Shown: piece by piece, positions 1 to 64,000 of the stretch
Position numbering within the stretch: position 1 is the first letter of the stretch
Layout of the letters: every line of letters begins with the position of its first letter
Origin: Candidatus Hermodarchaeota archaeon
GTDB lineage: Archaea > Asgardarchaeota > Thorarchaeia > Thorarchaeales > Thorarchaeaceae
NCBI GenBank assembly: GCA_048885865.1
Contig: JBHLLF010000003.1
Span: forward strand, 32,001-96,000
Length of the DNA stretch: 64,000 bases
Reading direction: 5' to 3'
Made by a program: the position numbers and the translations under genes
Notes under the pieces: model-generated
The model's database searches: none
Told to the model about the DNA's origin: nothing
The model's input: the letters and a program-made list of their open reading frames with translations, nothing else

Positions 1-634
1 CACCTACTGCGATGTGGAGCGGAAACCGGTCCAAGAGCTGGGGTCTAAGTTCCCCTTCCTCCGGATTCATGGTGCCTATCAGAACGAAATTAGAAGGATG
101 AGCAATGGAGATTCCTTCTCGCTCTATAACATTGATTTTAGTTGCAGCCGCATCCAACAAGTCATCTACTAGATGATCGGGGAGAAGGTTCACCTCATCG
201 ACATATAGCACATTCTGATGGGCTTCAGCTAGGATTCCAGGTTTAAGAGCTTGAATACCTTCCTGAAGGACGCGCTCAATATCAAGTGCTCCAATCAATC
301 GATCTTCTGTTGTGGAGAGTGGGAGGTTTACCACACGCATCTTCCGTGTAACGCCCTTCAGAGGCTTATTACTGGCTAATAGGTCCATGCAATCCTGACA
401 GAGAAACTCCTCGCGATGAGGATTGCACCCAAATCGACATCCTTCTATAACATCAACTTCAGGTAGAAGGTCGGCTAGCGCCCTAACCACGGTTGTTTTT
501 CCAGTTCCCTTGGGGCCAGATATCAGAACTCCACCAATCTGCGGATTTACTCCATTTAGAATCAGAGCTAGTTTCAGGTTGGTCAATCCAACTATTGATG
601 TGAATGGCAACACAGACCGTTTCAGTTCGCCCAA
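1..634 (-). CDS. ChlI/BchI-type (Mg-chelatase subunit I family) AAA+ ATPase, runs off the left edge
   Basis: Manual translation (absent from the ORF track): [15 protein letters not shown], Walker A GPKGTGKT, Walker [32 protein letters not shown] start at 634 is tentative. Confidence 0.88.
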
Positions 635-708
635 GTGAGGTTCATCCCACTCAGAAAAAGTAACACACTCAAATAAGGGTGCGCGTCTATGTAAGTGTGG
701 GAGTAATT

Positions 709-1905
709 ATGATATCTCACCTTCTCCACTTGGAATGTCCACAGTGTAGCAGAAGTCATTCGGCTGAGGCACATGCAACATTCTGTGTGTGCGGTTCACC
801 TCTCTTTGCTGTTTACGATCTATTCAGTGTAATCGAGGATATTCAAAGAGAGCAATTTCCATCAAAAGTCAATTCAATGTGGAGATATTCTCAGCTTTTG
901 CCTGTCAAATCACCATCCTATATTTTCAGCTTAGGAGAAGGATGGACTCCGCTCATCAATACGCGACGTCTCGGAAAACATCTGGGCTTGAGGTTTCTTA
1001 GTATTAAGGATGAGGCTCAGAATCCAACTGGTTCCTTCAAGGACCGTGGCCTGTGTGCCGCAGTATCCAAACACATGGAACTTGGCTCTACATCATTTGC
1101 GTTGCCATCAGCGGGGAATGCAGCAGTGTCCGCAAGCGCCTATAGTGCTGCGGGAGGAGCTGAATGCCACATCTTCATGCCTTCAGACACACCTGAACCC
1201 TTTTTCCAAGATTGCGTTGCCTATGGTGCTGAAACTGTTCATGTTGATGGCAATATTACTGATTGCGCGAAAAGCATGAAGCAAACCGCAGGCGAATGGA
1301 CAGATCTCTCAACCACAAAAGAACCCTATAGAGTGGAGGGTAAGAAAACTCTTGCATTCGAAATTGCAGAACAGCTCGGATGGAGGGTTCCTGATGCGAT
1401 AATCTGTCCAACAGGAGGTGGCACAGCTCTCATTGGCATTTGGAAGGGCTTCGATGAATTGGAGGCATTGGGTCTAATAGAGAGCAATAGACCCAGAATG
1501 TATGCGGCTCAGAGTGCAGGATGTGCACCAATCGTTAGGGCTGTTGAACAGGGGAGCGATGAAATTCAACCGTGGCTAAATAGTGAAACCGAAGCATTGG
1601 GGCTGAGAGTGCCAAGTCCTTTTGCTGGAAGACTGATTCTTGCTGCAATTCGCCAGTCAGGAGGTGGCGCTGTAGCAGTAGCTGAACAGGAAATTGAGCC
1701 TTGCCATAGAATTGCGGCCCGAATGGAAGGAATGGACTTTTGTCCGGAAGCAGCTGTTGGACTTGCAGGCGTTCGGAATCTGGTTGAGATGGGAGAAATT
1801 GATTTTGATGAAGAGGTTGTGCTATTGAATACGGGCTCTGGGGCCAGATATTACTATGTTCAACAGAGGCAAGGAAAAACTGGAAAAGCCAAAGGCACGC
1901 CATAG
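709..1905 (+). CDS. thrC: Threonine synthase (PLP-dependent)
   Basis: N-terminal Zn-ribbon CPQC..CVCG, LGEGWTPL, NPTGSFKDRG (PLP lysine), SAGNAA, PTGGG. ATG at 709 follows GGGAG; the ORF track starts at 679. Confidence 0.88.
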   Translation: MISHLLHLECPQCSRSHSAEAHATFCVCGSPLFAVYDLFSVIEDIQREQFPSKVNSMWRYSQLLPVKSPSYIFSLGEGWTPLINTRRLGKHLGLRFLSIKDEAQNPTGSFKDRGLCAAVSKHMELGSTSFALPSAGNAAVSASAYSAAGGAECHIFMPSDTPEPFFQDCVAYGAETVHVDGNITDCAKSMKQTAGEWTDLSTTKEPYRVEGKKTLAFEIAEQLGWRVPDAIICPTGGGTALIGIWKGFDELEALGLIESNRPRMYAAQSAGCAPIVRAVEQGSDEIQPWLNSETEALGLRVPSPFAGRLILAAIRQSGGGAVAVAEQEIEPCHRIAARMEGMDFCPEAAVGLAGVRNLVEMGEIDFDEEVVLLNTGSGARYYYVQQRQGKTGKAKGTP

Positions 1906-1983
1906 CGTTAATAGCATAGTATTATTGGGTATAATCCAAGTCTCCAACAAGATTGGAGCCCCTCTTGCTCCGGAGGACAACAT

Positions 1984-3144
1984 TTGAGTTCAATGAGCAA
2001 AGATGAAAATGAACAATCTCATTTTCGTGGAGTCAAAGATTCCTTGCATGCAGGCAAATTCGAGATTGCGATAGCAATTCTGATAGTTGTTGCATTCTTC
2101 TGGGCTGAATACACACATGCCGATCCATTGTACATCGTTTTTCTAGGAATCACAGGTGGAATTTGGCTTGCATTTCGACCTTCAGAGTGGGCAGTAGAAG
2201 GTGTTGAGAGCGTTTCTGGCCACCTAGGATATACCACATATATTGCGGGCCTTCTATCAAGTCTTGCCAGCAATATGCCAGAAGCTGTTGTTAGCGGGAT
2301 GACTGCTTTAGATGGTTTCCTTCAGGAAAGGCCTGAACTTCTGACAATAGCTATACTCTCGGTTCTAATAGCTGGCGGTTTCAATATGCTATTACTCGGG
2401 ATTACTATTGTAATCTCAACTCGAAAAAAGGACGATATGGCTGTACCCGAGGAGGCTATCAAGAAAGACTCTGTTCTCATTCGTTGGACAATTGTTGCCC
2501 TTACCAGCATGTTTGCGCTGGGGATTGTTGATGTGACATTTTTGGGAGGTACTGAGGATTTCCTCTTCCCATGGGAGGCGTCCCTCATTCTGTTCCTCTC
2601 CTATATCCTCTATTCTATTGATTTAATGCGAGGAGAAGAAGTTCAGAATGCCGATATTGCAAAGCCGGATCACTCGATGAAAACGGCATCAATCCTCTGT
2701 GTGATGGGATTCATAGGAATCTTCTTTGCAGGTGAACTACTCACTTCATCGGTCGATGTCTTGCTAACAACATATGATGCTCAGATTAGCGCTGTGGTTA
2801 ATCCAATAGCAGTAGCCGCCCTTATCCTGGGTGCTGCAGGTGCGATTCCAGAACACGGAATTGCAATCGTTGCTGCAATGAGGGGAAAGGTTGGCATCGC
2901 AGTTGGAAACCTGATGGGAGGGGTTCTTCAGATCCTGCTTCTCGTTATGGGGGGCATTGGAATCTTTGTGCCAATACCAATGAATCGCTACGTTCTATTC
3001 CAGATAGTCGTGATTGCAGGCAGCTTATGGTTCCTAAAGCAGGCCATAACTGATGACCATAAGCTCGATACATTCGAGGGCATGATGATAATACTGTTAC
3101 AAGCGTATGTATTTGCACTCCTAATCTGGGGTACGCCTATATGA
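1984..3144 (+). CDS. CaCA-family (Na+/Ca2+ or H+/Ca2+) cation exchanger
   Basis: About 10 TM helices with two alpha repeats: SLASNMPE and GAIPEH..GNLMGG. Confidence 0.8.
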   Translation: MSSMSKDENEQSHFRGVKDSLHAGKFEIAIAILIVVAFFWAEYTHADPLYIVFLGITGGIWLAFRPSEWAVEGVESVSGHLGYTTYIAGLLSSLASNMPEAVVSGMTALDGFLQERPELLTIAILSVLIAGGFNMLLLGITIVISTRKKDDMAVPEEAIKKDSVLIRWTIVALTSMFALGIVDVTFLGGTEDFLFPWEASLILFLSYILYSIDLMRGEEVQNADIAKPDHSMKTASILCVMGFIGIFFAGELLTSSVDVLLTTYDAQISAVVNPIAVAALILGAAGAIPEHGIAIVAAMRGKVGIAVGNLMGGVLQILLLVMGGIGIFVPIPMNRYVLFQIVVIAGSLWFLKQAITDDHKLDTFEGMMIILLQAYVFALLIWGTPI

Positions 3145-3769
3145 CGTGGGGGAGAATTGACCGCAGGTCGTTCTCCTTGATTGTCAACATGGCAGAATCT
3201 GCGACCTCTTCATCCTCAGGCCTGAACGCAATCGAGAGACCCACCACACCAAAAACAGAGATGTCGTTCCTGCCGTCGCCTACAAATGCGGTTTCTGAGA
3301 GTTGGATATTGAAGTGATTGCAGATGTGCTTAAGCTCCTGCACCTTTTCACCCCAGCCAACATGAACCTCAACTTCCCCCGTTAAAATCCCATTTTTGTG
3401 AATTAAGCGATTGGTGAGAACGTACTCAATTCCAAGACGTTTGGCAACATTCTCAGCAAGTATATCCAGCCCTCCTGAGAGGATAGCGACATGAATGCCA
3501 TGCTCCTTGAGATTGGTCACAGTTTCAGCCGCTCCAGGCACCAATTTAGTGGCATTTACCAGGTTCATAACTTCATCAAGAGATTGACCTTTCCAAAGGC
3601 CTGCATCCAAGTAGGCCCATTCATTATATGATATCTCACCTGAGAAATACTGGTCATAATAGAGCTTACCCTCCCTTTCTGTATTGAAATACTCGTGAAG
3701 CCTCCACCAAATAGATGAATGACTTGTTAGCGTCCCATCAACATCAAAGACAACGAGTTTTACAACCAT
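3137..3769 (-). CDS. serB: Phosphoserine phosphatase-like HAD hydrolase
   Basis: FDVDGTLT, ILSGG, K, GDGRNDI motifs. Confidence 0.75.
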   Translation of the reverse strand: MVVKLVVFDVDGTLTSHSSIWWRLHEYFNTEREGKLYYDQYFSGEISYNEWAYLDAGLWKGQSLDEVMNLVNATKLVPGAAETVTNLKEHGIHVAILSGGLDILAENVAKRLGIEYVLTNRLIHKNGILTGEVEVHVGWGEKVQELKHICNHFNIQLSETAFVGDGRNDISVFGVVGLSIAFRPEDEEVADSAMLTIKENDLRSILPHVI

Positions 3770-3802
3770 CTAAGGATAACTCCGGTGGGGGAATGAATAC
3801 TG

Positions 3803-4468
3803 TCACCGTTGAGCCTCACGCTCACGCTCTTCCTGAGCCTCCTTCTCAAGGTCAGCTAGGAGTTCGTCAATTCTCTTTTCTTCGGACTTGACTTGCTCTG
3901 CAGGTTTTGCAGTTGTAGTAGCGGGGGTCTGCAGGGAAGGAAGAACTCCCTCCTTCTCAAGAAGAACCTCTGCTTCCATAGCCTCTAGCTGGCGTTCAAT
4001 CCGCTCATCAGACTCTACAGTCGATTCACCTGTTGAGAGGTCCTCAGAAAGCAACTCTCCAGCAATAGTGATGTGCTCAAATGACTCAGAGAGCTTATCT
4101 AGTTGCATCTGAATCTCTGTTGGGCTCAGCATTGCGCGGGCATCTGTCAGGGCGTCGTTTGCAATGGTGAAAGCCCTCAATACCTCGGCCTGATCCTTTG
4201 CCTCCTCTATGTTAAGGAGCGCGGTTTCAAGGGTCAGATACTGCTGCTGGTATCGTCCACGTCTACTTTCCAATTCAACAACGATTGAAAGGTGTGAACG
4301 GGCTGTATCTCGATCTCCTTGCGACATGGCCTCCTTGGCCTTCTTCTGCTCCTCTGATCTTCGTGTATCTAGTCTTCTAATTCGCAAAGTCAGAGCATTC
4401 ATAGTACCTTTGATTTCGAGCATGCCTCGTTCGGCATCTACCTTTTTCTTTCCACTCAGGAAGCCCAT
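3803..4468 (-). CDS. ESCRT-III / Snf7-family protein (Vps20/32/60-like)
   Basis: Likely start MGFLSGKKK at 4468 (SD GGTGG; TTTAAA at 4521-4526). Basic helical hairpin followed by acidic helices, with ..AKEAMSQGDRDTAR.. and QYLTLETALLNIEEAK..EVLRAF..AN.AL. Confidence 0.85.
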   Translation of the reverse strand: MGFLSGKKKVDAERGMLEIKGTMNALTLRIRRLDTRRSEEQKKAKEAMSQGDRDTARSHLSIVVELESRRGRYQQQYLTLETALLNIEEAKDQAEVLRAFTIANDALTDARAMLSPTEIQMQLDKLSESFEHITIAGELLSEDLSTGESTVESDERIERQLEAMEAEVLLEKEGVLPSLQTPATTTAKPAEQVKSEEKRIDELLADLEKEAQEEREREAQR

Positions 4469-4622
4469 AACGTCCACCGAGGATAGGCCTTGTTGTATTG
4501 TGATGTCATCACTTTGCCCATTTAAACGATTGGAATACAGTCCTTGACATCCAACACCTATGTTTCTCAAGGACAATAGGGTTTTAGAGCCGTTTACTTG
4601 GAATGAAGATGAGGCTCAATTC

Positions 4623-5438
4623 ATGACACTAACAAGAGACCTTGCCAAGGCTGTAGATGCTGCAAAAGACGCGATACTGAACAATCTTGAAGAATCAGCT
4701 AGGCTAACAGGTGAAACTAATCAGTATGGGGACAAGACACTGCTTCTGGATCTGAAAGCTGAAGATGCAATCCTCGAAGTCATTCAACAGGTAGATACTC
4801 CAATGATGATTCTTAGTGAAGAGCAAGGTCTCATTATGCCCGAAGATAGACCAGAATATGCTGCAATCATTGATCCGATAGATGGTTCAGCTAACATTGA
4901 GAGAGGGTTACCCCTTTGCTCCATTGGCATATCTGCAGTCCGCTTTTCGGAGAAGATGACTACTGATGATGCCGAGATTAGCATTATTGAGTCTGTCTTC
5001 TCAGATGAAACCTTCATTGCTGAGAAGGGACAAGGAGTCAGAAGAAATGGAAAGACCGTAAAAGTCTCAGACTCAATACCGTTGGACAGAGCCATCATCT
5101 CCTATGATACAAAGAAATCAGGCGATGAATCATTCTTAATGAGTTCCTTGAGGGTGATACGGGGAGTCCATGATATAAGAAGGTCTGCGACCAATCTACT
5201 GGATCTATGTTGGGTAGCGTCGGGCGCTCTCAATGCGATGGTGGATTTGAGGGGCATGCTCCCAATTGTCCACCTATCAGGTACACACATGGTATTCGAA
5301 GCAGGAGGTTATGTGGCTGAAGCGGGTGGTAATAGACTCAATCTGCCTCTTGTGGAAGATCAGATGATGAGCTTTGTAGCAGCATCAGATGAAGCTACAG
5401 CAAATGAGATACTTGCACTCTTTAGGGGCGAATTATGA
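4623..5438 (+). CDS. Inositol monophosphatase / FBPase family
   Basis: LSEEQG, IDPIDGSAN, LDLCWVASG. ATG at 4623 is likelier than 4560, which overlaps the ESCRT-III ORF call. Confidence 0.85.
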   Translation: MTLTRDLAKAVDAAKDAILNNLEESARLTGETNQYGDKTLLLDLKAEDAILEVIQQVDTPMMILSEEQGLIMPEDRPEYAAIIDPIDGSANIERGLPLCSIGISAVRFSEKMTTDDAEISIIESVFSDETFIAEKGQGVRRNGKTVKVSDSIPLDRAIISYDTKKSGDESFLMSSLRVIRGVHDIRRSATNLLDLCWVASGALNAMVDLRGMLPIVHLSGTHMVFEAGGYVAEAGGNRLNLPLVEDQMMSFVAASDEATANEILALFRGEL

Positions 5439-5448
5439 AAGGCAAATT

Positions 5449-5886
5449 CTAGTCAAACTCTTCCTCTTCGGAATCTGAGGCGACCTCGTCAATGGTTTCT
5501 TCAATTTCCGCTTCATCCTCGTCTGCGTCCTCTTCCTCCTCGGGCTCTGCTTCATCAAACTCTTCCTCCTCTTCTTCCTCCTCTTCTTCCTCACCTGTAT
5601 CAGCAGAGGGGATAAGTCGGTTGACATAGAAATAGCCAATGAAGACGCTTACCAATGATAGCGCAAGTGTTACCCAGAAAGCACCTGCAGTACCAAACCA
5701 CGCAATAGGGTTGATTACTAGCTCATTGCCTGCGGCCCCAAGGACAACAGACTGGAACCATATTGGAAGTCCAAAAGCTAGCGGAATGCAAATTACCACC
5801 AGCAGGATAATAGACATGATGATTTCGGCTGTATAGATCAGGATTCTCCGTAGTGTGCTATCTACCGCTTTCCTCGCAGTCGACAT
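5449..5886 (-). CDS. Two-TM membrane protein with very acidic C-terminal tail
   Basis: Two hydrophobic helices followed by a ~50-residue Glu/Asp tract. Confidence 0.75.
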   Translation of the reverse strand: MSTARKAVDSTLRRILIYTAEIIMSIILLVVICIPLAFGLPIWFQSVVLGAAGNELVINPIAWFGTAGAFWVTLALSLVSVFIGYFYVNRLIPSADTGEEEEEEEEEEEFDEAEPEEEEDADEDEAEIEETIDEVASDSEEEEFD

Positions 5887-5950
5887 TTCGCTCGCCTTGG
5901 ATTGCCGACTTGGGCTTGCCTTTAAAACCTGCCGTCATTCGAGTTGATTG

Positions 5951-6070
5951 AAGAAGAAGGGGATTCGCACAGGGAGTCCGAGAAAGAGTTTGTCAGCGCG
6001 TGTATTCGTTGACAGATGATTGAGAGGAGGGAGAGGGAGGAGAGGAGAGGGTGTCGGACTCCCTGTTCAC
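5951..6070 (-). ncRNA. Candidate small RNA 1 (terminal stem, CU-rich loop, internal hairpin)
   Basis: 13-bp perfect inverted repeat ACAGGGAGTCCGA (5969-5981) / TCGGACTCCCTGT (6054-6066). TATA-like TTATATA begins 27 nt upstream of GTGAA on the minus strand. Pyrimidine-rich 3' tail. Confidence 0.6.
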
Positions 6071-6089
6071 TTTAGGTATTGCATAACTA

Positions 6090-6105
6090 GTATATAAGTG
6101 TTTAT
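6090..6105 (-). promoter_or_regulatory. Archaeal BRE/TATA for candidate sRNA 1
   Basis: Minus strand reads ATAAACACTTATATAC. Confidence 0.55.
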
Positions 6106-6184
6106 CATATTGTATATTATCATATATGCATGACCGTAAAGCCAACTCAAACGTTCAAAAGCGATCAATGACTTCTCCTGTCAG

Positions 6185-6272
6185 AAAATTAAGCAGAAGG
6201 GAAAAGCGGGGCCGGAGAACGCTTGAAGGAGGAGAGAGAGATATGAGAGAGAACGGCCCCTAAGCCCTTCAC
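6185..6272 (-). ncRNA. Candidate small RNA 2 (terminal stem, CU-rich loop)
   Basis: GAAGGG/CCCTTC (6196-6201 / 6265-6270) plus GGGGCCG/CGGCCCC (6208-6214 / 6254-6260) enclose a CU-rich loop. TTAAATA begins 27 nt upstream of GTGAA, the same geometry as sRNA 1. Confidence 0.6.
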
Positions 6273-6291
6273 AATTAGTAGCCATTAATAC

Positions 6292-6300
6292 ATATTTAAG
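6292..6300 (-). promoter_or_regulatory. TATA box for candidate sRNA 2
   Basis: Minus strand reads CTTAAATAT. Confidence 0.55.
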
Positions 6301-6387
6301 CAAATCTTGTTTGAGGATAAATTTACCAGATATAGCGCGCTTTTTCATAAATGAATTCTAAGCCGAAAGCCTATTTCTATGAGCATT

Positions 6388-7062
6388 CTACGCAATTCTA
6401 GATTTTACCTCTTTAACTATCTCATGTAGTGAGTTGAATACTTGAGAGGCCCCCGCCTTAATCAAGTCCTCCTCTGGTGTTTCGCCAGTGGTTACTCCCC
6501 AGAACTCAATTCCAGCGTTTTTTGCAGCAGCTGCATCGATTCTGGCATCACCGACATATACTACCTCATTGGCTTGTACTCCGACATCACTCATCAGTTT
6601 CCGGAGACCTTCAGGAAATGGCTTGGGACTGGGAGATTCGTTTCTGGTCTGAATTACATCAAAAAGGTCCTTTAGTGGAAGCTGTTTTAGAATGAGATCA
6701 ACAGCAGTTCGTCCATTGTTTGTGAGGATTGCAGTCTTTAGTCCGAGGGCTTTAAGCTCATGTACAACATCCATTGACCCATCGATAAGCTCCGCGTTTG
6801 TGGCGGCCCATCCTTCATGCCCACTGAGTGTCTTGTCAATCTCTTGCTCCATGCGCTCCCACTCAACCTCTGACACGCCTTGTGAGAAGAAATAATCCCG
6901 TGCCTTCACCCTGGAGCTTGAGATTCCATCAGCTGGATCGAATATATCATCTGGTGCACCCTGACCCCTATAGTACTCCTTTGTATCTCTCCTCATGGCA
7001 TCAAGTGGCAGAGCTAGGACTGTGAGAGTGCCGTCAAGATCAAAGAAGACCGCCTTCAACAT
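6388..7062 (-). CDS. HAD-family phosphatase (phosphoglycolate phosphatase-like)
   Basis: FDLDGTL, LTNN, KPFP, VGDARID. Confidence 0.85.
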   Translation of the reverse strand: MLKAVFFDLDGTLTVLALPLDAMRRDTKEYYRGQGAPDDIFDPADGISSSRVKARDYFFSQGVSEVEWERMEQEIDKTLSGHEGWAATNAELIDGSMDVVHELKALGLKTAILTNNGRTAVDLILKQLPLKDLFDVIQTRNESPSPKPFPEGLRKLMSDVGVQANEVVYVGDARIDAAAAKNAGIEFWGVTTGETPEEDLIKAGASQVFNSLHEIVKEVKSRIA

Positions 7063-7105
7063 AATCGAACCGCCGACTCTCTCCCCTCGCGTCAGCCTCT
7101 TAAGG

Positions 7106-7750
7106 TTAGTCCTCCGTAGATTCCTTCAGAAACTCACGAAGGTAGGTACCAGCGGAGTCAAGATGTATCAGATAGAAATGCCCCTCCCCCTTGAGCGCAA
7201 CAGTCTGTACTTTACTTCTTTCTAAAATCTTGGCCAAAGTCAACATGTCATCAAATGGAACCATGTTGTCGTTGGTGCCATGAAACATTAACGCTGGACA
7301 TTGAATATCAGATAGAGGCTCTAGTCCACTTGTAGTTTCTTTGGCCAAATCGAGAGATGCACTGAATGTCACTAGGAAGTCTGCCTTGGTGCTTGATGCT
7401 AGATGAAGAGCAACAGATCCGCCAAATGAATAGCCAACAATTGCTAGGGAATCCTTCTCTGTTTTATCAAGGAGTGCTTTTGAAGCATCTCTTGCGTCTT
7501 GAATGGCACCTGAGAATCCCCTGTAATCTGCTTGTGAGTCGACACCTCTGAAATTAAACCTAAATGTCGTATATCCCAGATCAAGGAGGATATCATCGGC
7601 AAATCTGATGACTCGATCATCTCGACTACCCCCATATAGAGGATGAGGATGAAGGAGTAGGGCAACGTCTTTGGATGGCAAATCGGGAGTACTCAAAATC
7701 CCTTCTATCTTGTCATCACCAACAGAGAATTCTACCGTCTGTAAATTCAT
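7106..7750 (-). CDS. Alpha/beta hydrolase
   Basis: HPHPLYGGS, FNFRG, GYSFGG nucleophile elbow, HGTND, GEGH. ATG at 7750 follows GAGGT. Confidence 0.88.
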   Translation of the reverse strand: MNLQTVEFSVGDDKIEGILSTPDLPSKDVALLLHPHPLYGGSRDDRVIRFADDILLDLGYTTFRFNFRGVDSQADYRGFSGAIQDARDASKALLDKTEKDSLAIVGYSFGGSVALHLASSTKADFLVTFSASLDLAKETTSGLEPLSDIQCPALMFHGTNDNMVPFDDMLTLAKILERSKVQTVALKGEGHFYLIHLDSAGTYLREFLKESTED

Positions 7751-7872
7751 GCTGACCTCTCCGCCCGAGAAGTGTTTGGCACCTATGACATAACTAGCTG
7801 TATTATTGTATTGTGCTATTTGGAGCAATCAGATTTAAGGAAAGAAGCAAAATCGCTGAATGAGGCTTCCAG

Positions 7873-8898
7873 TTGAATGAGCTTGAAAATATTGATACCA
7901 CTGATATGAAAGCAATGGTTGCGTCGTTCCCCCTAATGTTAAGATCAGGCAGCCCAAGTGATGATTTTCTGAGCAAAGCAGAGAGAATTCAAAAACGGGG
8001 AATTGATGGCATTTGTCTTATTGGCATGGGAGGCAGTGCTATAGCTGGAGAGATTGTCAAGGATCTATTGGCTGATAGAGCCGAGAAACCGATTCTAACT
8101 AGCAGAGATTATATCTTGCCCAAGACAGTGAAAAGCGGTTGGGTCGTGGTCGCAGTTAGCTACTCTGGAAATACTGAAGAAACGATAGCAGGCTATAAGG
8201 AATCAGAATCCCGTAGATGCTCAACCTTCGTCCTAGCAACAGGGGGCGTCCTAATGGAGGTTTCTAATGAAACACCAGCGCATATAATGCCAGCAGGATT
8301 CCAACCAAGAGCGGCACTACCAGTCATCTTCGGAGGCGTTCTTCCTCTTGTTGAAACTCTACTGAACCTGGAACTTACCGACCTAGGAGAGGTTTCAAGG
8401 AAGCTGGAGCTGGCGTCGACCAAGTGGAATTCATCTGATCTCAGGCCGGGAAGGCTTGCCGGGTTACTCAAAGACAAAATTCCAGTCTTCATAGGATGGA
8501 GGCATCTGATTCCAGTTGCCTATCGGGCTAAATGCCAGTTTAATGAGAACGCAAAGGTATTTGCCTCCAGCGTTCAGATTCCAGAGATGTATCACAATGA
8601 AATCGAAGGCACACTCTCCTGTAGGGACCATCCCATTTCGCCAGTTTTCCTAAGAAGCAGAGAGGAGGATGAGAAAACCAGCATAGGAATCGAATCCGCA
8701 GCCGCCATCTTCGAGGAGAATGGCTGTCATCCAGAGCAGCTGGACTTGAGGTTTGACTCGAGAATCGAGGAAGCCCTTGGATTCACCTTTTACTTGGACA
8801 GCGTGTCAGTGAAGCTAGCAGAAGTCCTTGGAGTTGACCCTATAACTGTTGGGAGGATTGCACAGCTGAAAAAGAAGCTAAGGATTAGGGAAGAGTGA
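7873..8898 (+). CDS. Bifunctional phosphoglucose/phosphomannose isomerase (SIS)
   Basis: GMGGSAIAG, SYSGNTEET, QPRAA, QFNENAK, PEMYHNEIEG. Confidence 0.9.
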   Translation: MNELENIDTTDMKAMVASFPLMLRSGSPSDDFLSKAERIQKRGIDGICLIGMGGSAIAGEIVKDLLADRAEKPILTSRDYILPKTVKSGWVVVAVSYSGNTEETIAGYKESESRRCSTFVLATGGVLMEVSNETPAHIMPAGFQPRAALPVIFGGVLPLVETLLNLELTDLGEVSRKLELASTKWNSSDLRPGRLAGLLKDKIPVFIGWRHLIPVAYRAKCQFNENAKVFASSVQIPEMYHNEIEGTLSCRDHPISPVFLRSREEDEKTSIGIESAAAIFEENGCHPEQLDLRFDSRIEEALGFTFYLDSVSVKLAEVLGVDPITVGRIAQLKKKLRIREE

Positions 8899-9424
8899 CT
8901 CCTTCATAGAAGAATCCGATTGTGCGCCTATACTGATTGGTGGACCTCATCACTAAATAGTTGTATCTTACAGTAAGACTCCAAGTCCAGTTCACTGAGT
9001 TGTATGCACTATATAGCACATCTTTATCCTTGTCATCCATGACATCACTTCTAATATTATGATTCTCATCATAGCCTGCATACAAAGGCTCTTGTTGAAA
9101 ACCAAACTCCCTTAGGAATGTAGCGTATATTATTGCTTGTTCGTTCAAGTGTGCTAGTATTCGAATATGAGAAAGATATGCTTCCCCAACTATGTCAGCG
9201 GGTGCTTTGAAATTGAGGACAAAGGAAATGGTGGGATTCACGCTATAATTAGTCGGATCAAGATTGGAAACGCTGATATCAGCAACATCGACTTCTAGGA
9301 ATTCTGCAACTGCAACACTGTTGCTATAATAACTTGCATTGCCAGCCAGAAGAGCCGCGCTTATGAGGCCTGAAGCGATTAATATGATTATAATCAAGTC
9401 TTGGATTCTTCTACCCTCGAACAT
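8885..9424 (-). CDS. Hypothetical membrane-anchored extracellular protein
   Basis: N-terminal TM helix, then a beta-rich domain with several N-x-S/T sequons. Start uncertain (9424 versus 9487). Confidence 0.6.
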   Translation of the reverse strand: MFEGRRIQDLIIIILIASGLISAALLAGNASYYSNSVAVAEFLEVDVADISVSNLDPTNYSVNPTISFVLNFKAPADIVGEAYLSHIRILAHLNEQAIIYATFLREFGFQQEPLYAGYDENHNIRSDVMDDKDKDVLYSAYNSVNWTWSLTVRYNYLVMRSTNQYRRTIGFFYEGVTLP

Positions 9425-9505
9425 CTGGCTGCACCGTTCCTCCTGAATGTTCAGCTCAATATCTCCCTTGCGCTTCAGGCATGTCAAATCGAGCCAACAG
9501 ACAGA

Positions 9506-10369
9506 TTAGAGATATGCGATTAATTGAATCAACCAAGGATAGATAGCCAGCAGCGAAGGAATCGGAATACCGGGGAGGGGCTCGTGCTCCCTTAGGAGAA
9601 AAGCGACATTAATGATAACGCCGATAACAGCAAGAACCATGGACGCAGCCCACACATATATCGGGAGATACAGCAACGCATGAGTGGATATCATAGAAAA
9701 AGCAACAAAGTCACCTGCTCCTACTGCTATGCTTTGAGATTGGATTCTGGTATAGTCGAAAGGATCTGAACCTGCTTTCTCATCCATCCTGTCGGCTTTG
9801 GCAGCAGGCGAGTACCGTATAAGCAGGTAGTCCTCGACCACCAGAGTCAAAATCAATACTATCATGCTTGAGGTTATGAAAGAAACTCCAAGGAAGGTTC
9901 CGAAGACGCTTCCATAGAATGCAGCAAAGAGACTCTTCATGAGTGGAGGTATTGCATCCATCATGATGAACACAATGGAAAACATGAACATGCCAAGAGA
10001 GCCTAATGAGATCAGGGATGGAAAGATTGTGTTTGATGTGCCTTTAAAGAGGATGAGAAGCAGAGACTGCCCGAGGACGAAGAACACCAGTGAGAGAATG
10101 GGAGAAACAATGAAGGCCACCATGATTCTGCGACCACGTGCGGATCTCCTTTCTAGTATCCAGAAAAGTGATAGAACTATTACAGACCCCAAACAAGCCG
10201 AGATTAATGCCTGGATAGCTAGTTCAGCTAATGTATAGGTTCTCGCGGGACTCGAGAAAACCTCATTGAAGAGAGGGTTCCCAAGTATTGCAAAGCCCAT
10301 TATGGATCCGATTAGGAAAGGTAGAATCGAGACTATTATGAGGATTCTTCGAGGCCTGTCTAGCTCCAT
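9506..10369 (-). CDS. Presenilin/SPP-like GxGD intramembrane aspartyl protease (A22)
   Basis: About 9 TMs; VVEDYL (first Asp), AVGAGDF (GxGD), PLPGIP (PAL-like). Confidence 0.78.
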   Translation of the reverse strand: MELDRPRRILIIVSILPFLIGSIMGFAILGNPLFNEVFSSPARTYTLAELAIQALISACLGSVIVLSLFWILERRSARGRRIMVAFIVSPILSLVFFVLGQSLLLILFKGTSNTIFPSLISLGSLGMFMFSIVFIMMDAIPPLMKSLFAAFYGSVFGTFLGVSFITSSMIVLILTLVVEDYLLIRYSPAAKADRMDEKAGSDPFDYTRIQSQSIAVGAGDFVAFSMISTHALLYLPIYVWAASMVLAVIGVIINVAFLLREHEPLPGIPIPSLLAIYPWLIQLIAYL

Positions 10370-10452
10370 TAGTAACTCTAGTCAGGCAAGGATTTCTCTT
10401 TTAAAGAGAGTCTGATTCACGCAAATCAATAGATGTGAGTACTAAAGCATCC

Positions 10453-10484
10453 AAAAAAAGAAGGGGGAGGGGACAGTTGTCCCC
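10453..10484 (-). terminator. Hairpin plus U-tract terminator after dppA
   Basis: Minus strand: GGGGAC-AACT-GTCCCC followed by TCCCCCTTCTTTTTTT. Confidence 0.7.
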
Positions 10485-10495
10485 AAATGATAGAA

Positions 10496-12394
10496 CTACT
10501 TTTGTCTGAGAAGCACAAAGCCACCAACTAGGATGACCACTGCAGCACCCACAGCACCACCAATGATCGCAAGTGTGGGATCAAATGGCGGCGGAGGTGG
10601 AGGTGTCGTCGGGCCAGTTGTTGGCGGAGTCGTTGTCGTTGGCTCAGGATGCTCAATCGCATATGCCCAGTTTCTACGGGTTAACTCAGTGAACTCGTTG
10701 TCGATGTATTCCGTAACAATGAACGGACCCTGCACGACGTAGGGATCACCACCCTTGATTGGGTCCCAATCATTCCATCCTTCCAAGCCATACGGCTCGA
10801 TGATGTGCTTTGGTAGTGGGAATGTCCTGAATGCCACATTCTCGAAGTTCCAGAATGACTCTCGGTTCAGTTCAACTACAAACTGGAATGGTGTAGCCGC
10901 ATATGCAGCTGTCATAGACTGAATAGTGGCACTAGCACCATTGGGATTCCCGTATGCCAGCCCATCCTTATAGTAGTTGAACGTGAATGCGAAGTCTTCA
11001 GCAGTCACCGGTTGGCCGTCGCTCCAAGTTGCATTCTGAATCAGGTTGAATACAAACCTGTGGTTACCTACAGGTACTATGTCAGGATGGGTATCGTGGG
11101 TTTGTATATCCCAAGACTCTGCCAGGACGCCGATATAATCGGCGTTCTCATCCTTTTCAACTAAGCCAGGCCACATCTCGAAGAGAATGGCCCAGGTGTA
11201 GTAACCAATACCAGACATCACGTTGAAGCTGTCGATGTCTATAGAGGAACTCACGTAGAATGTTCCGCCATAGGGTCCGCCCTCGGATTCCTTCAGGTGA
11301 ACCTTCATGCTTGTCCAGAAGTTTGGAACATTTGCGCCTAGCTGTGCCACGTGTCCCTCCCACTTGTCAGTTCTGATGGCAGAGAAAGCTTTGTTGTTGT
11401 AGGCAATGACTCTTGGACATTCGTAGTGTAGAACATCCTGCATTGGCCCAATGGCGGCACGTACTTCCTCCTCAGTCTTAGCATTCAGGAAAGCGTCCAT
11501 TAGGTCGTCGAAGGTTGAATTGACGAAGTTCGCTGAGTTGTAGTAGTCCACGCCATAGTATCCACCATAGAAGTCGCCATACATGTAGTATACAGCGTTG
11601 AAGAAGTCTTCCCTAAAGCTGTATCCGTAGAATGTGATCCACCAGTCTGGGTCATGGAAGTTCAGACGACTGACGTACTGGTAGAAGTCGGTCATGAAGG
11701 GTTCAGCCTCAAGGCCAATCGCATTGAGCGTGGCAGCACCGATAATTCCAGCCTGACTTGACTGGAAATCTTCGGCATGGGCAGCAACTTGAATCACACC
11801 AATCTCCGAACCGTCAGGATTCTCACGCCAACCATCAGCATCGATGTCAAGAAGACCTGCATCATCTAGCAGTTGGTTCGCGATATCGAGATTCTGTTCA
11901 TAGTAGTAATATGTGAAGTCCTCTTCAGTGGTCCAGGGTCCCGGAGGAACAAGGGAGTCCCATGGTCGCGACTCACCAGCCCAGAGCACTTCAGAAACAT
12001 CATACTTGTCCAACGCGTATGCATAGGCCCTTCTCACTGCTGTTATGTTGAGTGGATACCTATCACAGTTGAATTCATAGAAGCCAAAACCGTTTCTCCA
12101 GTCGCCAAATGCTTCCACGTTATCAGCGGCAGTAAGCTGCGGCAGATAAGTGGTGTCAATTGATGACTCCCATATCATATCTACCTCGCCATTGATAAGC
12201 GCCAACATCTGCTGTTCAGTGTTAGGTTGGACTCTGAACACCATCTTATCGATATATGGGCCATGTTTGGACTGACTTGGCAGTCCAGGATATGGCAATG
12301 TTTGCGCTGTTACAAAAATAGGCGAAATAGACATGAGAAGAAAGCCAGCGACGAGAAAGGTAGCTATGGCTACTCTTTTTCGATTACTTAGCAT
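10496..12394 (-). CDS. dppA: ABC peptide-binding protein (SBP family 5), circularly permuted, C-terminal TM anchor
   Basis: Signal peptide, GPYIDK..ALINGEVD, VRRAYAYALD, LAESW, WSDGQPVTAEDFAFTF, Pro/Thr linker and TM helix. Start is likely 12394. Confidence 0.88.
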   Translation of the reverse strand: MLSNRKRVAIATFLVAGFLLMSISPIFVTAQTLPYPGLPSQSKHGPYIDKMVFRVQPNTEQQMLALINGEVDMIWESSIDTTYLPQLTAADNVEAFGDWRNGFGFYEFNCDRYPLNITAVRRAYAYALDKYDVSEVLWAGESRPWDSLVPPGPWTTEEDFTYYYYEQNLDIANQLLDDAGLLDIDADGWRENPDGSEIGVIQVAAHAEDFQSSQAGIIGAATLNAIGLEAEPFMTDFYQYVSRLNFHDPDWWITFYGYSFREDFFNAVYYMYGDFYGGYYGVDYYNSANFVNSTFDDLMDAFLNAKTEEEVRAAIGPMQDVLHYECPRVIAYNNKAFSAIRTDKWEGHVAQLGANVPNFWTSMKVHLKESEGGPYGGTFYVSSSIDIDSFNVMSGIGYYTWAILFEMWPGLVEKDENADYIGVLAESWDIQTHDTHPDIVPVGNHRFVFNLIQNATWSDGQPVTAEDFAFTFNYYKDGLAYGNPNGASATIQSMTAAYAATPFQFVVELNRESFWNFENVAFRTFPLPKHIIEPYGLEGWNDWDPIKGGDPYVVQGPFIVTEYIDNEFTELTRRNWAYAIEHPEPTTTTPPTTGPTTPPPPPPFDPTLAIIGGAVGAAVVILVGGFVLLRQK

Positions 12395-12506
12395 ATTCTC
12401 TCTATCTCCTATCCCCGAGTCGAAATCGGATGGCACACTCATTCTAAAAGCCGATAAAAGTGTTATGATGTGATGAGAAACACACTATGCCTCAAATAGG
12501 AGAATT

Positions 12507-12555
12507 GATGGAAGAGGATGGAGAGAGGCGATGAATTAAGGGCCCATCCTCCATC
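12507..12555 (-). terminator. Stem-loop downstream of dppB
   Basis: GATGGAAGAGGATGG (12507-12521) pairs with CCATCCTCCATC (12544-12555) with a 3-nt bulge. Confidence 0.5.
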
Positions 12556-12582
12556 CGTTTTGCTGATTCCCCGAATATGATG

Positions 12583-13644
12583 CTATCCGTACTTAATGCG
12601 CGGATCGAGGTACCCATACAAGAGGTCGGCGATAAAATTCGCCAATACAGCCGTAATTGCGACTATCATGAAGATAGCCTGAACGACTGGATAGTCCAAC
12701 AATAATAGACTGTCGAAGATATACCTGCCAAGGCCAAACCAATTGAAGACGGTTTCCGTCAGTGTTGCTCCATTAATCAGGAATCCGAAAGTAATTGCAA
12801 TCGCTGTTACCATAGGAAGCATTGCGTTCTTCATACCATGTTTGTACAAGACTTGGTTCTCGTCGAGTCCCTTTGCCCTAGCTGTCAGGATGTAGTCTTC
12901 AGTCATTACGTCGATCAGATTATTTCTCATGTAGAGGAAATATCCACCATAACCGCCTATTCCCAAGGCTATCATTGGTAGCAACAGATGGAGAAGAATA
13001 TCTCCAGCGATGACAAGCGCACCCAGCGGCTGGTCCTTAAAAGCGATCCATACCTCGTAGCTTATCGTTCCTCCCGAAGGTAGTCCTATACCGCCTTCGA
13101 CTAATCCAGATGTCAGTTCCGGCAGTGTATAGGAAAAGAACAGTAGCAGTATCATTCCCATCCAGAATATAGGAAGTGAATAGGTGAACAATGCAAGCGT
13201 GACAGCTCCAACATCTTTCCGTGAACCTGGATCTGAAGCTGCTTTCACACCAGTCCAAATCCCTAGGATAATGGCAACTATTGAGGACGTGCCCATCAGA
13301 AGCAGTGTGTTCGGTAGACGAGCCATAATTTCATCCATAACAGGCCTCTGACTTTGAAATGAGAATCCGAAATCTCCGCTGAACATATTCACAATATATC
13401 GCCAAAACATGTAGATCCAATCAAAGATGTCTGGATCCGGAACAAGCCCGTAGTTCTGATAGAGAAATTGGAGCGACTCATATGGCATTGTGGCCCTTTG
13501 CTCTGGGCCAATCATGAGGTCAAGTGGACTAACACCAAACAGAAAGGTTGGAAGTCTGAATATGAAGAAGTTGAAGCAGACAACAGCTACTATGAGAAGA
13601 AACATGTAGATGGTTCTTCTAATCACGTATTCTCGCAGTCCCAT
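12583..13644 (-). CDS. dppB: ABC peptide transporter permease
   Basis: YVIRR, GDFGFSF, RLPNTLLL, EDYILTARAKGL, YLDPRIK. Start is likely MGLREY at 13644. Confidence 0.92.
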   Translation of the reverse strand: MGLREYVIRRTIYMFLLIVAVVCFNFFIFRLPTFLFGVSPLDLMIGPEQRATMPYESLQFLYQNYGLVPDPDIFDWIYMFWRYIVNMFSGDFGFSFQSQRPVMDEIMARLPNTLLLMGTSSIVAIILGIWTGVKAASDPGSRKDVGAVTLALFTYSLPIFWMGMILLLFFSYTLPELTSGLVEGGIGLPSGGTISYEVWIAFKDQPLGALVIAGDILLHLLLPMIALGIGGYGGYFLYMRNNLIDVMTEDYILTARAKGLDENQVLYKHGMKNAMLPMVTAIAITFGFLINGATLTETVFNWFGLGRYIFDSLLLLDYPVVQAIFMIVAITAVLANFIADLLYGYLDPRIKYG

Positions 13645-13841
13645 CTGTAAACTCTCCGTTGTCATGATGAATAGTACCTAGCTTCACTAAGTACCTGGCT
13701 GAGTCGTAGTACAGAACTCACTTCCTAATAAGGATGATGTTCAAAGAGTTCTGAAAGAAACAGTTCTTGGTTATCACCTGGATTTACAGCAATAGGTCTG
13801 ATGAATGACGAGTCCATGATATTTTGGAAAAGAATGAGAGA

Positions 13842-13863
13842 GAAGAGGCATTAATGCCTCTTC
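13842..13863 (-). terminator. 22-bp perfect palindrome downstream of dppC
   Basis: GAAGAGGCATTAATGCCTCTTC, followed on the minus strand by a pyrimidine tract. Confidence 0.6.
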
Positions 13864-13874
13864 CTCAATGTTGT

Positions 13875-15455
13875 CTATCTCTCTCGTAATCTTGGATTTA
13901 GCACTTGGTCAAGTGTGTGACCAATGAAGGTGAATGCCAGGCTGATTGCGGTTATCATCAGTCCCGGAAAGATCACCACCCACCATGCACCATTTCCAAA
14001 GGCACCGCCGATTTGAGCATCAGCCAGCATCCGGCCCCAGCTTGGTTCACTTGGATCAGTTAAGCCAAGGAACGAAAGCGCGGACTCGGAAAGAATCGCT
14101 GCAACCACGCCCAAAGTAATATCCGCGAATAGGAGCGGCGTTACATTAGGCATAATATGCCTGAAGATGATATAGGTATCAGTGGCTCCAATCGCACGTG
14201 CAGCCTCCACATAGCTTTTGTTCTTCTCAGCTAGCACCTGGGACCGGATAAGTCGCGAGGTGCCCGTCCATCCAAGAATTGCTATCACTATGATTATTGT
14301 ATCCACTGAAGGACCCATGAATGCCGCAAGAACCATTAGTAGCGGTAATCGCGGTATGACCAAGAGGAAGTCTACTACACGCATGACGAGTTCGTCAACC
14401 TTCCCACCAAAGTAACCTGATATCAGCCCTACAGCAACGCCTGCTGCAGTGGATAGAGAAGCCGCAATGAGACCTATGTATAGAGAGATTCTTGTGCCAT
14501 ATACCAATTGACTCCAAGCGTCAGCACCCTTGTCTGTTGTGCCCAGTATGCCAAAGTAATCTCCGAAAGCCACACATTCCAAGTGCGTGATTGTTGCTTT
14601 AACCGATCCGTTATAGTATGTCCAAGCTGCTGGACCGGTTGCGTTGCTTGCGAATGAATATGTGGGTGCGAGGCCTACAGCCACTGTCAGCCTGTCGAGT
14701 GGATCCTGCTGCCCTTCACCTTCATCTATCATGCCCTCCCAGCCTTCTAGTATCTCAAGGAAACCAAGATCAATGGGGCGATTGACGAGAACTCCAGTAT
14801 ATGGAGGCACAGATTGGAAGATTCTTGTCCAATTCCCGGACGAATCAATTATCCAGACCATTAACTCAAACATCTTGCCACCATACTGGTTAGTACGAAA
14901 GTCACCTGATGTTTCTATTCTGTAGCTCACGCTAATGTTGACATCTTTTGGAAGCCGATCATATTCCCAATCAAAAGTCTGTGCATAGTAGACAAAGTCC
15001 ATTGTATCGGGCAAATAGTCATCAGGGTCTGGCGGTGATCGGAATTCAATACTTGTGTTGGCAATATGTGTCCACTCGAATGTTACATTGCTCTTTTCAT
15101 CAGGCGATGTAGCAAAATTCCGTGTTCCAGTGAATTCACCTGAGCTGCCCTCAACGATGACCTCTCCAATCGATGCAGAATCCAAATCCGGATCCGGCAA
15201 ATAGTTCCTAGTAACTACCCCTGTGGGATCGAAGATTTCAGTCCATTGTGGTGCCATGAATCTTGGGCCAACCTTGACTGACGGGGATGGGTCATGAGTG
15301 GCAAAAACTGGAGCGCCAACTGCCATGACTAAGAATATCACTAGTGCAAGAACTCCAATTAATCCCATTCTGTGCTTGCGATATTCCCGCCAAAATCCCG
15401 TTATGCTAATGTACCAGCCGCTATCTTTCCAACTTGCTGTACTTGTATCAGACAA
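13875..15455 (-). CDS. dppC: ABC peptide transporter permease with large extracellular insertion
   Basis: LGTTDKGADAWSQLVYGTRISL, YVEAARAIGA, SWGRML, LNPRLR; a ~230-aa beta-rich insert follows TM1. Confidence 0.92.
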   Translation of the reverse strand: MSDTSTASWKDSGWYISITGFWREYRKHRMGLIGVLALVIFLVMAVGAPVFATHDPSPSVKVGPRFMAPQWTEIFDPTGVVTRNYLPDPDLDSASIGEVIVEGSSGEFTGTRNFATSPDEKSNVTFEWTHIANTSIEFRSPPDPDDYLPDTMDFVYYAQTFDWEYDRLPKDVNISVSYRIETSGDFRTNQYGGKMFELMVWIIDSSGNWTRIFQSVPPYTGVLVNRPIDLGFLEILEGWEGMIDEGEGQQDPLDRLTVAVGLAPTYSFASNATGPAAWTYYNGSVKATITHLECVAFGDYFGILGTTDKGADAWSQLVYGTRISLYIGLIAASLSTAAGVAVGLISGYFGGKVDELVMRVVDFLLVIPRLPLLMVLAAFMGPSVDTIIIVIAILGWTGTSRLIRSQVLAEKNKSYVEAARAIGATDTYIIFRHIMPNVTPLLFADITLGVVAAILSESALSFLGLTDPSEPSWGRMLADAQIGGAFGNGAWWVVIFPGLMITAISLAFTFIGHTLDQVLNPRLRER

Positions 15456-15628
15456 TTGGCAACCTCCGTTGCACAGGCTCAGGAAACCAGCAATAGAGCT
15501 AGCATTCTTGAGTCATTTGATAACTTTGAGATGCGCTAGCGGACCTATAAAAAAGGCTTCGCCTTCTGGTAGTTGTTATTAGTTTAACGGAATCAGCAAT
15601 GCATAATTCGGATAGATGAATACAATTG

Positions 15629-15985
15629 CTAATTTGTCTCCTCAAAGGACTCTGTGAAAGGGTCAGGACCAGAAATGTCTTCATCTTCAATTCCCTCCTC
15701 AGACAATGTGACGTCCTGGTCGTTCATCCTTGCCTGTCGGTCCTTCATGAGTTGCCTTGTCCTTCTTGCAGAAACCCAGAGGTCAGCAAAGACCATTCCC
15801 ACGAGGAACACACTGAGTGAGCCAGCAAGAGCAATGACTGTCCCTACGAATCTGAAGTTAGGATGCGCCAAGTTGAGAAGTAGGCCCCCGATCATAAGGA
15901 CAATCGGAATCAATAGTATTCGCTTTTTGGGTTCCCTTTGAGTTCTTGGAAATGCTTTTACTCCCATAGCAACCGTTGGCTGCAA
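15629..15985 (-). CDS. Small two-TM hypothetical protein with acidic tail
   Basis: Two hydrophobic helices and an acidic C-terminus. Confidence 0.6.
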   Translation of the reverse strand: MQPTVAMGVKAFPRTQREPKKRILLIPIVLMIGGLLLNLAHPNFRFVGTVIALAGSLSVFLVGMVFADLWVSARRTRQLMKDRQARMNDQDVTLSEEGIEDEDISGPDPFTESFEETN

Positions 15986-16266
15986 TCAATCTATCCCTTT
16001 TTACGGTTTCGAACTTGACTTCTTTATCCTTTCATTAGGAATCAATAGGCCCATTCTCCTTGCATAAATGAAAGCTATAGGAATAATGGAAATAATCAAT
16101 TTCCAGATGAGTCGTGCTGAATTGAAGCCTGTGAAAGTGAAATATCCAATTTCAATCAGTGCTATTTCCGTTAGGTATTTAAGATGTACACCTGACCTCC
16201 CTGATTTAGTGGGGACTGGATTAGGTATCCCAGAGAATTATCTCACTCCCTGCGGAGATAGGAATC

Positions 16267-17256
16267 ATGCCGCTTCTTGACGTTAGGAACCTGCGAATGT
16301 ATTATCAAACACAGAAAGGTCTTGTAAAGGCGGTAGACGACGTTTCTCTCACTTTGGAACTGGGTGAGTCTATTGGACTGGCAGGGGAGAGCGGCTGCGG
16401 AAAAAGCAGTCTTGCTTACTCCATAATGCAGCTTCTTCCTGCAGCAGCGAATATAGTGGGAGGCAACATTTACTTCAAAGGAGAAGACTTGTTGGGCATG
16501 AGCCCAAAGGAAATGCGAGACGTAAGGTGGAAGAATGTCGCCATCGTTTTCCAAGGCGCGATGAATGCACTGAATCCAGTGTTTGAGATAGGCGAACAGA
16601 TTGCAGAAGCTATTCTCATGCATGAGAACGTGACTGAGGAAGAAGCACTTGACCGGTGCGCCAAATTGTTTGAGATGGTTGGTCTTGATTCAGGCAGAAT
16701 TCATAACTATCCTCATGAGTTCTCAGGAGGAATGCGGCAAAGGGCGATGATTGCAATGGCTCTTGCTTGCAATCCGGATTTGGTGATTGCAGATGAGCCG
16801 ACTACGGCTTTGGACGTCACGATTCAGGCGCAGATTCTAAAATTGATGCAGAAACTGCAGAAGGACCTTGGACTCTCATTAATCCTAATCACTCACGATC
16901 TCAGTGTCATTGCGGAAACCTGTGATAAGACAGCCATAATGTATGCGGGTAAGATTGCGGAACTTGCAGATGTTGTTTCTGTTTTTAAAGAGCCAATTCA
17001 CCCATACGCCACAGGACTTGTAGGCGCAATTCCAAGTATGGTAAAAGCTGAGAAGAAGAAGCTAACATCTATTCCAGGATCACCGCCTAACCTGATAGTT
17101 CCACCTACGGGCTGCAGATTCCATCCACGTTGCCCCTATGCTCAGGACATCTGTTCCAGAGAGGAGCCAACATTTGAGGAGATCGACCCTGGTAGATTCG
17201 TTTCTTGCCACTTCGCTGAGCAGCTAAAGGGCGAGATTAGAGTAGATTTGGAGTAA
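16267..17256 (+). CDS. dppD: ABC peptide transporter ATPase
   Basis: [24 protein letters not shown]-terminal GCRFHPRC. Confidence 0.95.
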
Positions 17257-17263
17257 TGCAAAG

Positions 17264-18325
17264 ATGACAGCCAATGAATCAAGTGTGTTTCAGCATTCAG
17301 CCGACATACGAGAGGGCGAACCTCTAATCGAGGTTAGAAACCTGAGAAAATGGTTTCCGGTGAACACTGGATTTCTCTCATCTATTCTATACAAGCAGGA
17401 GTTGTTTGTGAAGGCAGTTGACGGCATCACCTTTGACATCGTTAAAGGAGAAATATTGGTATTAGCTGGCGAATCAGGCTGCGGGAAGACCACAACAGGA
17501 CGATGCATCCTCTATTTGGAAACTCCAAGTGATGGTAATGTGGTCTACGCCGGTCGCGACTTAGCAACGCTGGATAGAAACGAGATTAAAGAATTGCGCC
17601 GGAGGATGCAAATTACTTTTCAAGATCCTTATGAATCACTTAATCCAAAAAAGAGCATATACAGCATAGTCTCAGAACCCTTGACGGTACACAAGATTCC
17701 GCTTACTCCTAGTCAAAAGAGACAGCGTGTATTGGAAGCAATGGAAAGTGTTGCACTTGTCCCTGCAGAAGACTACATTGATAGATATCCACACGAGCTA
17801 TCTGGTGGACAACGTCAGAGGATATCGGTAGCACGAGCGCTCATTCTTCATCCTGAGTTCATGGTAGCAGATGAGCCGGTATCAATGCTTGATGTGTCTA
17901 TCCGAGCGGACATCCTGAATCTTCTGCTGGATATTAGGGAGGAATATGCTCTCACATACTTATTCATCACACACGACTTGGCCGTTGCCACATATATTGC
18001 TGATAGAATAGGAATCATGTATCTCGGGAAAGTCATGGAGATTGGACCTGCTCACGAGGTTGCGTTCAATCCAATGCACCCTTACACCCGGGCGCTCATC
18101 TCAGCAGTGCCCTCTGGTGACCCCACAGTGAAACGGCGAGTCGAATCACTGAAGGGCGAACCGCCAAGTCCCATTAATGTTCCTCCTGGCTGTCGGTTTC
18201 ATCCCAGATGCCCGTATGCACAGGAGATATGTGTGCGCGAGTTGCCCGAAGACAGAGATATGGGAGAGGGCCATTTTGTTGCCTGTCACTTCGCCGGTGA
18301 ATTGGGTGATGCTCCTTCATTCTAA
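17264..18325 (+). CDS. dppF: ABC peptide transporter ATPase
   Basis: [34 protein letters not shown]. Confidence 0.95.
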   Translation: MTANESSVFQHSADIREGEPLIEVRNLRKWFPVNTGFLSSILYKQELFVKAVDGITFDIVKGEILVLAGESGCGKTTTGRCILYLETPSDGNVVYAGRDLATLDRNEIKELRRRMQITFQDPYESLNPKKSIYSIVSEPLTVHKIPLTPSQKRQRVLEAMESVALVPAEDYIDRYPHELSGGQRQRISVARALILHPEFMVADEPVSMLDVSIRADILNLLLDIREEYALTYLFITHDLAVATYIADRIGIMYLGKVMEIGPAHEVAFNPMHPYTRALISAVPSGDPTVKRRVESLKGEPPSPINVPPGCRFHPRCPYAQEICVRELPEDRDMGEGHFVACHFAGELGDAPSF

Positions 18326-18416
18326 TGCCAACTAGATAGCAAGCAATTAGCATCCGAGTCATACTCAATGCTCAAAACACATAAGCAATCAAGAAATTGC
18401 TACTAGAGGAGATGAA

Positions 18417-18857
18417 ATGGGAGAAGATACAACCGATAGATCCAAGTTTCTCAAGGCAATCAAGAAATGTCTCTCAGATGCTTCTGGGTTCTTCCAGGAT
18501 GCGATGGACGCTCTTGATGAAATAGGGAAAGCTTCAACTCGCACAGCTATGACTGGAATCTTTGGTGGTGTCATACTAAAGAATTCAGAGGGCAACTATA
18601 GAACCGCTATAATCAGTCTAGATGCTGGTGAGAAAGCTCTGCATCCTCTGGCAAAAAGGGTCCGTGATGGCAGAGTAAATGAATCCCACTTCGACAACCC
18701 CGAGGCCCTTCTGCTACTAAGAGATATTATAGACTTCGACTATGGGATTTTGATAAAGATTCTTTCAGAGCGGAGAGGACGTGATTCTGTTTGGTATCGT
18801 CTTCGTGAAATCAGTGAAAAGACTGAAAACGTCCTAAACCTCGTGTTAGAGAATTAG
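18417..18857 (+). CDS. Hypothetical alpha-helical protein
   Basis: GGAG SD and a plausible helical sequence; no recognisable motif. Confidence 0.65.
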   Translation: MGEDTTDRSKFLKAIKKCLSDASGFFQDAMDALDEIGKASTRTAMTGIFGGVILKNSEGNYRTAIISLDAGEKALHPLAKRVRDGRVNESHFDNPEALLLLRDIIDFDYGILIKILSERRGRDSVWYRLREISEKTENVLNLVLEN

Positions 18858-19063
18858 AGATTGGGAAAGCGACTAGCTAAGATAAGATAGCAAAACCATT
18901 AATCTCAAGTGAATCATCTCTAACCGGCTAAAGACTACTAATCGTTGGTAGATCATTCCACCACACCCGAGTTATGGGCAGCAAGAATAATAACAAATCA
19001 TGAGCTTTCTATATCACACGGCAAAGACCCGAGAGCTGTCAAATTCCCGCGAAGGTAGCACAT

Positions 19064-19765
19064 GTGAAGGTAAGTATATCGGACGAACTGGATAGAACGA
19101 ATGAAGTTCTTCAAAAGGTCTTGAGAAGGGTTGTTGACCTTAACAAAGAGTTGGAACCATTGGAGAGTGAGCTTGGAGCGATGGACTTCGCCAAGAGCGG
19201 AATCTATGTTCTTGGCGCGTCCGCTGGGGTGGTCTGTTTCCCTACTGCACTTGTTGAGGGAGACCCCATGAAGCCAATCCTTGATGGTGCAAGGGCAAGT
19301 GATGCGAAGATGCCCTCAATTGTTGAAGCGGCGGATCCTGAAGAGTCAATGAGCACCTGCAATCGTGTTATAATGATGATGAAGAGAGAAATATGGAATA
19401 AGAGAGAGGCCATCCTTAAACCCAGTTTTTTGCTTGTTATACGATGGGACCACATGTTTGAAGACTTTGAAAGAAGCAATACAGTTGCTGTTGGTAAACG
19501 CTATATCTCCGGGTCAGAGGACAGCTTGAAGAAGTTGGCAAAGAATCTAAAGAAACTTGGATTCACAATTATCGAAGACTCAGGTCAATACGGCGGAGGA
19601 CCAATGACTTATGAACTGATACAGGAATTCTCCAAATCTAGGTCACTACTAGTTGTTCAGCTCACCTTCTCCTATAGTGCTGCAACAGACAAGGCAAAGA
19701 TATTGGCAATGCTAGATATGTTGTCATCATTTCAGGTGCAATTCTATGATAGATACGGGTCCTAG
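19064..19765 (+). CDS. Coiled coil plus degenerate N-formylglutamate amidohydrolase-like fold
   Basis: VAVGKR..LKKLGFTI..YGGGPMT..VVQLTFS resembles the FGase C-terminal pattern, but the PH, DxHS and QxE residues are absent. Confidence 0.45.
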   Translation: MKVSISDELDRTNEVLQKVLRRVVDLNKELEPLESELGAMDFAKSGIYVLGASAGVVCFPTALVEGDPMKPILDGARASDAKMPSIVEAADPEESMSTCNRVIMMMKREIWNKREAILKPSFLLVIRWDHMFEDFERSNTVAVGKRYISGSEDSLKKLAKNLKKLGFTIIEDSGQYGGGPMTYELIQEFSKSRSLLVVQLTFSYSAATDKAKILAMLDMLSSFQVQFYDRYGS

Positions 19766-19775
19766 AGAAAGTGAG

Positions 19776-22700
19776 ATGCACCTGCCCTTTGTCCACGGAA
19801 TCGAAGTGGAACTTCAAGTAATCAAAAAGGATGGGTCGTGGATTCGAGGTGAAGAAATACTCACCATCTTTGATAAGCTAATCTCGAATGCCAAGGCATT
19901 GCTTGACAAGAGGATCCAAACAGCTAGAGTGGATTCTGTGAAAAAGAAGTATAGGCGTTCCAGTCAGACAGAGGAAGGAGAACGCGGCTCAAGAGTTGTA
20001 GTTGTATATGATAATCCAAAGGGAGAGCCGACTGAATTTACACTTCTTGGACATGATCCCAATGTTACGAGTCTGACTTGGATACTGGAGATTGCAACTC
20101 CTCCCTGCACCTCGATCGAAGAGCTGGCATGGTGGATACAAACACTCATTGCCATCTCCTACGAATCCCTCCCCAAGGAAGCTCGTGCAATTCTCATATC
20201 AACTGGATTGAATCCTGCTCAGGAGTATCTCAAGAATCTCTCATTTGGAGAGCATCATCATATTCTGGGACCAGATGTAGATGACAAGGTAAGAATAGCT
20301 GTTTACAATATGCTTCGAAATTTCATCCCACATCTCATTGCCCTCTCCGTAAACTCCCCATTTGAGAATAAGAAACCGACTGATGTTGTTGAAATTGATG
20401 ATGAGGGGCGGACAAGGGCACCGAGATGCAAGAGGTCAATTAGACTCGTTAAAAATACGACCCAGCTTGGACCTACAAATGAGTTTGAACTCATTCCATA
20501 TATGGTACAACCTGATAAGGAAGCCTTTGCCAGGCACGTGAATCGTAGTTATTCCAGAATGGTCGATATGTATCCATTTCATAGGCTGGGAACGGTCGAG
20601 CTTCGAGTCTTTGACACACAATTGTCAATACCTCGTAGGATTGGCATTGCGTTATTGCTTCAAGCTCTTGCGTTAAAGGCCAAGAGAATGGTGGAACGGG
20701 GAGAAAAAATCCCTAATGCAGGAGCGAAATCACTTGCAGCCAACCGTGAATCAGCTGTTTCGGCGGGGCTATGGGGTCCATTCCGACCCGGCACTAAAAC
20801 CGATAATCCCGAGTTCATGCACATATACAACCACATGATTGACGATGAAGGTGCCATTGAGGATCGAAGAAGAAACCGCTTCATGGGTGATGCTGTAATA
20901 TCAATGCTCTATCTGATTCAAAACGAGTTGGAAGAGCTAGATATCGTTGATAACCCGTTTATGCAGTCAATTCTTATTTCGGTGTTTGGGAGCGAGGTTG
21001 TACCACCGAGGACTACTAGTGCAGACTTCCAGCTTGACATCTATGCAAAATCCGAGATGAATATGGTAGTATTACTGAAGAGCCTCGCTGACATCACTAG
21101 GGAATGCTGTACTAACTGGGTATATGATCCACTTGAAGGTACACCGAAATTGCCTACATGGTTGTGCTGGTGGACTGGTCTCGAGCCAGAAATTCTGACG
21201 GACATAGAACAGCTTTTTGCGGGGCAGGAAGCTGAATTCGTCGTTTCGCTCAGGAATACTGGCGATCGTCCTCTCCTTAGCCTTGGCGTGGATTTTGCAA
21301 TCGAAGATTCAGACAGAAATGTGGTACATGAGGGTACACGTACTGTTCAAGAGATCAGCTCAGGGCAGATTCATACCGAACGAATTGCTTTCCAGACCGC
21401 TAAGGATGTTACTGCGTACAACATTATTGTTACTATCGCTCTAGGCGGGAAACAAATACACCTAACTGGAACATTGACCACATACTGGATGAAGGCTAGT
21501 ATCAGACCAGGCACAACAACACAATTCTCTGATGGGAAGACCCCCGTTCTTTATGTAGGCGACATTGAAACCAACTTCCCAGAAGCAACTGATGTAACAG
21601 TAGACATAGCTGTCATTTCTCCCCGCAAAGAGCGAGTCCTTGCTATAGTAACGGATAAGCTTCGAGTAGAGAGTCTGGACACATTGCTTTTCGACCAATC
21701 AAGCCTTCCAGACCTCATAGTCCCGACTGATGCTTCACACGGCGTTGAACGATGTACACTGCGACTTAATCTCGTAGATGCAGAAGAGGAGCTAATTACC
21801 TCAGTGATGTCAAAGCCATTCTATATTGGATTCGCTAGGAAAGGCCCTCAACTTCTGTTTGATGCAGACATTAAGGGAGTCTATTATCCTGGAGATTTAG
21901 TGGTTGGAGAGATTGAACTCGCGTCAAAGAAACATTCTATGAGCAAATCTGCTTTTCTTATAGTCGAGTTTCGCTCAGATTCAGGCGAGCACAATGAAAT
22001 TACTCGATTTGGCATTGAAGAGGTTGCTGAGGGCCCTGTCAGATTTACGTGGCGAGTGCCACAAATTGAATCAGATGAGTTGTCACACCGTGCAGGTGTA
22101 ATTGTATCCTCATTGGTGGACAAGGGGAAGGAAGTTACTTCCATAGAAACCGCTCGCTTCAGAATTGATCGCCTTGGGGTTCTGCTCAATATTGACTCAC
22201 TCCGCGCTCCAGATACGGCTCACATTGGAGGCAAGATTGCTGGATGGTTGAGGGTGCGACGCAACACAGAACTAGGTGGACCAGCTAGATTGGTAATTTC
22301 ACTGAAGTTCCCGGACGAGGGTGAACAAGTAATCCTTGAGCAGGGAGTAAAGCAAAGTAAGAATCTCTCATTGGCATTTGGTCCCGTCACAATTCCAGAG
22401 CCAAAAGGGAAGAAGAAACAGTCTAGTGTGACCCTGACTGCAAAGCTGACATATGATGGCATTGTCATTGATCAGAGATCCACTGAGATAGCCCTGTCCG
22501 ATGGTCCTGAAGGACAAATCGCAAGCATGAGCTTTGCAGGAGTCCCTGCGTTTGTTTTGCCAGATGAGGAAATCAGCCCAGTCCTTCATTTGACTAATAT
22601 CACAGGAAAGAAGCTGAAATATGATGTCAGAATAGAATTGGAGTCTATCGGAGGTACTGATCAACTGCTTAGGAGCTCTCGAACTCTGGAGTCGGGTAAG

Positions 22701-23186
22701 AGCAAGATTCTGCCCATAAAGCTGCGCGTGCCACTTAGTGCAGAGATGAGTACAGCACATCTAAAGGCCATCGTGAAGTGCGGCAGACTCACTATGGAGA
22801 GAAAGGAGCGATTTAAGGTCAAAGCTATTGAGAGTCCTGTGTTTGATGTCGATCTCTGGATTCGAAAGAAATCAGGTGAGGATGTACCCGGACTTGTCGC
22901 GAGGCTTACAAAGGTAGACCTCGGAGCCAAGATATGTGGTCTGAAAGAAGGGATGAAAGACCTAGGGATAATTCTCAGGGTTATGTCAAGAAGAGAGATA
23001 GTGAAACAGTTCAAAGCTTCGCTTTCCAATTTTGATGCAGGCGAAGAGGAAATCACCTTCCATTGGACTACACCTCCTGTTGATATGGTTACTGGATTCT
23101 ACTTGGATGCTGTTATCACTCAGGATGGAAAGACCCTTCCAGACAGAGCGGTTCGGCAGGACCAGAAGCAATTCACAGTGTACTGA
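19776..23186 (+). CDS. GCS2-type (glutamate--cysteine/carboxylate-amine) ligase fused to multiple beta-sandwich domains
   Basis: HGIEVELQ, LEIATP, FGEHHH, ALSVNSPF and TVELRVFD in the first ~300 aa, then ~660 aa of beta-strand-rich Ig/CARDB-like modules (e.g. VSLRNTG, LHLTNITG). Confidence 0.8.
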   Translation: MHLPFVHGIEVELQVIKKDGSWIRGEEILTIFDKLISNAKALLDKRIQTARVDSVKKKYRRSSQTEEGERGSRVVVVYDNPKGEPTEFTLLGHDPNVTSLTWILEIATPPCTSIEELAWWIQTLIAISYESLPKEARAILISTGLNPAQEYLKNLSFGEHHHILGPDVDDKVRIAVYNMLRNFIPHLIALSVNSPFENKKPTDVVEIDDEGRTRAPRCKRSIRLVKNTTQLGPTNEFELIPYMVQPDKEAFARHVNRSYSRMVDMYPFHRLGTVELRVFDTQLSIPRRIGIALLLQALALKAKRMVERGEKIPNAGAKSLAANRESAVSAGLWGPFRPGTKTDNPEFMHIYNHMIDDEGAIEDRRRNRFMGDAVISMLYLIQNELEELDIVDNPFMQSILISVFGSEVVPPRTTSADFQLDIYAKSEMNMVVLLKSLADITRECCTNWVYDPLEGTPKLPTWLCWWTGLEPEILTDIEQLFAGQEAEFVVSLRNTGDRPLLSLGVDFAIEDSDRNVVHEGTRTVQEISSGQIHTERIAFQTAKDVTAYNIIVTIALGGKQIHLTGTLTTYWMKASIRPGTTTQFSDGKTPVLYVGDIETNFPEATDVTVDIAVISPRKERVLAIVTDKLRVESLDTLLFDQSSLPDLIVPTDASHGVERCTLRLNLVDAEEELITSVMSKPFYIGFARKGPQLLFDADIKGVYYPGDLVVGEIELASKKHSMSKSAFLIVEFRSDSGEHNEITRFGIEEVAEGPVRFTWRVPQIESDELSHRAGVIVSSLVDKGKEVTSIETARFRIDRLGVLLNIDSLRAPDTAHIGGKIAGWLRVRRNTELGGPARLVISLKFPDEGEQVILEQGVKQSKNLSLAFGPVTIPEPKGKKKQSSVTLTAKLTYDGIVIDQRSTEIALSDGPEGQIASMSFAGVPAFVLPDEEISPVLHLTNITGKKLKYDVRIELESIGGTDQLLRSSRTLESGKSKILPIKLRVPLSAEMSTAHLKAIVKCGRLTMERKERFKVKAIESPVFDVDLWIRKKSGEDVPGLVARLTKVDLGAKICGLKEGMKDLGIILRVMSRREIVKQFKASLSNFDAGEEEITFHWTTPPVDMVTGFYLDAVITQDGKTLPDRAVRQDQKQFTVY

Positions 23187-23433
23187 TTGATTGGTATAAT
23201 ATATCATACAGATGTCTAAGAGTTCTAGGACCATAAAACAATCCTAGAAGAAAAACGATGTAGAGTTCGACATTTGTCTGTTCAGTTTGCAAAGGTATAA
23301 TAGGGACAGCACGGCCGCCATTTGTTAATCGGAGTAGTTCGCTGAAAGCAGGTATATGGTCATAGAACTGTATTAACATGGTGATTGTTGGAGTCAACAA
23401 ATGAATCAATGACTGAAGTAATGTAGTGCGGAT

Positions 23434-24372
23434 GTGAATCTGATGCAGGAGCTATTGACCCACCCGGTAGTGTCCGGGCTTCTTGTGATGGCGCTAGTTG
23501 GCGTCCTCGCGTATAAGGCAGGATTTCTTGACATCTCAGGAATGATTAGCGCCTTTGTAGTGGGTTTTGCAGTTTGGTATACTGGAGGCCCACCTGCATT
23601 CACAATTCTGCTTTTCTTCTTCTTCACTTCTGGCCTAGCTACTAAATTCAAATACAAAGCCAAAGCGAAGCAAGGACTTGCTCAGGAGGCAAAGGGAAAG
23701 AGGTCTTACAGGAATGTACTAGCTAGTGGGATAATCCCGCTATTCTTCTCAACTGCCTGGTACATTGCTAGGGCAAATCCATCTTTGGGAATCGACCCCT
23801 TCTGGATGTTTGGAGGCTTTGTTGGAGCTGTCGCAACAACTGCAGCCGACACATTGGCTTCTGAAATAGGTGTGTTTAGCAAAACCAAGCCTCGACTAAT
23901 CACCAATCTAAGGAGAAGAGTCCCAAGAGGCACAATTGGAGCTGTGTCGCTTCTGGGCGAGGCTGTAGCCGCTGCAGCTGGTTTGGCGATCGGCATAATC
24001 GCCGTTGTCTTTGCACTGATATCTTCTGGATCAGAGTGGGGTTCTGTCCCAGTTGCTAATGCCACACAGTTCATGTTCATAATCCCATTATCTATCCTTA
24101 CAGGGTTCATAGGATGCAACCTCGATAGTCTCATTGGCGCCGTTGCCCAGAATAGATACGTTTGCGAGATTTGTGGGGCCATCACAGACAGAGAATTTCA
24201 TTGCAGCTATGAAACAAAGTATGTGGGTGGATTCAAGCAATTTACTAATGTCCATGTCAATCTAGGGTCATCGACCATGGGGGCAACTCTGGGCATAGTA
24301 CTAGGTGCTGGATTGTTTGTATGGATTTTGGGTGGCCTGTTCTTCTGGATTGCTGCATCATCCAGCAGCTAA
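23434..24372 (+). CDS. DUF92 / TMEM19-like membrane protein
   Basis: LDISG, RSYRNVLASG, ADTLASEIG, GAVSLLGE, DSLIGA, plus a CEICG..HC Zn-finger insert. Confidence 0.88.
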   Translation: MNLMQELLTHPVVSGLLVMALVGVLAYKAGFLDISGMISAFVVGFAVWYTGGPPAFTILLFFFFTSGLATKFKYKAKAKQGLAQEAKGKRSYRNVLASGIIPLFFSTAWYIARANPSLGIDPFWMFGGFVGAVATTAADTLASEIGVFSKTKPRLITNLRRRVPRGTIGAVSLLGEAVAAAAGLAIGIIAVVFALISSGSEWGSVPVANATQFMFIIPLSILTGFIGCNLDSLIGAVAQNRYVCEICGAITDREFHCSYETKYVGGFKQFTNVHVNLGSSTMGATLGIVLGAGLFVWILGGLFFWIAASSSS

Positions 24373-25724
24373 GATTTCTGCATCTGTTTCTGCTCATGCT
24401 TCATTGCGGTTGCAAAAGCTTCTGATACACTTGCTCCTTTTGCCAACGATTGTAGGAATTTCGCCATGAACCATCTTGTGATATCCTCAGTTGAGTACTC
24501 GCGAACGTGCCAAATGGGCTTGGAGGCCTTATTGGTGAAGACCTTGAAAGTTTCCTTGCTTTGCATCACAATCAGAGCTGCATCTGTCACCCTCTGCAGC
24601 GTAGGAATGGGATTCGATCCCAGTTGTTTCTTGACCTCAGTCCATTCACGCTTCGAAATCACTAACACATCAATCTGACTCAGAACGGGCTCAATCTCGT
24701 GTACACCTCGCTTCCAGAAGTGCGGCGAACACCGATATACTGTAGGCACCCCATTCGCTTTTGCATATGCTGCAATTGAGACTGCAACCTCAAGGAATAT
24801 CTCGCCCAGATAGACCACTTTGGCAGTGCTAATGATATGCCAAGGCACTTGGGAAGGAGAAGTCAAGGAGAGTGCGGACATCTCTCCAATGCCAACCAGA
24901 GTTCGAGTACCTTCATCCTCATCAACTATGATAGTCTCGTTTGTGTGCTTTTCATCCTCGACTACAAAACGAGATACATCCACATTTTGGCTTGCAAGAT
25001 TCGATATCACAGACCAGCCATCCCGATCATTGCCTACGGAGGAAACCAAGGTAACGGGAAATCCTGCATCTGCAAGGGTGAGTGCTAGCTCCACAGTTGA
25101 GCCTCCAGGTTCGCGATGGGGAACACTACAGCCCATCTCTCCTCCCAGAGCAGGCATTTTCGAGCAGCTGATTGTCGTGAAATATGCGGAGGCGCCAAAC
25201 AAAATGTAATCAGGTTTCTCATAAACTTGTGACCCTTTTAGAATGGCTGCTGCCCGCGTTCGAGCAAACACATCGAAGATAGCGGACGAATCAAGACCGC
25301 GCTCACGATATAGAGAAACAAGACTCGAGAGATAGTCCTCAAGCAGAGATGCAGTAAGATCACCAAGGTCGGATGGAAGACTGGCGGAAAATAGACGGGC
25401 GATGCCCCATCCAATCTTCGTCAAAGTATGTATGACAACACGTTTTCCGCCTACCACTGAGGTATCTGTGACAATGAGATCGAACTCTTTGAGCGCTTTC
25501 AGGTAGGAGAGTATGCTCTTATTTGAATAGGGGAGACCCTGTACAAGATCACGCTGCAAGGCTCTTCCATTTTCATCGAAGGATGTGAGAACGCCTGATG
25601 CAACTTTTGAAGCAAGTACTTTTCTAATGAACAGCTGCTTGCGCTCCAAGTCCTCCGGTAAGAACATGACATAGGGCCAGATATGCTCCTTTGACGCCAT
25701 TTCACTTGTCTCCAACATGTTCAT
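24369..25724 (-). CDS. Winged-helix regulator fused to PfkB-like (pseudo)kinase domain
   Basis: N-terminal wHTH (QRDLV..YSNKSILSYLKALKEFDLI). PfkB N-signature present (PGGS..ALTLA..G, SVGNDRDG), but no C-terminal DTxGAGD. Confidence 0.75.
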   Translation of the reverse strand: MNMLETSEMASKEHIWPYVMFLPEDLERKQLFIRKVLASKVASGVLTSFDENGRALQRDLVQGLPYSNKSILSYLKALKEFDLIVTDTSVVGGKRVVIHTLTKIGWGIARLFSASLPSDLGDLTASLLEDYLSSLVSLYRERGLDSSAIFDVFARTRAAAILKGSQVYEKPDYILFGASAYFTTISCSKMPALGGEMGCSVPHREPGGSTVELALTLADAGFPVTLVSSVGNDRDGWSVISNLASQNVDVSRFVVEDEKHTNETIIVDEDEGTRTLVGIGEMSALSLTSPSQVPWHIISTAKVVYLGEIFLEVAVSIAAYAKANGVPTVYRCSPHFWKRGVHEIEPVLSQIDVLVISKREWTEVKKQLGSNPIPTLQRVTDAALIVMQSKETFKVFTNKASKPIWHVREYSTEDITRWFMAKFLQSLAKGASVSEAFATAMKHEQKQMQKS

Positions 25725-25805
25725 ATACTCGTTTAGGGCAGCGGTCTAGTGTACAAAACTGCCTATGTAGTTTACTGAAGTACATTTAGTGATGGTGGAA
25801 AAGAG

Positions 25806-26597
25806 ATGTCGAATTTCTCGAAAACTGGCGCTTACCCTTGGGCTCTTGTGGGAATTTTCGCTGCAGTACAGCTAGTGATGACCATTTTTCCAATGACATT
25901 TGCAATAGGGACTGGAGGTGCTCTCACATTGGGCCTGATAGCAGCCCCAATAATTGGATATCTACTTGGACCAATTTACGGTATCATTTCAGTATTCATT
26001 GGTTCATTCCTTGGAGTGGCGATAGATGTCGCTGTACATCCTTTATTGTGGCTTACTCCAATAGCTCCAACAATTAGCGCATTTATTGCTGGGGCCTTGA
26101 GAGTGAGAAAAGCACTGATTGTCCCCCTTGTCTACATAATTGCAATTGCCCTCTTCATGATCAGCCCAATTGGACTTCTGTCATATTATTTCCTGTGGTT
26201 CCATATCATTGCATTCCTGATGTCATTTCTATTCATAATACCCAAAATCAGGACACCCATGTTGGATGGGCTTGATGGAACCAAAGGCACGAAGCCATAT
26301 GTTGGCTTCTTTGCCATCTGGATTTTCAGTCTGATTGCGGTTCTTGGTGATCAATTGGTCGGTTCAGCAGTTGGCTCGTTCCTATTCGTTGCTTTAGGAA
26401 CTGATGCGGCTACCGTGGCAGGATGGTATACGTTTATCATTTTCATCTACCCAGTTGAGAGGCTACTTGCATCAATTGCGGCTGCCTTTGTCATCTTTGC
26501 GCTTTCGATTACCCTAGCCAAGTCACTTCTGCCCTTGCCGACTCAACCATGGGGAGAGGGAGTCCTGGAACTTTCTGAACAAGAAATTGATGATTAA
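25806..26597 (+). CDS. ECF transporter S-component-like membrane protein
   Basis: IFAAV..,APIIGYLLGPIYG..SVFIG, PVERL; 6-7 TMs. Confidence 0.65.
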   Translation: MSNFSKTGAYPWALVGIFAAVQLVMTIFPMTFAIGTGGALTLGLIAAPIIGYLLGPIYGIISVFIGSFLGVAIDVAVHPLLWLTPIAPTISAFIAGALRVRKALIVPLVYIIAIALFMISPIGLLSYYFLWFHIIAFLMSFLFIIPKIRTPMLDGLDGTKGTKPYVGFFAIWIFSLIAVLGDQLVGSAVGSFLFVALGTDAATVAGWYTFIIFIYPVERLLASIAAAFVIFALSITLAKSLLPLPTQPWGEGVLELSEQEIDD

Positions 26598-26750
26598 CAA
26601 ATCTAGAGAGTCTTGTCAGATATCAATGGAAATTTGGCGGCATCGAGACGAAGCTTCATATGCGTTCCCGTGAATTGGCACACAGAACGGGGGTTTCACA
26701 TCCGTTTCGTTCAAGCTAAATGCTTGGACTAGGACAGGAGAAAATAGAGA

Positions 26751-27590
26751 TTGCAGTTTATTGATCCATATTGGGGAACGGTACTCCTCCTCGGATTTGT
26801 GTTCCTCTTCATACTGATGTTTATTGCTAGTGGAATCAAGGTCCTCAGAGAATGGGAACGCATTGCGATTCTTCGACTCGGAAAGTTTCAAGGCATCAAG
26901 GGTCCTGGTATAACTTGGGTCACGCCAATTCTTGACAAGATTGCGATGAAGGTCTCCCTCAGGCTATTGACCTATGCCTTCAAGACAGAGAGGTCTCTAA
27001 CGAAGGATAACGTCCCGGTAGTTGTAGACGCAGTTATGTACTTTCGAGTGATTGACCCGGAGAAAGCGATTCTCAGTGTCGAAAGGTACACTGTTGCTGT
27101 CGAACTCGCTGCTCAAACCACTCTGCGAGAAACTACTGGAAAGGTCACACTTGATGAACTTCTAGCAGAAAGAGACAAGATAGCGGAGCATTTACAGGAG
27201 CTTATCGATGAGAAAACTGAACACTGGGGTGTTAAGGTCACATCTGTGGAAATCCGTGACGTTGTAATTCCAGCAGCGCTACAAGACGCGATGAGCAGAG
27301 AGGCACAAGCTGAGAGAGAACGTCGTGCAAGAATCACTCTGGCAACTGCTGAACTTGAAGCTGCGGAGAATATGTTGAAAGCAGCTAAAAGGTACGAGGA
27401 ATCCAATGTTGGTTTTGTCCTCAGAACTTGGAATATAATGCAGGAGATATCAAAGAACGCGAATCTGATAATCATGGTGCCTACAAACATACCGGAAGTG
27501 GGCGTAACCACAGCCACAGCAGCTGCGATGTCTGCAGGTACTGGTGGGCTAAGGGTGCCCAAGAACAAGGGAATGGCAGATGAAGATTAG
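26751..27590 (+). CDS. SPFH/stomatin (band 7) protein
   Basis: LRLGK..GPG, TKDNVPVVVDAV, AQTTLR, WGVKVTSVEIRDV, AQAERERRA. Confidence 0.95.
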   Translation: MQFIDPYWGTVLLLGFVFLFILMFIASGIKVLREWERIAILRLGKFQGIKGPGITWVTPILDKIAMKVSLRLLTYAFKTERSLTKDNVPVVVDAVMYFRVIDPEKAILSVERYTVAVELAAQTTLRETTGKVTLDELLAERDKIAEHLQELIDEKTEHWGVKVTSVEIRDVVIPAALQDAMSREAQAERERRARITLATAELEAAENMLKAAKRYEESNVGFVLRTWNIMQEISKNANLIIMVPTNIPEVGVTTATAAAMSAGTGGLRVPKNKGMADED

Positions 27591-27610
27591 ATTAACACTG
27601 AGAGGTTGAC

Positions 27611-28312
27611 ATGATGGATGCATGGATTAAGGTCTTCGTCGTGCTATTGCTGATGTCACTGCTCAGTGTCCTCATAGGTTATGTCCTATTTGATCCATTT
27701 GTCGGATTGATTCTTGTGGCGATTGTGCTGACCCTGATGGTTGTGGCAGTTGAGCCAGCAAGTGGCAAGGCGATGGCTCAGGTCATAGTACCAATCGTGC
27801 TAATTCTCTTTGCCATGCAGGTCTTCTTCAGGCCAGAAACCTCATTTGATATCACACAGCTAATCGTCATAGCTGGATTGCTATTCCTGATGCTAGCTAT
27901 CTTCACAGGAGGAGGAGGATTCGTTGACGGCGGATTCATAGATGCAAAAGTGACATGCAAACTCTTTCCATTCTATGGAGTAGCGATTCTGCTATCAGTC
28001 CTCATTGATCCCACAAGGACAATTACCGTCTATCTCATGGTGGGAACGGTCATGGGATTGATGGTCCTCTATGGCATATTCCTTAGGGGCTATGACAAGT
28101 GGCCCGAATTCTCGGAGTATGACAAAATGCATGATGTTATTGCTATTTCAGACATCAATCCCACTGGCAAGGTAAAAGCAGGTGCAGCCATTTGGAGAGC
28201 CAGAACAGATGGTCCGCCCATTAGCAAGGGAGAGAGCGTATCTGTCCGTGGGATAACCGGCTTGACAATGATTGTGGGCCACGAGGTCCCTGGGGAGTCC
28301 AATCAGCGCTAG
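27611..28312 (+). CDS. NfeD-like membrane protein (C-terminal OB domain)
   Basis: TM bundle, then PTGKVKAGAAIWRART..ISKGESVSV..ITGLTMIV; adjacent to the SPFH gene. Confidence 0.82.
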   Translation: MMDAWIKVFVVLLLMSLLSVLIGYVLFDPFVGLILVAIVLTLMVVAVEPASGKAMAQVIVPIVLILFAMQVFFRPETSFDITQLIVIAGLLFLMLAIFTGGGGFVDGGFIDAKVTCKLFPFYGVAILLSVLIDPTRTITVYLMVGTVMGLMVLYGIFLRGYDKWPEFSEYDKMHDVIAISDINPTGKVKAGAAIWRARTDGPPISKGESVSVRGITGLTMIVGHEVPGESNQR

Positions 28313-28324
28313 ACTATTATAGTC

Positions 28325-28346
28325 AGGGTCGGGGAAACCCGACCCT
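28325..28346. terminator. 9-bp hairpin with GAAA loop between convergent genes
   Basis: AGGGTCGGG-GAAA-CCCGACCCT. Confidence 0.7.
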
Positions 28347-29176
28347 CACTTATTCTTCAAAATTTCTTTCAGAAGCACCCAGATTAGTGATAAGCCAAAT
28401 AGAAAACCAAAGACTGTGGTGATTCCCCATTCGATCTGAAATATCTCAACCATGTTCACGGGTTCTAGAGGGTAAACCGGAAACATGACGAATGCTACAA
28501 TATTCCAAGCGTAATGAAAAGCGATTGGAATCCAGAGCCGTTTGCCAGACCAGAAATAGCCGTAGCTGAGAACCACTCCACCCAAGAATAGGTTGAATGT
28601 GAATATCAAAATCAGATGTATTGGAATAGTACCCAATGGAAGCCACCATCCGAAATGGAGTAATGCAAACAAGAGCGAACTGCCTAGAATGGCAGCTGAA
28701 CGTCCGACAACTACCTCCATCCTAGTCAAAAGATAGCCGCGGTAGACTATCTCCTCGAAAAGAGCCACGGGAATTGTGAATATGATTTGGTTTGCTATAA
28801 GATCCCCAGTTATATCAATCGCAGGTCGGAGGTCACCTCCAGAGAATAACGCAATCAAATACACTAGCCCTGCTCCTATAGCCCCAGCAACCGCGCCTAC
28901 GATGAGTTGATGCAATGTTTTGCTGTCTGTTTGTAGGCCCAGACTGGTTACATCACCACCTCGCTCCCAACGCAAGAAAATTATCACTGCAAAATACATC
29001 AGTAGATACAGACCGAAGAATTGGACTGTGCTGATGAGACCTCTAGTTACCTCATCCAGTGATGCTGTGACAATCCCTATGGTTTCGTGAAGAAGATGAA
29101 TCAGTAAGAGTATCAAGGAGAATAATAAGATTCGATGCGGCCCTAAATCATCAGAGCGCAATTTGCTGGCTCCCAT
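28346..29176 (-). CDS. CPBP (Rce1/Abi-type) intramembrane glutamic protease
   Basis: FEEIVYRGY, LFALLH, AFHYAWN. Confidence 0.9.
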   Translation of the reverse strand: MGASKLRSDDLGPHRILLFSLILLLIHLLHETIGIVTASLDEVTRGLISTVQFFGLYLLMYFAVIIFLRWERGGDVTSLGLQTDSKTLHQLIVGAVAGAIGAGLVYLIALFSGGDLRPAIDITGDLIANQIIFTIPVALFEEIVYRGYLLTRMEVVVGRSAAILGSSLLFALLHFGWWLPLGTIPIHLILIFTFNLFLGGVVLSYGYFWSGKRLWIPIAFHYAWNIVAFVMFPVYPLEPVNMVEIFQIEWGITTVFGFLFGLSLIWVLLKEILKNK

Positions 29177-29353
29177 ATCTTGCCGGAGGCGTTTCGCACC
29201 TAAATCTCATCCGGTAAGGCGCGGTAGGACAGACAAGAAGGGTATACATATTGCCAAATTTAATAACTAGGCGTGGCTCTTCGAACTTAATGGGTGGATA
29301 CTAGGTAAGCAAATAACTAGTTCATCCCCTAGATTCACTCGCGCCACGGAGGA

Positions 29354-30637
29354 TTGCTCTTGTCTGAAACAAGACGTCTGCTACTGGAGTTCGAAACGGA
29401 AGAAGTCGGAATCCGCGCTTCAAAGGATAAGAGGGTGAAGAAGGCACTAGTTAGTGCATTTTCTGATGCCTCCGACGTTGTGAGGGAGCGGGCTCTTCTA
29501 GCAGCTATTGATGCTGGCGATCCCACTATTGTAACTGACATAATCAAGGCAATGACGGATGAGGATGACGATGTTAGAATTGCAGCCGCTCAGGCTCTAG
29601 CATTCTATCACCAGCCAAGAACAATCCCTGATTTACTGAAAGGACTCCAAGACATCAATACATGGGTCAGGTCGCACTGTGCTGCAGGCCTCTCCAAGCT
29701 CCTAAATGGGCCAATCTGGGCAAGACTTGATTCAGGTGAGATTGAAGACCTTATCGCTGGCTTTCCTGACATGCAGGACTCTGTTATTCGTTCAAGACTG
29801 AGTAAGATGAATGTAGAATCCGATGCCATTGGTAGATACTTAACCTGGCGAGCAAAGGACTTCGATATAGAAATCGATGTTACAGACTTTCTCAAGGGAT
29901 TGGAAGAAACGCCTATAGTATTGCCAGGAGTGGCCGAAGCCGCAGCAGCGGCTCCTTCTGATGAAATTCCGAGAAAGACCACAGGCGTTTCTTCAGAGGT
30001 CGAAGAGATTCTTAGCGAATTACCAGATGAGCTTCGCGAAACTCTACCGGAGGAGGACCTGAGAAGACTCACTCCCGATACAGCAAGAGAATTGGTCATC
30101 TCCTTGACAACAGCGATGCCCACCGCAAAGCCAAAAGAAATGCCGAAGAAGAAAGCAGTGAAGGTCAGGAAGGTCAAAAAGGTCCGCCGAAAGAAGAAAG
30201 GGCCAAGCAGGCAGGAACTCGTAGAGATGATTCCAGATGAAGTAAGGGAATCTGTTTCAGACGATGTTCTCAAGACATTGACATATGAGGAACTTGAGGC
30301 GCTGATTGCATCAACAACTGAAGCCGCAGCTCCTGAAGAGAAGTTATCGAAGAAAGAGGCAATAATCGAAACGCTTCCCGCGGAAGTGGTCGATTCAGTC
30401 GGCGATGGTAAACTGCAGCGAATGACTGTCAAGGAGTTAGAGGAGCTTGCTGCCACAGCTAGCATGAGTGATGATGAACGTCGACTTCAGGACTTCACCG
30501 AGAAATATGGCGAAGAGAAGGCAAAAGTTCTCGCAGGAGTGCCTGATGAAATGTTGGCCGGCATCCCAGAGGAGCAAATCCATGAGATGGACTTGGATAC
30601 TCTGAAGGCACTAGTTCAGGCTCTGGAACACACTTAG
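29354..30637 (+). CDS. HEAT-repeat protein with four C-terminal ~27-aa helical repeats
   Basis: D..DVVRERA, DEDDDVRIAAAQAL, DINTWVRSHCAAGL; Lys/Arg linker; repeated hPxEh...h.hxxLxxL units. Confidence 0.8.
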   Translation: MLLSETRRLLLEFETEEVGIRASKDKRVKKALVSAFSDASDVVRERALLAAIDAGDPTIVTDIIKAMTDEDDDVRIAAAQALAFYHQPRTIPDLLKGLQDINTWVRSHCAAGLSKLLNGPIWARLDSGEIEDLIAGFPDMQDSVIRSRLSKMNVESDAIGRYLTWRAKDFDIEIDVTDFLKGLEETPIVLPGVAEAAAAAPSDEIPRKTTGVSSEVEEILSELPDELRETLPEEDLRRLTPDTARELVISLTTAMPTAKPKEMPKKKAVKVRKVKKVRRKKKGPSRQELVEMIPDEVRESVSDDVLKTLTYEELEALIASTTEAAAPEEKLSKKEAIIETLPAEVVDSVGDGKLQRMTVKELEELAATASMSDDERRLQDFTEKYGEEKAKVLAGVPDEMLAGIPEEQIHEMDLDTLKALVQALEHT

Positions 30638-30644
30638 TTCATAA

Positions 30645-31925
30645 CTACTCCGATCCGCGTATGACGATTGCAAATTCACTTGCCAGCTTGCCATACCACT
30701 CTAGAAGATCTCTCATATTGTCAACATGGCGATATGTTCCGTTGCCATACTGGGCCATCGCAAGCATCAATTCCTCGTCAATCTCGCTGCGTTCGCCAAG
30801 TCCGATAGTGTAAATCACAAGACTGGTTGTATCTGCGAATCGATCCTTGAGAACCTTGAGTGGAGCGGGGCCTGATGTTGTCATTCCATCCGTCATCATG
30901 ATGACCATTGTCGGCTTGGATGGGTCTCCAAATGCTCTGATGATATCCGCAGCTCGTACGAGAGCTGTCCCCATGTCTGTTAGAGTGCCTCCTTCCTCAA
31001 TTTTGTCCACCACGTGAGTGCTTATGATTTGAAGACCGAGAGCCTTCTCTCTTCCCGTACACTCAACATAGGGTTGGACCTCTCCCGTTTCTGAACTCAA
31101 AAAGGTCATCTCAGTGACCTCTTTCTCGAAAGTCACAACCCCAACTTTCTCGCCATAGCCTCTCCCTACCTTTTCCGCAAGGTACAGGAGGACTGCCATC
31201 GCTGCAGCCTCACCTCTACTTACATTCGTTCCTTCCTTGAAACGATCTAGAAATGCTTGAACCTCTGGGTTGTCCCCGGCGAGATCCTTGAGGCCTTCAC
31301 GTGCATGAGCTATGTCCTGAACAGGCACATCAATTGTTTTCATCGAACCGCTAGTATCAATGCATAGAACTGCATTGAAAGGAGTAGCAATTCCTATAGT
31401 CTTAAACTGATATCCAGTTCGTTCCTTAAGAGCTTCAAAAGCGAGTTTAGCGAATCTCTTGCCAGAGAGAGATGGACGAGTTGTCATTATCTCGACTTTC
31501 ACGTTCAACTCTGGCCAAATGAATGACATTCCCGGGTATACTAGACGTCCACCAATGAGCTTCTCTAAAGATGCGACTTGTTCAGCAGCTCGCGTGACAA
31601 GATCTTCTGTACTGGCATCCTCAGTGAGGGGCTTGAGCCCGAATTCCACATATTCCAGGGCAATCATGTCCTCATCATACAGAGACACCTCAATGCCCGC
31701 GTCGCCTTCCATTAAGAGCGAGGCTTCAAGGACCAGAGTATCAATTCTGATTCTATCAGGTGGAACACCATCATTGATTCGTATCTGTGCAGCACCCCAG
31801 AATGATGAGGCTGGGTCCTCAAACACAACGATTGATCCCAGCTCAGCATTCAGCTTCTTAGCAGTCTTTGGGTTGAGAACGGCGTATCCTCGAAGGTCTC
31901 CGCCATCATCAATCTCCAGTTTCAC
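30645..31925 (-). CDS. Cdc48-N-like (double-psi barrel + alpha/beta) domain fused to vWA with intact MIDAS
   Basis: RGYAVLNPKTAKKLNAELGSIV..WGAAQI...PPDRIRID resembles the Cdc48/NSF N domain; vWA motifs LCIDTSGSM, GTLTDMG, MTDG, YTIGLG. Confidence 0.75.
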   Translation of the reverse strand: MKLEIDDGGDLRGYAVLNPKTAKKLNAELGSIVVFEDPASSFWGAAQIRINDGVPPDRIRIDTLVLEASLLMEGDAGIEVSLYDEDMIALEYVEFGLKPLTEDASTEDLVTRAAEQVASLEKLIGGRLVYPGMSFIWPELNVKVEIMTTRPSLSGKRFAKLAFEALKERTGYQFKTIGIATPFNAVLCIDTSGSMKTIDVPVQDIAHAREGLKDLAGDNPEVQAFLDRFKEGTNVSRGEAAAMAVLLYLAEKVGRGYGEKVGVVTFEKEVTEMTFLSSETGEVQPYVECTGREKALGLQIISTHVVDKIEEGGTLTDMGTALVRAADIIRAFGDPSKPTMVIMMTDGMTTSGPAPLKVLKDRFADTTSLVIYTIGLGERSEIDEELMLAMAQYGNGTYRHVDNMRDLLEWYGKLASEFAIVIRGSE

Positions 31926-32010
31926 CGTCTTGGTGATGTCATTCTCCTCCTATTGTAAGTTGTTTAACTCTTCTTCAGATTCATTATAAAGAATTGTGCA
32001 AGATGGTCCA

Positions 32011-33519
32011 TCACGTTAGTAACTTCAAAACCTCTCTAGTTAGGTCTAATGCCGTCCTACTCTTGATGGGATTTGAATTAATCGCTTTGGTGAACGTGGC
32101 ATTAATCCTCTGAGTCCCAAACTCAAGGCTATCAAGAGAATCTTCGCCCTTTGTGCCGAGAACGGTACAGCTTGTTATAGTACCAGGGCCTCTTTTGACC
32201 CAGAGATGCAATTCTGTTTTACCGCCACGGACACCAAGAGAAATAACATACGAGTCGAAGTAAATGCCATTATGACCACCTGAACTGACAGTTTGCACTT
32301 TGGGCCAAGTGTGCTTTGGTGGTATCATGTAATCCACGGAAGTGATATCCCAGCCCTCGCCAGCAATCAGCTTCATCAAGGTATCTTCAAGGGTGACTAT
32401 TGCATCGCTTTCGCAACCAATGCAAACGACTGCTTGTGGAGGACGCTCAATAGCTCTATCTGTCCCAAATGGACGATTAACCAAGGATAACGCATTTCCA
32501 CCAAGAATCCTCTGGGCATCTTCTAATCCTCCTGGAAAATCGCGAGACAGAAGATGAAGTATGAGTTCAACAGCTTGTACCGAGAGAAAGGTGTAGTCAG
32601 TCCCAAAAAGAAGATTATCCGACCAACTCCCCGTAGACATGTTTAACCGATCCTTCGACATTCTGAAGAGAACAGGTACATCCTTGTCATGGAGTGTAGA
32701 AGTTTCTCCATAGATAGCAGGATCCCGCAATATTTCATAGAGCTTAGTACTTCCGGGACTCATGGCACAATGTGCGAGGATGATACTCAGTCCCCGCATA
32801 GCATTCGTATATCTATCATCTTCCCTCATTGAGACCACTAGGTTTCTTATTCTCTCGGCTGTCCGGATGTTCCTTGTGTCCAGAATCACAGGGATGCGTA
32901 GCTCTCCTGCTCTAGCAACTACAGCCTTCATATATTCGGACTCGATATCTTCCAAGAATAGCTGAGCTAGAGGATGGAGTTTCAAGCCCCTAAGTCCGAG
33001 CTCGCCGATAGCTCTGTCAAGCTCTCGAATTGGTAAATCAGGTGTCCCACTCAGGGCGTCCTTTGGATCTACCCGAGCGAAACCAATAAGCCTAGATGAA
33101 TGAGGAGCACGTGATGTCCAAGCTGCAATCCTGTCGTTTGATACATAAAACGATGGCTCATCTGGGGATCGACTCTTGGAGTAGTCATCCGTGTAAGGAA
33201 ATGCAATTGTTCGGTCGACCAGCCAGCCATGATTCATCCGTGCCCACTTCTCTTTGGCTGCAAAAATCCTCTCCGGCAACTCAGGTATTTCAATCCGTAC
33301 AGGCTCATACAATAATGCGTCATTATTCATCATTTTCTCAGCCATTCGCTGCATCTCGATCCATAGTAGCGCATAGAACTCATATGCCCCTCCGGGAGTA
33401 TTCCGATGGCTCTTCTCTTTGCCCATATGGTGATGAGCATCCACAATGTATAGTTTGAACTCATCTCCCTTTCTGATGCCTTTCTCTGGAATGTCTTGAA
33501 GTGCTCGAACAACCAACAT
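32011..33519 (-). CDS. Metal-dependent amidohydrolase (amidohydro_2 TIM barrel) with C-terminal extra domain
   Basis: IVDAHHH, GLKLHP, ILAHC, LFGTDY, ILGGNAL. Confidence 0.85.
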   Translation of the reverse strand: MLVVRALQDIPEKGIRKGDEFKLYIVDAHHHMGKEKSHRNTPGGAYEFYALLWIEMQRMAEKMMNNDALLYEPVRIEIPELPERIFAAKEKWARMNHGWLVDRTIAFPYTDDYSKSRSPDEPSFYVSNDRIAAWTSRAPHSSRLIGFARVDPKDALSGTPDLPIRELDRAIGELGLRGLKLHPLAQLFLEDIESEYMKAVVARAGELRIPVILDTRNIRTAERIRNLVVSMREDDRYTNAMRGLSIILAHCAMSPGSTKLYEILRDPAIYGETSTLHDKDVPVLFRMSKDRLNMSTGSWSDNLLFGTDYTFLSVQAVELILHLLSRDFPGGLEDAQRILGGNALSLVNRPFGTDRAIERPPQAVVCIGCESDAIVTLEDTLMKLIAGEGWDITSVDYMIPPKHTWPKVQTVSSGGHNGIYFDSYVISLGVRGGKTELHLWVKRGPGTITSCTVLGTKGEDSLDSLEFGTQRINATFTKAINSNPIKSRTALDLTREVLKLLT

Positions 33520-33660
33520 CTAAATGCGGCCTCGGTTGGTGGAGGCTACTGACTTGTGAGAGATAAAGTATTCCTTCATAGACAGAAGCACGAAGTGCAT
33601 CTGCGTCAGGCATATATCCAAACGTGAGAAACTGGAGAATAGAGTCCGCGGGAGCATGAA

Positions 33661-36324
33661 TTGATGCTTGTTGTTGAAGACACTGCAGAGGGCGAGGTCA
33701 AGCGCTTCCTAGTGGTTGATGCGCTGATACAACTAGGAGAGATTCAGGCCGGTTCTCAAAGCAGAATCTTTGACCCCAATAGGGTGCTCTCATTCTATGA
33801 TATGGTTGAGAATCAGCTACTCGATTACTCAAGCAAATATCCTGAGGCCTTCAAATATGTCCCCCGAAGAGCATATGCCTACCTCAAGAGACCTCCTATT
33901 CTTAGTGAGCTATATCACGATGTTTCTTCTTCAGAACTAGGATGGTTTGCCGATCTTTTCGCAGTGAGACCACTGCTAGGAGTGGGAGATACCAAGCTGC
34001 CCCTCGAACAGCGCAGGAAAAACATCACACGCACTGAGAACTGGAGTGTCACTCCACCCTTTAGCTCAAGATTATATCGACTTCAAGACATGAGATTTGG
34101 CAGCCGAGGTCGAAATGGCTGGGGTGCGGTAATGACCGCTCTGGACCTAAAAGAGTCGCTGAGAAATGACAATCGCACAGACCTCCTGAGCTATTTCAAA
34201 TCCCAGTTGCCGTTGCTAATTGAGATGGAAAAGAAGGAGGACCTTGATTTGCTAATGGAATGGCTGGTCTTCCTAAAGGATGCTGGGCTTGAGGCGCCGC
34301 CCACGCTTTTCCTACTTCGAGATCATAAGGCGTGGAACTCTGAGATCATGCGGCTGCTTCAGATTCCAAATTCCAGATTACTGCTTGCTGGTGCAACAAT
34401 AACCTCATTATCGACAATAATCAAAGACCTTCGCAACTCAACAGGCGATTCTGATTGGTCCAAGAAGTTTGTATTTGCGAGTGCATATCCTGAAACTCAG
34501 AAAGGTGATAGCATTACAGAGATCATCAGCTTTCTTCTGAGTAATAACTTGGGAGCTACTCCTGAAGAGCTGCAGCGGATTCTTGCAGGGAACCTTCTCA
34601 GTATGCTACCGCCAAGGCCTCCATATTACGAGTATGTGGACAACACATCCAGTGTGATTGCAGAAGGATTGATCGGAAAGGCATCACTCAGTGAAATGTC
34701 AAGAATCTTTAGAATCCTCGCGGCCAGAAAGATCCAGATTATCGAGTCTTTTGATTACATGATTGCAAACGAAGGCGGCGAGATCCATCTCAACGATTCG
34801 ATTTTAACTGTAAGAAATCCTATATCAAAGACGGCCAACACTGTTGTATTGCTTAACGAGCCTGATGACTCCCTCACGGTTTCTGGTTGGAGAAATTCTT
34901 TCACAAGAAAATCTCCAGATAGAATGATAGACCCTCTCAAGTCTCTAGTTCAATCAACAGCCAGAACAGATGGCCCCATTCTACAGTCGCCATCAGATAT
35001 AAACCGGTTCAATCGTGCCCTCCTAGACTGCCTGAAAGTGAAGAACATGCAGGAGATTCTTTCCGCGCTGCATTTCAAGCTAAATATGTCAGGTACCAAG
35101 AATGGAACACTGTTGATGTCAGAAGACGATATGCGTGCCATGGGTGTAGCAAATGGAGATTTGGTGTTGGGCATGGATGCCATGGAAGGTCAGTGGTGGG
35201 CAGGCTGTGTCGAACTAGATGCAGGATGTCCTCAACGAACCATTTGTGTTTCAAAAGACGACGCACTTATTCTTGGACTTTCGGAAGATTCGGTTGTGGA
35301 CATAGTCAAGAGCGAAGGCAAGATTAAGAACCTAGAGAAAGCTGTCTTTGCGTTGGACTCGACTAAGGGATTCTCAAGAGCGGAACTGCTGTCATATGCA
35401 TACCTGCATGCAGAGAGACTGCAAAAGACATTGAACGGTCAAATTCTGGGCAAGGGAACTTCAATCTGGATCAATGGTCGTGATGCTGGGGCTTGCATGA
35501 CACTCACGCACTCTGTTCCACCTCTGGATCCTGGAGAATTAGCTAGACTAGCTGGCGACTCATTGGAATTTAGACCTTCACAGATGTTCAGACCATTCAA
35601 CATGATTCTAGCCATATCGACAGATAGTGGAATGGGTGTTCAAGACATTGAACTCAAGACAGTGCAGTCTTTGAAGCGAAGACTGAGCACATTGTCCTCG
35701 ATAGTGCCGGAGATTGAAGACCTCCTATCGAATCTCGGAACCTCAATAACTAGAATGGATATGGCGACACTTGCAGCTTTGCTGCTAATTCAAAGTCTGT
35801 CCGGCAATAGAACTGATGGGTCGTTGGGTATCGTCACAGTTGGAGAAACCCCTACGAAATTCTCAATTCAAAAGGGAGAGATCATTCAGACGAGAATACA
35901 GTTCTCCAATGACTTTGCATCTGAGGATGTTCTGGTGTCAATACTCTATTCGTTATTGGACAGTTCCCGTGATTTCGGAGGTTCGGCCAGATTATCAGGC
36001 GCATTCAGAGCTATAGCCGAGTTCCTAGAAGACTTCGGTTCTGAAATGCCAACACTAATTGTATTGATGGCCAATCTAGGCGGTGAAACCTTCGAAGATG
36101 TGAAACCATTCCTACAAGCAATAGCATCAAGAAACAGATACCAAATAGAGATTCTTAGCCTGGGAGAAGATGCTCAGAGCCTTAGTCCTGATTTCAGAGA
36201 TATCAATGTAAGAGTGCATCACATGACCAGTTTTGCGGCTGATGTTTTTGAGGGCTACTTGGCCAATGTTATTGAGAAACTAGTGATGGGAAATCTTGAC
36301 CATTCTACTTCCGATGCCTTTTGA
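33661..36324 (+). CDS. Fusion of degenerate amidohydrolase + Cdc48-N-like + degenerate vWA
   Basis: VVDALIQ, FASAYP, QRILAGNLL and SFDYMI parallel ORF 32011-33519. NGTLLMSEDDMRAMGVANGDLV..WWAGCV and PFNMILAISTDSGM..QDI parallel ORF 30645-31925. Confidence 0.7.
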   Translation: MMLVVEDTAEGEVKRFLVVDALIQLGEIQAGSQSRIFDPNRVLSFYDMVENQLLDYSSKYPEAFKYVPRRAYAYLKRPPILSELYHDVSSSELGWFADLFAVRPLLGVGDTKLPLEQRRKNITRTENWSVTPPFSSRLYRLQDMRFGSRGRNGWGAVMTALDLKESLRNDNRTDLLSYFKSQLPLLIEMEKKEDLDLLMEWLVFLKDAGLEAPPTLFLLRDHKAWNSEIMRLLQIPNSRLLLAGATITSLSTIIKDLRNSTGDSDWSKKFVFASAYPETQKGDSITEIISFLLSNNLGATPEELQRILAGNLLSMLPPRPPYYEYVDNTSSVIAEGLIGKASLSEMSRIFRILAARKIQIIESFDYMIANEGGEIHLNDSILTVRNPISKTANTVVLLNEPDDSLTVSGWRNSFTRKSPDRMIDPLKSLVQSTARTDGPILQSPSDINRFNRALLDCLKVKNMQEILSALHFKLNMSGTKNGTLLMSEDDMRAMGVANGDLVLGMDAMEGQWWAGCVELDAGCPQRTICVSKDDALILGLSEDSVVDIVKSEGKIKNLEKAVFALDSTKGFSRAELLSYAYLHAERLQKTLNGQILGKGTSIWINGRDAGACMTLTHSVPPLDPGELARLAGDSLEFRPSQMFRPFNMILAISTDSGMGVQDIELKTVQSLKRRLSTLSSIVPEIEDLLSNLGTSITRMDMATLAALLLIQSLSGNRTDGSLGIVTVGETPTKFSIQKGEIIQTRIQFSNDFASEDVLVSILYSLLDSSRDFGGSARLSGAFRAIAEFLEDFGSEMPTLIVLMANLGGETFEDVKPFLQAIASRNRYQIEILSLGEDAQSLSPDFRDINVRVHHMTSFAADVFEGYLANVIEKLVMGNLDHSTSDAF

Positions 36325-36595
36325 GAGACTCAATTGTAGCTATTCGGGTTTCCAGCAAATCAACCTCAACTTCAATGTCATCTATCGTATTGCCAATTTC
36401 CTCGATTGCATTGAAATGGTCACGAATACTCAATCCTTCCAGCCGAGTAGATTCTGCATCTATAAAGGATAGAATCTCTTTGACACCATTTAAACGCGCA
36501 TGAATTTCCTCAATTATGGCCAGTGTTTCTTCTATCCGGCCTATCGCAGGAGGGATTCTCGGACTCTCTGGCACAAGATTCACATCCGACTTCAT
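36305..36595 (-). CDS. Small coiled-coil protein
   Basis: Heptad pattern; translationally coupled (ATGA overlap) to the upstream gene. Confidence 0.6.
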   Translation of the reverse strand: MKSDVNLVPESPRIPPAIGRIEETLAIIEEIHARLNGVKEILSFIDAESTRLEGLSIRDHFNAIEEIGNTIDDIEVEVDLLETRIATIESLKRHRK

Positions 36596-37833
36596 TCGAT
36601 GAGCTGAGAGGCACGTTCCTCTATTATTCCCAGTCTGGCAGTTAGCTCTTCAAGCCTATCCAGCAGATGTCCAAGCTTGGTGCGCAGCATCCCTACAGCT
36701 GCACCTTCATCTCCTCCAAAATCACCTGTCATCATGGATGAGTTCAGCTGGTCGGCAAGTAATTGGGATTGGTTCTCAATTATCTCCAGCCTCTCAATGA
36801 TTTCCTCAACTGGGAATTTTTCCATGCGCGTTCTTAGGTCATCAACCAATGTCGTAAGAGATTGAGCTGCTCGTTTCTCTTCATCACTAATCATTGGTTT
36901 GACTGGTTCTGCCAAGATGAAGGACTTCTTCACCCCCTCTAGTAAGCCTTCAGGTTTGCTTACCACCACCTCTCTAGTTCTTGTTGGAGGGTGAACTCTG
37001 TCACCCCTCTCGAACCAAGCAGGCACCAGAAATTTGCGTGCAATATCTTCAAGATCTGTATCCAGTAGTATCGCGAAGGTAGCTAATTCTCGTGGATTAT
37101 CCCAGATAGCTAGCTCCACACTGTCCTCCTTTCTAAGAATCGCCGCGGCCACTCCCAGATTCAGATCCTCAAAGATCGGCAAATCAATAAGCCAACGGCT
37201 GAAGAGAAGCGCAAAGGCTGGAATCTGTCTCAACTTCCCGCATCGCAAGGCAATTGAGTATTCCTCCTCCGGTAGTTCAATTGCTTGCTTTATCCAAATT
37301 GATGTGTTGAATTTTCTTCCGGGGATGGTCAGACTAAGAACTTCAGCAGCCTCCCATTCTATGGCGTCTATTCTCAATTGTTCAATATAGTCCAAATGTG
37401 GTTCCTCAAATTCCGGAGAGAGTTTCTCTCCCAGAATATACTTCAAGACAAGGCGAATGATTTCGTGTGGGGAATAGTCACGAAGCCAGATAGTTGTGGC
37501 CAGCTTGACTCGCCCTCGTGCGTGTTCATCATCGGATAACACAACGACCAGCTTCGATGAATCAAGCCCTGGCTCTCCAAGAATGAAGATGCCGGTTCTT
37601 CCAGGAGCATCCATTGCGCGATCAGCCATCAAATGTACAGCATCATGAGTCGGTTCAATGTAATTCTCTTGATTGAATTTCGTAGTTGAAGACTCTTGGA
37701 GTCCTTTTGCTAGCAGCCCTTCCTCAACCCATCCCGATTTGAGTCCCTTTTCTGGAAGTTGCGATATTAGATATCCAAGAACTTCGCTGCTACTATACAT
37801 TGCTTGAAGTCTGGTTATTGCTTCGTCGTTCAC
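36592..37833 (-). CDS. Hypothetical protein with C-terminal coiled coil
   Basis: 413-aa ORF coupled by a GTGA overlap; globular N-terminal part and heptad-rich last ~100 aa. Confidence 0.7.
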   Translation of the reverse strand: MNDEAITRLQAMYSSSEVLGYLISQLPEKGLKSGWVEEGLLAKGLQESSTTKFNQENYIEPTHDAVHLMADRAMDAPGRTGIFILGEPGLDSSKLVVVLSDDEHARGRVKLATTIWLRDYSPHEIIRLVLKYILGEKLSPEFEEPHLDYIEQLRIDAIEWEAAEVLSLTIPGRKFNTSIWIKQAIELPEEEYSIALRCGKLRQIPAFALLFSRWLIDLPIFEDLNLGVAAAILRKEDSVELAIWDNPRELATFAILLDTDLEDIARKFLVPAWFERGDRVHPPTRTREVVVSKPEGLLEGVKKSFILAEPVKPMISDEEKRAAQSLTTLVDDLRTRMEKFPVEEIIERLEIIENQSQLLADQLNSSMMTGDFGGDEGAAVGMLRTKLGHLLDRLEELTARLGIIEERASQLIE

Positions 37834-38957
37834 CTGCCAACAACCTCGTTATCAATCCTATCGAATATTCTCTCAATCCTTGGTTTAACTTCTTTGAACT
37901 TGTCTATATGAATCAGACTCCCTTTACCCGCAACCGCAATAGCTTGCATTAAATCCATGTCTGATTCGGTTCCCAGTGCCACGCATGTAACAAAGATGCC
38001 TTGGCTCGCCCCCATTTTTCTTGCTGTAATAACCGGATTGCGACCTGAAGTGAATGCACCACCAGATATGAGTATCACAAGGGTGGGGAGCCCATTCCGC
38101 GATTTCAGTTGGTGTGCTATTTCAATAGACAAATCCATGGCGCTCCCAGGATTTGATGGTTCATCATTGCGGTCATTATTCTGTTCTGAAAGCCAATCAT
38201 GGATTGACTGATATGATTCTGAACTCAACTGAAGCATGCTACCTTCGGTAGTTGCCAATTCTTCGGACGACTCGCCAAACGCAACAGCTGAAACCAAAGC
38301 ATCATCGCACTCCTTGGCAGAGGATAGTATGGTCTCAATTGCACACAGACTAGCTTTGAATCGTGTGATTCCTGCAGTGCCATCTTCCATCTCTATATCT
38401 TCAATACCAGATGATGCTCCCACGTCTACCAAGCAACATAAATTGAAACAAGAAGGAAATTCAGCTTGAGCGGTAAGATTGACCTTCATTAGCTGATTCC
38501 ATATAATCCTAGATGCCTGCAGTTGCTCTGTAACGGGCTTTGAGTTATCCACGATTAATCCTATGCCAAGATCAGCAATATCAATCCGCTGTCCCATTCG
38601 TACAATACGACCATCAAGATGGTCCTTGAGATCATCGATTCGTCTGGATAGAGCATCCACAGCTTTTGTATTCTCTACTCCTTCCAGAGAATCAACAAGC
38701 AGAGATAGCTCATTGGAGTCAGGAATTGCTTCAGGAACAGCTGTCAAGGTAACTTCGCTGTGCTCTTCACATCCCAATTCATTGAATATTCGGGAATCGA
38801 TCACAATGGAGCCAGAAGCTATTCTCTCTGAAGTGCGAATGTCAGTGAAAACAATCACTCCTTCATAGCTCAATTGCGCCGTTGAAATCGTGGTTACAGA
38901 GGGATGCACAAATGAGATTCCTCTCTGGCTTCGCCCTTTGATAGCATCAAGCTCCAA
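37830..38957 (-). CDS. Cdc48-N-like + vWA paralog with degenerate MIDAS
   Basis: Likely TTG start at 38957 (after GGTG) gives MELDAIKGRSQRGISFVHP, matching the paralog N-terminus. FNLCCLVDVGAS, ISGGAFTSGRNP, CVALG, MQAIAVAGKG. Confidence 0.7.
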   Translation of the reverse strand: MELDAIKGRSQRGISFVHPSVTTISTAQLSYEGVIVFTDIRTSERIASGSIVIDSRIFNELGCEEHSEVTLTAVPEAIPDSNELSLLVDSLEGVENTKAVDALSRRIDDLKDHLDGRIVRMGQRIDIADLGIGLIVDNSKPVTEQLQASRIIWNQLMKVNLTAQAEFPSCFNLCCLVDVGASSGIEDIEMEDGTAGITRFKASLCAIETILSSAKECDDALVSAVAFGESSEELATTEGSMLQLSSESYQSIHDWLSEQNNDRNDEPSNPGSAMDLSIEIAHQLKSRNGLPTLVILISGGAFTSGRNPVITARKMGASQGIFVTCVALGTESDMDLMQAIAVAGKGSLIHIDKFKEVKPRIERIFDRIDNEVVGR

Positions 38958-38973
38958 GACCGGCCACCCACAC

Positions 38974-40116
38974 CTAATACAGACGGGTATTGTATATCGC
39001 AGTTGCAAGCGATTTGGAACCATACATGACCTCAACACGAATACTTGCCTTACCTTTTTCATCCGTCATTGGCGTGAGCTGCGATTCAATATGTCGTTCA
39101 GAGTTGGGGCCAATTTCATGCTTTTCATTTGTGACCTCAGACACTCCTTCAGGCGTGATTAATGTGACTATAAGACGGATTCCTATTACAGCTCGACTTG
39201 GATTCTTCACTCTCAAATCATACATGAATGGTCTTCCGGCGATCAGAGCGTCAGGGACTTCACCAAGCTCAACACTCATTCCCATCTTTGATGCTGCAAG
39301 CGGACGACCCTTAGGCCATCTTGAAATTTTGCTGAGCTCAAGCAACCGTGAGAGTGATGTCTTTACATCTCTAATCTCCAGTCCAAGCTGAACTGCAGAC
39401 TCCCCGATGTCAAATGTCCCGTCATTTGCCTCATAGTAGGCAAGAACTCTTCGATCAGATTCAATGAGGTCACTTACTCCTTCAAGGATTTGAAGGATAG
39501 CTTCCGGTAATTCGTGTGCCTCCTGAAGAGAATAGTATCGCCCTCCATCTACCGAATCTGCTATGCTTTTGAATGACTCTCTTACAAGAGGATTGCAGCC
39601 ACAAACGAAAATGAATACAGTTTCCCCGTATCGGCTCTTGAGGGATTGCACTTCCCTCTGAGAGTCATGGCCTTTGGGGCACCCGTCTGGAAAGTAATCA
39701 TCGCTGAGGTTGTTGTACTTTCTGCCATGGGGTGGTGCATCACCGACAAGTAGCAACGCCTTGTAGGCATGTTCATCCCATGAGAGCTTTGTCCTAGCAT
39801 CAAACAATCCGTCAGCAACAGCTTCAGGTGTATCTCCACCCTGAGAAGGATTAAGATTCGATATCTCCCTATGTACGTTCTTGATACGATCCGAAAAATC
39901 GAAAATCCGTGTCACGTAGGAGTGATCCTGAGGCGGATGATCACGGTATGAAACTATTGCGAATCGTATACTCAAATCCCTGGTTCGTGTAGTAATTTTG
40001 TCGACAATGTCAAACAAGCTGTCCTTCACTGCACGAATGTCATCTTTCATTGAACCGGTCGTATCGACCACAAAGGCAACGTCAAGTTTGGCTCGCTGCA
40101 GCCCAATCCACTCCAT
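38974..40116 (-). CDS. vWA (DTTGS/GDAPPH subtype) + HTH + C-terminal beta-sandwich protein
   Basis: LDVAFVVDTTGSM, SYRDHPPQD, GGDTPEAV, VGDAPPHG; then SAVQLGLEIRDVKTSLSRL (HTH-like) and an Ig-like end. Confidence 0.85.
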   Translation of the reverse strand: MEWIGLQRAKLDVAFVVDTTGSMKDDIRAVKDSLFDIVDKITTRTRDLSIRFAIVSYRDHPPQDHSYVTRIFDFSDRIKNVHREISNLNPSQGGDTPEAVADGLFDARTKLSWDEHAYKALLLVGDAPPHGRKYNNLSDDYFPDGCPKGHDSQREVQSLKSRYGETVFIFVCGCNPLVRESFKSIADSVDGGRYYSLQEAHELPEAILQILEGVSDLIESDRRVLAYYEANDGTFDIGESAVQLGLEIRDVKTSLSRLLELSKISRWPKGRPLAASKMGMSVELGEVPDALIAGRPFMYDLRVKNPSRAVIGIRLIVTLITPEGVSEVTNEKHEIGPNSERHIESQLTPMTDEKGKASIRVEVMYGSKSLATAIYNTRLY

Positions 40117-40212
40117 TTGAACCTAGAATATGCCACAATTAAGCCTTTGCTGAGGGAGCAGACGTAGGAGATTTTAGTAGCTTGATTCAATTTAGTGACA
40201 ATGGTGTTTCAG

Positions 40213-40590
40213 ATGAGTGAGAGCGACCTGCCATTGGATGTGGAGTTTGAAGGAGAATTTGTTCTGAGTGCAGTTTTACAAAGAGTAATGGCGCCCCTCA
40301 TTATCGAGGACATCAAATCAAAATTGCCGCTCGAAGGCAGAGCTGCGCTGATGCGTGATGAGATGCAAATAACGCTCGGCATAGGAAGAGGCAACATAAA
40401 ACCAACTAAGGAAGTAAAACGGGGAGACATAGCATACATGCCCTTGGGCGATAATCTCTGTATCTATATTTCTGAGAAAACCACATTCAGCCCGGTCACA
40501 GTCATCGGGCATGTAGAATCAGATGGGGAAAAGTTGAATCAGCTTAAGAGCATAAGACGTGGAAGCATGGCCTTGCTCAGAGCAAAGTGA
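40213..40590 (+). CDS. Cyclophilin-like fold protein (TM1367/DUF369)
   Basis: AP..I...LPLEG, EVKRGDIAYMPLGDNLCIY, SPVTVIG. Confidence 0.8.
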   Translation: MSESDLPLDVEFEGEFVLSAVLQRVMAPLIIEDIKSKLPLEGRAALMRDEMQITLGIGRGNIKPTKEVKRGDIAYMPLGDNLCIYISEKTTFSPVTVIGHVESDGEKLNQLKSIRRGSMALLRAK

Positions 40591-40597
40591 TGTAGCT

Positions 40598-41152
40598 CTA
40601 TAGACTCTGCTGAAGGTTCCGTAAAAGCAGCTCATTCTCATCAGGTTCTACTACGGTGGGATCTACAACTATGCCAGATTCATGGGCTTCAATAACCACA
40701 TCAATTCCAGATTGACTAACCTTTTTTATCCCTGAATGGGAGAGAGCTCTCACTCTCAATTGGGTCGTGTCGAACTCGGTCCTATCTGCGGATTCGACCG
40801 CCTTGACGTCTCTGCGCAGTTTTGTCTTTGCTATTCGAAGCTGCTCCTTCAACTGGACCAGTTGGAGCTGAAGGTCAATTCGCTCACGATCTGCCGCCTC
40901 GAATTTTGCTAGAACCTCATCATGCTGAGCCTTTGAAACCAGATTTCGGGTTTGATCAATCCAAGTGATGGTAGTGCCATCAAACCGACGTTTCGTTGAT
41001 ACTTGTCCTAGAGCTTTTAGAACAGCTATTACATCATAGATTCGCCGTTTGGGAGTATTGAGTTGCTCAGCTAATACATCGCTCCTAATCCCTTCCTCCC
41101 CATGTTCCTTTAGTATTCTAAGAGCAGTTTTTGCCAAATCTACTAGCTTCAA
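40598..41152 (-). CDS. E2F/DP-like winged-helix transcription factor with coiled coil
   Basis: LAEQLNTPKRRIYDVIAVLKALGQV...ITW matches the E2F/DP RRxYD recognition helix. A heptad repeat and a beta-rich tail follow. TTG start after GGGGTG. Confidence 0.8.
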   Translation of the reverse strand: MKLVDLAKTALRILKEHGEEGIRSDVLAEQLNTPKRRIYDVIAVLKALGQVSTKRRFDGTTITWIDQTRNLVSKAQHDEVLAKFEAADRERIDLQLQLVQLKEQLRIAKTKLRRDVKAVESADRTEFDTTQLRVRALSHSGIKKVSQSGIDVVIEAHESGIVVDPTVVEPDENELLLRNLQQSL

Positions 41153-41222
41153 AGTCGCACCCCACTGACAAGCCGGCTAGAGTTTCCACATAGCACTCTT
41201 CCACTATAGGAATCATTGACTC

Positions 41223-41230
41223 TATTTAAA
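41223..41230 (-). promoter_or_regulatory. TATA box of E2F-like gene
   Basis: TTTAAATA on the minus strand ~70 nt upstream of the start codon. Confidence 0.55.
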
Positions 41231-41406
41231 GGTAGGTGTTATGTCTCGATTTTCCGAAATTATTCACTGATAACCATAATTATCATTATTGGAATGATTT
41301 CTCGAAAAATCGAGAGTGTTTTGATGAGGGTATCCACCGTTAATTACTTAACACGCACCTCTGGCTAATTCAAACGTTTCTGACAAGTTTCAACGGAGAG
41401 ATTCCA

Positions 41407-42735
41407 ATGACCAGAAAGAAAGTAATAATCATGGGCGCAGCTGGCCGTGATTTCCATAACTTCAACGTATTCTTTCGTGACAATGAGGACTATGAGGTTG
41501 TTGCATTCACAGCTGAGCAGATACCGGGCATTGAGGATAGACTGTATCCTCCAGAATTATCCGGGGACCTTTATCCTGATGGTATCAAGATTTACCCCGA
41601 AGAAATGCTGCCCGAATTGGTTGAGAAGTTTGAGGCGGAACAATGTATTCTGGCATATTCTGACCTATCCTATGACACAGTGGGACACAAGATTGCATGG
41701 GTGAACAGTATCGGTGCAGACATCAGACTCATGGGTACCAACTCAACGATGCTGAAGAGCAAGAAACCAGTCGTTGCGGTCTGCGCTGTTAGAACTGGAT
41801 GTGGAAAAAGCCAGACCTCTCGGCGAGTGAATCAAATTCTGGTTGATATGGGCCTCAAGCCTGTTAACATTCGTCATCCGATGCCATATGATCCTGATCT
41901 CACAACTCAGATAGCACAGCGCTATGAGGTTCTAGAGGATTTGGATAAATACAACTGCACAATTGAAGAACGTGAAGAATATGAACCCATGATCAACATG
42001 GGAGTGATACTCTATGCTGGCATTGACTATGGCAAGATATTGAGGCAGGCTGAGGAAGAAGCTGATGTGATTACGTGGGATGGAGGCAACAATGACTTTG
42101 CGTTCTATCGTCCTGATTTATACATCGTAATCACCGACCCACACAGACCGGGACATGAGGTGTCCTATTACCCAGGTGAAACCAACCTTAGGATGGCTGA
42201 TGTTGTGATCATTAACAAGGTCGACACCGCCGACTATGACTTTGTTGAAGAGGTCAGAGATAACATCATGCGCGTCAATCCGAATGCAATCATCATTGAG
42301 GCCGCCTCGCCTGTCGCTATAGAGGACATGAGCATCATTCGCGGAAAACGAGTACTTGTTGTTGAGGATGGGCCAACTGTCACTCATGGTGGCATGCCTT
42401 ATGGTGCCGGATACATTGCAGCGAGGAAAGCAGGAGCAGAGATTGTGGACCCAAGGCCTTTTGCCGTTGGCTCAATTGAGGACACATTTGAAAAGTACTA
42501 TCATCTTGAAGACGTCCTACCAGCAATGGGATATGGCAAAGCCCAGATGAAAGAGCTCGAAGATACAATCAATAAAGCAGACGTCGATGCGGTTGTGATT
42601 GGCACTCCAATTGACCTCGGGCGACTTATCAAAATTAACAAACCGAGTGTCAGGATCAGATATGACCTACAGGAGATTGGCCGGCCAAATCTCGAAGACA
42701 TTCTCTCGGAGTTTGCTGAGAAGAAAGGCTTGTAG
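41407..42735 (+). CDS. Arginine synthetase (ArcE)-like P-loop enzyme (often annotated GTPase / cDPG synthetase-like)
   Basis: GAAGRDFHNFN, AVRTGCGKSQ, IRHPMPY, TIEEREEYE, WDGGNND, EDGPTVTHGGM. Confidence 0.75.
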   Translation: MTRKKVIIMGAAGRDFHNFNVFFRDNEDYEVVAFTAEQIPGIEDRLYPPELSGDLYPDGIKIYPEEMLPELVEKFEAEQCILAYSDLSYDTVGHKIAWVNSIGADIRLMGTNSTMLKSKKPVVAVCAVRTGCGKSQTSRRVNQILVDMGLKPVNIRHPMPYDPDLTTQIAQRYEVLEDLDKYNCTIEEREEYEPMINMGVILYAGIDYGKILRQAEEEADVITWDGGNNDFAFYRPDLYIVITDPHRPGHEVSYYPGETNLRMADVVIINKVDTADYDFVEEVRDNIMRVNPNAIIIEAASPVAIEDMSIIRGKRVLVVEDGPTVTHGGMPYGAGYIAARKAGAEIVDPRPFAVGSIEDTFEKYYHLEDVLPAMGYGKAQMKELEDTINKADVDAVVIGTPIDLGRLIKINKPSVRIRYDLQEIGRPNLEDILSEFAEKKGL

Positions 42736-42749
42736 AAATAGGAAAGGGC

Positions 42750-42769
42750 ACCCGGGATTGCTCCCGGGT
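42750..42769. terminator. 8-bp hairpin between convergent genes
   Basis: ACCCGGGA-TTGC-TCCCGGGT; on the minus strand a GCAA loop and a pyrimidine tail. Confidence 0.65.
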
Positions 42770-42779
42770 ATAAGTCTCT

Positions 42780-43709
42780 CTACCAGTATTCCTGCTTAGT
42801 CTGAACAGTTCTTGCCGCCAAGTCTTTGTAAAGAACACCTTGGTATATGTAAGTAAGAGGCGTTATAAGCAGCATACTTGCAAAAGGAGCAATAAGCGAC
42901 GTGAGGAGGGATCCCAGCAACAGAACAAGACCTAGCTCGATTACTATCGTAATAACAATCATGATGATATGAAATAGAATGATACCTCCTAGAGTATGTA
43001 GGAAGTTGCTCCTCGTGATACTGAAGGTCCTGCTAATTGAGCTTCCTGCACCCAAGTCTTCTGCCATGACTACAGCTGTGTTGGGATAGAAGAATGTCAC
43101 CACTACTATATAGACAATAGCCAATACCAGAAGCGTGCTTGATGCCTGTGTCATCGCATCGAGGTCCATGACCATCATCGCATCAAGAATCGACACTAGC
43201 GATTCTTGAATCGGTACCATGATTACTGCATATATTGAACCAATGATCAACGCGACGACTAGTAGAGTAGGGAATCTCTCAAGGGCAGAACCGAACGCAG
43301 AACCCATCGAAGAGTCCTGTCCAGTGTAGGTTCGAAGTGCTATGCTAATTGCTGCACCAAGTGCGAGCAAATTTAGAACGAAGCCAATCAGCATCAAGAC
43401 ACCACCCACCCCCACATACGGGACATAAGCGCCAGCAGGAATTGACTCGCTCTGGAGTAGGTATGCGCCATAAATGAAAGAAACGGGTTCAGAGCCTAGA
43501 TATCCAATGTATAGGAGCATCTCTTCTCCGAAGACCAGGTATATTATTGCGCTGTAAATGAAACTGTAGATAACAGGAACCATCATGATGCCTATGTAGG
43601 CAGAGATTCTTTTCCCGAACAGGCTTAGTACAGTGGAAATCTGAGTACTCAATCCAATTGCATACTGGTCGTCAACGTAAGTCGGTTTCTCTTCTTCCTC
43701 GAATGCCAA
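42780..43709 (-). CDS. Polytopic membrane protein of unknown function
   Basis: About 6 TMs; ..SISRTFSITRSNF.. and LYKDL pattern typical of GDPD-membrane-domain-like proteins. Confidence 0.7.
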   Translation of the reverse strand: MAFEEEEKPTYVDDQYAIGLSTQISTVLSLFGKRISAYIGIMMVPVIYSFIYSAIIYLVFGEEMLLYIGYLGSEPVSFIYGAYLLQSESIPAGAYVPYVGVGGVLMLIGFVLNLLALGAAISIALRTYTGQDSSMGSAFGSALERFPTLLVVALIIGSIYAVIMVPIQESLVSILDAMMVMDLDAMTQASSTLLVLAIVYIVVVTFFYPNTAVVMAEDLGAGSSISRTFSITRSNFLHTLGGIILFHIIMIVITIVIELGLVLLLGSLLTSLIAPFASMLLITPLTYIYQGVLYKDLAARTVQTKQEYW

Positions 43710-43767
43710 TTAGCCCACCTGTGTGGCGATGCGCTTTCTGCGCCTTATAATATCTCCGGACTTGACT

Positions 43768-45363
43768 CTAGGCTGGTTTCGGACGAGCATCAAGTATCTC
43801 CATGAATTTCATTCCACCAGCCCGTTCTAGCAATTCCTCAAAGGATACGATGAATATGTCGGGGGTTACTTCTGTGCTGATTTTCGTTAGCCTCTGAATC
43901 TCGAGGATGAGAGATTCATTGTTGCCTCCCGGTCCATCTTTTGGGGCCACATAGAGGTTGAGCACATCCATACTATATGGATCACTCATATCTTCTTTGG
44001 CTACCTCGATCTGTATCTCCTCAATTTCTGAAATCTTCAACAAATCGGCCCTCAAAGCAGTGAGATTAACTGTTGCGCCTTTGATCTTCTTCTCGGCAAG
44101 ACCCATCACCTCAATCTGAGCCTGTGCATCGTTGGTACGACCTATGTCCCAGAAGAAGGGGCCATCGATTCCGCAACATGGACATTTTCCTCGCTCATGC
44201 TTGGACGCCACGTCTCCCAATAGGAAGCCTTCAAAGACTGTTCCAGTGCTGTCTAGATGAAAGAGCAATGTATGACCCGGTTCACCCTCTCCAACAAACT
44301 CATAGCTTCCATCATCATTCAGCCTAACGAATTCCCATGACATCATAAGCGGAGACAAGTTATGATAAGGCCCATCGTATTCGCATTGAACTGCAAAGGA
44401 GACCTTGCTCTCTGATGATGCATAGCCCCCAATGATTCTGACTTCCTTTGCTCCCTTCTCAGTCAAAATCTGTGTGATATCATCAGCAACTCGGGGGTAG
44501 ATTTTCTCTCCTGCAAGCAATACAACTACTTTCTCAGGAGCCTCATAGTCGGCATCTTCCTTCATAGCCCGGAAGAACCTGTTTCTGAGAAAGCTAGGCA
44601 TCCCAGTAAAAGCGTTTGATTTGAAGGACTTTGCAAGCTCCACAAGCTTTTCACTTGGTATCGCTCCACCTGCGCTTGTGGCATTATAGAATTTACTAAT
44701 CTGCTTGAGACCCTCATTGACAGCATGCCAGCCCAGATGTGGAGCATACGGAAACAGATTCATGCTAGAAGCCTCCCACCCGCTTTCAACAAAGGTATCA
44801 ATAGCAAGTTGACCACACTTCGCACTATTGCTGGATAGCAGTTCATTGTCATAGCGGGTCAGAAACACTGGCGATGGCAACCCTGATGCCCTTCCGGAAC
44901 TCAACCAGTATTGAAGTGGAGAATAGGTATACGTCAATCTCTCCTTAATTCGATCCATCGCCGCTGAAGCTCCAATCTTCAGCTTCACGCGTGCCCCATT
45001 GTTGCGCAAGAACCTGTACTGATGCTTGTTCCCTGTATCCTTAGAAAAATCCATCAAATTTCGAACAATCTCCGCAGGATCTCGATCTTTGCCATCGACC
45101 TCAGACGGATTCAGCACGAATTGTGTAAGGTTATCTTTGTAATCGACCTTCCTCACAAGCGGAATCTGATATTTCGCCCAATCTTCGATGCAGGTGATAT
45201 TGTAAGGATCAATATTGTTCTCTTTGAACAGTCGCCTGTAATAGGGATGGTTGGGCCATATCTGATATCGAATGAACGCCCGAAATTTCCGGTCCTGCAT
45301 TTGCTTAATTTCACGGTGGTTAGTTCTCTTTAGCTCCTCAAATGTTAGAGTAGTCTTTGTCAT
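43768..45363 (-). CDS. Phenylacetate--CoA ligase (PaaK)-like adenylate-forming enzyme
   Basis: HPYYRRLF, LSSGRASGLP (P-loop), AGE, GYASSE, GD, IGR..D..KIKG. Confidence 0.75.
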   Translation of the reverse strand: MTKTTLTFEELKRTNHREIKQMQDRKFRAFIRYQIWPNHPYYRRLFKENNIDPYNITCIEDWAKYQIPLVRKVDYKDNLTQFVLNPSEVDGKDRDPAEIVRNLMDFSKDTGNKHQYRFLRNNGARVKLKIGASAAMDRIKERLTYTYSPLQYWLSSGRASGLPSPVFLTRYDNELLSSNSAKCGQLAIDTFVESGWEASSMNLFPYAPHLGWHAVNEGLKQISKFYNATSAGGAIPSEKLVELAKSFKSNAFTGMPSFLRNRFFRAMKEDADYEAPEKVVVLLAGEKIYPRVADDITQILTEKGAKEVRIIGGYASSESKVSFAVQCEYDGPYHNLSPLMMSWEFVRLNDDGSYEFVGEGEPGHTLLFHLDSTGTVFEGFLLGDVASKHERGKCPCCGIDGPFFWDIGRTNDAQAQIEVMGLAEKKIKGATVNLTALRADLLKISEIEEIQIEVAKEDMSDPYSMDVLNLYVAPKDGPGGNNESLILEIQRLTKISTEVTPDIFIVSFEELLERAGGMKFMEILDARPKPA

Positions 45364-45545
45364 GAAACAACCTCTGGTTTAGAGCTTACGGGAGGCGGGT
45401 CTTCTTGTCCATTAGATAAAAGTTCCGAGTTGTCGTTTAATAGAGTAATACACCCACTGAATAAGGGAACAAAGGAGAAACCCATAATAGTGCGGGCTTC
45501 TTCATTCAATCAGCCCAAACCCTAAGGTCAAGGAGTGTTCAAGCA

Positions 45546-45977
45546 TTGTCTGAATCCGATGAGAAACTTCAGAGAGGAATTATAGAACTGGAGAAGGGGA
45601 ACCATAAGAAAGCATTCGGCGTATTCAAAGATGTCTTCGAAGACAGGAAAGAAAGATTCTTGCAAAGAGTCCAGGACAACCCTAAGTCACCAACTCTAAT
45701 GCTTGAAGCCCTGCATATGATTCATGCTCTTGTTTGGCTTAGAGTTGCAGAAGCTGGAATGGATAAGCATAACGCAATGGAACTCTACGGGAAAGCCGTT
45801 GGTACAGTTGAAGCGGCTAGAACCGCACTTGGACCACTTGTAGGCGGCCTCGCTCAATGGGCAAAGGAGCAAAACATCAAAGTCGTATACAATAAAGCAC
45901 GGGGCCTCTTGGCAGCGACTACGGATCTTGAAGAGATGGCAAAGAAAGAACTTGAAGCATTTCGAAGGATGAAATAG
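45546..45977 (+). CDS. Hypothetical TPR-like helical protein
   Basis: LQRGIIELEKGNHKKAFGVF resembles a TPR unit; GGAG SD. Confidence 0.6.
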   Translation: MSESDEKLQRGIIELEKGNHKKAFGVFKDVFEDRKERFLQRVQDNPKSPTLMLEALHMIHALVWLRVAEAGMDKHNAMELYGKAVGTVEAARTALGPLVGGLAQWAKEQNIKVVYNKARGLLAATTDLEEMAKKELEAFRRMK

Positions 45978-46074
45978 ACTGCTTCAATGATCCTCTATGA
46001 GGGCTGTTTGATAGAAATGTTGAGTTTGGGAATACAGGAAGTCCTATCATTGGAGAAAGAGGAGGGAGTGTGTA

Positions 46075-46323
46075 CTGATTACTGCTTTTGTTAGTATGTC
46101 AGTTTCACCAGGTGAAGATGAGAGAATCGTCAGGGAACTAGTGAAGGACAGGATTATCGAAGAGGCATGGCTAACAACAGGAGAATACGATGTGCTCCTA
46201 GTAATCAGGGGGGAAGACACAGAGGAGATTAATCATTACGTCAATGAAAGAATTCGTGGAACTGAAGGGGTCATACGGACAGTAGTCACTTTTGGCATTC
46301 AGTCTATCACTCATGGCGATTAG
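46075..46323 (+). CDS. Stand-alone Lrp/AsnC ligand-binding (RAM) domain protein
   Basis: TTGEYDVLL, IRGTEGVIRT. An in-frame CTG at 46075 gives the typical N-terminus MITAFV. Confidence 0.8.
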   Translation: MITAFVSMSVSPGEDERIVRELVKDRIIEEAWLTTGEYDVLLVIRGEDTEEINHYVNERIRGTEGVIRTVVTFGIQSITHGD

Positions 46324-46662
46324 CTAAAGATCTCTCATATGCTCCGACCATTTATCAGCAGGAAAGCGGTCTTTCATGATCTCAAGCTCAGAAAGGATGC
46401 TCTTCTCAAGGTCCACATCAAAAAAGTTGGCAAGCTGTATGAAGAGGGCCAAAACTTGAGCGAATTCGCGGGATAGCTCATCTCGAGATGGTGCATCGTG
46501 ACCTAGTCCAATAACCTTGTACCCCTCCTCAACGGTGATATGGCGTGATATTTCTCCGAGTTCTTCGATGAGATGGGCAAAGACAAGAGATGGATTGAAT
46601 TTGTCCCATCCTCTCTCCTTCTCAAATTCCGATGTTATCCTTTGAATCTCGCTAAGGTCCAT
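46324..46662 (-). CDS. MazG-like NTP pyrophosphohydrolase
   Basis: ERGWD, HLIEELGEI, EFAQV..LAN..DVDL. Confidence 0.85.
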   Translation of the reverse strand: MDLSEIQRITSEFEKERGWDKFNPSLVFAHLIEELGEISRHITVEEGYKVIGLGHDAPSRDELSREFAQVLALFIQLANFFDVDLEKSILSELEIMKDRFPADKWSEHMRDL

Positions 46663-47331
46663 CTATGTCATCCTCCTGGTTATTTGCATTACCTGAGCTC
46701 GTGCTTGATCCATTGCTTGAATTGAGGGATTGTCGAGGGGCCCAAGCACTGCATTATCAGATAGTGGCTCTTCACCTAGAAACATCGCCTCACTCACCAC
46801 GCCAATCATATCAGCCGGGGGAAGAATAGCACATGCCAACTTCATCCCAGGTTTAACCTTAGCTATATTCGTTACAATAGTCCAAATGCGGCTGCCATCT
46901 GTACATCGACACTCTGTGAGATTGGAGGAGCCCTCCACCGCTCTTGTCTGGCTGATTTCTACAGCTAGAATGTCAATTGCACGAGCAGGGTCATCATCAG
47001 CCCTCAGTAGTCGCTGTTCGAACCCCTCCACAATGGAAAGAGAGTATCGTGTTTCTGTGAAAGCTATCTTTTCTTTCACGGACTGTGGCTTGTATGCTTG
47101 TGATTTTGCTGCATTTCTGAACAAATCTGCAAATTCAGCAATTGCACTGACAAGGTTCCTTGTCGCATCAAGTTCAGCCAAGGTCTTCGCATCAACATAG
47201 GAGTACTTCACTTCATACAGCAAAGTTCCCGCAGTTTTCAATGTGTTCGCCAGTTTTGAGTACTCAATGTGCATTCTTAGTTTCCGGTTGCCGACAATTT
47301 CGTTCAGACGCCTCAATGCATCCTCAAGCAC
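46663..47331 (-). CDS. Archaeal tRNA-binding OB-fold protein
   Basis: Helical N-terminal domain, then TIVTN..LPP..GVVSEAMFL. Confidence 0.78.
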   Translation of the reverse strand: MLEDALRRLNEIVGNRKLRMHIEYSKLANTLKTAGTLLYEVKYSYVDAKTLAELDATRNLVSAIAEFADLFRNAAKSQAYKPQSVKEKIAFTETRYSLSIVEGFEQRLLRADDDPARAIDILAVEISQTRAVEGSSNLTECRCTDGSRIWTIVTNIAKVKPGMKLACAILPPADMIGVVSEAMFLGEEPLSDNAVLGPLDNPSIQAMDQARAQVMQITRRMT

Positions 47332-47499
47332 CAGAACTCTCGCATCCTTTGCAGTGTCCAGAGCGGTTCACCAAGAAGAGACGTGTATGTGGCCTTGATA
47401 AAGGCCGCGCCTCATTGGTTTAGGAGACCACGAATAGTGATATAAGACTAGATTGGTTACGCGTTCATACTAAAGACATACGCCATATGAGGTGCTTGA

Positions 47500-48117
47500 A
47501 TGATCCAAGCGTTGTTTATAATCGCTGAGAGCGGGCTTTGCCTGATCAGTAAGACATACGGCGCAGCTGAAGATGGAGGAATAGATGACAACTTAGTGGG
47601 AGGTTTCCTTCAGGCTGTTGGATCATTTGGAGAAGAGCTCCGTGGTGGGGGAGTCCTTGAAGATATGAGTTTCAAGGGGTTCAAGATTGTCCTGTCAAGG
47701 CATCCGGGATTTATGGTGGCAGGAATGATTGACCAGATTGATGATAGGATATCAGCAAAAGCGGTCCTGTCAGATGTTGGAAATGAGTTTCTTGAAGGCT
47801 ATAAGGATATAATAGCTGAATTTGATGGAAGCTTGGACCATTTTGAGGGATTTTATCCGAGAATCGATGAGTTAACAAAGCTAGGGAAAGCTGCCGAAAA
47901 GCGCGTCATCGTGCCAGTTCTTAAGGGTAAAGTTTCTCCGATGCTTGTTAGACTTGGTCAGATGACCCAGATTGTATTTGATGTTGCCAAGAAATGTCAA
48001 GGCAAATTAACCACCAATGACATTGCATATGAGCTCAAGTTGTCGCTCAAAGAGGTTGTGAAGTCATTGCATACTCTAGAAGATATGGATATGCTGGAGT
48101 GGAAGGAAATAGGCTAG
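47500..48117 (+). CDS. Longin-domain + C-terminal winged helix protein (NPRL2-like architecture)
   Basis: LFII.ESGLCL..,DDNLVGGFLQAVGSF (longin), then VPVL..KCQGKLTTNDIAYELKLSLKEVVKSL. Confidence 0.72.
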   Translation: MIQALFIIAESGLCLISKTYGAAEDGGIDDNLVGGFLQAVGSFGEELRGGGVLEDMSFKGFKIVLSRHPGFMVAGMIDQIDDRISAKAVLSDVGNEFLEGYKDIIAEFDGSLDHFEGFYPRIDELTKLGKAAEKRVIVPVLKGKVSPMLVRLGQMTQIVFDVAKKCQGKLTTNDIAYELKLSLKEVVKSLHTLEDMDMLEWKEIG

Positions 48118-48162
48118 CACCTCTGAATTGATTCTGATGCGTCTAATTATATGGCTGTAGAT

Positions 48163-48882
48163 TTATTGCGTTTGACCCCATTCATTTCCTATTGCTATCA
48201 ATATCAGCCCAATTATGATTAGGCCTGGAGCTAGGACACCAGGAATCGTATATGACCCTGCAAAGACTATTTCTGCAAGGACATGGCGAGCTGCATGAAT
48301 GACTCTACCTGCAAATAAGACAAAGAAACCAAGCCCCAACACGAGATTGGAGCGTCTTAGAATTCCACCAGATTGCCAGGCCAAGTACCAGAACAGCAAC
48401 GGAATGAAGAGCGCATATACAGCACCAGCTCCGCCTGACAGGATTTGACGATCAAGCTCAGCTAATGGAACTAGGGCTAGCACAATTCCGATTAGAACGG
48501 CAGGAATTGCGAAGAGAACCTCAGCCCATCGCTTTCCGAAAATCATGAATGCTGCAGTCGCAGAAAGGATTGCGAGGGCCATCCATTGGAAGAAAGCTCC
48601 TGCGCTAAGCCAGGGAGCAGGATCTGACAGGAAGACTGAGAACTGTGATTCCAAACCCCCGTAGAGCGACGATATGTCAGCATAAAAGTCCCCAACAAAG
48701 TAGAAACATCTACCAATAGCGAGCAGCAAGAAGAATAGAGCCATTGCAAGCTGGAAAGGATTCCTTGTTTTCTTGTATCTAAAGAATAGGAAGAAAATGA
48801 AGATAAAGAAATAATATCCAACTACAAGGAACCAAAGTCCTATGTGGACTTCTCTAATTGCCATGTCGATGGTTTGTAACAT
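48163..48882 (-). CDS. Seven-TM membrane protein, unknown function
   Basis: Seven hydrophobic helices with short loops; intramembrane GR motifs in TM2 and TM6. Confidence 0.7.
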   Translation of the reverse strand: MLQTIDMAIREVHIGLWFLVVGYYFFIFIFFLFFRYKKTRNPFQLAMALFFLLLAIGRCFYFVGDFYADISSLYGGLESQFSVFLSDPAPWLSAGAFFQWMALAILSATAAFMIFGKRWAEVLFAIPAVLIGIVLALVPLAELDRQILSGGAGAVYALFIPLLFWYLAWQSGGILRRSNLVLGLGFFVLFAGRVIHAARHVLAEIVFAGSYTIPGVLAPGLIIIGLILIAIGNEWGQTQ

Positions 48883-49068
48883 CGTGCTCTCTCCATTGGC
48901 TTCTAGACAACACTAGTACGGTTCTGTTCGCTTCCCAACAAATAAGTGTATTCTGCTCCATAATGAGCTAATGAGGGCAATACGTATGCAATACGCCAAA
49001 AACACGCTCCACGCATACACAAAGGCAATCTCTATATTTGGCGCGTGTGAAACCCTGTTGGTGGTTCT

Positions 49069-49482
49069 TTGAGTCCTGGGCGAACGTGGAAGTTGAAAAC
49101 GGAAGACGGCACGCTCACAGAGTTCAAAGACATCCGTCGAATTGTAGGTAACCAGATTATACGCGCTTATCTGCTTCAAAAAGCAATGTCTACGAACCGT
49201 CTTGAATGTGTCAAGGCAACTCTTAGGGGACCAAAAAACGAGTTCAAGGATTTTGACGACTTCTTTGTGTTGAGAGCATCAATAGACGGAGACCTTAGGA
49301 TTCTCGTTCAGGCGAATGTCTATGAGAATTTGAGAATCGTAGGGACTGATAGTGATAAAATGACGAGCATGAATGCGAAGCAAATCATTGAAATGTTCAC
49401 CAAAATGCTTGATGACCCAGAGGGTCATTCTACTATATTGATTCTAAGTGAGAATTCCAAGGTGAGTGCTAAACAAGGATGA
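49069..49482 (+). CDS. Hypothetical protein
   Basis: 137-aa ORF with an ATGA overlap to the next gene. Confidence 0.6.
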   Translation: MSPGRTWKLKTEDGTLTEFKDIRRIVGNQIIRAYLLQKAMSTNRLECVKATLRGPKNEFKDFDDFFVLRASIDGDLRILVQANVYENLRIVGTDSDKMTSMNAKQIIEMFTKMLDDPEGHSTILILSENSKVSAKQG

Positions 49483-49676
49483 GTGAATTCAAGCGATATG
49501 CAAAGTGTCCTGTATGTAGTGAGAGAACTGTACTCTCTGTGCCTCAAGACATCTTGAAGAAGGCAAAGAGATTCCCCTTCACACTAAAGGTTGTGCACGA
49601 GGATCATCACTTCTACATCAATATTGACTCTCAAGCATCTATCACGGATATTCTGAAACCTGAATTGGTAGAGTGA
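49479..49676 (+). CDS. Small Zn-binding protein (CxxC...HxxH)
   Basis: KCPVC...FPF...HEDHHF. Confidence 0.7.
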   Translation: MSEFKRYAKCPVCSERTVLSVPQDILKKAKRFPFTLKVVHEDHHFYINIDSQASITDILKPELVE

Positions 49677-50477
49677 TTATCCAATATAGCGGTCACTAGG
49701 CAGGTCTCCTTCCTCTTCAGCTGTGCCACGTTGGGAGATCTCATTCTTGGCCCATTCGATGAAATCAATCACCTTGGTGACATCGTCTTCCAGAATATCA
49801 AAGGAGGCCTTGATATCAAGGAATGAGCTAATCTTCTCAAGTACAGTTCTTGCCGCACGATAGTCCATTTTGATCATGCCAAGGGTTTCACCGAGAAGGC
49901 AAGCTCCTTTCATATCATACATCGAAGCCGCCCATGCAGGAATAAATCCATTCGCTCCATTCACGACACCCTCTTCAGTTGCCACCGTACCTCCGACAGT
50001 GGATATCTCGCCAAGCAATTCAGATGAGCTTGCAGAAATGAATACACGAGGTGGCATTGGATATGACTCGAAGAATTCCTGGTAGCTGGTTTCGTAGGCA
50101 GCCAGGGCGTAGACTTCCTTTACTCCAAGCCCAGTAAACTCCTGAACCACAAAGTCAGCGTACTCAAATACGCCACGTCCTGAGGCTGGCTGGAAGTCAG
50201 CTGATAGTAAAATGAGGTCATGGGGCTCATCAGGGGCTGCGCGATAGAGCATTATTGAACTCTTGGGAAAATTGGCGATACCATCTTTCACAAAGACACG
50301 GGGCGGAAAGTCATCAGAAAAGAAATCCATGACAGGCTGCGCATCAAGAACAGCTGCGAGTGTGTCAACTGCAATACGTCCCACGTTTGCAATGCCTGGA
50401 AGGCCCAATATTGCTACGGGACTCTTGAGCGATTTTGCGTCAAGGTCAATGAATCGCCTCGTGTACATTTTCATCAT
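49677..50477 (-). CDS. Proteasome assembly chaperone PAC2 family
   Basis: GLPGIANVGRIA, DFPP.V, ADFQP, GANG, CLLGET, C-terminal YIG (HbYX-like). Confidence 0.9.
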   Translation of the reverse strand: MMKMYTRRFIDLDAKSLKSPVAILGLPGIANVGRIAVDTLAAVLDAQPVMDFFSDDFPPRVFVKDGIANFPKSSIMLYRAAPDEPHDLILLSADFQPASGRGVFEYADFVVQEFTGLGVKEVYALAAYETSYQEFFESYPMPPRVFISASSSELLGEISTVGGTVATEEGVVNGANGFIPAWAASMYDMKGACLLGETLGMIKMDYRAARTVLEKISSFLDIKASFDILEDDVTKVIDFIEWAKNEISQRGTAEEEGDLPSDRYIG

Positions 50478-50529
50478 TCCTATGGTTATAGATGCCTGCC
50501 AAACGCATTAAGTCCTATCGGTAATGGAA

Positions 50530-51282
50530 TTATAATCTATAGAAGGCCAAAGCGTTACTGGTCGTTGCGTCAGCAACATCTTCAGAGGGTAATTCAAGCA
50601 ATTTGGCCAATGACTCACAACCAAATGTCAAATTCGCGGGTTCGTTTCTGTTCCCTGTGGGTGATAGGTAGGGACCATCCGTTTCTAGGAGAATCTGCTC
50701 CAAAGGCACAATCTTAGCGGCCTCGGATCTACTCCTATACTTTGTGAAGTTCGCAGGGAGTGTTATGCTCCAGCCGTTGTCGGCTATTTTTCTTGTGGTT
50801 TCTTTGGGACCGTCGTAGCAGTGCATCAGTACCTCATTCACTTCATTCTTCTCCAGAATCTCAGTCGCCCGTGCCTCAGCCTTCCGTGAATGAATAACCA
50901 GAGGTAATTTGAGTTCGTTGGCCAAATCGATAAACAGCTGAAATAGAGGCTCCTGAGCCTTTCTTTTATTTGGGTCTTTCACCCAGTAATAGTCAAGACC
51001 TACTTCTCCCACTGCCACAATATCCTCTGCATATTTTCGGATTAGTGAAATTGTCTTCACTGCTTCTTCTTCTGCTAGCCTTGAAGCTTGACATCCTGCG
51101 GAATGGTGGATATACCCTTGATACTTCTTTACAATTCCAAGTGTTCTTCTAAACGATCCAGGTCCCATTGAGGAGGTAACCATACCAATTAGCCCAGCGT
51201 TCTTCGCCCTTTCAATGACATGTTCTCGATCATGTTGGTAATGTTTCATGTCGATGTGTGTATGTGCGTCGAAGAAGCGCAT
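50530..51282 (-). CDS. tatD: TatD-family nuclease
   Basis: DAHTH, VGEVGLDY, IHSRKAE, MHCY, LETDGPYL. Confidence 0.93.
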   Translation of the reverse strand: MRFFDAHTHIDMKHYQHDREHVIERAKNAGLIGMVTSSMGPGSFRRTLGIVKKYQGYIHHSAGCQASRLAEEEAVKTISLIRKYAEDIVAVGEVGLDYYWVKDPNKRKAQEPLFQLFIDLANELKLPLVIHSRKAEARATEILEKNEVNEVLMHCYDGPKETTRKIADNGWSITLPANFTKYRSRSEAAKIVPLEQILLETDGPYLSPTGNRNEPANLTFGCESLAKLLELPSEDVADATTSNALAFYRL

Positions 51283-51366
51283 TATCCAGAATTCACTCCT
51301 GATTGTTAGACCCGTACTAGATGCTTTTTAATCGTGAGCCATAAACTCTGGTATTGGGGACAAGCG

Positions 51367-52269
51367 ATGTCAGATGATGTCCATGAGCGTCTAAAGGAAA
51401 AGACTCTGCAGATAGCACAACTCCAACATCAGTTGCAGGTTTTGCAGGCTCAACTTGAAGGAACACAGCGTCGAGCTGGAGAAACAAGCACCAAAATCGT
51501 CGCTCTAGAGAATCTCATCACTGAGAAGGACTCAGAAAATCATATGCTGCGAACTGAACTGGGGCGCACTAAAGGGGCCTTGGATACGATGGGTAAGGAG
51601 ATCCAGGGGATACGGGCTGAACAGACTCAACAGATGGCAAAGGCTAGGCCAAGTAATGATGACTACTCCCTCAGGCAACAGCTTTCTGATGCATTAAGAA
51701 GAAATGAATTATTGAAAGAAGACATCAAATCTCTGTCAGAAGCGGCATCAGCGGTTCTCAAAGATGAACCAGGTGCTAGAGAGCATCTTCGAGATGCGAT
51801 TATGCTTGTTGGAGATCCGAGATTCAAGATACTCAATATCGTGCTGGAGAAGAGATCTGTGAGAGTAGAAGAACTTGCTGCAAGTCTTCAGTTGGATATG
51901 ACAGAGGCATTAGCACTTGTGGATGAACTCCAAGCTGCAGGTGAGATTGAAGTTAGAGATGGCAGTACCGTTTTCCCAAGAGAAAAGCATCGCGAAGTCA
52001 AGATACCTGTTGAAGAGTGGAAGACATGGGACCCTGCTGATATTTTCGATTCTCTTGAAGATATAGTTAGACGAACAGAGGGGCATGAGTCTATTTCGAA
52101 GGCAATTGTTACAGCAGTAGACATACTAGAACAAAAAATCGCCCGGGGTGGTGCGTTGGTATTTCAAATGAGAAAGACTGCAGACCTATGGAAAAAGGGC
52201 AAGGGCAACATTGAGGAGCTTCAATATACAATAAGGGAATGGAAGGGTCGTGCTTTGTCGCTCGGCTAG
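51367..52269 (+). CDS. Long coiled-coil + winged helix hypothetical protein
   Basis: ~130-aa heptads, then FKILNIV..VEELAASL..LVDELQAAGEIEV. Start uncertain (51334 or 51367). Confidence 0.65.
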   Translation: MSDDVHERLKEKTLQIAQLQHQLQVLQAQLEGTQRRAGETSTKIVALENLITEKDSENHMLRTELGRTKGALDTMGKEIQGIRAEQTQQMAKARPSNDDYSLRQQLSDALRRNELLKEDIKSLSEAASAVLKDEPGAREHLRDAIMLVGDPRFKILNIVLEKRSVRVEELAASLQLDMTEALALVDELQAAGEIEVRDGSTVFPREKHREVKIPVEEWKTWDPADIFDSLEDIVRRTEGHESISKAIVTAVDILEQKIARGGALVFQMRKTADLWKKGKGNIEELQYTIREWKGRALSLG

Positions 52270-52661
52270 TCTTCAGACCCCTTCTTTATGGCCTCCTTTA
52301 CATAGGCGCCAAAATCTGAGGTTTCACCATCACGTTGTATACGAATCTTCGGCTCTTCTCCCCTGACCTGACGTTCGATGTATCTCACATCCAACTGACT
52401 CATCTGCTGTCGATATCCTCTGTAAACAATCAGATACAGAATGACCTCTTCTACTTGTTTAGCCACTGCATCATTCTGCGTCTTCAGATTATTGAGATAC
52501 GAATATGCCTCCGTTGTGAGAAATCTGCCAAGCAGCTTTGCTCTTTCTACTCCTACCTTTTCTTCCTGTTCACGCGCAGCTTGTATCTGCTTCTCTCGCT
52601 TCATCATCCGAGCCATTTTTTTCCTTCGGATGATTGCTAGGTCAGGATCATCATCTGTCAG
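52266..52661 (-). CDS. PDCD5 / dsDNA-binding protein family
   Basis: DLAIIRRKKM..,FLTTEAYSYLNNLK..VAKQVE..EPKIRIQR. An in-frame CTG at 52661, 7 nt after GAGGT, restores the conserved N-terminus. Confidence 0.82.
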   Translation of the reverse strand: MTDDDPDLAIIRRKKMARMMKREKQIQAAREQEEKVGVERAKLLGRFLTTEAYSYLNNLKTQNDAVAKQVEEVILYLIVYRGYRQQMSQLDVRYIERQVRGEEPKIRIQRDGETSDFGAYVKEAIKKGSED

Positions 52662-52791
52662 TATTGAAACCTCTGTTCCAGAGCCGTATTGAAGAGCAGT
52701 TAAGCCTAACGATACAACTAGAAGTGCTTTTTAAGATTGAATATGAGTAGACGGTAGGCCAGAAGCAAGTAAGATGCGAGGTTTGGGATAA

Positions 52792-53739
52792 TTGACAGGA
52801 CTAGAAGTATGCAAATGGCTTGCTGACTCGAAGACTGGTAACACGTGTAGATTAAGAAATGTTTCACTTCCTAGAGGAGAGGTGGCGGCAAAATGCACTA
52901 AGTCAGACTTGGCTGTGATTTGTGTGGACGCCTATACCGCGCTGTCTAAAGGACTTGAGTCTCTGAAAGCCGGCAGTACTGACTCATTCCTATGGCTGAT
53001 TGAATCAGCAAACCAATTTGAGAACCTCGGAGAAACTGACAACGCAATAACAGCAATGGTCAAAGCCATTGACTATGCGACGAAGATGAATCTAATAGAC
53101 CGGGGCTACGAAACCTTCCGGTACGCAAGAGGCATGATGGAAAACGGTCGGAGCCGGAAAGATCCATCTCTATCAAGCCCGATGCTCAAGCAGACTCTTG
53201 TGAAGAGTGGGGAGAAGCTAATTGAAGCAGCAAGAAAAATCGCAGCTGGTTCTCCAGTCGCTGACATGCAAGCTGAACTAAAGGCAAGTATACTAGGCGG
53301 TGTCAGCTTGAAGAAAACCGAGGAGGCTTTGAAAGCTGAGGAGAAGGACAAGCTTGTGATCAGCCATGGTAGGTCCCTCTATGAGAAGAAAGCATCGGAA
53401 TACAAAGAGGGAGCTGACACGTATATGGCTTCAGGAATGACTCAGAACGCCATCACATTCTCCTGTTTAGGCGCTCTTGCGGATCTCATGCTGGGGAAGC
53501 CCAAGGACGGTCTGCTGTACCTGACAAAGTTCACTGACCAGTCAGGAATAAAGGAAGAATTCAACAACCACCCCTGTTTTCAATGGACAAGGCTTGTGTT
53601 TAAGGGGCTGATCAGTAGGGATCAAGATGCCCTATTGGAAGCCAACAAGATATTCCTCAATATTCCTTGGAGCTTCAAGGATGACCACGAGTTTGCCCGA
53701 AGAGCTATGGATTCAGTAGAGAGAAGAATCACGCAGTAA
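52792..53739 (+). CDS. Helical-repeat (TPR/SNAP-like) protein with central WH2-like motif
   Basis: Cys-rich N-terminus, SANQFENLGE..AITAMVKA helical repeats, ELKASILGGVSLKKT. Confidence 0.55.
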   Translation: MTGLEVCKWLADSKTGNTCRLRNVSLPRGEVAAKCTKSDLAVICVDAYTALSKGLESLKAGSTDSFLWLIESANQFENLGETDNAITAMVKAIDYATKMNLIDRGYETFRYARGMMENGRSRKDPSLSSPMLKQTLVKSGEKLIEAARKIAAGSPVADMQAELKASILGGVSLKKTEEALKAEEKDKLVISHGRSLYEKKASEYKEGADTYMASGMTQNAITFSCLGALADLMLGKPKDGLLYLTKFTDQSGIKEEFNNHPCFQWTRLVFKGLISRDQDALLEANKIFLNIPWSFKDDHEFARRAMDSVERRITQ

Positions 53740-55066
53740 TTCTCATTCTGGCGATGAAGAATCCATTCGAATTATCTCTGTGAGGGAATAGCCTAATCAC
53801 TTTCTCAGTACATTCGAATCCAGAATAGCCAGAAGACCCCTTGAATGGGATCTGCATTAGCTCGATTGGGTGACGTGCCATCGCAGAGTCAATTTGAGAC
53901 TCACCCTCATGAGGGAGAAGAGAGCATGTAGCAAAGACGACTTCAGTTCCAGGCTTGTCTGAATAAGCATTGAGGATTCCATCAAGGATTTTGTTCTGAA
54001 TGGACATGATACTCATAAGCATGTCCTTATTGAGTCGCCATTTATACGATGGATGGCTCCGTAGAATTCCGGTGGAAGTACAAGGCGCATCAATGATGAT
54101 TTTTTCCGCATCAGTAACTGGTGCAATCGAGGCATCAGCCTCCATAAACTCAACACCCGCACATCCAATTGTCAAGCAACGACGCTTGGCCACCTCTAAT
54201 CGCTCAGAGTTTATGTCTGTGGCAATGAGTTGACCCTGACCATTCATTGATTCCCAAATAAGATGCGTCTTCATTCCTGGAGCCGCACAGGCATCCCAGA
54301 CTTTCATTCCAGATTTGGCGTCGAGTGTCTGTCCGACAATCACACTGCCTTTATCTTGCACTAATATCCGACCAGATTTGAAGGCGTCTGAGCTGAAAAG
54401 TGAATTGACACCTTCTGCGACTCGAAATAGGCCTGAAACTCCTGGTTCCGGGTCCAACGTCACGCCTTGATTCTCAAGCAGTGAAACTACATCATCATAA
54501 TCAGTGAGGAGTGTATTCACACGGACAAAGTAATCTCGGGAGCGGTTATTGTGCTCCATTAGGTCAATGGTTTCATCTCTCCCCAAATGTTCCAGAAATG
54601 TGTCTACAAGAAACGAAGGATGAGAGAACATAATGCCAAGTGAATTTGAAGGACTCATGTTCTTAGTCTTCTTACGCAGGTCAATCTTTGAAGCCTTTTC
54701 TATAACCTCCAATAGTTTGAGAGACCGCAAGAGCACTGCCAATGTCTTGCTCATAGGAGTATGCAGCCAACGATCCTCGTAAATCGCTAGACGAAGCAGA
54801 CTTTGATCTTGGGCTTTCAAATCAGACAGGTTTCTTCTCCCTAGGGCACGAATGGCTATGAAGTCGATTGTGTTGAGGAATCTGATAACACCCAAAGACC
54901 TGGATTCAACATAGCCCCTGGTAGGAATGTCATCTTCAAGGTCAGGCTCAATTCCTCTCAGCAGCTCTCGCATTGATACAGAACCTTTCGTATATTCGGA
55001 AAGAAGACCTAGAGTCAGTTCAATGGCTGATTTGGTTTCCTTTATTCCGCTGATTTCCAAACACAT
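53729..55066 (-). CDS. RsmB/NOL1/NOP2-family RNA m5C methyltransferase
   Basis: VQDKGS, DACAAPGMKT, DAPCTSTG, ATCSL, GFFIARM. Confidence 0.92.
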   Translation of the reverse strand: MCLEISGIKETKSAIELTLGLLSEYTKGSVSMRELLRGIEPDLEDDIPTRGYVESRSLGVIRFLNTIDFIAIRALGRRNLSDLKAQDQSLLRLAIYEDRWLHTPMSKTLAVLLRSLKLLEVIEKASKIDLRKKTKNMSPSNSLGIMFSHPSFLVDTFLEHLGRDETIDLMEHNNRSRDYFVRVNTLLTDYDDVVSLLENQGVTLDPEPGVSGLFRVAEGVNSLFSSDAFKSGRILVQDKGSVIVGQTLDAKSGMKVWDACAAPGMKTHLIWESMNGQGQLIATDINSERLEVAKRRCLTIGCAGVEFMEADASIAPVTDAEKIIIDAPCTSTGILRSHPSYKWRLNKDMLMSIMSIQNKILDGILNAYSDKPGTEVVFATCSLLPHEGESQIDSAMARHPIELMQIPFKGSSGYSGFECTEKVIRLFPHRDNSNGFFIARMRITA

Positions 55067-55190
55067 CTCCTAGCATGTGTGACCTGCAGACGGCGCGCAC
55101 ACGAGTGTAGAAGTTCTTAAATTTGCCTAGTCGTCGCCAGAGAAGTAACAAGAACAGGAACAAAGCTCTCAACTTCCGGATGGTATAAAC

Positions 55191-56849
55191 ATGAGAATGT
55201 TCGGTCATCTTATCAAAGGCGAGATTATTGATTCAAATGATGGAAAGACCTCTATCTTTCCGAATATGAACCAGGCAATCGAAGATCCCAGAATCCTTTA
55301 TGCAATGGCCCTGAAGGAGCAAGGGTCTCTAGGACGCTTTGCAGCACGTTACTTCAGCAATCTCTTGCCAGAGAAATCACCAGAGATAAGATTACTAAAG
55401 GACTACATTAGGGCTCATGGTGAACCCTCCGCAACTAAGGAAGAGATAGAGAACATCTACTATGCGAAATACTCCATTGGAGGAGAACGCGAAGCTGCAA
55501 TTGCATGTGAAGAGGCCTACAGAATAAGGCGAAAAATGCACAGAGAACTGAATGAAAAGGGGTCTGGCATATCTTTGCAGGAACGTGCAGAAAGCCTCGT
55601 GCTTGTGGGGCAGCAGTTATGGAAGAACTATGAATCCTTCAAGGAAATAGGAATTGCAGAAGGTACTCCAGTGCAGCTTTTCGACTGGCAAACTAAGGGT
55701 GTATTCAATACTCTCTACAAAGAACACATCGATTTTGCAACCTCCAGAATCTCTCCTGAGGAGATTCCTTGTGCTGTTGAGGGGGAGAGAACGATACTCA
55801 CTCGTTTTCCGTATGGTGCTGTGGGAGTCTTTCCGCCATACAATGCCGCAATTGGGCTGGGTGGTATGGCCATCATATCGAGCTATTGGGCCGGAAATGC
55901 CACCGTACTGAGAACCCCATCAAAGATGCCCCTCACCAACATGCAGCTGGCATATGTTCTGATTGAAGCAATGAGGGAACTGGATTTTCCAACAAGTGCA
56001 TTTCAGTCAGTGATAGGCCCTGCGAGAGAGATTGCAGACTATATGATCAACCGCTCACCGTTGAACGCTATGATCTACTATGGAGATTCAGATGTGGGTC
56101 TAGAACTCATGGCGCAGGCTGTCAGACGAGGCATGCACTTTGTACCTGAACTTGCTGGAAGTGGAGCGAGCCTCGTCTGGAAAGATGTCGATATCGATAA
56201 AGTAGCTGCCTATGTTTCTGACGCACGCTTCTTCGGTTCAGGACAGACATGTTTTGCTGCGAAGCGATTGTTCCTACATGAAGCAATTTTCGACGACTTC
56301 ATAGCTGCTCTTGTTGAGAAAAGCGAGAAGCTGCGGGTTGGACTTCCTGAAGACCCGAAAACAGATTTACCCATTGTTGGAACCACGGCGCTATACCAGA
56401 ACACCGATATGATTGCTGAAGCATTGAAGAGAGGGGCAAAGCTGGAGGCGGGAGGATACAGGTTAAATGCGCAGGGTGAGAGAGACCCTGCTGGCCTATT
56501 CATAAAGCCCACAATACTCAGCAATGTTTCGCTTGAATGCAAAATGTGGTATCATGAAACCTTCGGTCCAGTCCTACCAATAATGAAAGTGAGTTCATTT
56601 GATCAAGCTATTGCTCAAGCAAACAACTCGAGATATGGACTCCGAACCTCAGTCTATAGCGATAGCACAGAAATCTGGCAACGTTTCTTTGATGAAATCG
56701 ATGCTCCCGGTGTAGCAATCAACTCAAGCCATATACACTTTGATAACTTCTACCCGCATCTCGGTGGACTAAAAGCAAGTGGAATCTATGGAGGCAAGTA
56801 CTTCTACGAGATTCTTACATATTTGAAGTACCGCCATTTCCCTGCATAG
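55191..56849 (+). CDS. Aldehyde dehydrogenase with atypical N-terminal region
   Basis: PYGAV..PYN, AGN, ELAGSG, GSGQTC (catalytic Cys), ETFGP, NSRYGL. Confidence 0.88.
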   Translation: MRMFGHLIKGEIIDSNDGKTSIFPNMNQAIEDPRILYAMALKEQGSLGRFAARYFSNLLPEKSPEIRLLKDYIRAHGEPSATKEEIENIYYAKYSIGGEREAAIACEEAYRIRRKMHRELNEKGSGISLQERAESLVLVGQQLWKNYESFKEIGIAEGTPVQLFDWQTKGVFNTLYKEHIDFATSRISPEEIPCAVEGERTILTRFPYGAVGVFPPYNAAIGLGGMAIISSYWAGNATVLRTPSKMPLTNMQLAYVLIEAMRELDFPTSAFQSVIGPAREIADYMINRSPLNAMIYYGDSDVGLELMAQAVRRGMHFVPELAGSGASLVWKDVDIDKVAAYVSDARFFGSGQTCFAAKRLFLHEAIFDDFIAALVEKSEKLRVGLPEDPKTDLPIVGTTALYQNTDMIAEALKRGAKLEAGGYRLNAQGERDPAGLFIKPTILSNVSLECKMWYHETFGPVLPIMKVSSFDQAIAQANNSRYGLRTSVYSDSTEIWQRFFDEIDAPGVAINSSHIHFDNFYPHLGGLKASGIYGGKYFYEILTYLKYRHFPA

Positions 56850-56861
56850 CAGATGTTTGAA

Positions 56862-57347
56862 TCATAGCGGTTTCTCGTACATTTGAACAAGCATGCCCTC
56901 TATTTGCTCATATGGCTCGCCCCAAGGACGAAAGCCGAATCTCTTCATTAGCCGCTCACTTGCTTCCTGACCAACTAGGATATTACAATAGTTCCTTATA
57001 CACCCATTAGCTCTGCCATACTCCGCAAATTGAATATACATAGCTGAAGCAAGCCCACTGGCTCTGCATGCAGGAACAACCGTCTGATGCTCTCCAAAGA
57101 GACCTTCGTCTGTCAACTTTGCTTTGTAAAGACCAACAATCTTACCATGAAGGCGGCTACCAAAGTAATGATAGCCATTGTTCATATCATCCAGAACCTG
57201 CTCCGGAGAATACATTCGCTTCTTGCGCCAGGCTTCAGGATATTCCTCAGCCTGAGGCCAAACATGTTTGAAAAGAGCTGATATCTCTTCGGCATCATCC
57301 TTGGTGAGTTCTACAATGCGAATCTCTTCTTCAGGTATCTCTTTCAT
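56862..57347 (-). CDS. GNAT-family acetyltransferase
   Basis: VVPACRASGLAS (motif A), RFGF. Confidence 0.75.
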   Translation of the reverse strand: MKEIPEEEIRIVELTKDDAEEISALFKHVWPQAEEYPEAWRKKRMYSPEQVLDDMNNGYHYFGSRLHGKIVGLYKAKLTDEGLFGEHQTVVPACRASGLASAMYIQFAEYGRANGCIRNYCNILVGQEASERLMKRFGFRPWGEPYEQIEGMLVQMYEKPL

Positions 57348-57406
57348 GGAAAGCCACTATCTGATAGGTTTGGTCCGACATAAACTTCTGTGTTTGTAGA
57401 TGAGAA

Positions 57407-58537
57407 TTAGCCTTTGCTAGCTGCCCAATCATATGCCTCTTGAATAGGTGAACATCCGCCACATCGATGACATCCAGCCATCGTTTCACTCGGATTTATG
57501 TCCCCTTGGAAAAGGGCGGTTCCTACATCTTGAAAGAGCTTGACTGACTCTTCAAAATTGCCAACATATGTTGGTGTAAAATCAGCTAAATGACTGCCGG
57601 GTGCTGGGCGAAATGGAGCCACTATTGGGACCACTCCGGATTGTGCGAGCTCTTGTGCGAGTTGGACTGTCTTGCTCAAATCCTCTCCAAGACCATACAA
57701 GATGAAGGTACTAACATTACCCCTATCGAAGTACTCCAATGCATGCCGCCAACTCTCGCGGTAGTGATCCAACGAAGCATACTCGTGCTTTCCAGGACAC
57801 ATTTCCTTTCTGACCGCATCATCAGCACTTTCGATATGCATTCCAATTGCATTGGCCCCTGCCTGGAAAATCCCTTTGATGACCTCCTTGTTCATAGGGG
57901 GCTCAATCTGAACCCCTATTGGCAAGTCACTGACCTCACGAATCCCCTTAATTATCGCTATCAGTCGATCTCCTCCCATATCAGGAACATCCGGAGTCCC
58001 TGTAGTGAGAAGGATATTTGTGATAATTCCATCCTGCTCCGCAGCTTGGACTACCTCAGCCATTTGCCCTGGCTCTTTATCCAGCACAGTGTCGCCCCTG
58101 AGGTGGGAGGTGGGTATTGTGCAGAATTTGCATTGGTTTCCGTATTCCCAATATTTGCATGCTTGATAGACGGTGGTTGCAAGAGTACTGTCACAATGGA
58201 GTAGGGCTATCTGGTGATAGGGAATTCCATCAGAGGTGGTCCCACTAAGGAATTTGGGGCGAGGGACAACCTTGACTTCAATACTTCCATCATAGATCCA
58301 TTTCTCTGGGTCATTAGTTGGCTCGAGCAATCTGGAACCAAATCGTTTAGCCATCTCGCCTCGGCGAATGGGGATACCGCACGGTCTGCCATTGGGCAAA
58401 ATGAAGTACCTTCCACCAACAGGACCGGCTCCACCTTTTCTTCCAGAAGATTCCCCCTCTGGTAGAGTGGCTCCTTCCGTGAGAAGGCGAATCTTGAGGC
58501 GGAGGACATCGTCTGAATTCATTTTGCTCTTCTCCAC
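57407..58537 (-). CDS. Radical SAM protein (MSMEG_0568-like)
   Basis: RKGGAGP, LATTV.QACKYWEYGNQCKFC, C-terminal GCHRCGGC. Confidence 0.8.
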   Translation of the reverse strand: MEKSKMNSDDVLRLKIRLLTEGATLPEGESSGRKGGAGPVGGRYFILPNGRPCGIPIRRGEMAKRFGSRLLEPTNDPEKWIYDGSIEVKVVPRPKFLSGTTSDGIPYHQIALLHCDSTLATTVYQACKYWEYGNQCKFCTIPTSHLRGDTVLDKEPGQMAEVVQAAEQDGIITNILLTTGTPDVPDMGGDRLIAIIKGIREVSDLPIGVQIEPPMNKEVIKGIFQAGANAIGMHIESADDAVRKEMCPGKHEYASLDHYRESWRHALEYFDRGNVSTFILYGLGEDLSKTVQLAQELAQSGVVPIVAPFRPAPGSHLADFTPTYVGNFEESVKLFQDVGTALFQGDINPSETMAGCHRCGGCSPIQEAYDWAASKG

Positions 58538-58561
58538 GGTGGTTCCTGCCTTAATTTGTCT

Positions 58562-59680
58562 TCACTTGTGTACTTTCTTGCTCCTTATTGAATTCAGGAC
58601 CAGCTCTGGTAGGTCCATGACCTTGACCTGACCCTCACTTTGAGAATTTAGTAGATTCTTGCAGAATGGGCATGCAGTGACTATTGCTGTAGCATCAACG
58701 TCCCTTGCTTGCTGTATACGATCTGATCCAATCACTCTAGCCTTCTCTGGCCAGAGAAGTCGCATTCCAGCCCCATTACCACAGCACATGGCATTATCGC
58801 CATGACGCTCCATCTCGATAACCTTGTTACCTGTAACTCGCTGTATCACATTGCGGGGCGAATCATAGACTCCCATGTGTCTGCCCAAATGGCAGGGATC
58901 ATGGTACGTGAATCTGGCATCAGTTTCGTCAATTATCTGGTCCGAAATATGCTCTTCAAGAAACTCACTGATATGCCTGACAGGTACTCGCAAATCCAAT
59001 CCATGTTTTGCGTAGTCGCTCTTCAACACCCTGAAACAGCCAGGACATGTGGCGATAATCTCGTCGACGTCAAGCGAATTCAGGGCCTCTACATTGTGAC
59101 TCGCCTGCTCTAGACCTTTATCAACAAATCCAGTTCTTAGCAGAGGCGACCCACAACACCACTCATCTGGGAGCACAACCTCGAATCCCAGAGTGTCTAA
59201 GAGTTCGACTGTACTCTTGGCAATCTCTTTCTCACGATATGCAGAAGTGCATCCAGTGAAGTAGGCAATCCTCTTGCCTTTGTTCGGTTTAACCCTTATC
59301 CAGTCCGTTCTCTCGGAGTGCGGCTCACCAAAGGGGTTGTGGTGTTCTACTACATTCGCCACCATGGAGTCCAGACCAACAGGATATTGGCCATCTCTCA
59401 CAAGCATAGTTCGGCGGTGCTCCACAATCTCAGCAATATCAATCTCAGGAAGACACCATGTCAAGCAGTGTGAGCACTCAAGACACTGGTATAGGATTTC
59501 AATTCCCCGCTCGTCCAACTGCCTTGTGTCCTTTATCTCCTGATGTATAAGGAGGGCTCTCCCATGAGGAGTGGGAGAATCTGATCGCCATGCGAAGAAG
59601 GTCGGACAGACATGTCTGCACATCTTTGGGCAGGCACTGCACATCCGAACCTGACTGGGAATCATCTCCGGATCGATCAT
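58562..59680 (-). CDS. Fe-S oxidoreductase (4Fe-4S + two CCG domains)
   Basis: CSACPKMCRHVCP, CLECSHC, WCCG, YHDPC, CCGNGAG, TACPFC. Confidence 0.88.
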   Translation of the reverse strand: MIDPEMIPSQVRMCSACPKMCRHVCPTFFAWRSDSPTPHGRALLIHQEIKDTRQLDERGIEILYQCLECSHCLTWCLPEIDIAEIVEHRRTMLVRDGQYPVGLDSMVANVVEHHNPFGEPHSERTDWIRVKPNKGKRIAYFTGCTSAYREKEIAKSTVELLDTLGFEVVLPDEWCCGSPLLRTGFVDKGLEQASHNVEALNSLDVDEIIATCPGCFRVLKSDYAKHGLDLRVPVRHISEFLEEHISDQIIDETDARFTYHDPCHLGRHMGVYDSPRNVIQRVTGNKVIEMERHGDNAMCCGNGAGMRLLWPEKARVIGSDRIQQARDVDATAIVTACPFCKNLLNSQSEGQVKVMDLPELVLNSIRSKKVHK

Positions 59681-61101
59681 TCCCGTACCCCCAGTCCAAG
59701 TTTCCCAGGATTCATGATTCCTTTTGGATCGAGTGTCTTCTTGATCTGCTTTAGGACTTCAAAGGCAGATCCCATCTCTCCCTCGGTATAGGTTGTCCGT
59801 GAAAGGCCAACTCCGTGTTGATGGCTCATGGTACCTCCTTCTCTGAGGCAAGCCGCCACTCCAACATCCCATATCTTCCTATATGTAGACCAAGCAGTTT
59901 CTGCGTCCAGTTGACTGGTGAAAAAGATCATGTAGATGCTGCCGCCGTTTGGATACATATGAGAGAAATGGGAAAGGACTATGGGAGCGTGAGCCTCCAT
60001 GGCCTCCTTCATCGCATGATAGACGTTCTCCAGCTTGTCATATGTAGCCACTATATCGATGGTGTCAGCAATAGCATACCCAGAAGTGGTGAGCGGTCCG
60101 GGGTAGTACATGTCGTACCGGTGGTCCCACCATCTCTTCGCAGGGCCTTCCCCATAGTCATTCCCTCCATTTGACAGGCAAATCTCTACTGAAACACTCT
60201 CATCTATGTCATTCTTTGCTATGGACCCGTCAAAGCCCAGCATCAGCATGCAGTCACCGTCCTTGACATCGAAGTGACTGGTAACGTTCAGTGCGGTGTC
60301 TTCTGGGTCGTAGAGGCGGATCAAGGAAGGTACTACTCCACTCCTGAATATCTCGCGGATTGACTTCAGGCCACTCCTAACGTCGGGAAATGACATGCTC
60401 CTGAAGCGGCGCTCCTCTGGGATGGGGAACATGCGCAGAGTAGCTTCTGTGATGACTCCGAGTGTACCTTCTGAACCAATGAAAAGCTGCTTCAAATCTG
60501 GTCCCACTGAGTGTCTGGGTACAGCCTTAGTCCGGATAACACTGCCATCCGCAAGAACGACCTCAAGTCCTAGGGTAAGGTCTTCGATTTTCCCATACAG
60601 AGATGAAAGAGACCCTCCTGATCGTGTCGCAATGAATCCTCCAACATTCGACGCTCTGAGAGATGTTGGAGTATGTCCCATTGTATAGCCATGCCTGTTT
60701 ACTGCCTCTTCGAGCTCTATCCCAACAATGCCAGCTTGGACTGTGATTAACAATGACTCGTGGTCTATATCGAGGATCTTGTCCATCCGCTTCAGATCGA
60801 GTTGCATACCTCCGTAGATTGGGAGAGTTCCACCGCAGGTACCCGCTCCACCTCCGACGGGTGTGACTGGAATCTCCATCTCATTTGCGACCTTAAGGAC
60901 CTCAGAAACCTCCTCTGTAGATGCAGGGAAGACAATCAGGTCTGCAAGGGGCAGAGATTCACCTGCTCGAATCTTGGCTTCACTCAGGGGCCATGCATCA
61001 TGTGCGTTGAGTACAGCATCGGTCTCTTGAACTGTAACATTCTCAGGTCCGACGAGGGATTCCATCCTTTTCACAAGCTTTGTCTTTGTCTTAGAATCCA
61101 A
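59677..61101 (-). CDS. FAD-linked oxidoreductase, alkyl-DHAP synthase-like (VAO family)
   Basis: PVGGG, GGFIATRSGG..S..YGKIED, GPDLKQLFIGSEGTLGVIT, HFSHMY..G.SIY, SHQHGVG, MNPGKL. Confidence 0.75.
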   Translation of the reverse strand: MDSKTKTKLVKRMESLVGPENVTVQETDAVLNAHDAWPLSEAKIRAGESLPLADLIVFPASTEEVSEVLKVANEMEIPVTPVGGGAGTCGGTLPIYGGMQLDLKRMDKILDIDHESLLITVQAGIVGIELEEAVNRHGYTMGHTPTSLRASNVGGFIATRSGGSLSSLYGKIEDLTLGLEVVLADGSVIRTKAVPRHSVGPDLKQLFIGSEGTLGVITEATLRMFPIPEERRFRSMSFPDVRSGLKSIREIFRSGVVPSLIRLYDPEDTALNVTSHFDVKDGDCMLMLGFDGSIAKNDIDESVSVEICLSNGGNDYGEGPAKRWWDHRYDMYYPGPLTTSGYAIADTIDIVATYDKLENVYHAMKEAMEAHAPIVLSHFSHMYPNGGSIYMIFFTSQLDAETAWSTYRKIWDVGVAACLREGGTMSHQHGVGLSRTTYTEGEMGSAFEVLKQIKKTLDPKGIMNPGKLGLGVRE

Positions 61102-61111
61102 CTCTCACACC

Positions 61112-62347
61112 TCACCCTTTGGGTAGTCTCTGCGCAATGAAGACTGTAAGGTCGTCCACTTCCACTGAGCTACCGCTCTTGAACAAGTTTGACTCGATTT
61201 GTGCAGTGCATAGAGGACATGGTGTCACTAGTCGCTCAGCTCCAGTCTTATCAATCGCAGATAGGTTCTCTTGGACAACTGATTCTGCAACATCCTTTGA
61301 ATGATATGCAACCATGCCTCCTCCTCCACAACACGAGTCTTCAGCCTCTGAAATGACAACTCTGACTCCCCCTATTGTTCGCAAGATTTCGATTGCATCC
61401 AGCATTGTTCGACGAGAGGTATGTCTTATGAGATGACAAGGATCATGCACAGTAACTGTTACCTCACTGAATTCCTTGGAGGAACCAAGGGCTTCTTTCA
61501 GTCTGTCCAGACCAACCTCTTCAGATAGATACTCAACCATGTGATAGATAGGGATATTCCACTTGTCGCGCAAGCTGACATCTGATAGATTGGATATACA
61601 ACCAGCACATGTTGTGACAACCTTCTTGACTCCAAGCTCATCGATTTTCTTTTTCAGCAAAACCGCCAACTGTCTGGAAGTTTCAGCATCACCCATGAGG
61701 GCAGATGGTAATCCACAACAGCTCATATCATCAAGTAGAGTATAGTCTACACCAAAATAGCTGAGGACTGCTTTTGCAGCCTCACGGATTTCTTGGGCCC
61801 GTTCTTCCGCTTGACAACCAGGATAGAACAAGACTTCAGCATCCTTCTTGGTTACATCTTCAATATATGGGATGCCTAGGCGTTCAAGCCGTACATCGCG
61901 ACTTTCAGCTTTCTCTTCAGGATCCTCCCAGGGCTCAAATGCTAGGTTATGCTCCATAATGATTTCCCGAACTATATGAAGACCCTTTGGAACAAGGTCA
62001 GGACGATGCTCAAAGATGCGCGCTCGAACAAGATTAACTACTTCAGGAATATCGACATTTTTCGGACAGACTTCTCTGCATGTCCCACAGCCAGTACAGA
62101 GGTAGACCTTGTCTCCAGTTGACCAGAACTCAGGAGGAGAACGGCTGAGTTCAACAGCAATGCTCCTGGGTCCTGAAAAACGGTCTACTCCAACTGCTGC
62201 TACAACGGGACAATGATTGATGCAGAGACCACAGTTGATGCATTCCTCAACAGAATGAATGGTTTCAATCTCGTTCTTCTGATATGGGGTGATTCGTTCC
62301 TCCTTCAGGGTATTCTTAGCAAATTCAAAGGCCTCTTCTTCAGTCAT
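61112..62347 (-). CDS. glpC: Anaerobic glycerol-3-phosphate dehydrogenase subunit C-like
   Basis: CINCGLC..CP, CTGCGTC, two CCG domains; directly follows glpB. Confidence 0.78.
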   Translation of the reverse strand: MTEEEAFEFAKNTLKEERITPYQKNEIETIHSVEECINCGLCINHCPVVAAVGVDRFSGPRSIAVELSRSPPEFWSTGDKVYLCTGCGTCREVCPKNVDIPEVVNLVRARIFEHRPDLVPKGLHIVREIIMEHNLAFEPWEDPEEKAESRDVRLERLGIPYIEDVTKKDAEVLFYPGCQAEERAQEIREAAKAVLSYFGVDYTLLDDMSCCGLPSALMGDAETSRQLAVLLKKKIDELGVKKVVTTCAGCISNLSDVSLRDKWNIPIYHMVEYLSEEVGLDRLKEALGSSKEFSEVTVTVHDPCHLIRHTSRRTMLDAIEILRTIGGVRVVISEAEDSCCGGGGMVAYHSKDVAESVVQENLSAIDKTGAERLVTPCPLCTAQIESNLFKSGSSVEVDDLTVFIAQRLPKG

Positions 62348-63745
62348 TTAGCCCACCTCCTTTGCCAATTCAGCCGCGACCTGACCTGCAGCAAAGCCAG
62401 TACTGAGAGCAACCCCCAATCCACTCTTCTCCAATGAGTAGTTATACTTGGCCAAAATTGATCCGGCGCAGAATAGATTCTTTGCTCTTTCAACACCATT
62501 AGCATCGATAGGTCGAAAGTCCGTATCTACAGCAAGACCAGAACCAAATACTGCATGTCCATCTGGACTAAGCGAAAAAATGTTAGTATGGTAGGCGGGA
62601 CGCACATCCTCAGCAGGATGCAGACTGGCAGTCACAGGCAGGAGATCGAAAACGGTTTCTCTGATTCCATTCTCATCAGCTTCTAATCCGCCCCCAATAA
62701 ACTTCCCAGTTGCTAGGACAACTGCCTTCGGGGAGATGGTGATTTCCCGACGTGGACTTCTGGCAACAACGCTCTCCACCAATTCATTCTTGACGGTTGC
62801 AGAAACCGCTTGATGCCCAATTAGAAGAGAACCCCCAGCATTTCTGAATGCTCTATCCATTGCTCTTTGTAACCGAAGACCTGGAACAGAGGGAGGTAGA
62901 GCTAGTAGTTCAAATACCTCCACATCGAGTTCATTTTGTAGACGAGACTGATTCCGTGATGCGTTTTCAATTCCCAAGATAGGGGGAAGTGCAATATGGG
63001 TGGCTCCCAGTTGGTCCACATGCGGCTTTAGGGCAGAGGCTAGACTCATTATGGACTCCTCGTGGTCGAAATGTCTAGCGAGTTCAATGGATGAGATATT
63101 GTATGGCTTTCCAAATGGAGTGATTTCCGAAATGCAGTGCCCGACTTTGTGGGGCGGCTCACCGGTCCGCAGCTGGTTCTCGAGATATGCTCTGGTGGCT
63201 GAGAGTGCATTGAAATCCGCGTGCCCACGAAAGCCAGCGAAGATAAGCACGTTATCAGCGTTTGAATTCAGAGTTTCAGACCACATTGTTTCTTGAATCA
63301 GACATGTTGGCTTGGTAGTTCCAAGCACAGATATTGGAAATATATTCCGTTCGAAATCTCCAATAAGAGCGGCGCAAGAACCAGCCAGTCGCTCCTTTAG
63401 CCATGAAATGGCCCCCTTCAAATGACCAATGACAGTTTCCAGGTTTTTACCCTCGTCATCCTGAAATCCAATGATACCATAGGGATGAAAGGGAAACAGG
63501 CTCAATATTGCATCAAGCCCTTGAGAGGGATTCTTGAATGGAACCTCCTTATCTGGAAGATACTCCTTGAGGGCAAGTCCTTCGGGGGGGTATCCAATGA
63601 TGTCTATGGCACCAGATGAATATGCAGTGGCACTCTGACCAGTTCTTAAGACCAAGGTCTCTAGACCATTCTCTGACGCAACTGTGCCTGCTACAAGGCC
63701 AGCCATTCCACCACCGATGACTAAGACATCCGGATTGGTGTTCAA
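62348..63745 (-). CDS. glpB: Anaerobic glycerol-3-phosphate dehydrogenase subunit B
   Basis: IGGGMAG, SSGAID, LPPSVPGLRL, LATGKFIGGGL, GSILA..EKSGLGVA. Confidence 0.9.
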   Translation of the reverse strand: MNTNPDVLVIGGGMAGLVAGTVASENGLETLVLRTGQSATAYSSGAIDIIGYPPEGLALKEYLPDKEVPFKNPSQGLDAILSLFPFHPYGIIGFQDDEGKNLETVIGHLKGAISWLKERLAGSCAALIGDFERNIFPISVLGTTKPTCLIQETMWSETLNSNADNVLIFAGFRGHADFNALSATRAYLENQLRTGEPPHKVGHCISEITPFGKPYNISSIELARHFDHEESIMSLASALKPHVDQLGATHIALPPILGIENASRNQSRLQNELDVEVFELLALPPSVPGLRLQRAMDRAFRNAGGSLLIGHQAVSATVKNELVESVVARSPRREITISPKAVVLATGKFIGGGLEADENGIRETVFDLLPVTASLHPAEDVRPAYHTNIFSLSPDGHAVFGSGLAVDTDFRPIDANGVERAKNLFCAGSILAKYNYSLEKSGLGVALSTGFAAGQVAAELAKEVG

Positions 63746-64000
63746 CTAGCCAACCTCCTCCCAGGGTTTGGGGTCGTATTCAACATCAATTTGGTCAAGA
63801 TTGCCGACGCAAGCATAGAGACCTTGCGCCACTTCTTCTTGGGCTAATTGGGTGCCTCTCATTGGAGGTCTAATCCCTTTCCAACGCTCAGCACGGAAGT
63901 CCATAATATCAACAAGATAATCTGCACCGACCAAATCGAGTTCGTCGGCAAGGATTGCTGCAGCTTTGTATGTGCAGAAGGTACCCTGACACGGGCCAGT
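63746..64000 (-). CDS. glpA: Anaerobic glycerol-3-phosphate dehydrogenase subunit A, C-terminal fragment (runs off right edge)
   Basis: In-frame GPCQGTFC...ERWKGIRP (BFD-like C-terminus), abutting glpB. Confidence 0.85.
   Translation of the reverse strand, partial: TGPCQGTFCTYKAAAILADELDLVGADYLVDIMDFRAERWKGIRPPMRGTQLAQEEVAQGLYACVGNLDQIDVEYDPKPWEEVG

Follow-up and report, generated by a model that had tools for sequence, protein, structure and literature searches.

Three open reading frames in the 64,000-nucleotide stretch of DNA from a Candidatus Hermodarchaeota archaeon analysed here (the window) encode related proteins in which a Cdc48-N-like region is followed directly by a vWA domain. 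We refer to them as A (30645-31925), B (33661-36324) and C (37830-38957). The best reading of our data, and a fairly probable one, is that A has a docking or regulatory, non-catalytic role in an Asgard-wide module of three genes, in which it is accompanied by a GCS2/YbdK-type carboxylate-amine ligase and a metal amidohydrolase. The A family travels with the ligase, is once fused to it, is predicted to bind it and accompanies the hydrolase, and we therefore consider a ligase-hydrolase system most likely, and not the primitive GATOR1 that the original prediction had put forward. The ligase and A together offer a defined and experimentally accessible candidate complex through which Asgard archaea might carry out a modification chemistry. 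Our literature search found no paper on the A family.

Fold and motifs of A

A is a protein of 426 amino acids encoded on the reverse strand. In the structure model (pLDDT 91 for the full-length protein and 95 for the N-domain alone) residues 1-180 form a double-psi barrel and an alpha/beta subdomain, as had been expected for all three paralogs, and residues 181-420 form the vWA domain; for B and C the expectation stands by homology to A, from which their folds are assigned. In a structure comparison A 1-180 matches the p97/Cdc48 N-domain with Z 15-16.5 and an rmsd of about 2.6, and a sequence profile also detects the Cdc48-N type (E about 1e-5). The barrel and subdomain are common to the N-domains of p97, Cdc48, VAT, NSF and PEX1 and to Ufd1, which is itself among the structural matches (Z 14-16.5 for this group), but in A they are joined to a vWA domain rather than to AAA+ rings and are predicted to dock on a ligase. 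Among the best 50 matches the structures closest to the A vWA domain are generic vWA domains, ITIH and p44 (Z 21-22). Its core and DxSxSM-x3-D start are shared with intracellular vWA domains such as those of TFIIH p44/Ssl1, BatA/BatB, archaeal ArnB/VWA2, Rpn10 and Sec23/24 (Z 17.7-21). In contrast to these, the A vWA domain is preceded by Cdc48-N and has a helical insert of ~35 amino acids (about residues 199-237) and a conserved GRGxG motif, both specific to the A family. The MIDAS is intact, with the motif DTSGS after FN and the residues D-S-S-T-D at the MIDAS positions. Across 81 homologs D190 and D346 are invariant and S192, S194 and T316 are conserved at 90% or more. Median identity of A is 80% across the sampled loci, which are mostly from Thorarchaeia.

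As the original prediction stated, none of the three proteins has an AAA+ domain: no AAA family was matched in A, B or C. The same prediction offered a role as adaptors for Cdc48 as an alternative, and this was not borne out by any positive evidence. In such a role A would resemble Ufd1 or Rpn10, and the substrates that it handed to Cdc48 or the proteasome might carry a tag added by the ligase. The closeness of its N-domain to p97/Cdc48-N, the match to Ufd1 and the nearness of its vWA domain to the p44 and Rpn10 types are consistent with this. The p97 N-domain is, however, a receptor for adaptors and not an adaptor itself, the neighbourhood clusters of A contain no recurrent AAA gene, and the Cdc48-N surface is occupied by the ligase in the complex predicted below. 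We regard the adaptor role as unlikely.

The proposed ligase and amidohydrolase partners

The ligase is encoded at 19746-23186 on the forward strand. It is a protein of 1146 amino acids with a ligase domain at ~10-480 followed by Ig-like repeats, and it has the fold and catalytic residues of GCS2/YbdK ligases, the ExE, E, HxH and E-x-R motifs being fully or almost fully conserved in 41 sequences. The amidohydrolase (32011-33519, reverse strand, 502 amino acids) is of the Amidohydrolase_2 type, lies immediately upstream of A in the same orientation and has conserved HxH, His and terminal Asp motifs. It was found in 173 of 301 Asgard genomes, in the same families as A. Strong A orthologs occur in 10 of 30 Asgard families, and strong matches to the ligase and amidohydrolase occur in the identical 10 and, with these queries, in none of the other 20; related genomes are not independent, so the number of events is smaller than this joint distribution suggests. 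About 60% of the Asgard genomes sampled carry a member of the A family, among them genomes of the Loki-type, Jordarchaeia and Heimdallarchaeia lineages. Three Thorarchaeia genomes that are 96-99% complete (G027, G037 and G098) are without A, ligase and amidohydrolase alike, and a profile search found no full-length A in them. Another genome, G005, has kept a B-like gene and has no matches to A, the ligase or the amidohydrolase. A feature search of the Atlas also returned an Actinomycetota vWA cluster (score 0.93, 152 shared features), which was set aside as the structure search gave it no support.

The synteny survey across Asgard genomes that had been proposed shows that A is conserved and is clustered with the ligase and amidohydrolase in most lineages. 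The module genes sit next to or close to one another in Jordarchaeia, Freyarchaeia, Asgardarchaeum, Heimdallarchaeia and the family f22, in which hydrolase, ligase and A are all co-directional. A is separated from the ligase in most of the sampled Loki-type (f9) genomes, and the two are 7.5 kb apart in the window. We discounted synteny within Thorarchaeia as evidence for the module because unrelated genes, those for stomatin, DUF92 and CAAX protease, are equally syntenic there. Fusions are also found. In protein P0192, whose cluster has a second member, an A homolog and the ligase form one chain (34% identity over 471 amino acids, E 1e-65), and a fusion of hydrolase and A exists in the form of B.

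Complex prediction for A and the ligase domain gave an ipSAE of 0.71, against 0.00 for the best of three controls. Of 80 solved complexes 58 attain this mark, as do 2 of 110 mismatched pairs; because our own alignments were used, these counts are approximate here. Agreement of contacts between runs was at least 74% and partner pLDDT at least 80. In the predicted complex two parts of A contact the ligase domain, the Cdc48-N domain and the surface formed by the vWA insert and GRGxG motif; no MIDAS residue is named in the predicted interface. Conservation is not enriched at this interface relative to the rest of each protein (0.43 versus 0.40 and 0.48 versus 0.52), and our search found no solved complex resembling it.

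We suggest that the ligase would activate a carboxylate, probably glutamyl, with ATP and join it to an amine, and that the amidohydrolase would reverse or turn over the resulting amide. A may recruit the substrate or use the metal of its MIDAS to recognise an acidic residue. The presence of a docking subunit and of an Ig-like tail on the ligase leads us to favour, by a small margin, a protein or peptide substrate over a small metabolite. This gene logic of writer plus eraser has analogies in the Pup ligase/depupylase pair PafA/Dop and in prokaryotic modules of amidoligase plus peptidase genes. PafA/Dop is not among the profile matches of the ligase, and no Pup-like tag was noticed. The Asgard module differs from GCS2/YbdK and PafA/Dop in having a Cdc48N-vWA subunit and from the compared ligase/eraser systems in that its proposed eraser is a TIM-barrel amidohydrolase.

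The module might instead be metabolic, the ligase making a small gamma-glutamyl amide or redox-buffer precursor that the hydrolase recycles, with A in an allosteric or structural role. Among solved proteins a profile search places the ligase closest to YbdK (E 2e-13), which joins gamma-glutamyl groups to small molecules, the Atlas labels the ligase cluster YbdK-like, and the long Ig tail is missing from several Loki-type and Heimdall ligases, which measure about 490-600 amino acids. However, macromolecular substrates accord better with the Ig-like tails and with the repeated duplications in the A family, and we know of no YbdK/GshA enzyme that requires a vWA or Cdc48-N subunit. A purely metabolic role is thus a possible but clearly less likely interpretation than that of A as a docking or regulatory subunit of the kind outlined above.

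Relationship to DEPDC5/Iml1 and GATOR1

The original prediction drew attention to the domain order of DEPDC5/Iml1, and part of this likeness holds. The top nine Foldseek matches of the full-length A model are DEPDC5/Iml1 chains (E 2e-13 to 6e-11). Like A, DEPDC5/Iml1 (Sea1; PDB 9v0j, 9xzy, 9o5a, 7t3a, 8ae6 and 8adl) has a Cdc48/NSF-type N-domain directly before a vWA fold and no ATPase. Among the matches listed these are the sole identifiable solved chains with both domains in A's order, and they are the top whole-chain matches because both domains are present in one chain. Taken singly, the N-domain of A is nearer to p97-N, and its vWA domain is, among the matches listed, nearer to generic and p44 vWA domains. 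With the NTD and SABA domains defined as in PMC8534245, A 1-177 aligns end to end with DEPDC5 5-167 (Z 11.8, rmsd 5.0, 155 residues), but p97-N is nearer to the A N-domain, as the Z-scores given above indicate. No DEPDC5-identifiable chain is among the best 50 of either full-length structure-comparison listing, although descent could be masked if SABA has diverged fast. The chain 9o5d_E (Z 16.3) is not counted as DEPDC5, since the library's DEPDC5 representative is 9o5a_B and 9o5d_E is probably another subunit.

No sequence link to DEPDC5/Iml1 was found. Pfam IML1 (PF12257) had no match in the archaeon's own genome at E 10 and is absent among the 25 families listed in a Pfam scan of 81 A-family members. 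DEPDC5 chains are also absent among the PDB profile matches listed for alignments of the full protein, the N-domain and the junction. Longer proteins, when searched, gave generic vWA matches only, which is weak evidence. A differs further in its intact MIDAS and in the absence of SHEN, DEP and CTD: the vWA domain is the last one in A and C, and the extra half of B is derived from an amidohydrolase.

It is conceivable that the NTD-SABA half of DEPDC5/Iml1 descends from the A family after loss of the MIDAS and recruitment to NPRL2/3, an ancestry compatible with the ligase-hydrolase module; we judge it a serious possibility, if short of an even chance. In its favour are the whole-chain ranking and the end-to-end NTD alignment, the Heimdallarchaeia members of the A family, the repeated appearance of MIDAS-dead copies among duplicated A paralogs, and the Atlas, which lists no full-length structural match to A outside the Asgard cluster. 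Against it stand the nearer relatives of each single domain and a weak whole-chain fit (TM-scores 0.34-0.43, rmsd about 10 A, identity 11-15%), and both domains are common, so that an independent fusion is plausible. The A family is the first candidate that we found for the origin of the front half of DEPDC5, which is the one GATOR1 subunit for which we found no reported Asgard relative. A survey of GATOR1 parts in Asgard archaea reports NPRL2-like proteins in Thor genomes and no relative of DEPDC5 (10.1101/2020.10.19.343400). That the module is an undescribed, reversible Asgard protein-modification system and its docking subunit also the archaeal source of the NTD-SABA half is, as a combined claim, rather improbable.

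Descent is distinct from function. The likeness of A to DEPDC5 lies in architecture; it may be a sign of ancestry but not of a shared function, and an architecture match is by itself insufficient for the label of a proto-GATOR1. The conserved gene partners of A are a ligase and a hydrolase, whereas those of DEPDC5/Iml1 in GATOR1/SEACIT are NPRL2/3. An NPR2 profile had no match in 301 genomes, in a search that also lacked a positive control, and Gtr1_RagA gave one weak match in this genome, on another contig. In the scheme originally proposed, A, B and C would act as a scaffold with a longin-like and winged-helix protein (47500-48117, forward strand) on small GTPases in nutrient signalling. Apart from the architecture and the reported NPRL2-like proteins, this scheme could draw on the roadblock and gelsolin-like genes that adjoin A in Loki-type genomes, a Ras-like gene two genes from A in family f27 and a longin-like gene adjoining A in one f28 genome. 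These GTPase, roadblock and longin neighbours, however, vary by lineage and belong to abundant genes (this genome has 34 matches to the Ras family and 14 to roadblock), and the f27 GTPase is Ras-like and not Rag. The 47500-48117 protein lies outside the module and differs from A in distribution and genomic position: it has no clear match in the non-Thorarchaeia loci, occurs in lineages without the module and, at the same threshold, was not found in some lineages with it. A proto-GATOR1 function of the A family is therefore unlikely, and the full scheme, in which B and C would also take part although they are found only in Thorarchaeia, very much so.

Paralogs B and C and neighbouring genes

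The paralogy of the three proteins, which the original prediction recognised, is on sequence-profile evidence far beyond chance. In a genome-wide search a profile of 81 A-family sequences, from which the B and C proteins were left out, matches B at E 4e-38 and C at E 2e-31, and a profile of the N-domain only matches them at E 1e-21 and E 1e-15. It was also correct that only A keeps the DxSxS/T/D pattern. After FN, B reads STDSG and C reads DVGAS, and the MIDAS positions are S-D-G-A-N in B and D-G-S-S-G in C.

B (forward strand, 887 amino acids) is oriented divergently from the amidohydrolase gene and consists of a degenerate amidohydrolase (~1-460) and a degenerate Cdc48N-vWA region (~470-870). 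Its N-terminal half is a degenerate copy of the neighbouring 32011-33519 amidohydrolase, and the metal ligands, MIDAS and GRGxG are all lost; judged from these features, B is a dead fusion of that amidohydrolase with A. C (reverse strand, 375 amino acids from a TTG start, a length also seen in close relatives) has a barrel that is either shortened or diverged and aligns only from profile position 44 onward, an alpha/beta subdomain and a vWA domain without the insert and with a degenerate MIDAS. B is found in nearly all long Thorarchaeia loci and C is patchy within this group, to which detection of both is confined. They are Thorarchaeia-specific dead duplicates, and would probably modulate the active pair.

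The amidohydrolase half of B had been overlooked in the original prediction, as had a fourth vWA gene directly upstream of C (38974-40116, reverse strand), a VWA_4 type with an intact DxTxS motif and without Cdc48-N, which is well conserved in Thorarchaeia. Downstream of C on the same strand is a gene for a 413-amino-acid protein with no Pfam family (36592-37833), which tends to co-occur with C, and a 96-amino-acid coiled-coil-like protein (36305-36595, reverse strand) is encoded by the last gene of the C gene run.

Three Cdc48N-vWA paralogs

All three open reading frames with the motifs described in the original prediction were found in the window, which is assigned to Thorarchaeia on the strength of its homologs. 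A (30645-31925, minus strand, 426 aa) consists of a Cdc48-N domain and a vWA domain with an intact MIDAS, the metal site of the vWA. B (33661-36324, plus strand, 887 aa) combines a degenerate amidohydrolase half with a Cdc48N-vWA half, and in C (37830-38957, minus strand, 375 aa) the barrel is shortened and the helical insert is missing. In a genome search with a profile of 81 A homologs, from which the B and C proteins were left out, A, B and C were recovered as the paralogs in their own genome (E 8e-139, 4e-38 and 2e-31, respectively), while the next-best match was a generic vWA (E 5e-5). Sequence comparison bears out that only A of the three keeps the MIDAS; both the MIDAS and the family motif GRGxG are missing from B and C. 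The N-terminal half of B shares homology with the amidohydrolases represented by the gene at 32011-33519 (minus strand), here called the hydrolase, and in this half the metal ligands are gone. B is thus a dead copy of the gene pair opposite, with the two genes fused. For B and C, the best reading is that they are regulatory pseudo-subunits peculiar to Thorarchaeia.

The C gene run is headed by another vWA gene (38974-40116, minus strand), which has an intact DxTxS, no Cdc48-N and a median identity of 69% in Thorarchaeia; at one locus, L132, its homolog adjoins an A homolog. The winged-helix protein at 40598-41152 (minus strand), whose position is conserved in Thorarchaeia, passes the E2F_TDP threshold of Pfam (E 5e-9) and has a coiled-coil-like C-terminal part.

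Likeness of A to DEPDC5

A was modelled with a pLDDT of 91, and its N-domain alone with a pLDDT of 95. In structure comparison the N-domain model is nearest to p97/Cdc48-N (Z 15-16.5, rmsd about 2.6), followed by NSF-N (Z 14.2), PEX1-N (Z 13.9), the DEPDC5 NTD (Z 11.8, rmsd 5.0) and Ufd1 (Z 11.1). The vWA matches a bacterial vWA (Z 22.1) and ITIH1 and TFIIH p44 (about 21). In a Foldseek search with the whole chain, however, the first nine matches are DEPDC5/Iml1 chains (E 2e-13 to 6e-11; TM 0.34-0.43, rmsd about 10 Å, identity 11-15%), with p97 behind them (E 5e-10). We read this top rank as the sum of two domains in the same order, neither of which is specifically DEPDC5-like. The proposed DEPDC5/Iml1 domain order is seen at the level of the whole chain, but domain by domain p97-N is nearer, and the vWA matches listed are headed by generic or p44 vWAs. 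Genome, Pfam and PDB profile searches gave no link between the A family and DEPDC5. In GATOR1, SABA makes contact with NPRL2, and SHEN, DEP and CTD come after it (PMC8534245); the paralogs have none of these three. By the features tested, the A family is not a member of DEPDC5/Iml1. Residues 87-425 of A also match chain E of the KICSTOR-GATOR1-SAMTOR structure (PDB 9o5d, 836 modelled residues) over 262 residues (Z 16.3, rmsd 5.6); this chain may, by elimination, be the N-terminus of SZT2 rather than DEPDC5. Descent of the front half of DEPDC5 from the A family, to which the whole-chain ranking points and the domain-wise comparisons do not, is possible but somewhat doubtful.

The Cdc48N-vWA feature is real, and it is new to the literature found. 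A search covering Asgard with DEPDC5, in which subscription journals were sparsely covered, found a single paper, in which NPRL2-like proteins are reported but no homolog of DEPDC5 (10.1101/2020.10.19.343400). The main text of two structure-based Asgard surveys makes no mention of DEPDC5, GATOR or vWA (PMC12962969, PMC13734099).

Association of A with a ligase and a hydrolase

Among 301 Asgard genomes, A has matches in 181 (a few of them weak), and the hydrolase and the domain of a GCS2/YbdK-type carboxylate-amine ligase (19746-23186, plus strand) in 173 each; since the genomes are related and hence not independent, we use these counts as a pattern and not as a statistic. Strong matches to all three fall in an identical ten families (f1, f2, f6, f7, f9, f19, f22, f24, f27 and f28); the remaining twenty yielded none in the same searches. 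In a sample of genomes negative for this module, profile searches gave only generic vWA or Cdc48-type matches, except for a B-like gene retained in a 98% complete Thorarchaeia genome (G005, contig C33, 99399-100082), which despite it has no match to A, ligase or hydrolase.

Within Thorarchaeia, synteny extends over the entire region, even to unrelated genes, and is therefore weak evidence there. The HEAT-repeat gene at 29354-30637 (plus strand), with short helical repeats, and A converge at almost every Thorarchaeia locus, and a Stomatin (SPFH) and NfeD pair (26751-28312, plus strand) lies between ligase and A. Across lineages, it is the hydrolase and the ligase that recur near A. A adjoins them in Jordarchaeia, Freyarchaeia and Asgardarchaeum; in f22 all three run in the same direction, and in Heimdallarchaeia the two cluster with paired A paralogs. 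In most sampled Loki-type genomes ligase and hydrolase are adjacent and A lies separately, after gelsolin-like and roadblock genes, with extra barrels. These Loki-type homologs (L040-L047, L152) have 580-810 aa and two additional double-psi barrels, with a proline-rich linker in L045 at least. In Asgardarchaeum, three genes beyond the ligase, an 840-aa protein of its own (L124, 17785-20304, plus strand) has a degenerate A-like half as its C-terminal part; the hydrolase profile gave no match to its N-terminal half.

A gelsolin-like gene is also close to the module in some Jordarchaeia loci, and f27 has a Ras-like gene at a distance of two genes from A. Neighbours of the roadblock, gelsolin-like and Ras-like kinds are specific to particular lineages, and genes of these kinds are common; the window's own genome has 34 Ras-family and 14 roadblock matches. 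The longin at 47500-48117 (plus strand), which had been suggested as a partner of the paralogs, has a Longin-like domain and a winged helix and is single-copy in Thorarchaeia, Jordarchaeia and several other Asgard families, independently of the module. It is present in f12, f13, f16 and module-free Thorarchaeia genera and was not found at the same threshold in f22, f24, f27 and f28; in the single-contig genome G038 its best match is >1 Mb from the module. Its distribution and position thus differ from those of the module, which tells against a partnership. With SHEN, DEP and CTD absent as well, the proto-GATOR1 function originally proposed is unlikely, and we regard a GATOR1-like function of the A family as very improbable.

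Predicted complex and putative mechanism

Complex prediction of A with the ligase domain gave an ipSAE of 0.71 (best control 0.00). Of 80 solved complexes, 58 reached this mark, as did 2 of 110 mismatched pairs; these counts are only approximate because our own alignments were supplied. Contact agreement between runs was at least 74%, and partner pLDDT at least 80. On A, the predicted interface takes in the barrel at residues 40-43 and 70-75, the second subdomain and, further along the chain, residues 203-215 of the insert and 254-258 of the GRGxG motif, MIDAS residues not being named; it has no excess over background conservation on A or the ligase. The prediction supports a putative binding of A to the ligase domain. 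The GCS2/YbdK catalytic set is retained in 41 of 41 aligned ligase sequences, and the hydrolase retains its metal ligands. The GCS2/YbdK fold joins a carboxylate and an amine into an amide via an acyl-phosphate, and the amidohydrolase fold is able to cleave amide bonds. The ligase would therefore form an amide bond of a kind that the hydrolase could split, while A would most likely dock on the ligase, its MIDAS engaging an acidic residue, either in a substrate or in a partner. We somewhat favour a protein or peptide substrate over a metabolite. The best-supported role of A is probably that of docking subunit of a ligase-hydrolase module.

In one case an A homolog and the ligase domain are fused in a 962-aa protein (L134, 10001-12889), which follows QueC, QueF, TGT, Mom, DNA methyltransferase, TIR and SLATT genes; the setting resembles an island for DNA modification or defence. 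At L135 (1-12817) the ligase domain is inside a protein of >2100 aa, whose gene is upstream of an A homolog and a hydrolase in convergent orientation. A Promethearchaeota variant (L136, 4258-17562) has, on one strand, a BrxL-type ATPase and the hydrolase as well as a tandem pair of A homologs, a ligase that has diverged, and an AAA gene.

Follow-up and report, generated by a model that had tools for sequence, protein, structure and literature searches.

An E2F/DP-family winged helix followed by a predicted coiled coil in a Thorarchaeota protein

The 184-aa protein encoded at 40598..41152 on the minus strand of the window (the whole stretch of 64,000 nucleotides analyzed here) is, in our reading, a Thorarchaeota representative of the previously described Asgard E2F/DP family that would pair with itself, bind DNA through its RRxYD helix, act at a thyA-nrdD promoter, and in that way serve deoxynucleotide supply. 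We assign this reading a probability of about 0.55. As such, the finding is not new: both the family and its occurrence in Thorarchaeota were published in 2023. Section 4.1.5 ("E2F/DP") of the supplement to Eme et al. (2023, Nature 618:992; PMC10307638) reports homologues in most Asgard groups (arCOG02749), and the protein studied here belongs to the same family. The ESP table of that study lists, under "E2F/DP PF02319," Thorarchaeota proteins that match this one in length and architecture and are clearly close orthologues. According to the same section, the base-contact residues are conserved and the regulator-binding domains are lacking, and we reached the same conclusions. A 2024 review (PMC7617429) also reports Asgard genomes as encoding E2F homologues. 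We found no literature report of a target, partner, or oligomeric state for the Asgard E2F-like proteins, and in section 4.1.5 of PMC10307638 we found no mention of the cyclophilin-like neighbor, the promoter element, or the thyA-nrdD site described below. Our additions, offered as hypotheses and not as discoveries, are a dimerization-type coiled coil, a negative marked-box test, the cyclophilin-like neighbor, the promoter element, and the thyA-nrdD site with its controls.

Conservation identifies the open reading frame as a genuine gene and not a chance one, because it has more than 150 homologues with 55 to 94% identity (nearly all of about 183 aa and labeled Thorarchaeota or Promethearchaeia) and because the alignments show conservation over the full length, the C-terminal block included. 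The homologues also place the window in an Asgard genome of Thor type. The gene begins with TTG. In support of this start, a GGGGTG Shine-Dalgarno-like box (41158..41163, minus strand) lies 5 nt 5' of it and is recognizable in 8 of the 9 loci compared from the genome's own family (the Thor family). A TTG start is also annotated for a close orthologue in the ESP table of PMC10307638. Among nine Thor-family loci (L014-L027) considered for pinning the start, seven use TTG or GTG rather than ATG, one uses ATG, and one is unresolved; the start invariably follows a GGGGTG-type box. The sequence-only reading had picked out three short stretches of the protein, and all are present in the 184-aa frame as described: LAEQL (residues 27 to 31), KRRIYDVIAVLKALGQV (residues 35 to 51), and ITW (residues 62 to 64). 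No NCBIfam family matched the protein.

The N-terminal domain (40958..41146, minus strand; residues 3 to 65) is supported by sequence comparison as a member of the E2F/DP winged-helix family. E2F_TDP (PF02319) was the best Pfam match, with 36.2 bits against a gathering threshold of 25.7 and an E value of 5e-9. The second-best family, HTH_11, reached 18.7 bits (E, 1.6e-3) and TrmB reached 14.5 bits (cut-off, 25.6), both below their cut-offs. When 71 members of the family were tested, E2F_TDP matched every one of them and was the top family in each. Alignment of the family profile with eukaryotic E2Fs by hhalign gave a probability of 98.4% (E, 5.6e-15). The only sequence matches to the domain in the PDB were E2F8 and E2F4, the best being the E2F8 structure 4YO2 (profile E value, 1.6e-5). 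When 1.84 billion representatives were searched with a profile, only 49 proteins had an E value of ≤1e-3; these included full-length relatives (Hel-, Odin-, Baldr-, Loki-, and Ranarchaeia), smaller forms of about 120 to 130 aa, and, as a tail, true E2Fs with E2F_TDP plus E2F_CC-MB. The deep search arrived at true E2Fs and at no other winged-helix families.

The AlphaFold2 model, built on a 71-sequence alignment (mean pLDDT, 85), shows a winged helix made of helices 3 to 20, 24 to 31, and 35 to 47 and strands 51 to 56 and 59 to 64. The recognition-helix motif, RRIYD, lies at residues 36 to 40 (41033..41047, minus strand), and R36, R37, Y39, and D40 were invariant among all aligned Asgard relatives in three alignments. 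In the list of structural matches, E2F4 in the E2F/DP DNA-binding-domain structure 1CF7 had both the lowest rmsd (1.5 Å) and the highest identity (29%), and the winged helices are superposable.

We also considered the possibility of a generic archaeal regulator of the TrmB/MarR type, with a winged helix, a coiled coil, and a small sensor domain, whose likeness to E2F is convergent or exists only at the level of the clan. The fold searches (Foldseek twice and VIA-align wide), in which essentially residues 1 to 72 were tested, returned only generic winged helices, with those of MarR, Z-alpha, ArsR, and SelB ranking level with or above E2F4 and with BusR and TrmBL2 in the Foldseek lists. Furthermore, weak matches to TrmB and HTH_11 occurred in 25 and 30 of the 71 members, respectively. 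TrmB regulators have a winged helix, then a dimerizing helix, and then a C-terminal domain; BusR and TrmBL2 likewise combine a winged helix and a coiled coil with a further C-terminal domain. Unlike TrmB, however, the Asgard protein lacks a sugar-binding domain and clearly prefers E2F_TDP, and no C-terminal Pfam family matched it or the 71 members. The curated Pfam cut-offs, the hhalign comparison, the PDB matches, and the deep profile search all argue against a generic regulator, which we regard as highly improbable. The sequence-only reading, which had proposed an E2F/DP-like DNA-binding domain, is borne out: generic archaeal families are not preferred over E2F_TDP, since the latter is the best family for the protein and for 71 of 71 relatives and the hhalign probability to eukaryotic E2Fs is 98.4%.

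A predicted coiled coil (40808..40933, minus strand; residues 74 to 115) follows the winged helix. In the 42-residue helix of the AlphaFold2 model, the a and d positions of the heptad register have a mean hydropathy of +1.2, compared to -2.1 at the remaining positions. Aligned by hhalign with a eukaryotic E2F profile, the winged helix alone scored 71.4, and the winged helix together with this helix scored 91.7. Column-shuffled helices gave 74.0 ± 2.1, and none of 40 attained the real score; among the other control helices, the reversed one gave 84.4 and mid-range circular shifts gave 76 to 82. Because the reversed segment scored 84.4 and the real one 91.7, roughly two-thirds of the gain reflects generic coiled-coil character and roughly one-third is position specific. 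Taken together, the modeled helix, the heptad register, and the hhalign score support a coiled coil directly after the DNA-binding domain, in the same place as in E2F, and the coiled coil of about 40 aa anticipated by the sequence-only reading is thereby upheld. These comparisons support a shared architecture and a probable dimerization element; they do not prove homology of the helix segment to the E2F coiled coil.

The part of the Eme et al. supplement that deals with E2F/DP (PMC10307638) says that the coiled coil is absent from the Asgard homologues. Our data support a view contrary to that wording, as we find a conserved heptad helix that adds score against the E2F coiled coil, together with a conserved beta tail. 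Since the gene is single copy, a homodimer of the E2F-like protein is plausible; the coiled coil, perhaps together with the tail, would mediate the self-pairing, and the homodimer would bind DNA through the RRxYD helix.

The remainder of the protein forms a conserved tail of four strands with a terminal helix (40604..40777, minus strand; residues 126 to 183). In the model made with 71 sequences, the strands span residues 131 to 136, 142 to 147, 152 to 156, and 161 to 166, and the helix spans residues 172 to 183, in agreement with the beta-rich tail noted from the sequence alone. Residues 126 to 166 fell below a pLDDT of 50 in a model made with 17 sequences, and the tail was well modeled with the 71 only, which may simply reflect alignment depth. 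In eukaryotes, the coiled coil and marked box of E2F/DP are represented by the structure 2AZE. Conceivably, the protein has the eukaryotic E2F core in full, the tail being a diverged marked box that would form an intermolecular beta-sandwich in the homodimer. The order of elements is the same and the lengths are similar, and a global-mode alignment paired TQLRVRALSHSGIKKV of the tail with TLIAIKAPxGTxLEV in a sensible-looking register; the same strand pair was the best local hhalign match. In addition, an E2F_CC-MB cluster headed the ESM Atlas feature hits for residues 70 to 184, at a score of 0.75, which lies within the range of shuffled proteins.

The other comparisons argue against a marked box. 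The corresponding Pfam family, PF16421, did not match the protein and reached its cut-off in none of 301 Asgard genomes, and hhalign of the tail with the eukaryotic marked-box region gave E values of 0.33 (local) and 0.94 (global). With the alignment anchored on the winged helix and the coiled coil, the tail scored 84.7 and shuffled tails scored 84.7 ± 4.5, with 21 of 40 shuffles equal or better. At the sequence level, we therefore reject the tail as a marked box, which had been part of the comparison with E2F/DP drawn by the sequence-only reading, for lack of Pfam, hhalign, or shuffle-test support. A complete E2F core in this protein is, in our judgment, unlikely.

We next describe the distribution of the family and the eukaryotic components that accompany E2F. 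E2F_TDP matched in 124 of 301 sampled genomes of the phylum and in 68 of 76 of the Thor family, and several large families were without any match (0 of 68, 0 of 28, and 0 of 21 genomes). Nearly all of the Thor family had one match per genome, and the gene is single copy in the source genome, which is 87% complete. With one E2F_TDP gene per genome, there is no E2F/DP pair. Neither a DP C-terminal domain nor a match to the pocket protein family RB_A was found in the 87%-complete genome. The protein lacks a transactivation or pocket-binding region because it ends at residue 184, directly after the tail. Eukaryotic E2F1-6/DP is a heterodimer, whereas the Asgard E2F-like protein has one gene per genome and only 184 aa, and differs further in having no detectable marked box, DP C-terminal domain, or transactivation/pocket-binding tail, and no RB_A in the genome. 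It would represent a counterpart of the E2F-DP heterodimer made from a single gene, lacking the marked box, the transactivation domain, and control by pocket proteins. The atypical E2F7 and E2F8 act without DP. E2F8 provided the best PDB sequence match (4YO2); E2F7/8 have two winged helices per chain, seen as two matched stretches in 4yo2_A, whereas the Asgard protein has one plus a coiled coil.

Upstream of the gene, we found a conserved promoter element with the consensus TCGRAAAATCG. One copy, TCGGAAAATCG (41247..41257, minus strand), lies about 105 nt 5' of the start and faces the E2F-like gene, just upstream of a TATA-like box, TTTAAATA (41223..41230, minus strand), and a similar A/T-rich box occurs at the same position in most orthologous promoters. 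A second, inverted copy, TCGAAAAATCG (41302..41312, plus strand), faces the divergent 442-aa gene. Allowing at most one mismatch, the element was present, facing the gene, at -83 to -125 in 10 of 13 Thor-family promoters (the distinct ones with enough upstream DNA), against a background of 0.017 per 250 bp. It occurs 13 times in the genome, compared to about 1 expected from an order-3 Markov simulation; 8 of the 13 copies are intergenic, and several precede TATA-like boxes by 17 to 30 nt. Orthologous promoters from other families lack the element, and no common upstream motif was seen in the non-Thor orthologues. The genes downstream of it code mostly for large proteins with signal-peptide-like N termini and show no common theme. 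Expression of the E2F-like gene thus appears to be governed by TCGRAAAATCG, via the E2F-like protein or another factor. CGCG or GCGC is absent altogether from most own-gene promoters of the orthologues. Since most of these promoters lack the CGCG core, either the gene is not autoregulated or the protein binds a non-E2F site.

These observations bear on a narrower interpretation, in which the winged helix is genuinely of the E2F family and its role is local: the protein would bind TCGRAAAATCG at its own divergent promoter as well as at a handful of other genes, would work with the cyclophilin-like neighbor, and would leave the thyA site described below to another regulator. Autoregulation is common among archaeal winged-helix regulators. 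The conservation of the element in most Thor-family own promoters, its two copies in this intergenic region, and its excess in the genome favor such a role, as do the AsnC-type regulator gene adjoining thyA and the absence of a genome-wide enrichment of E2F words. On the other hand, the element has no CGCG core, is confined to promoters of the one family among those compared, and precedes genes without a shared theme. The base-contacting RRxYD residues are, moreover, invariant, and Eme et al. argue in their E2F/DP section (PMC10307638) that the conserved base-contact motif predicts eukaryote-like DNA motifs. We consider a purely local role rather unlikely, and in the reading that we prefer, TCGRAAAATCG would serve as a separate element for the gene's own expression.

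The most likely target of the protein in the Thor family would be the eukaryote-type E2F site TTTSGCGC about 100 nt upstream of thyA, in a promoter region that thyA has in common with nrdD and a thioredoxin-like gene. In eukaryotes, thymidylate synthase and ribonucleotide reductase belong to the classical targets of E2F. In the source genome, GGCGCCAAA lies at -103 of the thyA-like gene on contig C77 (approximately position 3035), the region is shared with the divergent thioredoxin-like gene, which nrdD follows, and the promoter DNA contains TTTGGCGCC. Of 21 Thor-family genomes (16 genera), 13 had an exact TTTSSCGC in the 300 nt preceding thyA, 12 of them between -130 and -60, and several of the remaining thyA promoters carry degenerate versions of the site. 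As background, 3.0% of the promoters in the source genome have a TTTSSCGC site, and 0.7% have one between -130 and -60. A family with thyA-like genes and no E2F_TDP (f9) had the site in none of 20 thyA promoters. Because these counts come from related genomes and are not independent, binomial and Fisher P values make the evidence look stronger than it is. Outside the Thor family and f9, the site was present in 1 of 8 thyA promoters from genomes with the E2F-like gene and in 0 of 12 from genomes without it. Co-occurrence of the thyA site and the gene across the phylum was accordingly rejected: with the site in only 1 of 8 thyA promoters of the other families, having the gene is no predictor of the site. 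On C77, thyA is followed directly by the AsnC-type regulator gene, whose product could be an alternative user of the thyA promoter. A protein binding the thyA-nrdD site would regulate deoxynucleotide supply.

Genome-wide, E2F-type words occurred at chance levels (TTSGCGCSAA, 13 versus 12.3 expected; the 12-mer, 1 versus 0.8), and they were modestly overrepresented in intergenic DNA (24 versus 15 expected). Among the genes preceded by other intergenic sites are those for CDC48, a nucleoside phosphorylase, an Lhr helicase, and a MutS-like protein, along with unrelated ones. A perfect palindromic E2F-type 12-mer occurs only once in the genome, as TTTGGCGCCAAA (contig C25:31703-31714; L031:4704-4715); an Alg13-like glycosyltransferase gene ends 11 nt before it, and a lysine-rich 252-aa ORF without a Pfam family begins about 210 nt after it. 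MCM was rejected as a target, as TTGGCGCGAAA sits inside coding sequence (the 3' end of a 200-aa ORF), 176 nt before the MCM start. At that locus (contig C12:32188-36147), an RFC-like gene diverges from the 200-aa ORF, which is GINS-like and is followed by MCM; both the RFC-like and the GINS-like assignments were made by eye only, and the ORF had no Pfam match. An E2F-type site within the window, at about 49037, was also discarded, as it is not conserved in four syntenic loci.

A cyclophilin-like gene (PF04126; 40195..40590, plus strand), single copy in the source genome, converges on the E2F-like gene, and 7 nt separate the two stop codons. It was the convergent neighbor in all 20 distinct long-form E2F-like loci, which represent four Asgard families (14 from the Thor family, the window included, 4 from f19, and 1 each from f15 and f16). 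The 18-kb regions had nothing else in common between families. A literature search on PF04126 returned nothing. The cyclophilin-like protein is a candidate partner of the E2F-like protein or a candidate co-regulated function. The shorter E2F_TDP proteins (148 to 161 aa; families f3 and f12) are instead encoded tail-to-tail with a PDCD5-like dsDNA_bind (PF01984) gene, an arrangement noted at L022:8346-8714 and L026:8237-8653. The PDCD5-like gene of the source genome is at 52266-52616 of the window (minus strand), about 11 kb from the E2F-like gene.

The remaining neighbors are conserved over a shorter range. The divergent 442-aa gene (41407-42735) has a weak CobW/HypB-type P-loop match and is 80 to 87% identical across the Thor family; outside this family, it is not a neighbor of the E2F-like gene. 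The sequence-only reading had placed the gene next to a cluster of vWA genes. Such genes do lie nearby in the window (36592-40116, minus strand). The link to the E2F-like gene, however, was rejected: vWA genes are neighbors in part of the Thor family only, they are absent beside the orthologues at two Thor-family loci (L018 and L027) and in other families, and between them and the E2F-like gene lies the cyclophilin-like gene, on the opposite strand. Two of them contain a vWA domain (37830-39062 and 38974-40116, minus strand), their longest ORFs overlapping by 89 nt, and only some Thor-family genomes have them at that position. Three large proteins encoded in the region are conserved in the Thor family: one of 887 aa (33661-36324, plus strand), one of 413 aa (36592-37833, minus strand), and one of 531 aa (43768-45363, minus strand), the last with up to 84% identity across the family. 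None of the three matched a Pfam family at an E value of ≤1e-4.

The E2F/DP factors drive the G1/S transcription program in eukaryotes, and E2F control of deoxynucleotide synthesis is central to that program. A bolder version of our reading would place a homodimer on TTTSGCGC of the shared thyA-nrdD promoter, would have E2F control of deoxynucleotide synthesis predate eukaryotes, and would give the cyclophilin-like protein the part of a partner or modulator replacing pocket proteins; taken as a whole, this combination seems to us unlikely. With the present analysis, a catalogue entry becomes three testable hypotheses, concerning self-pairing, the thyA-nrdD site, and the cyclophilin-like companion. 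If the thyA-nrdD target is true, part of the logic of the E2F regulon would predate eukaryotes.
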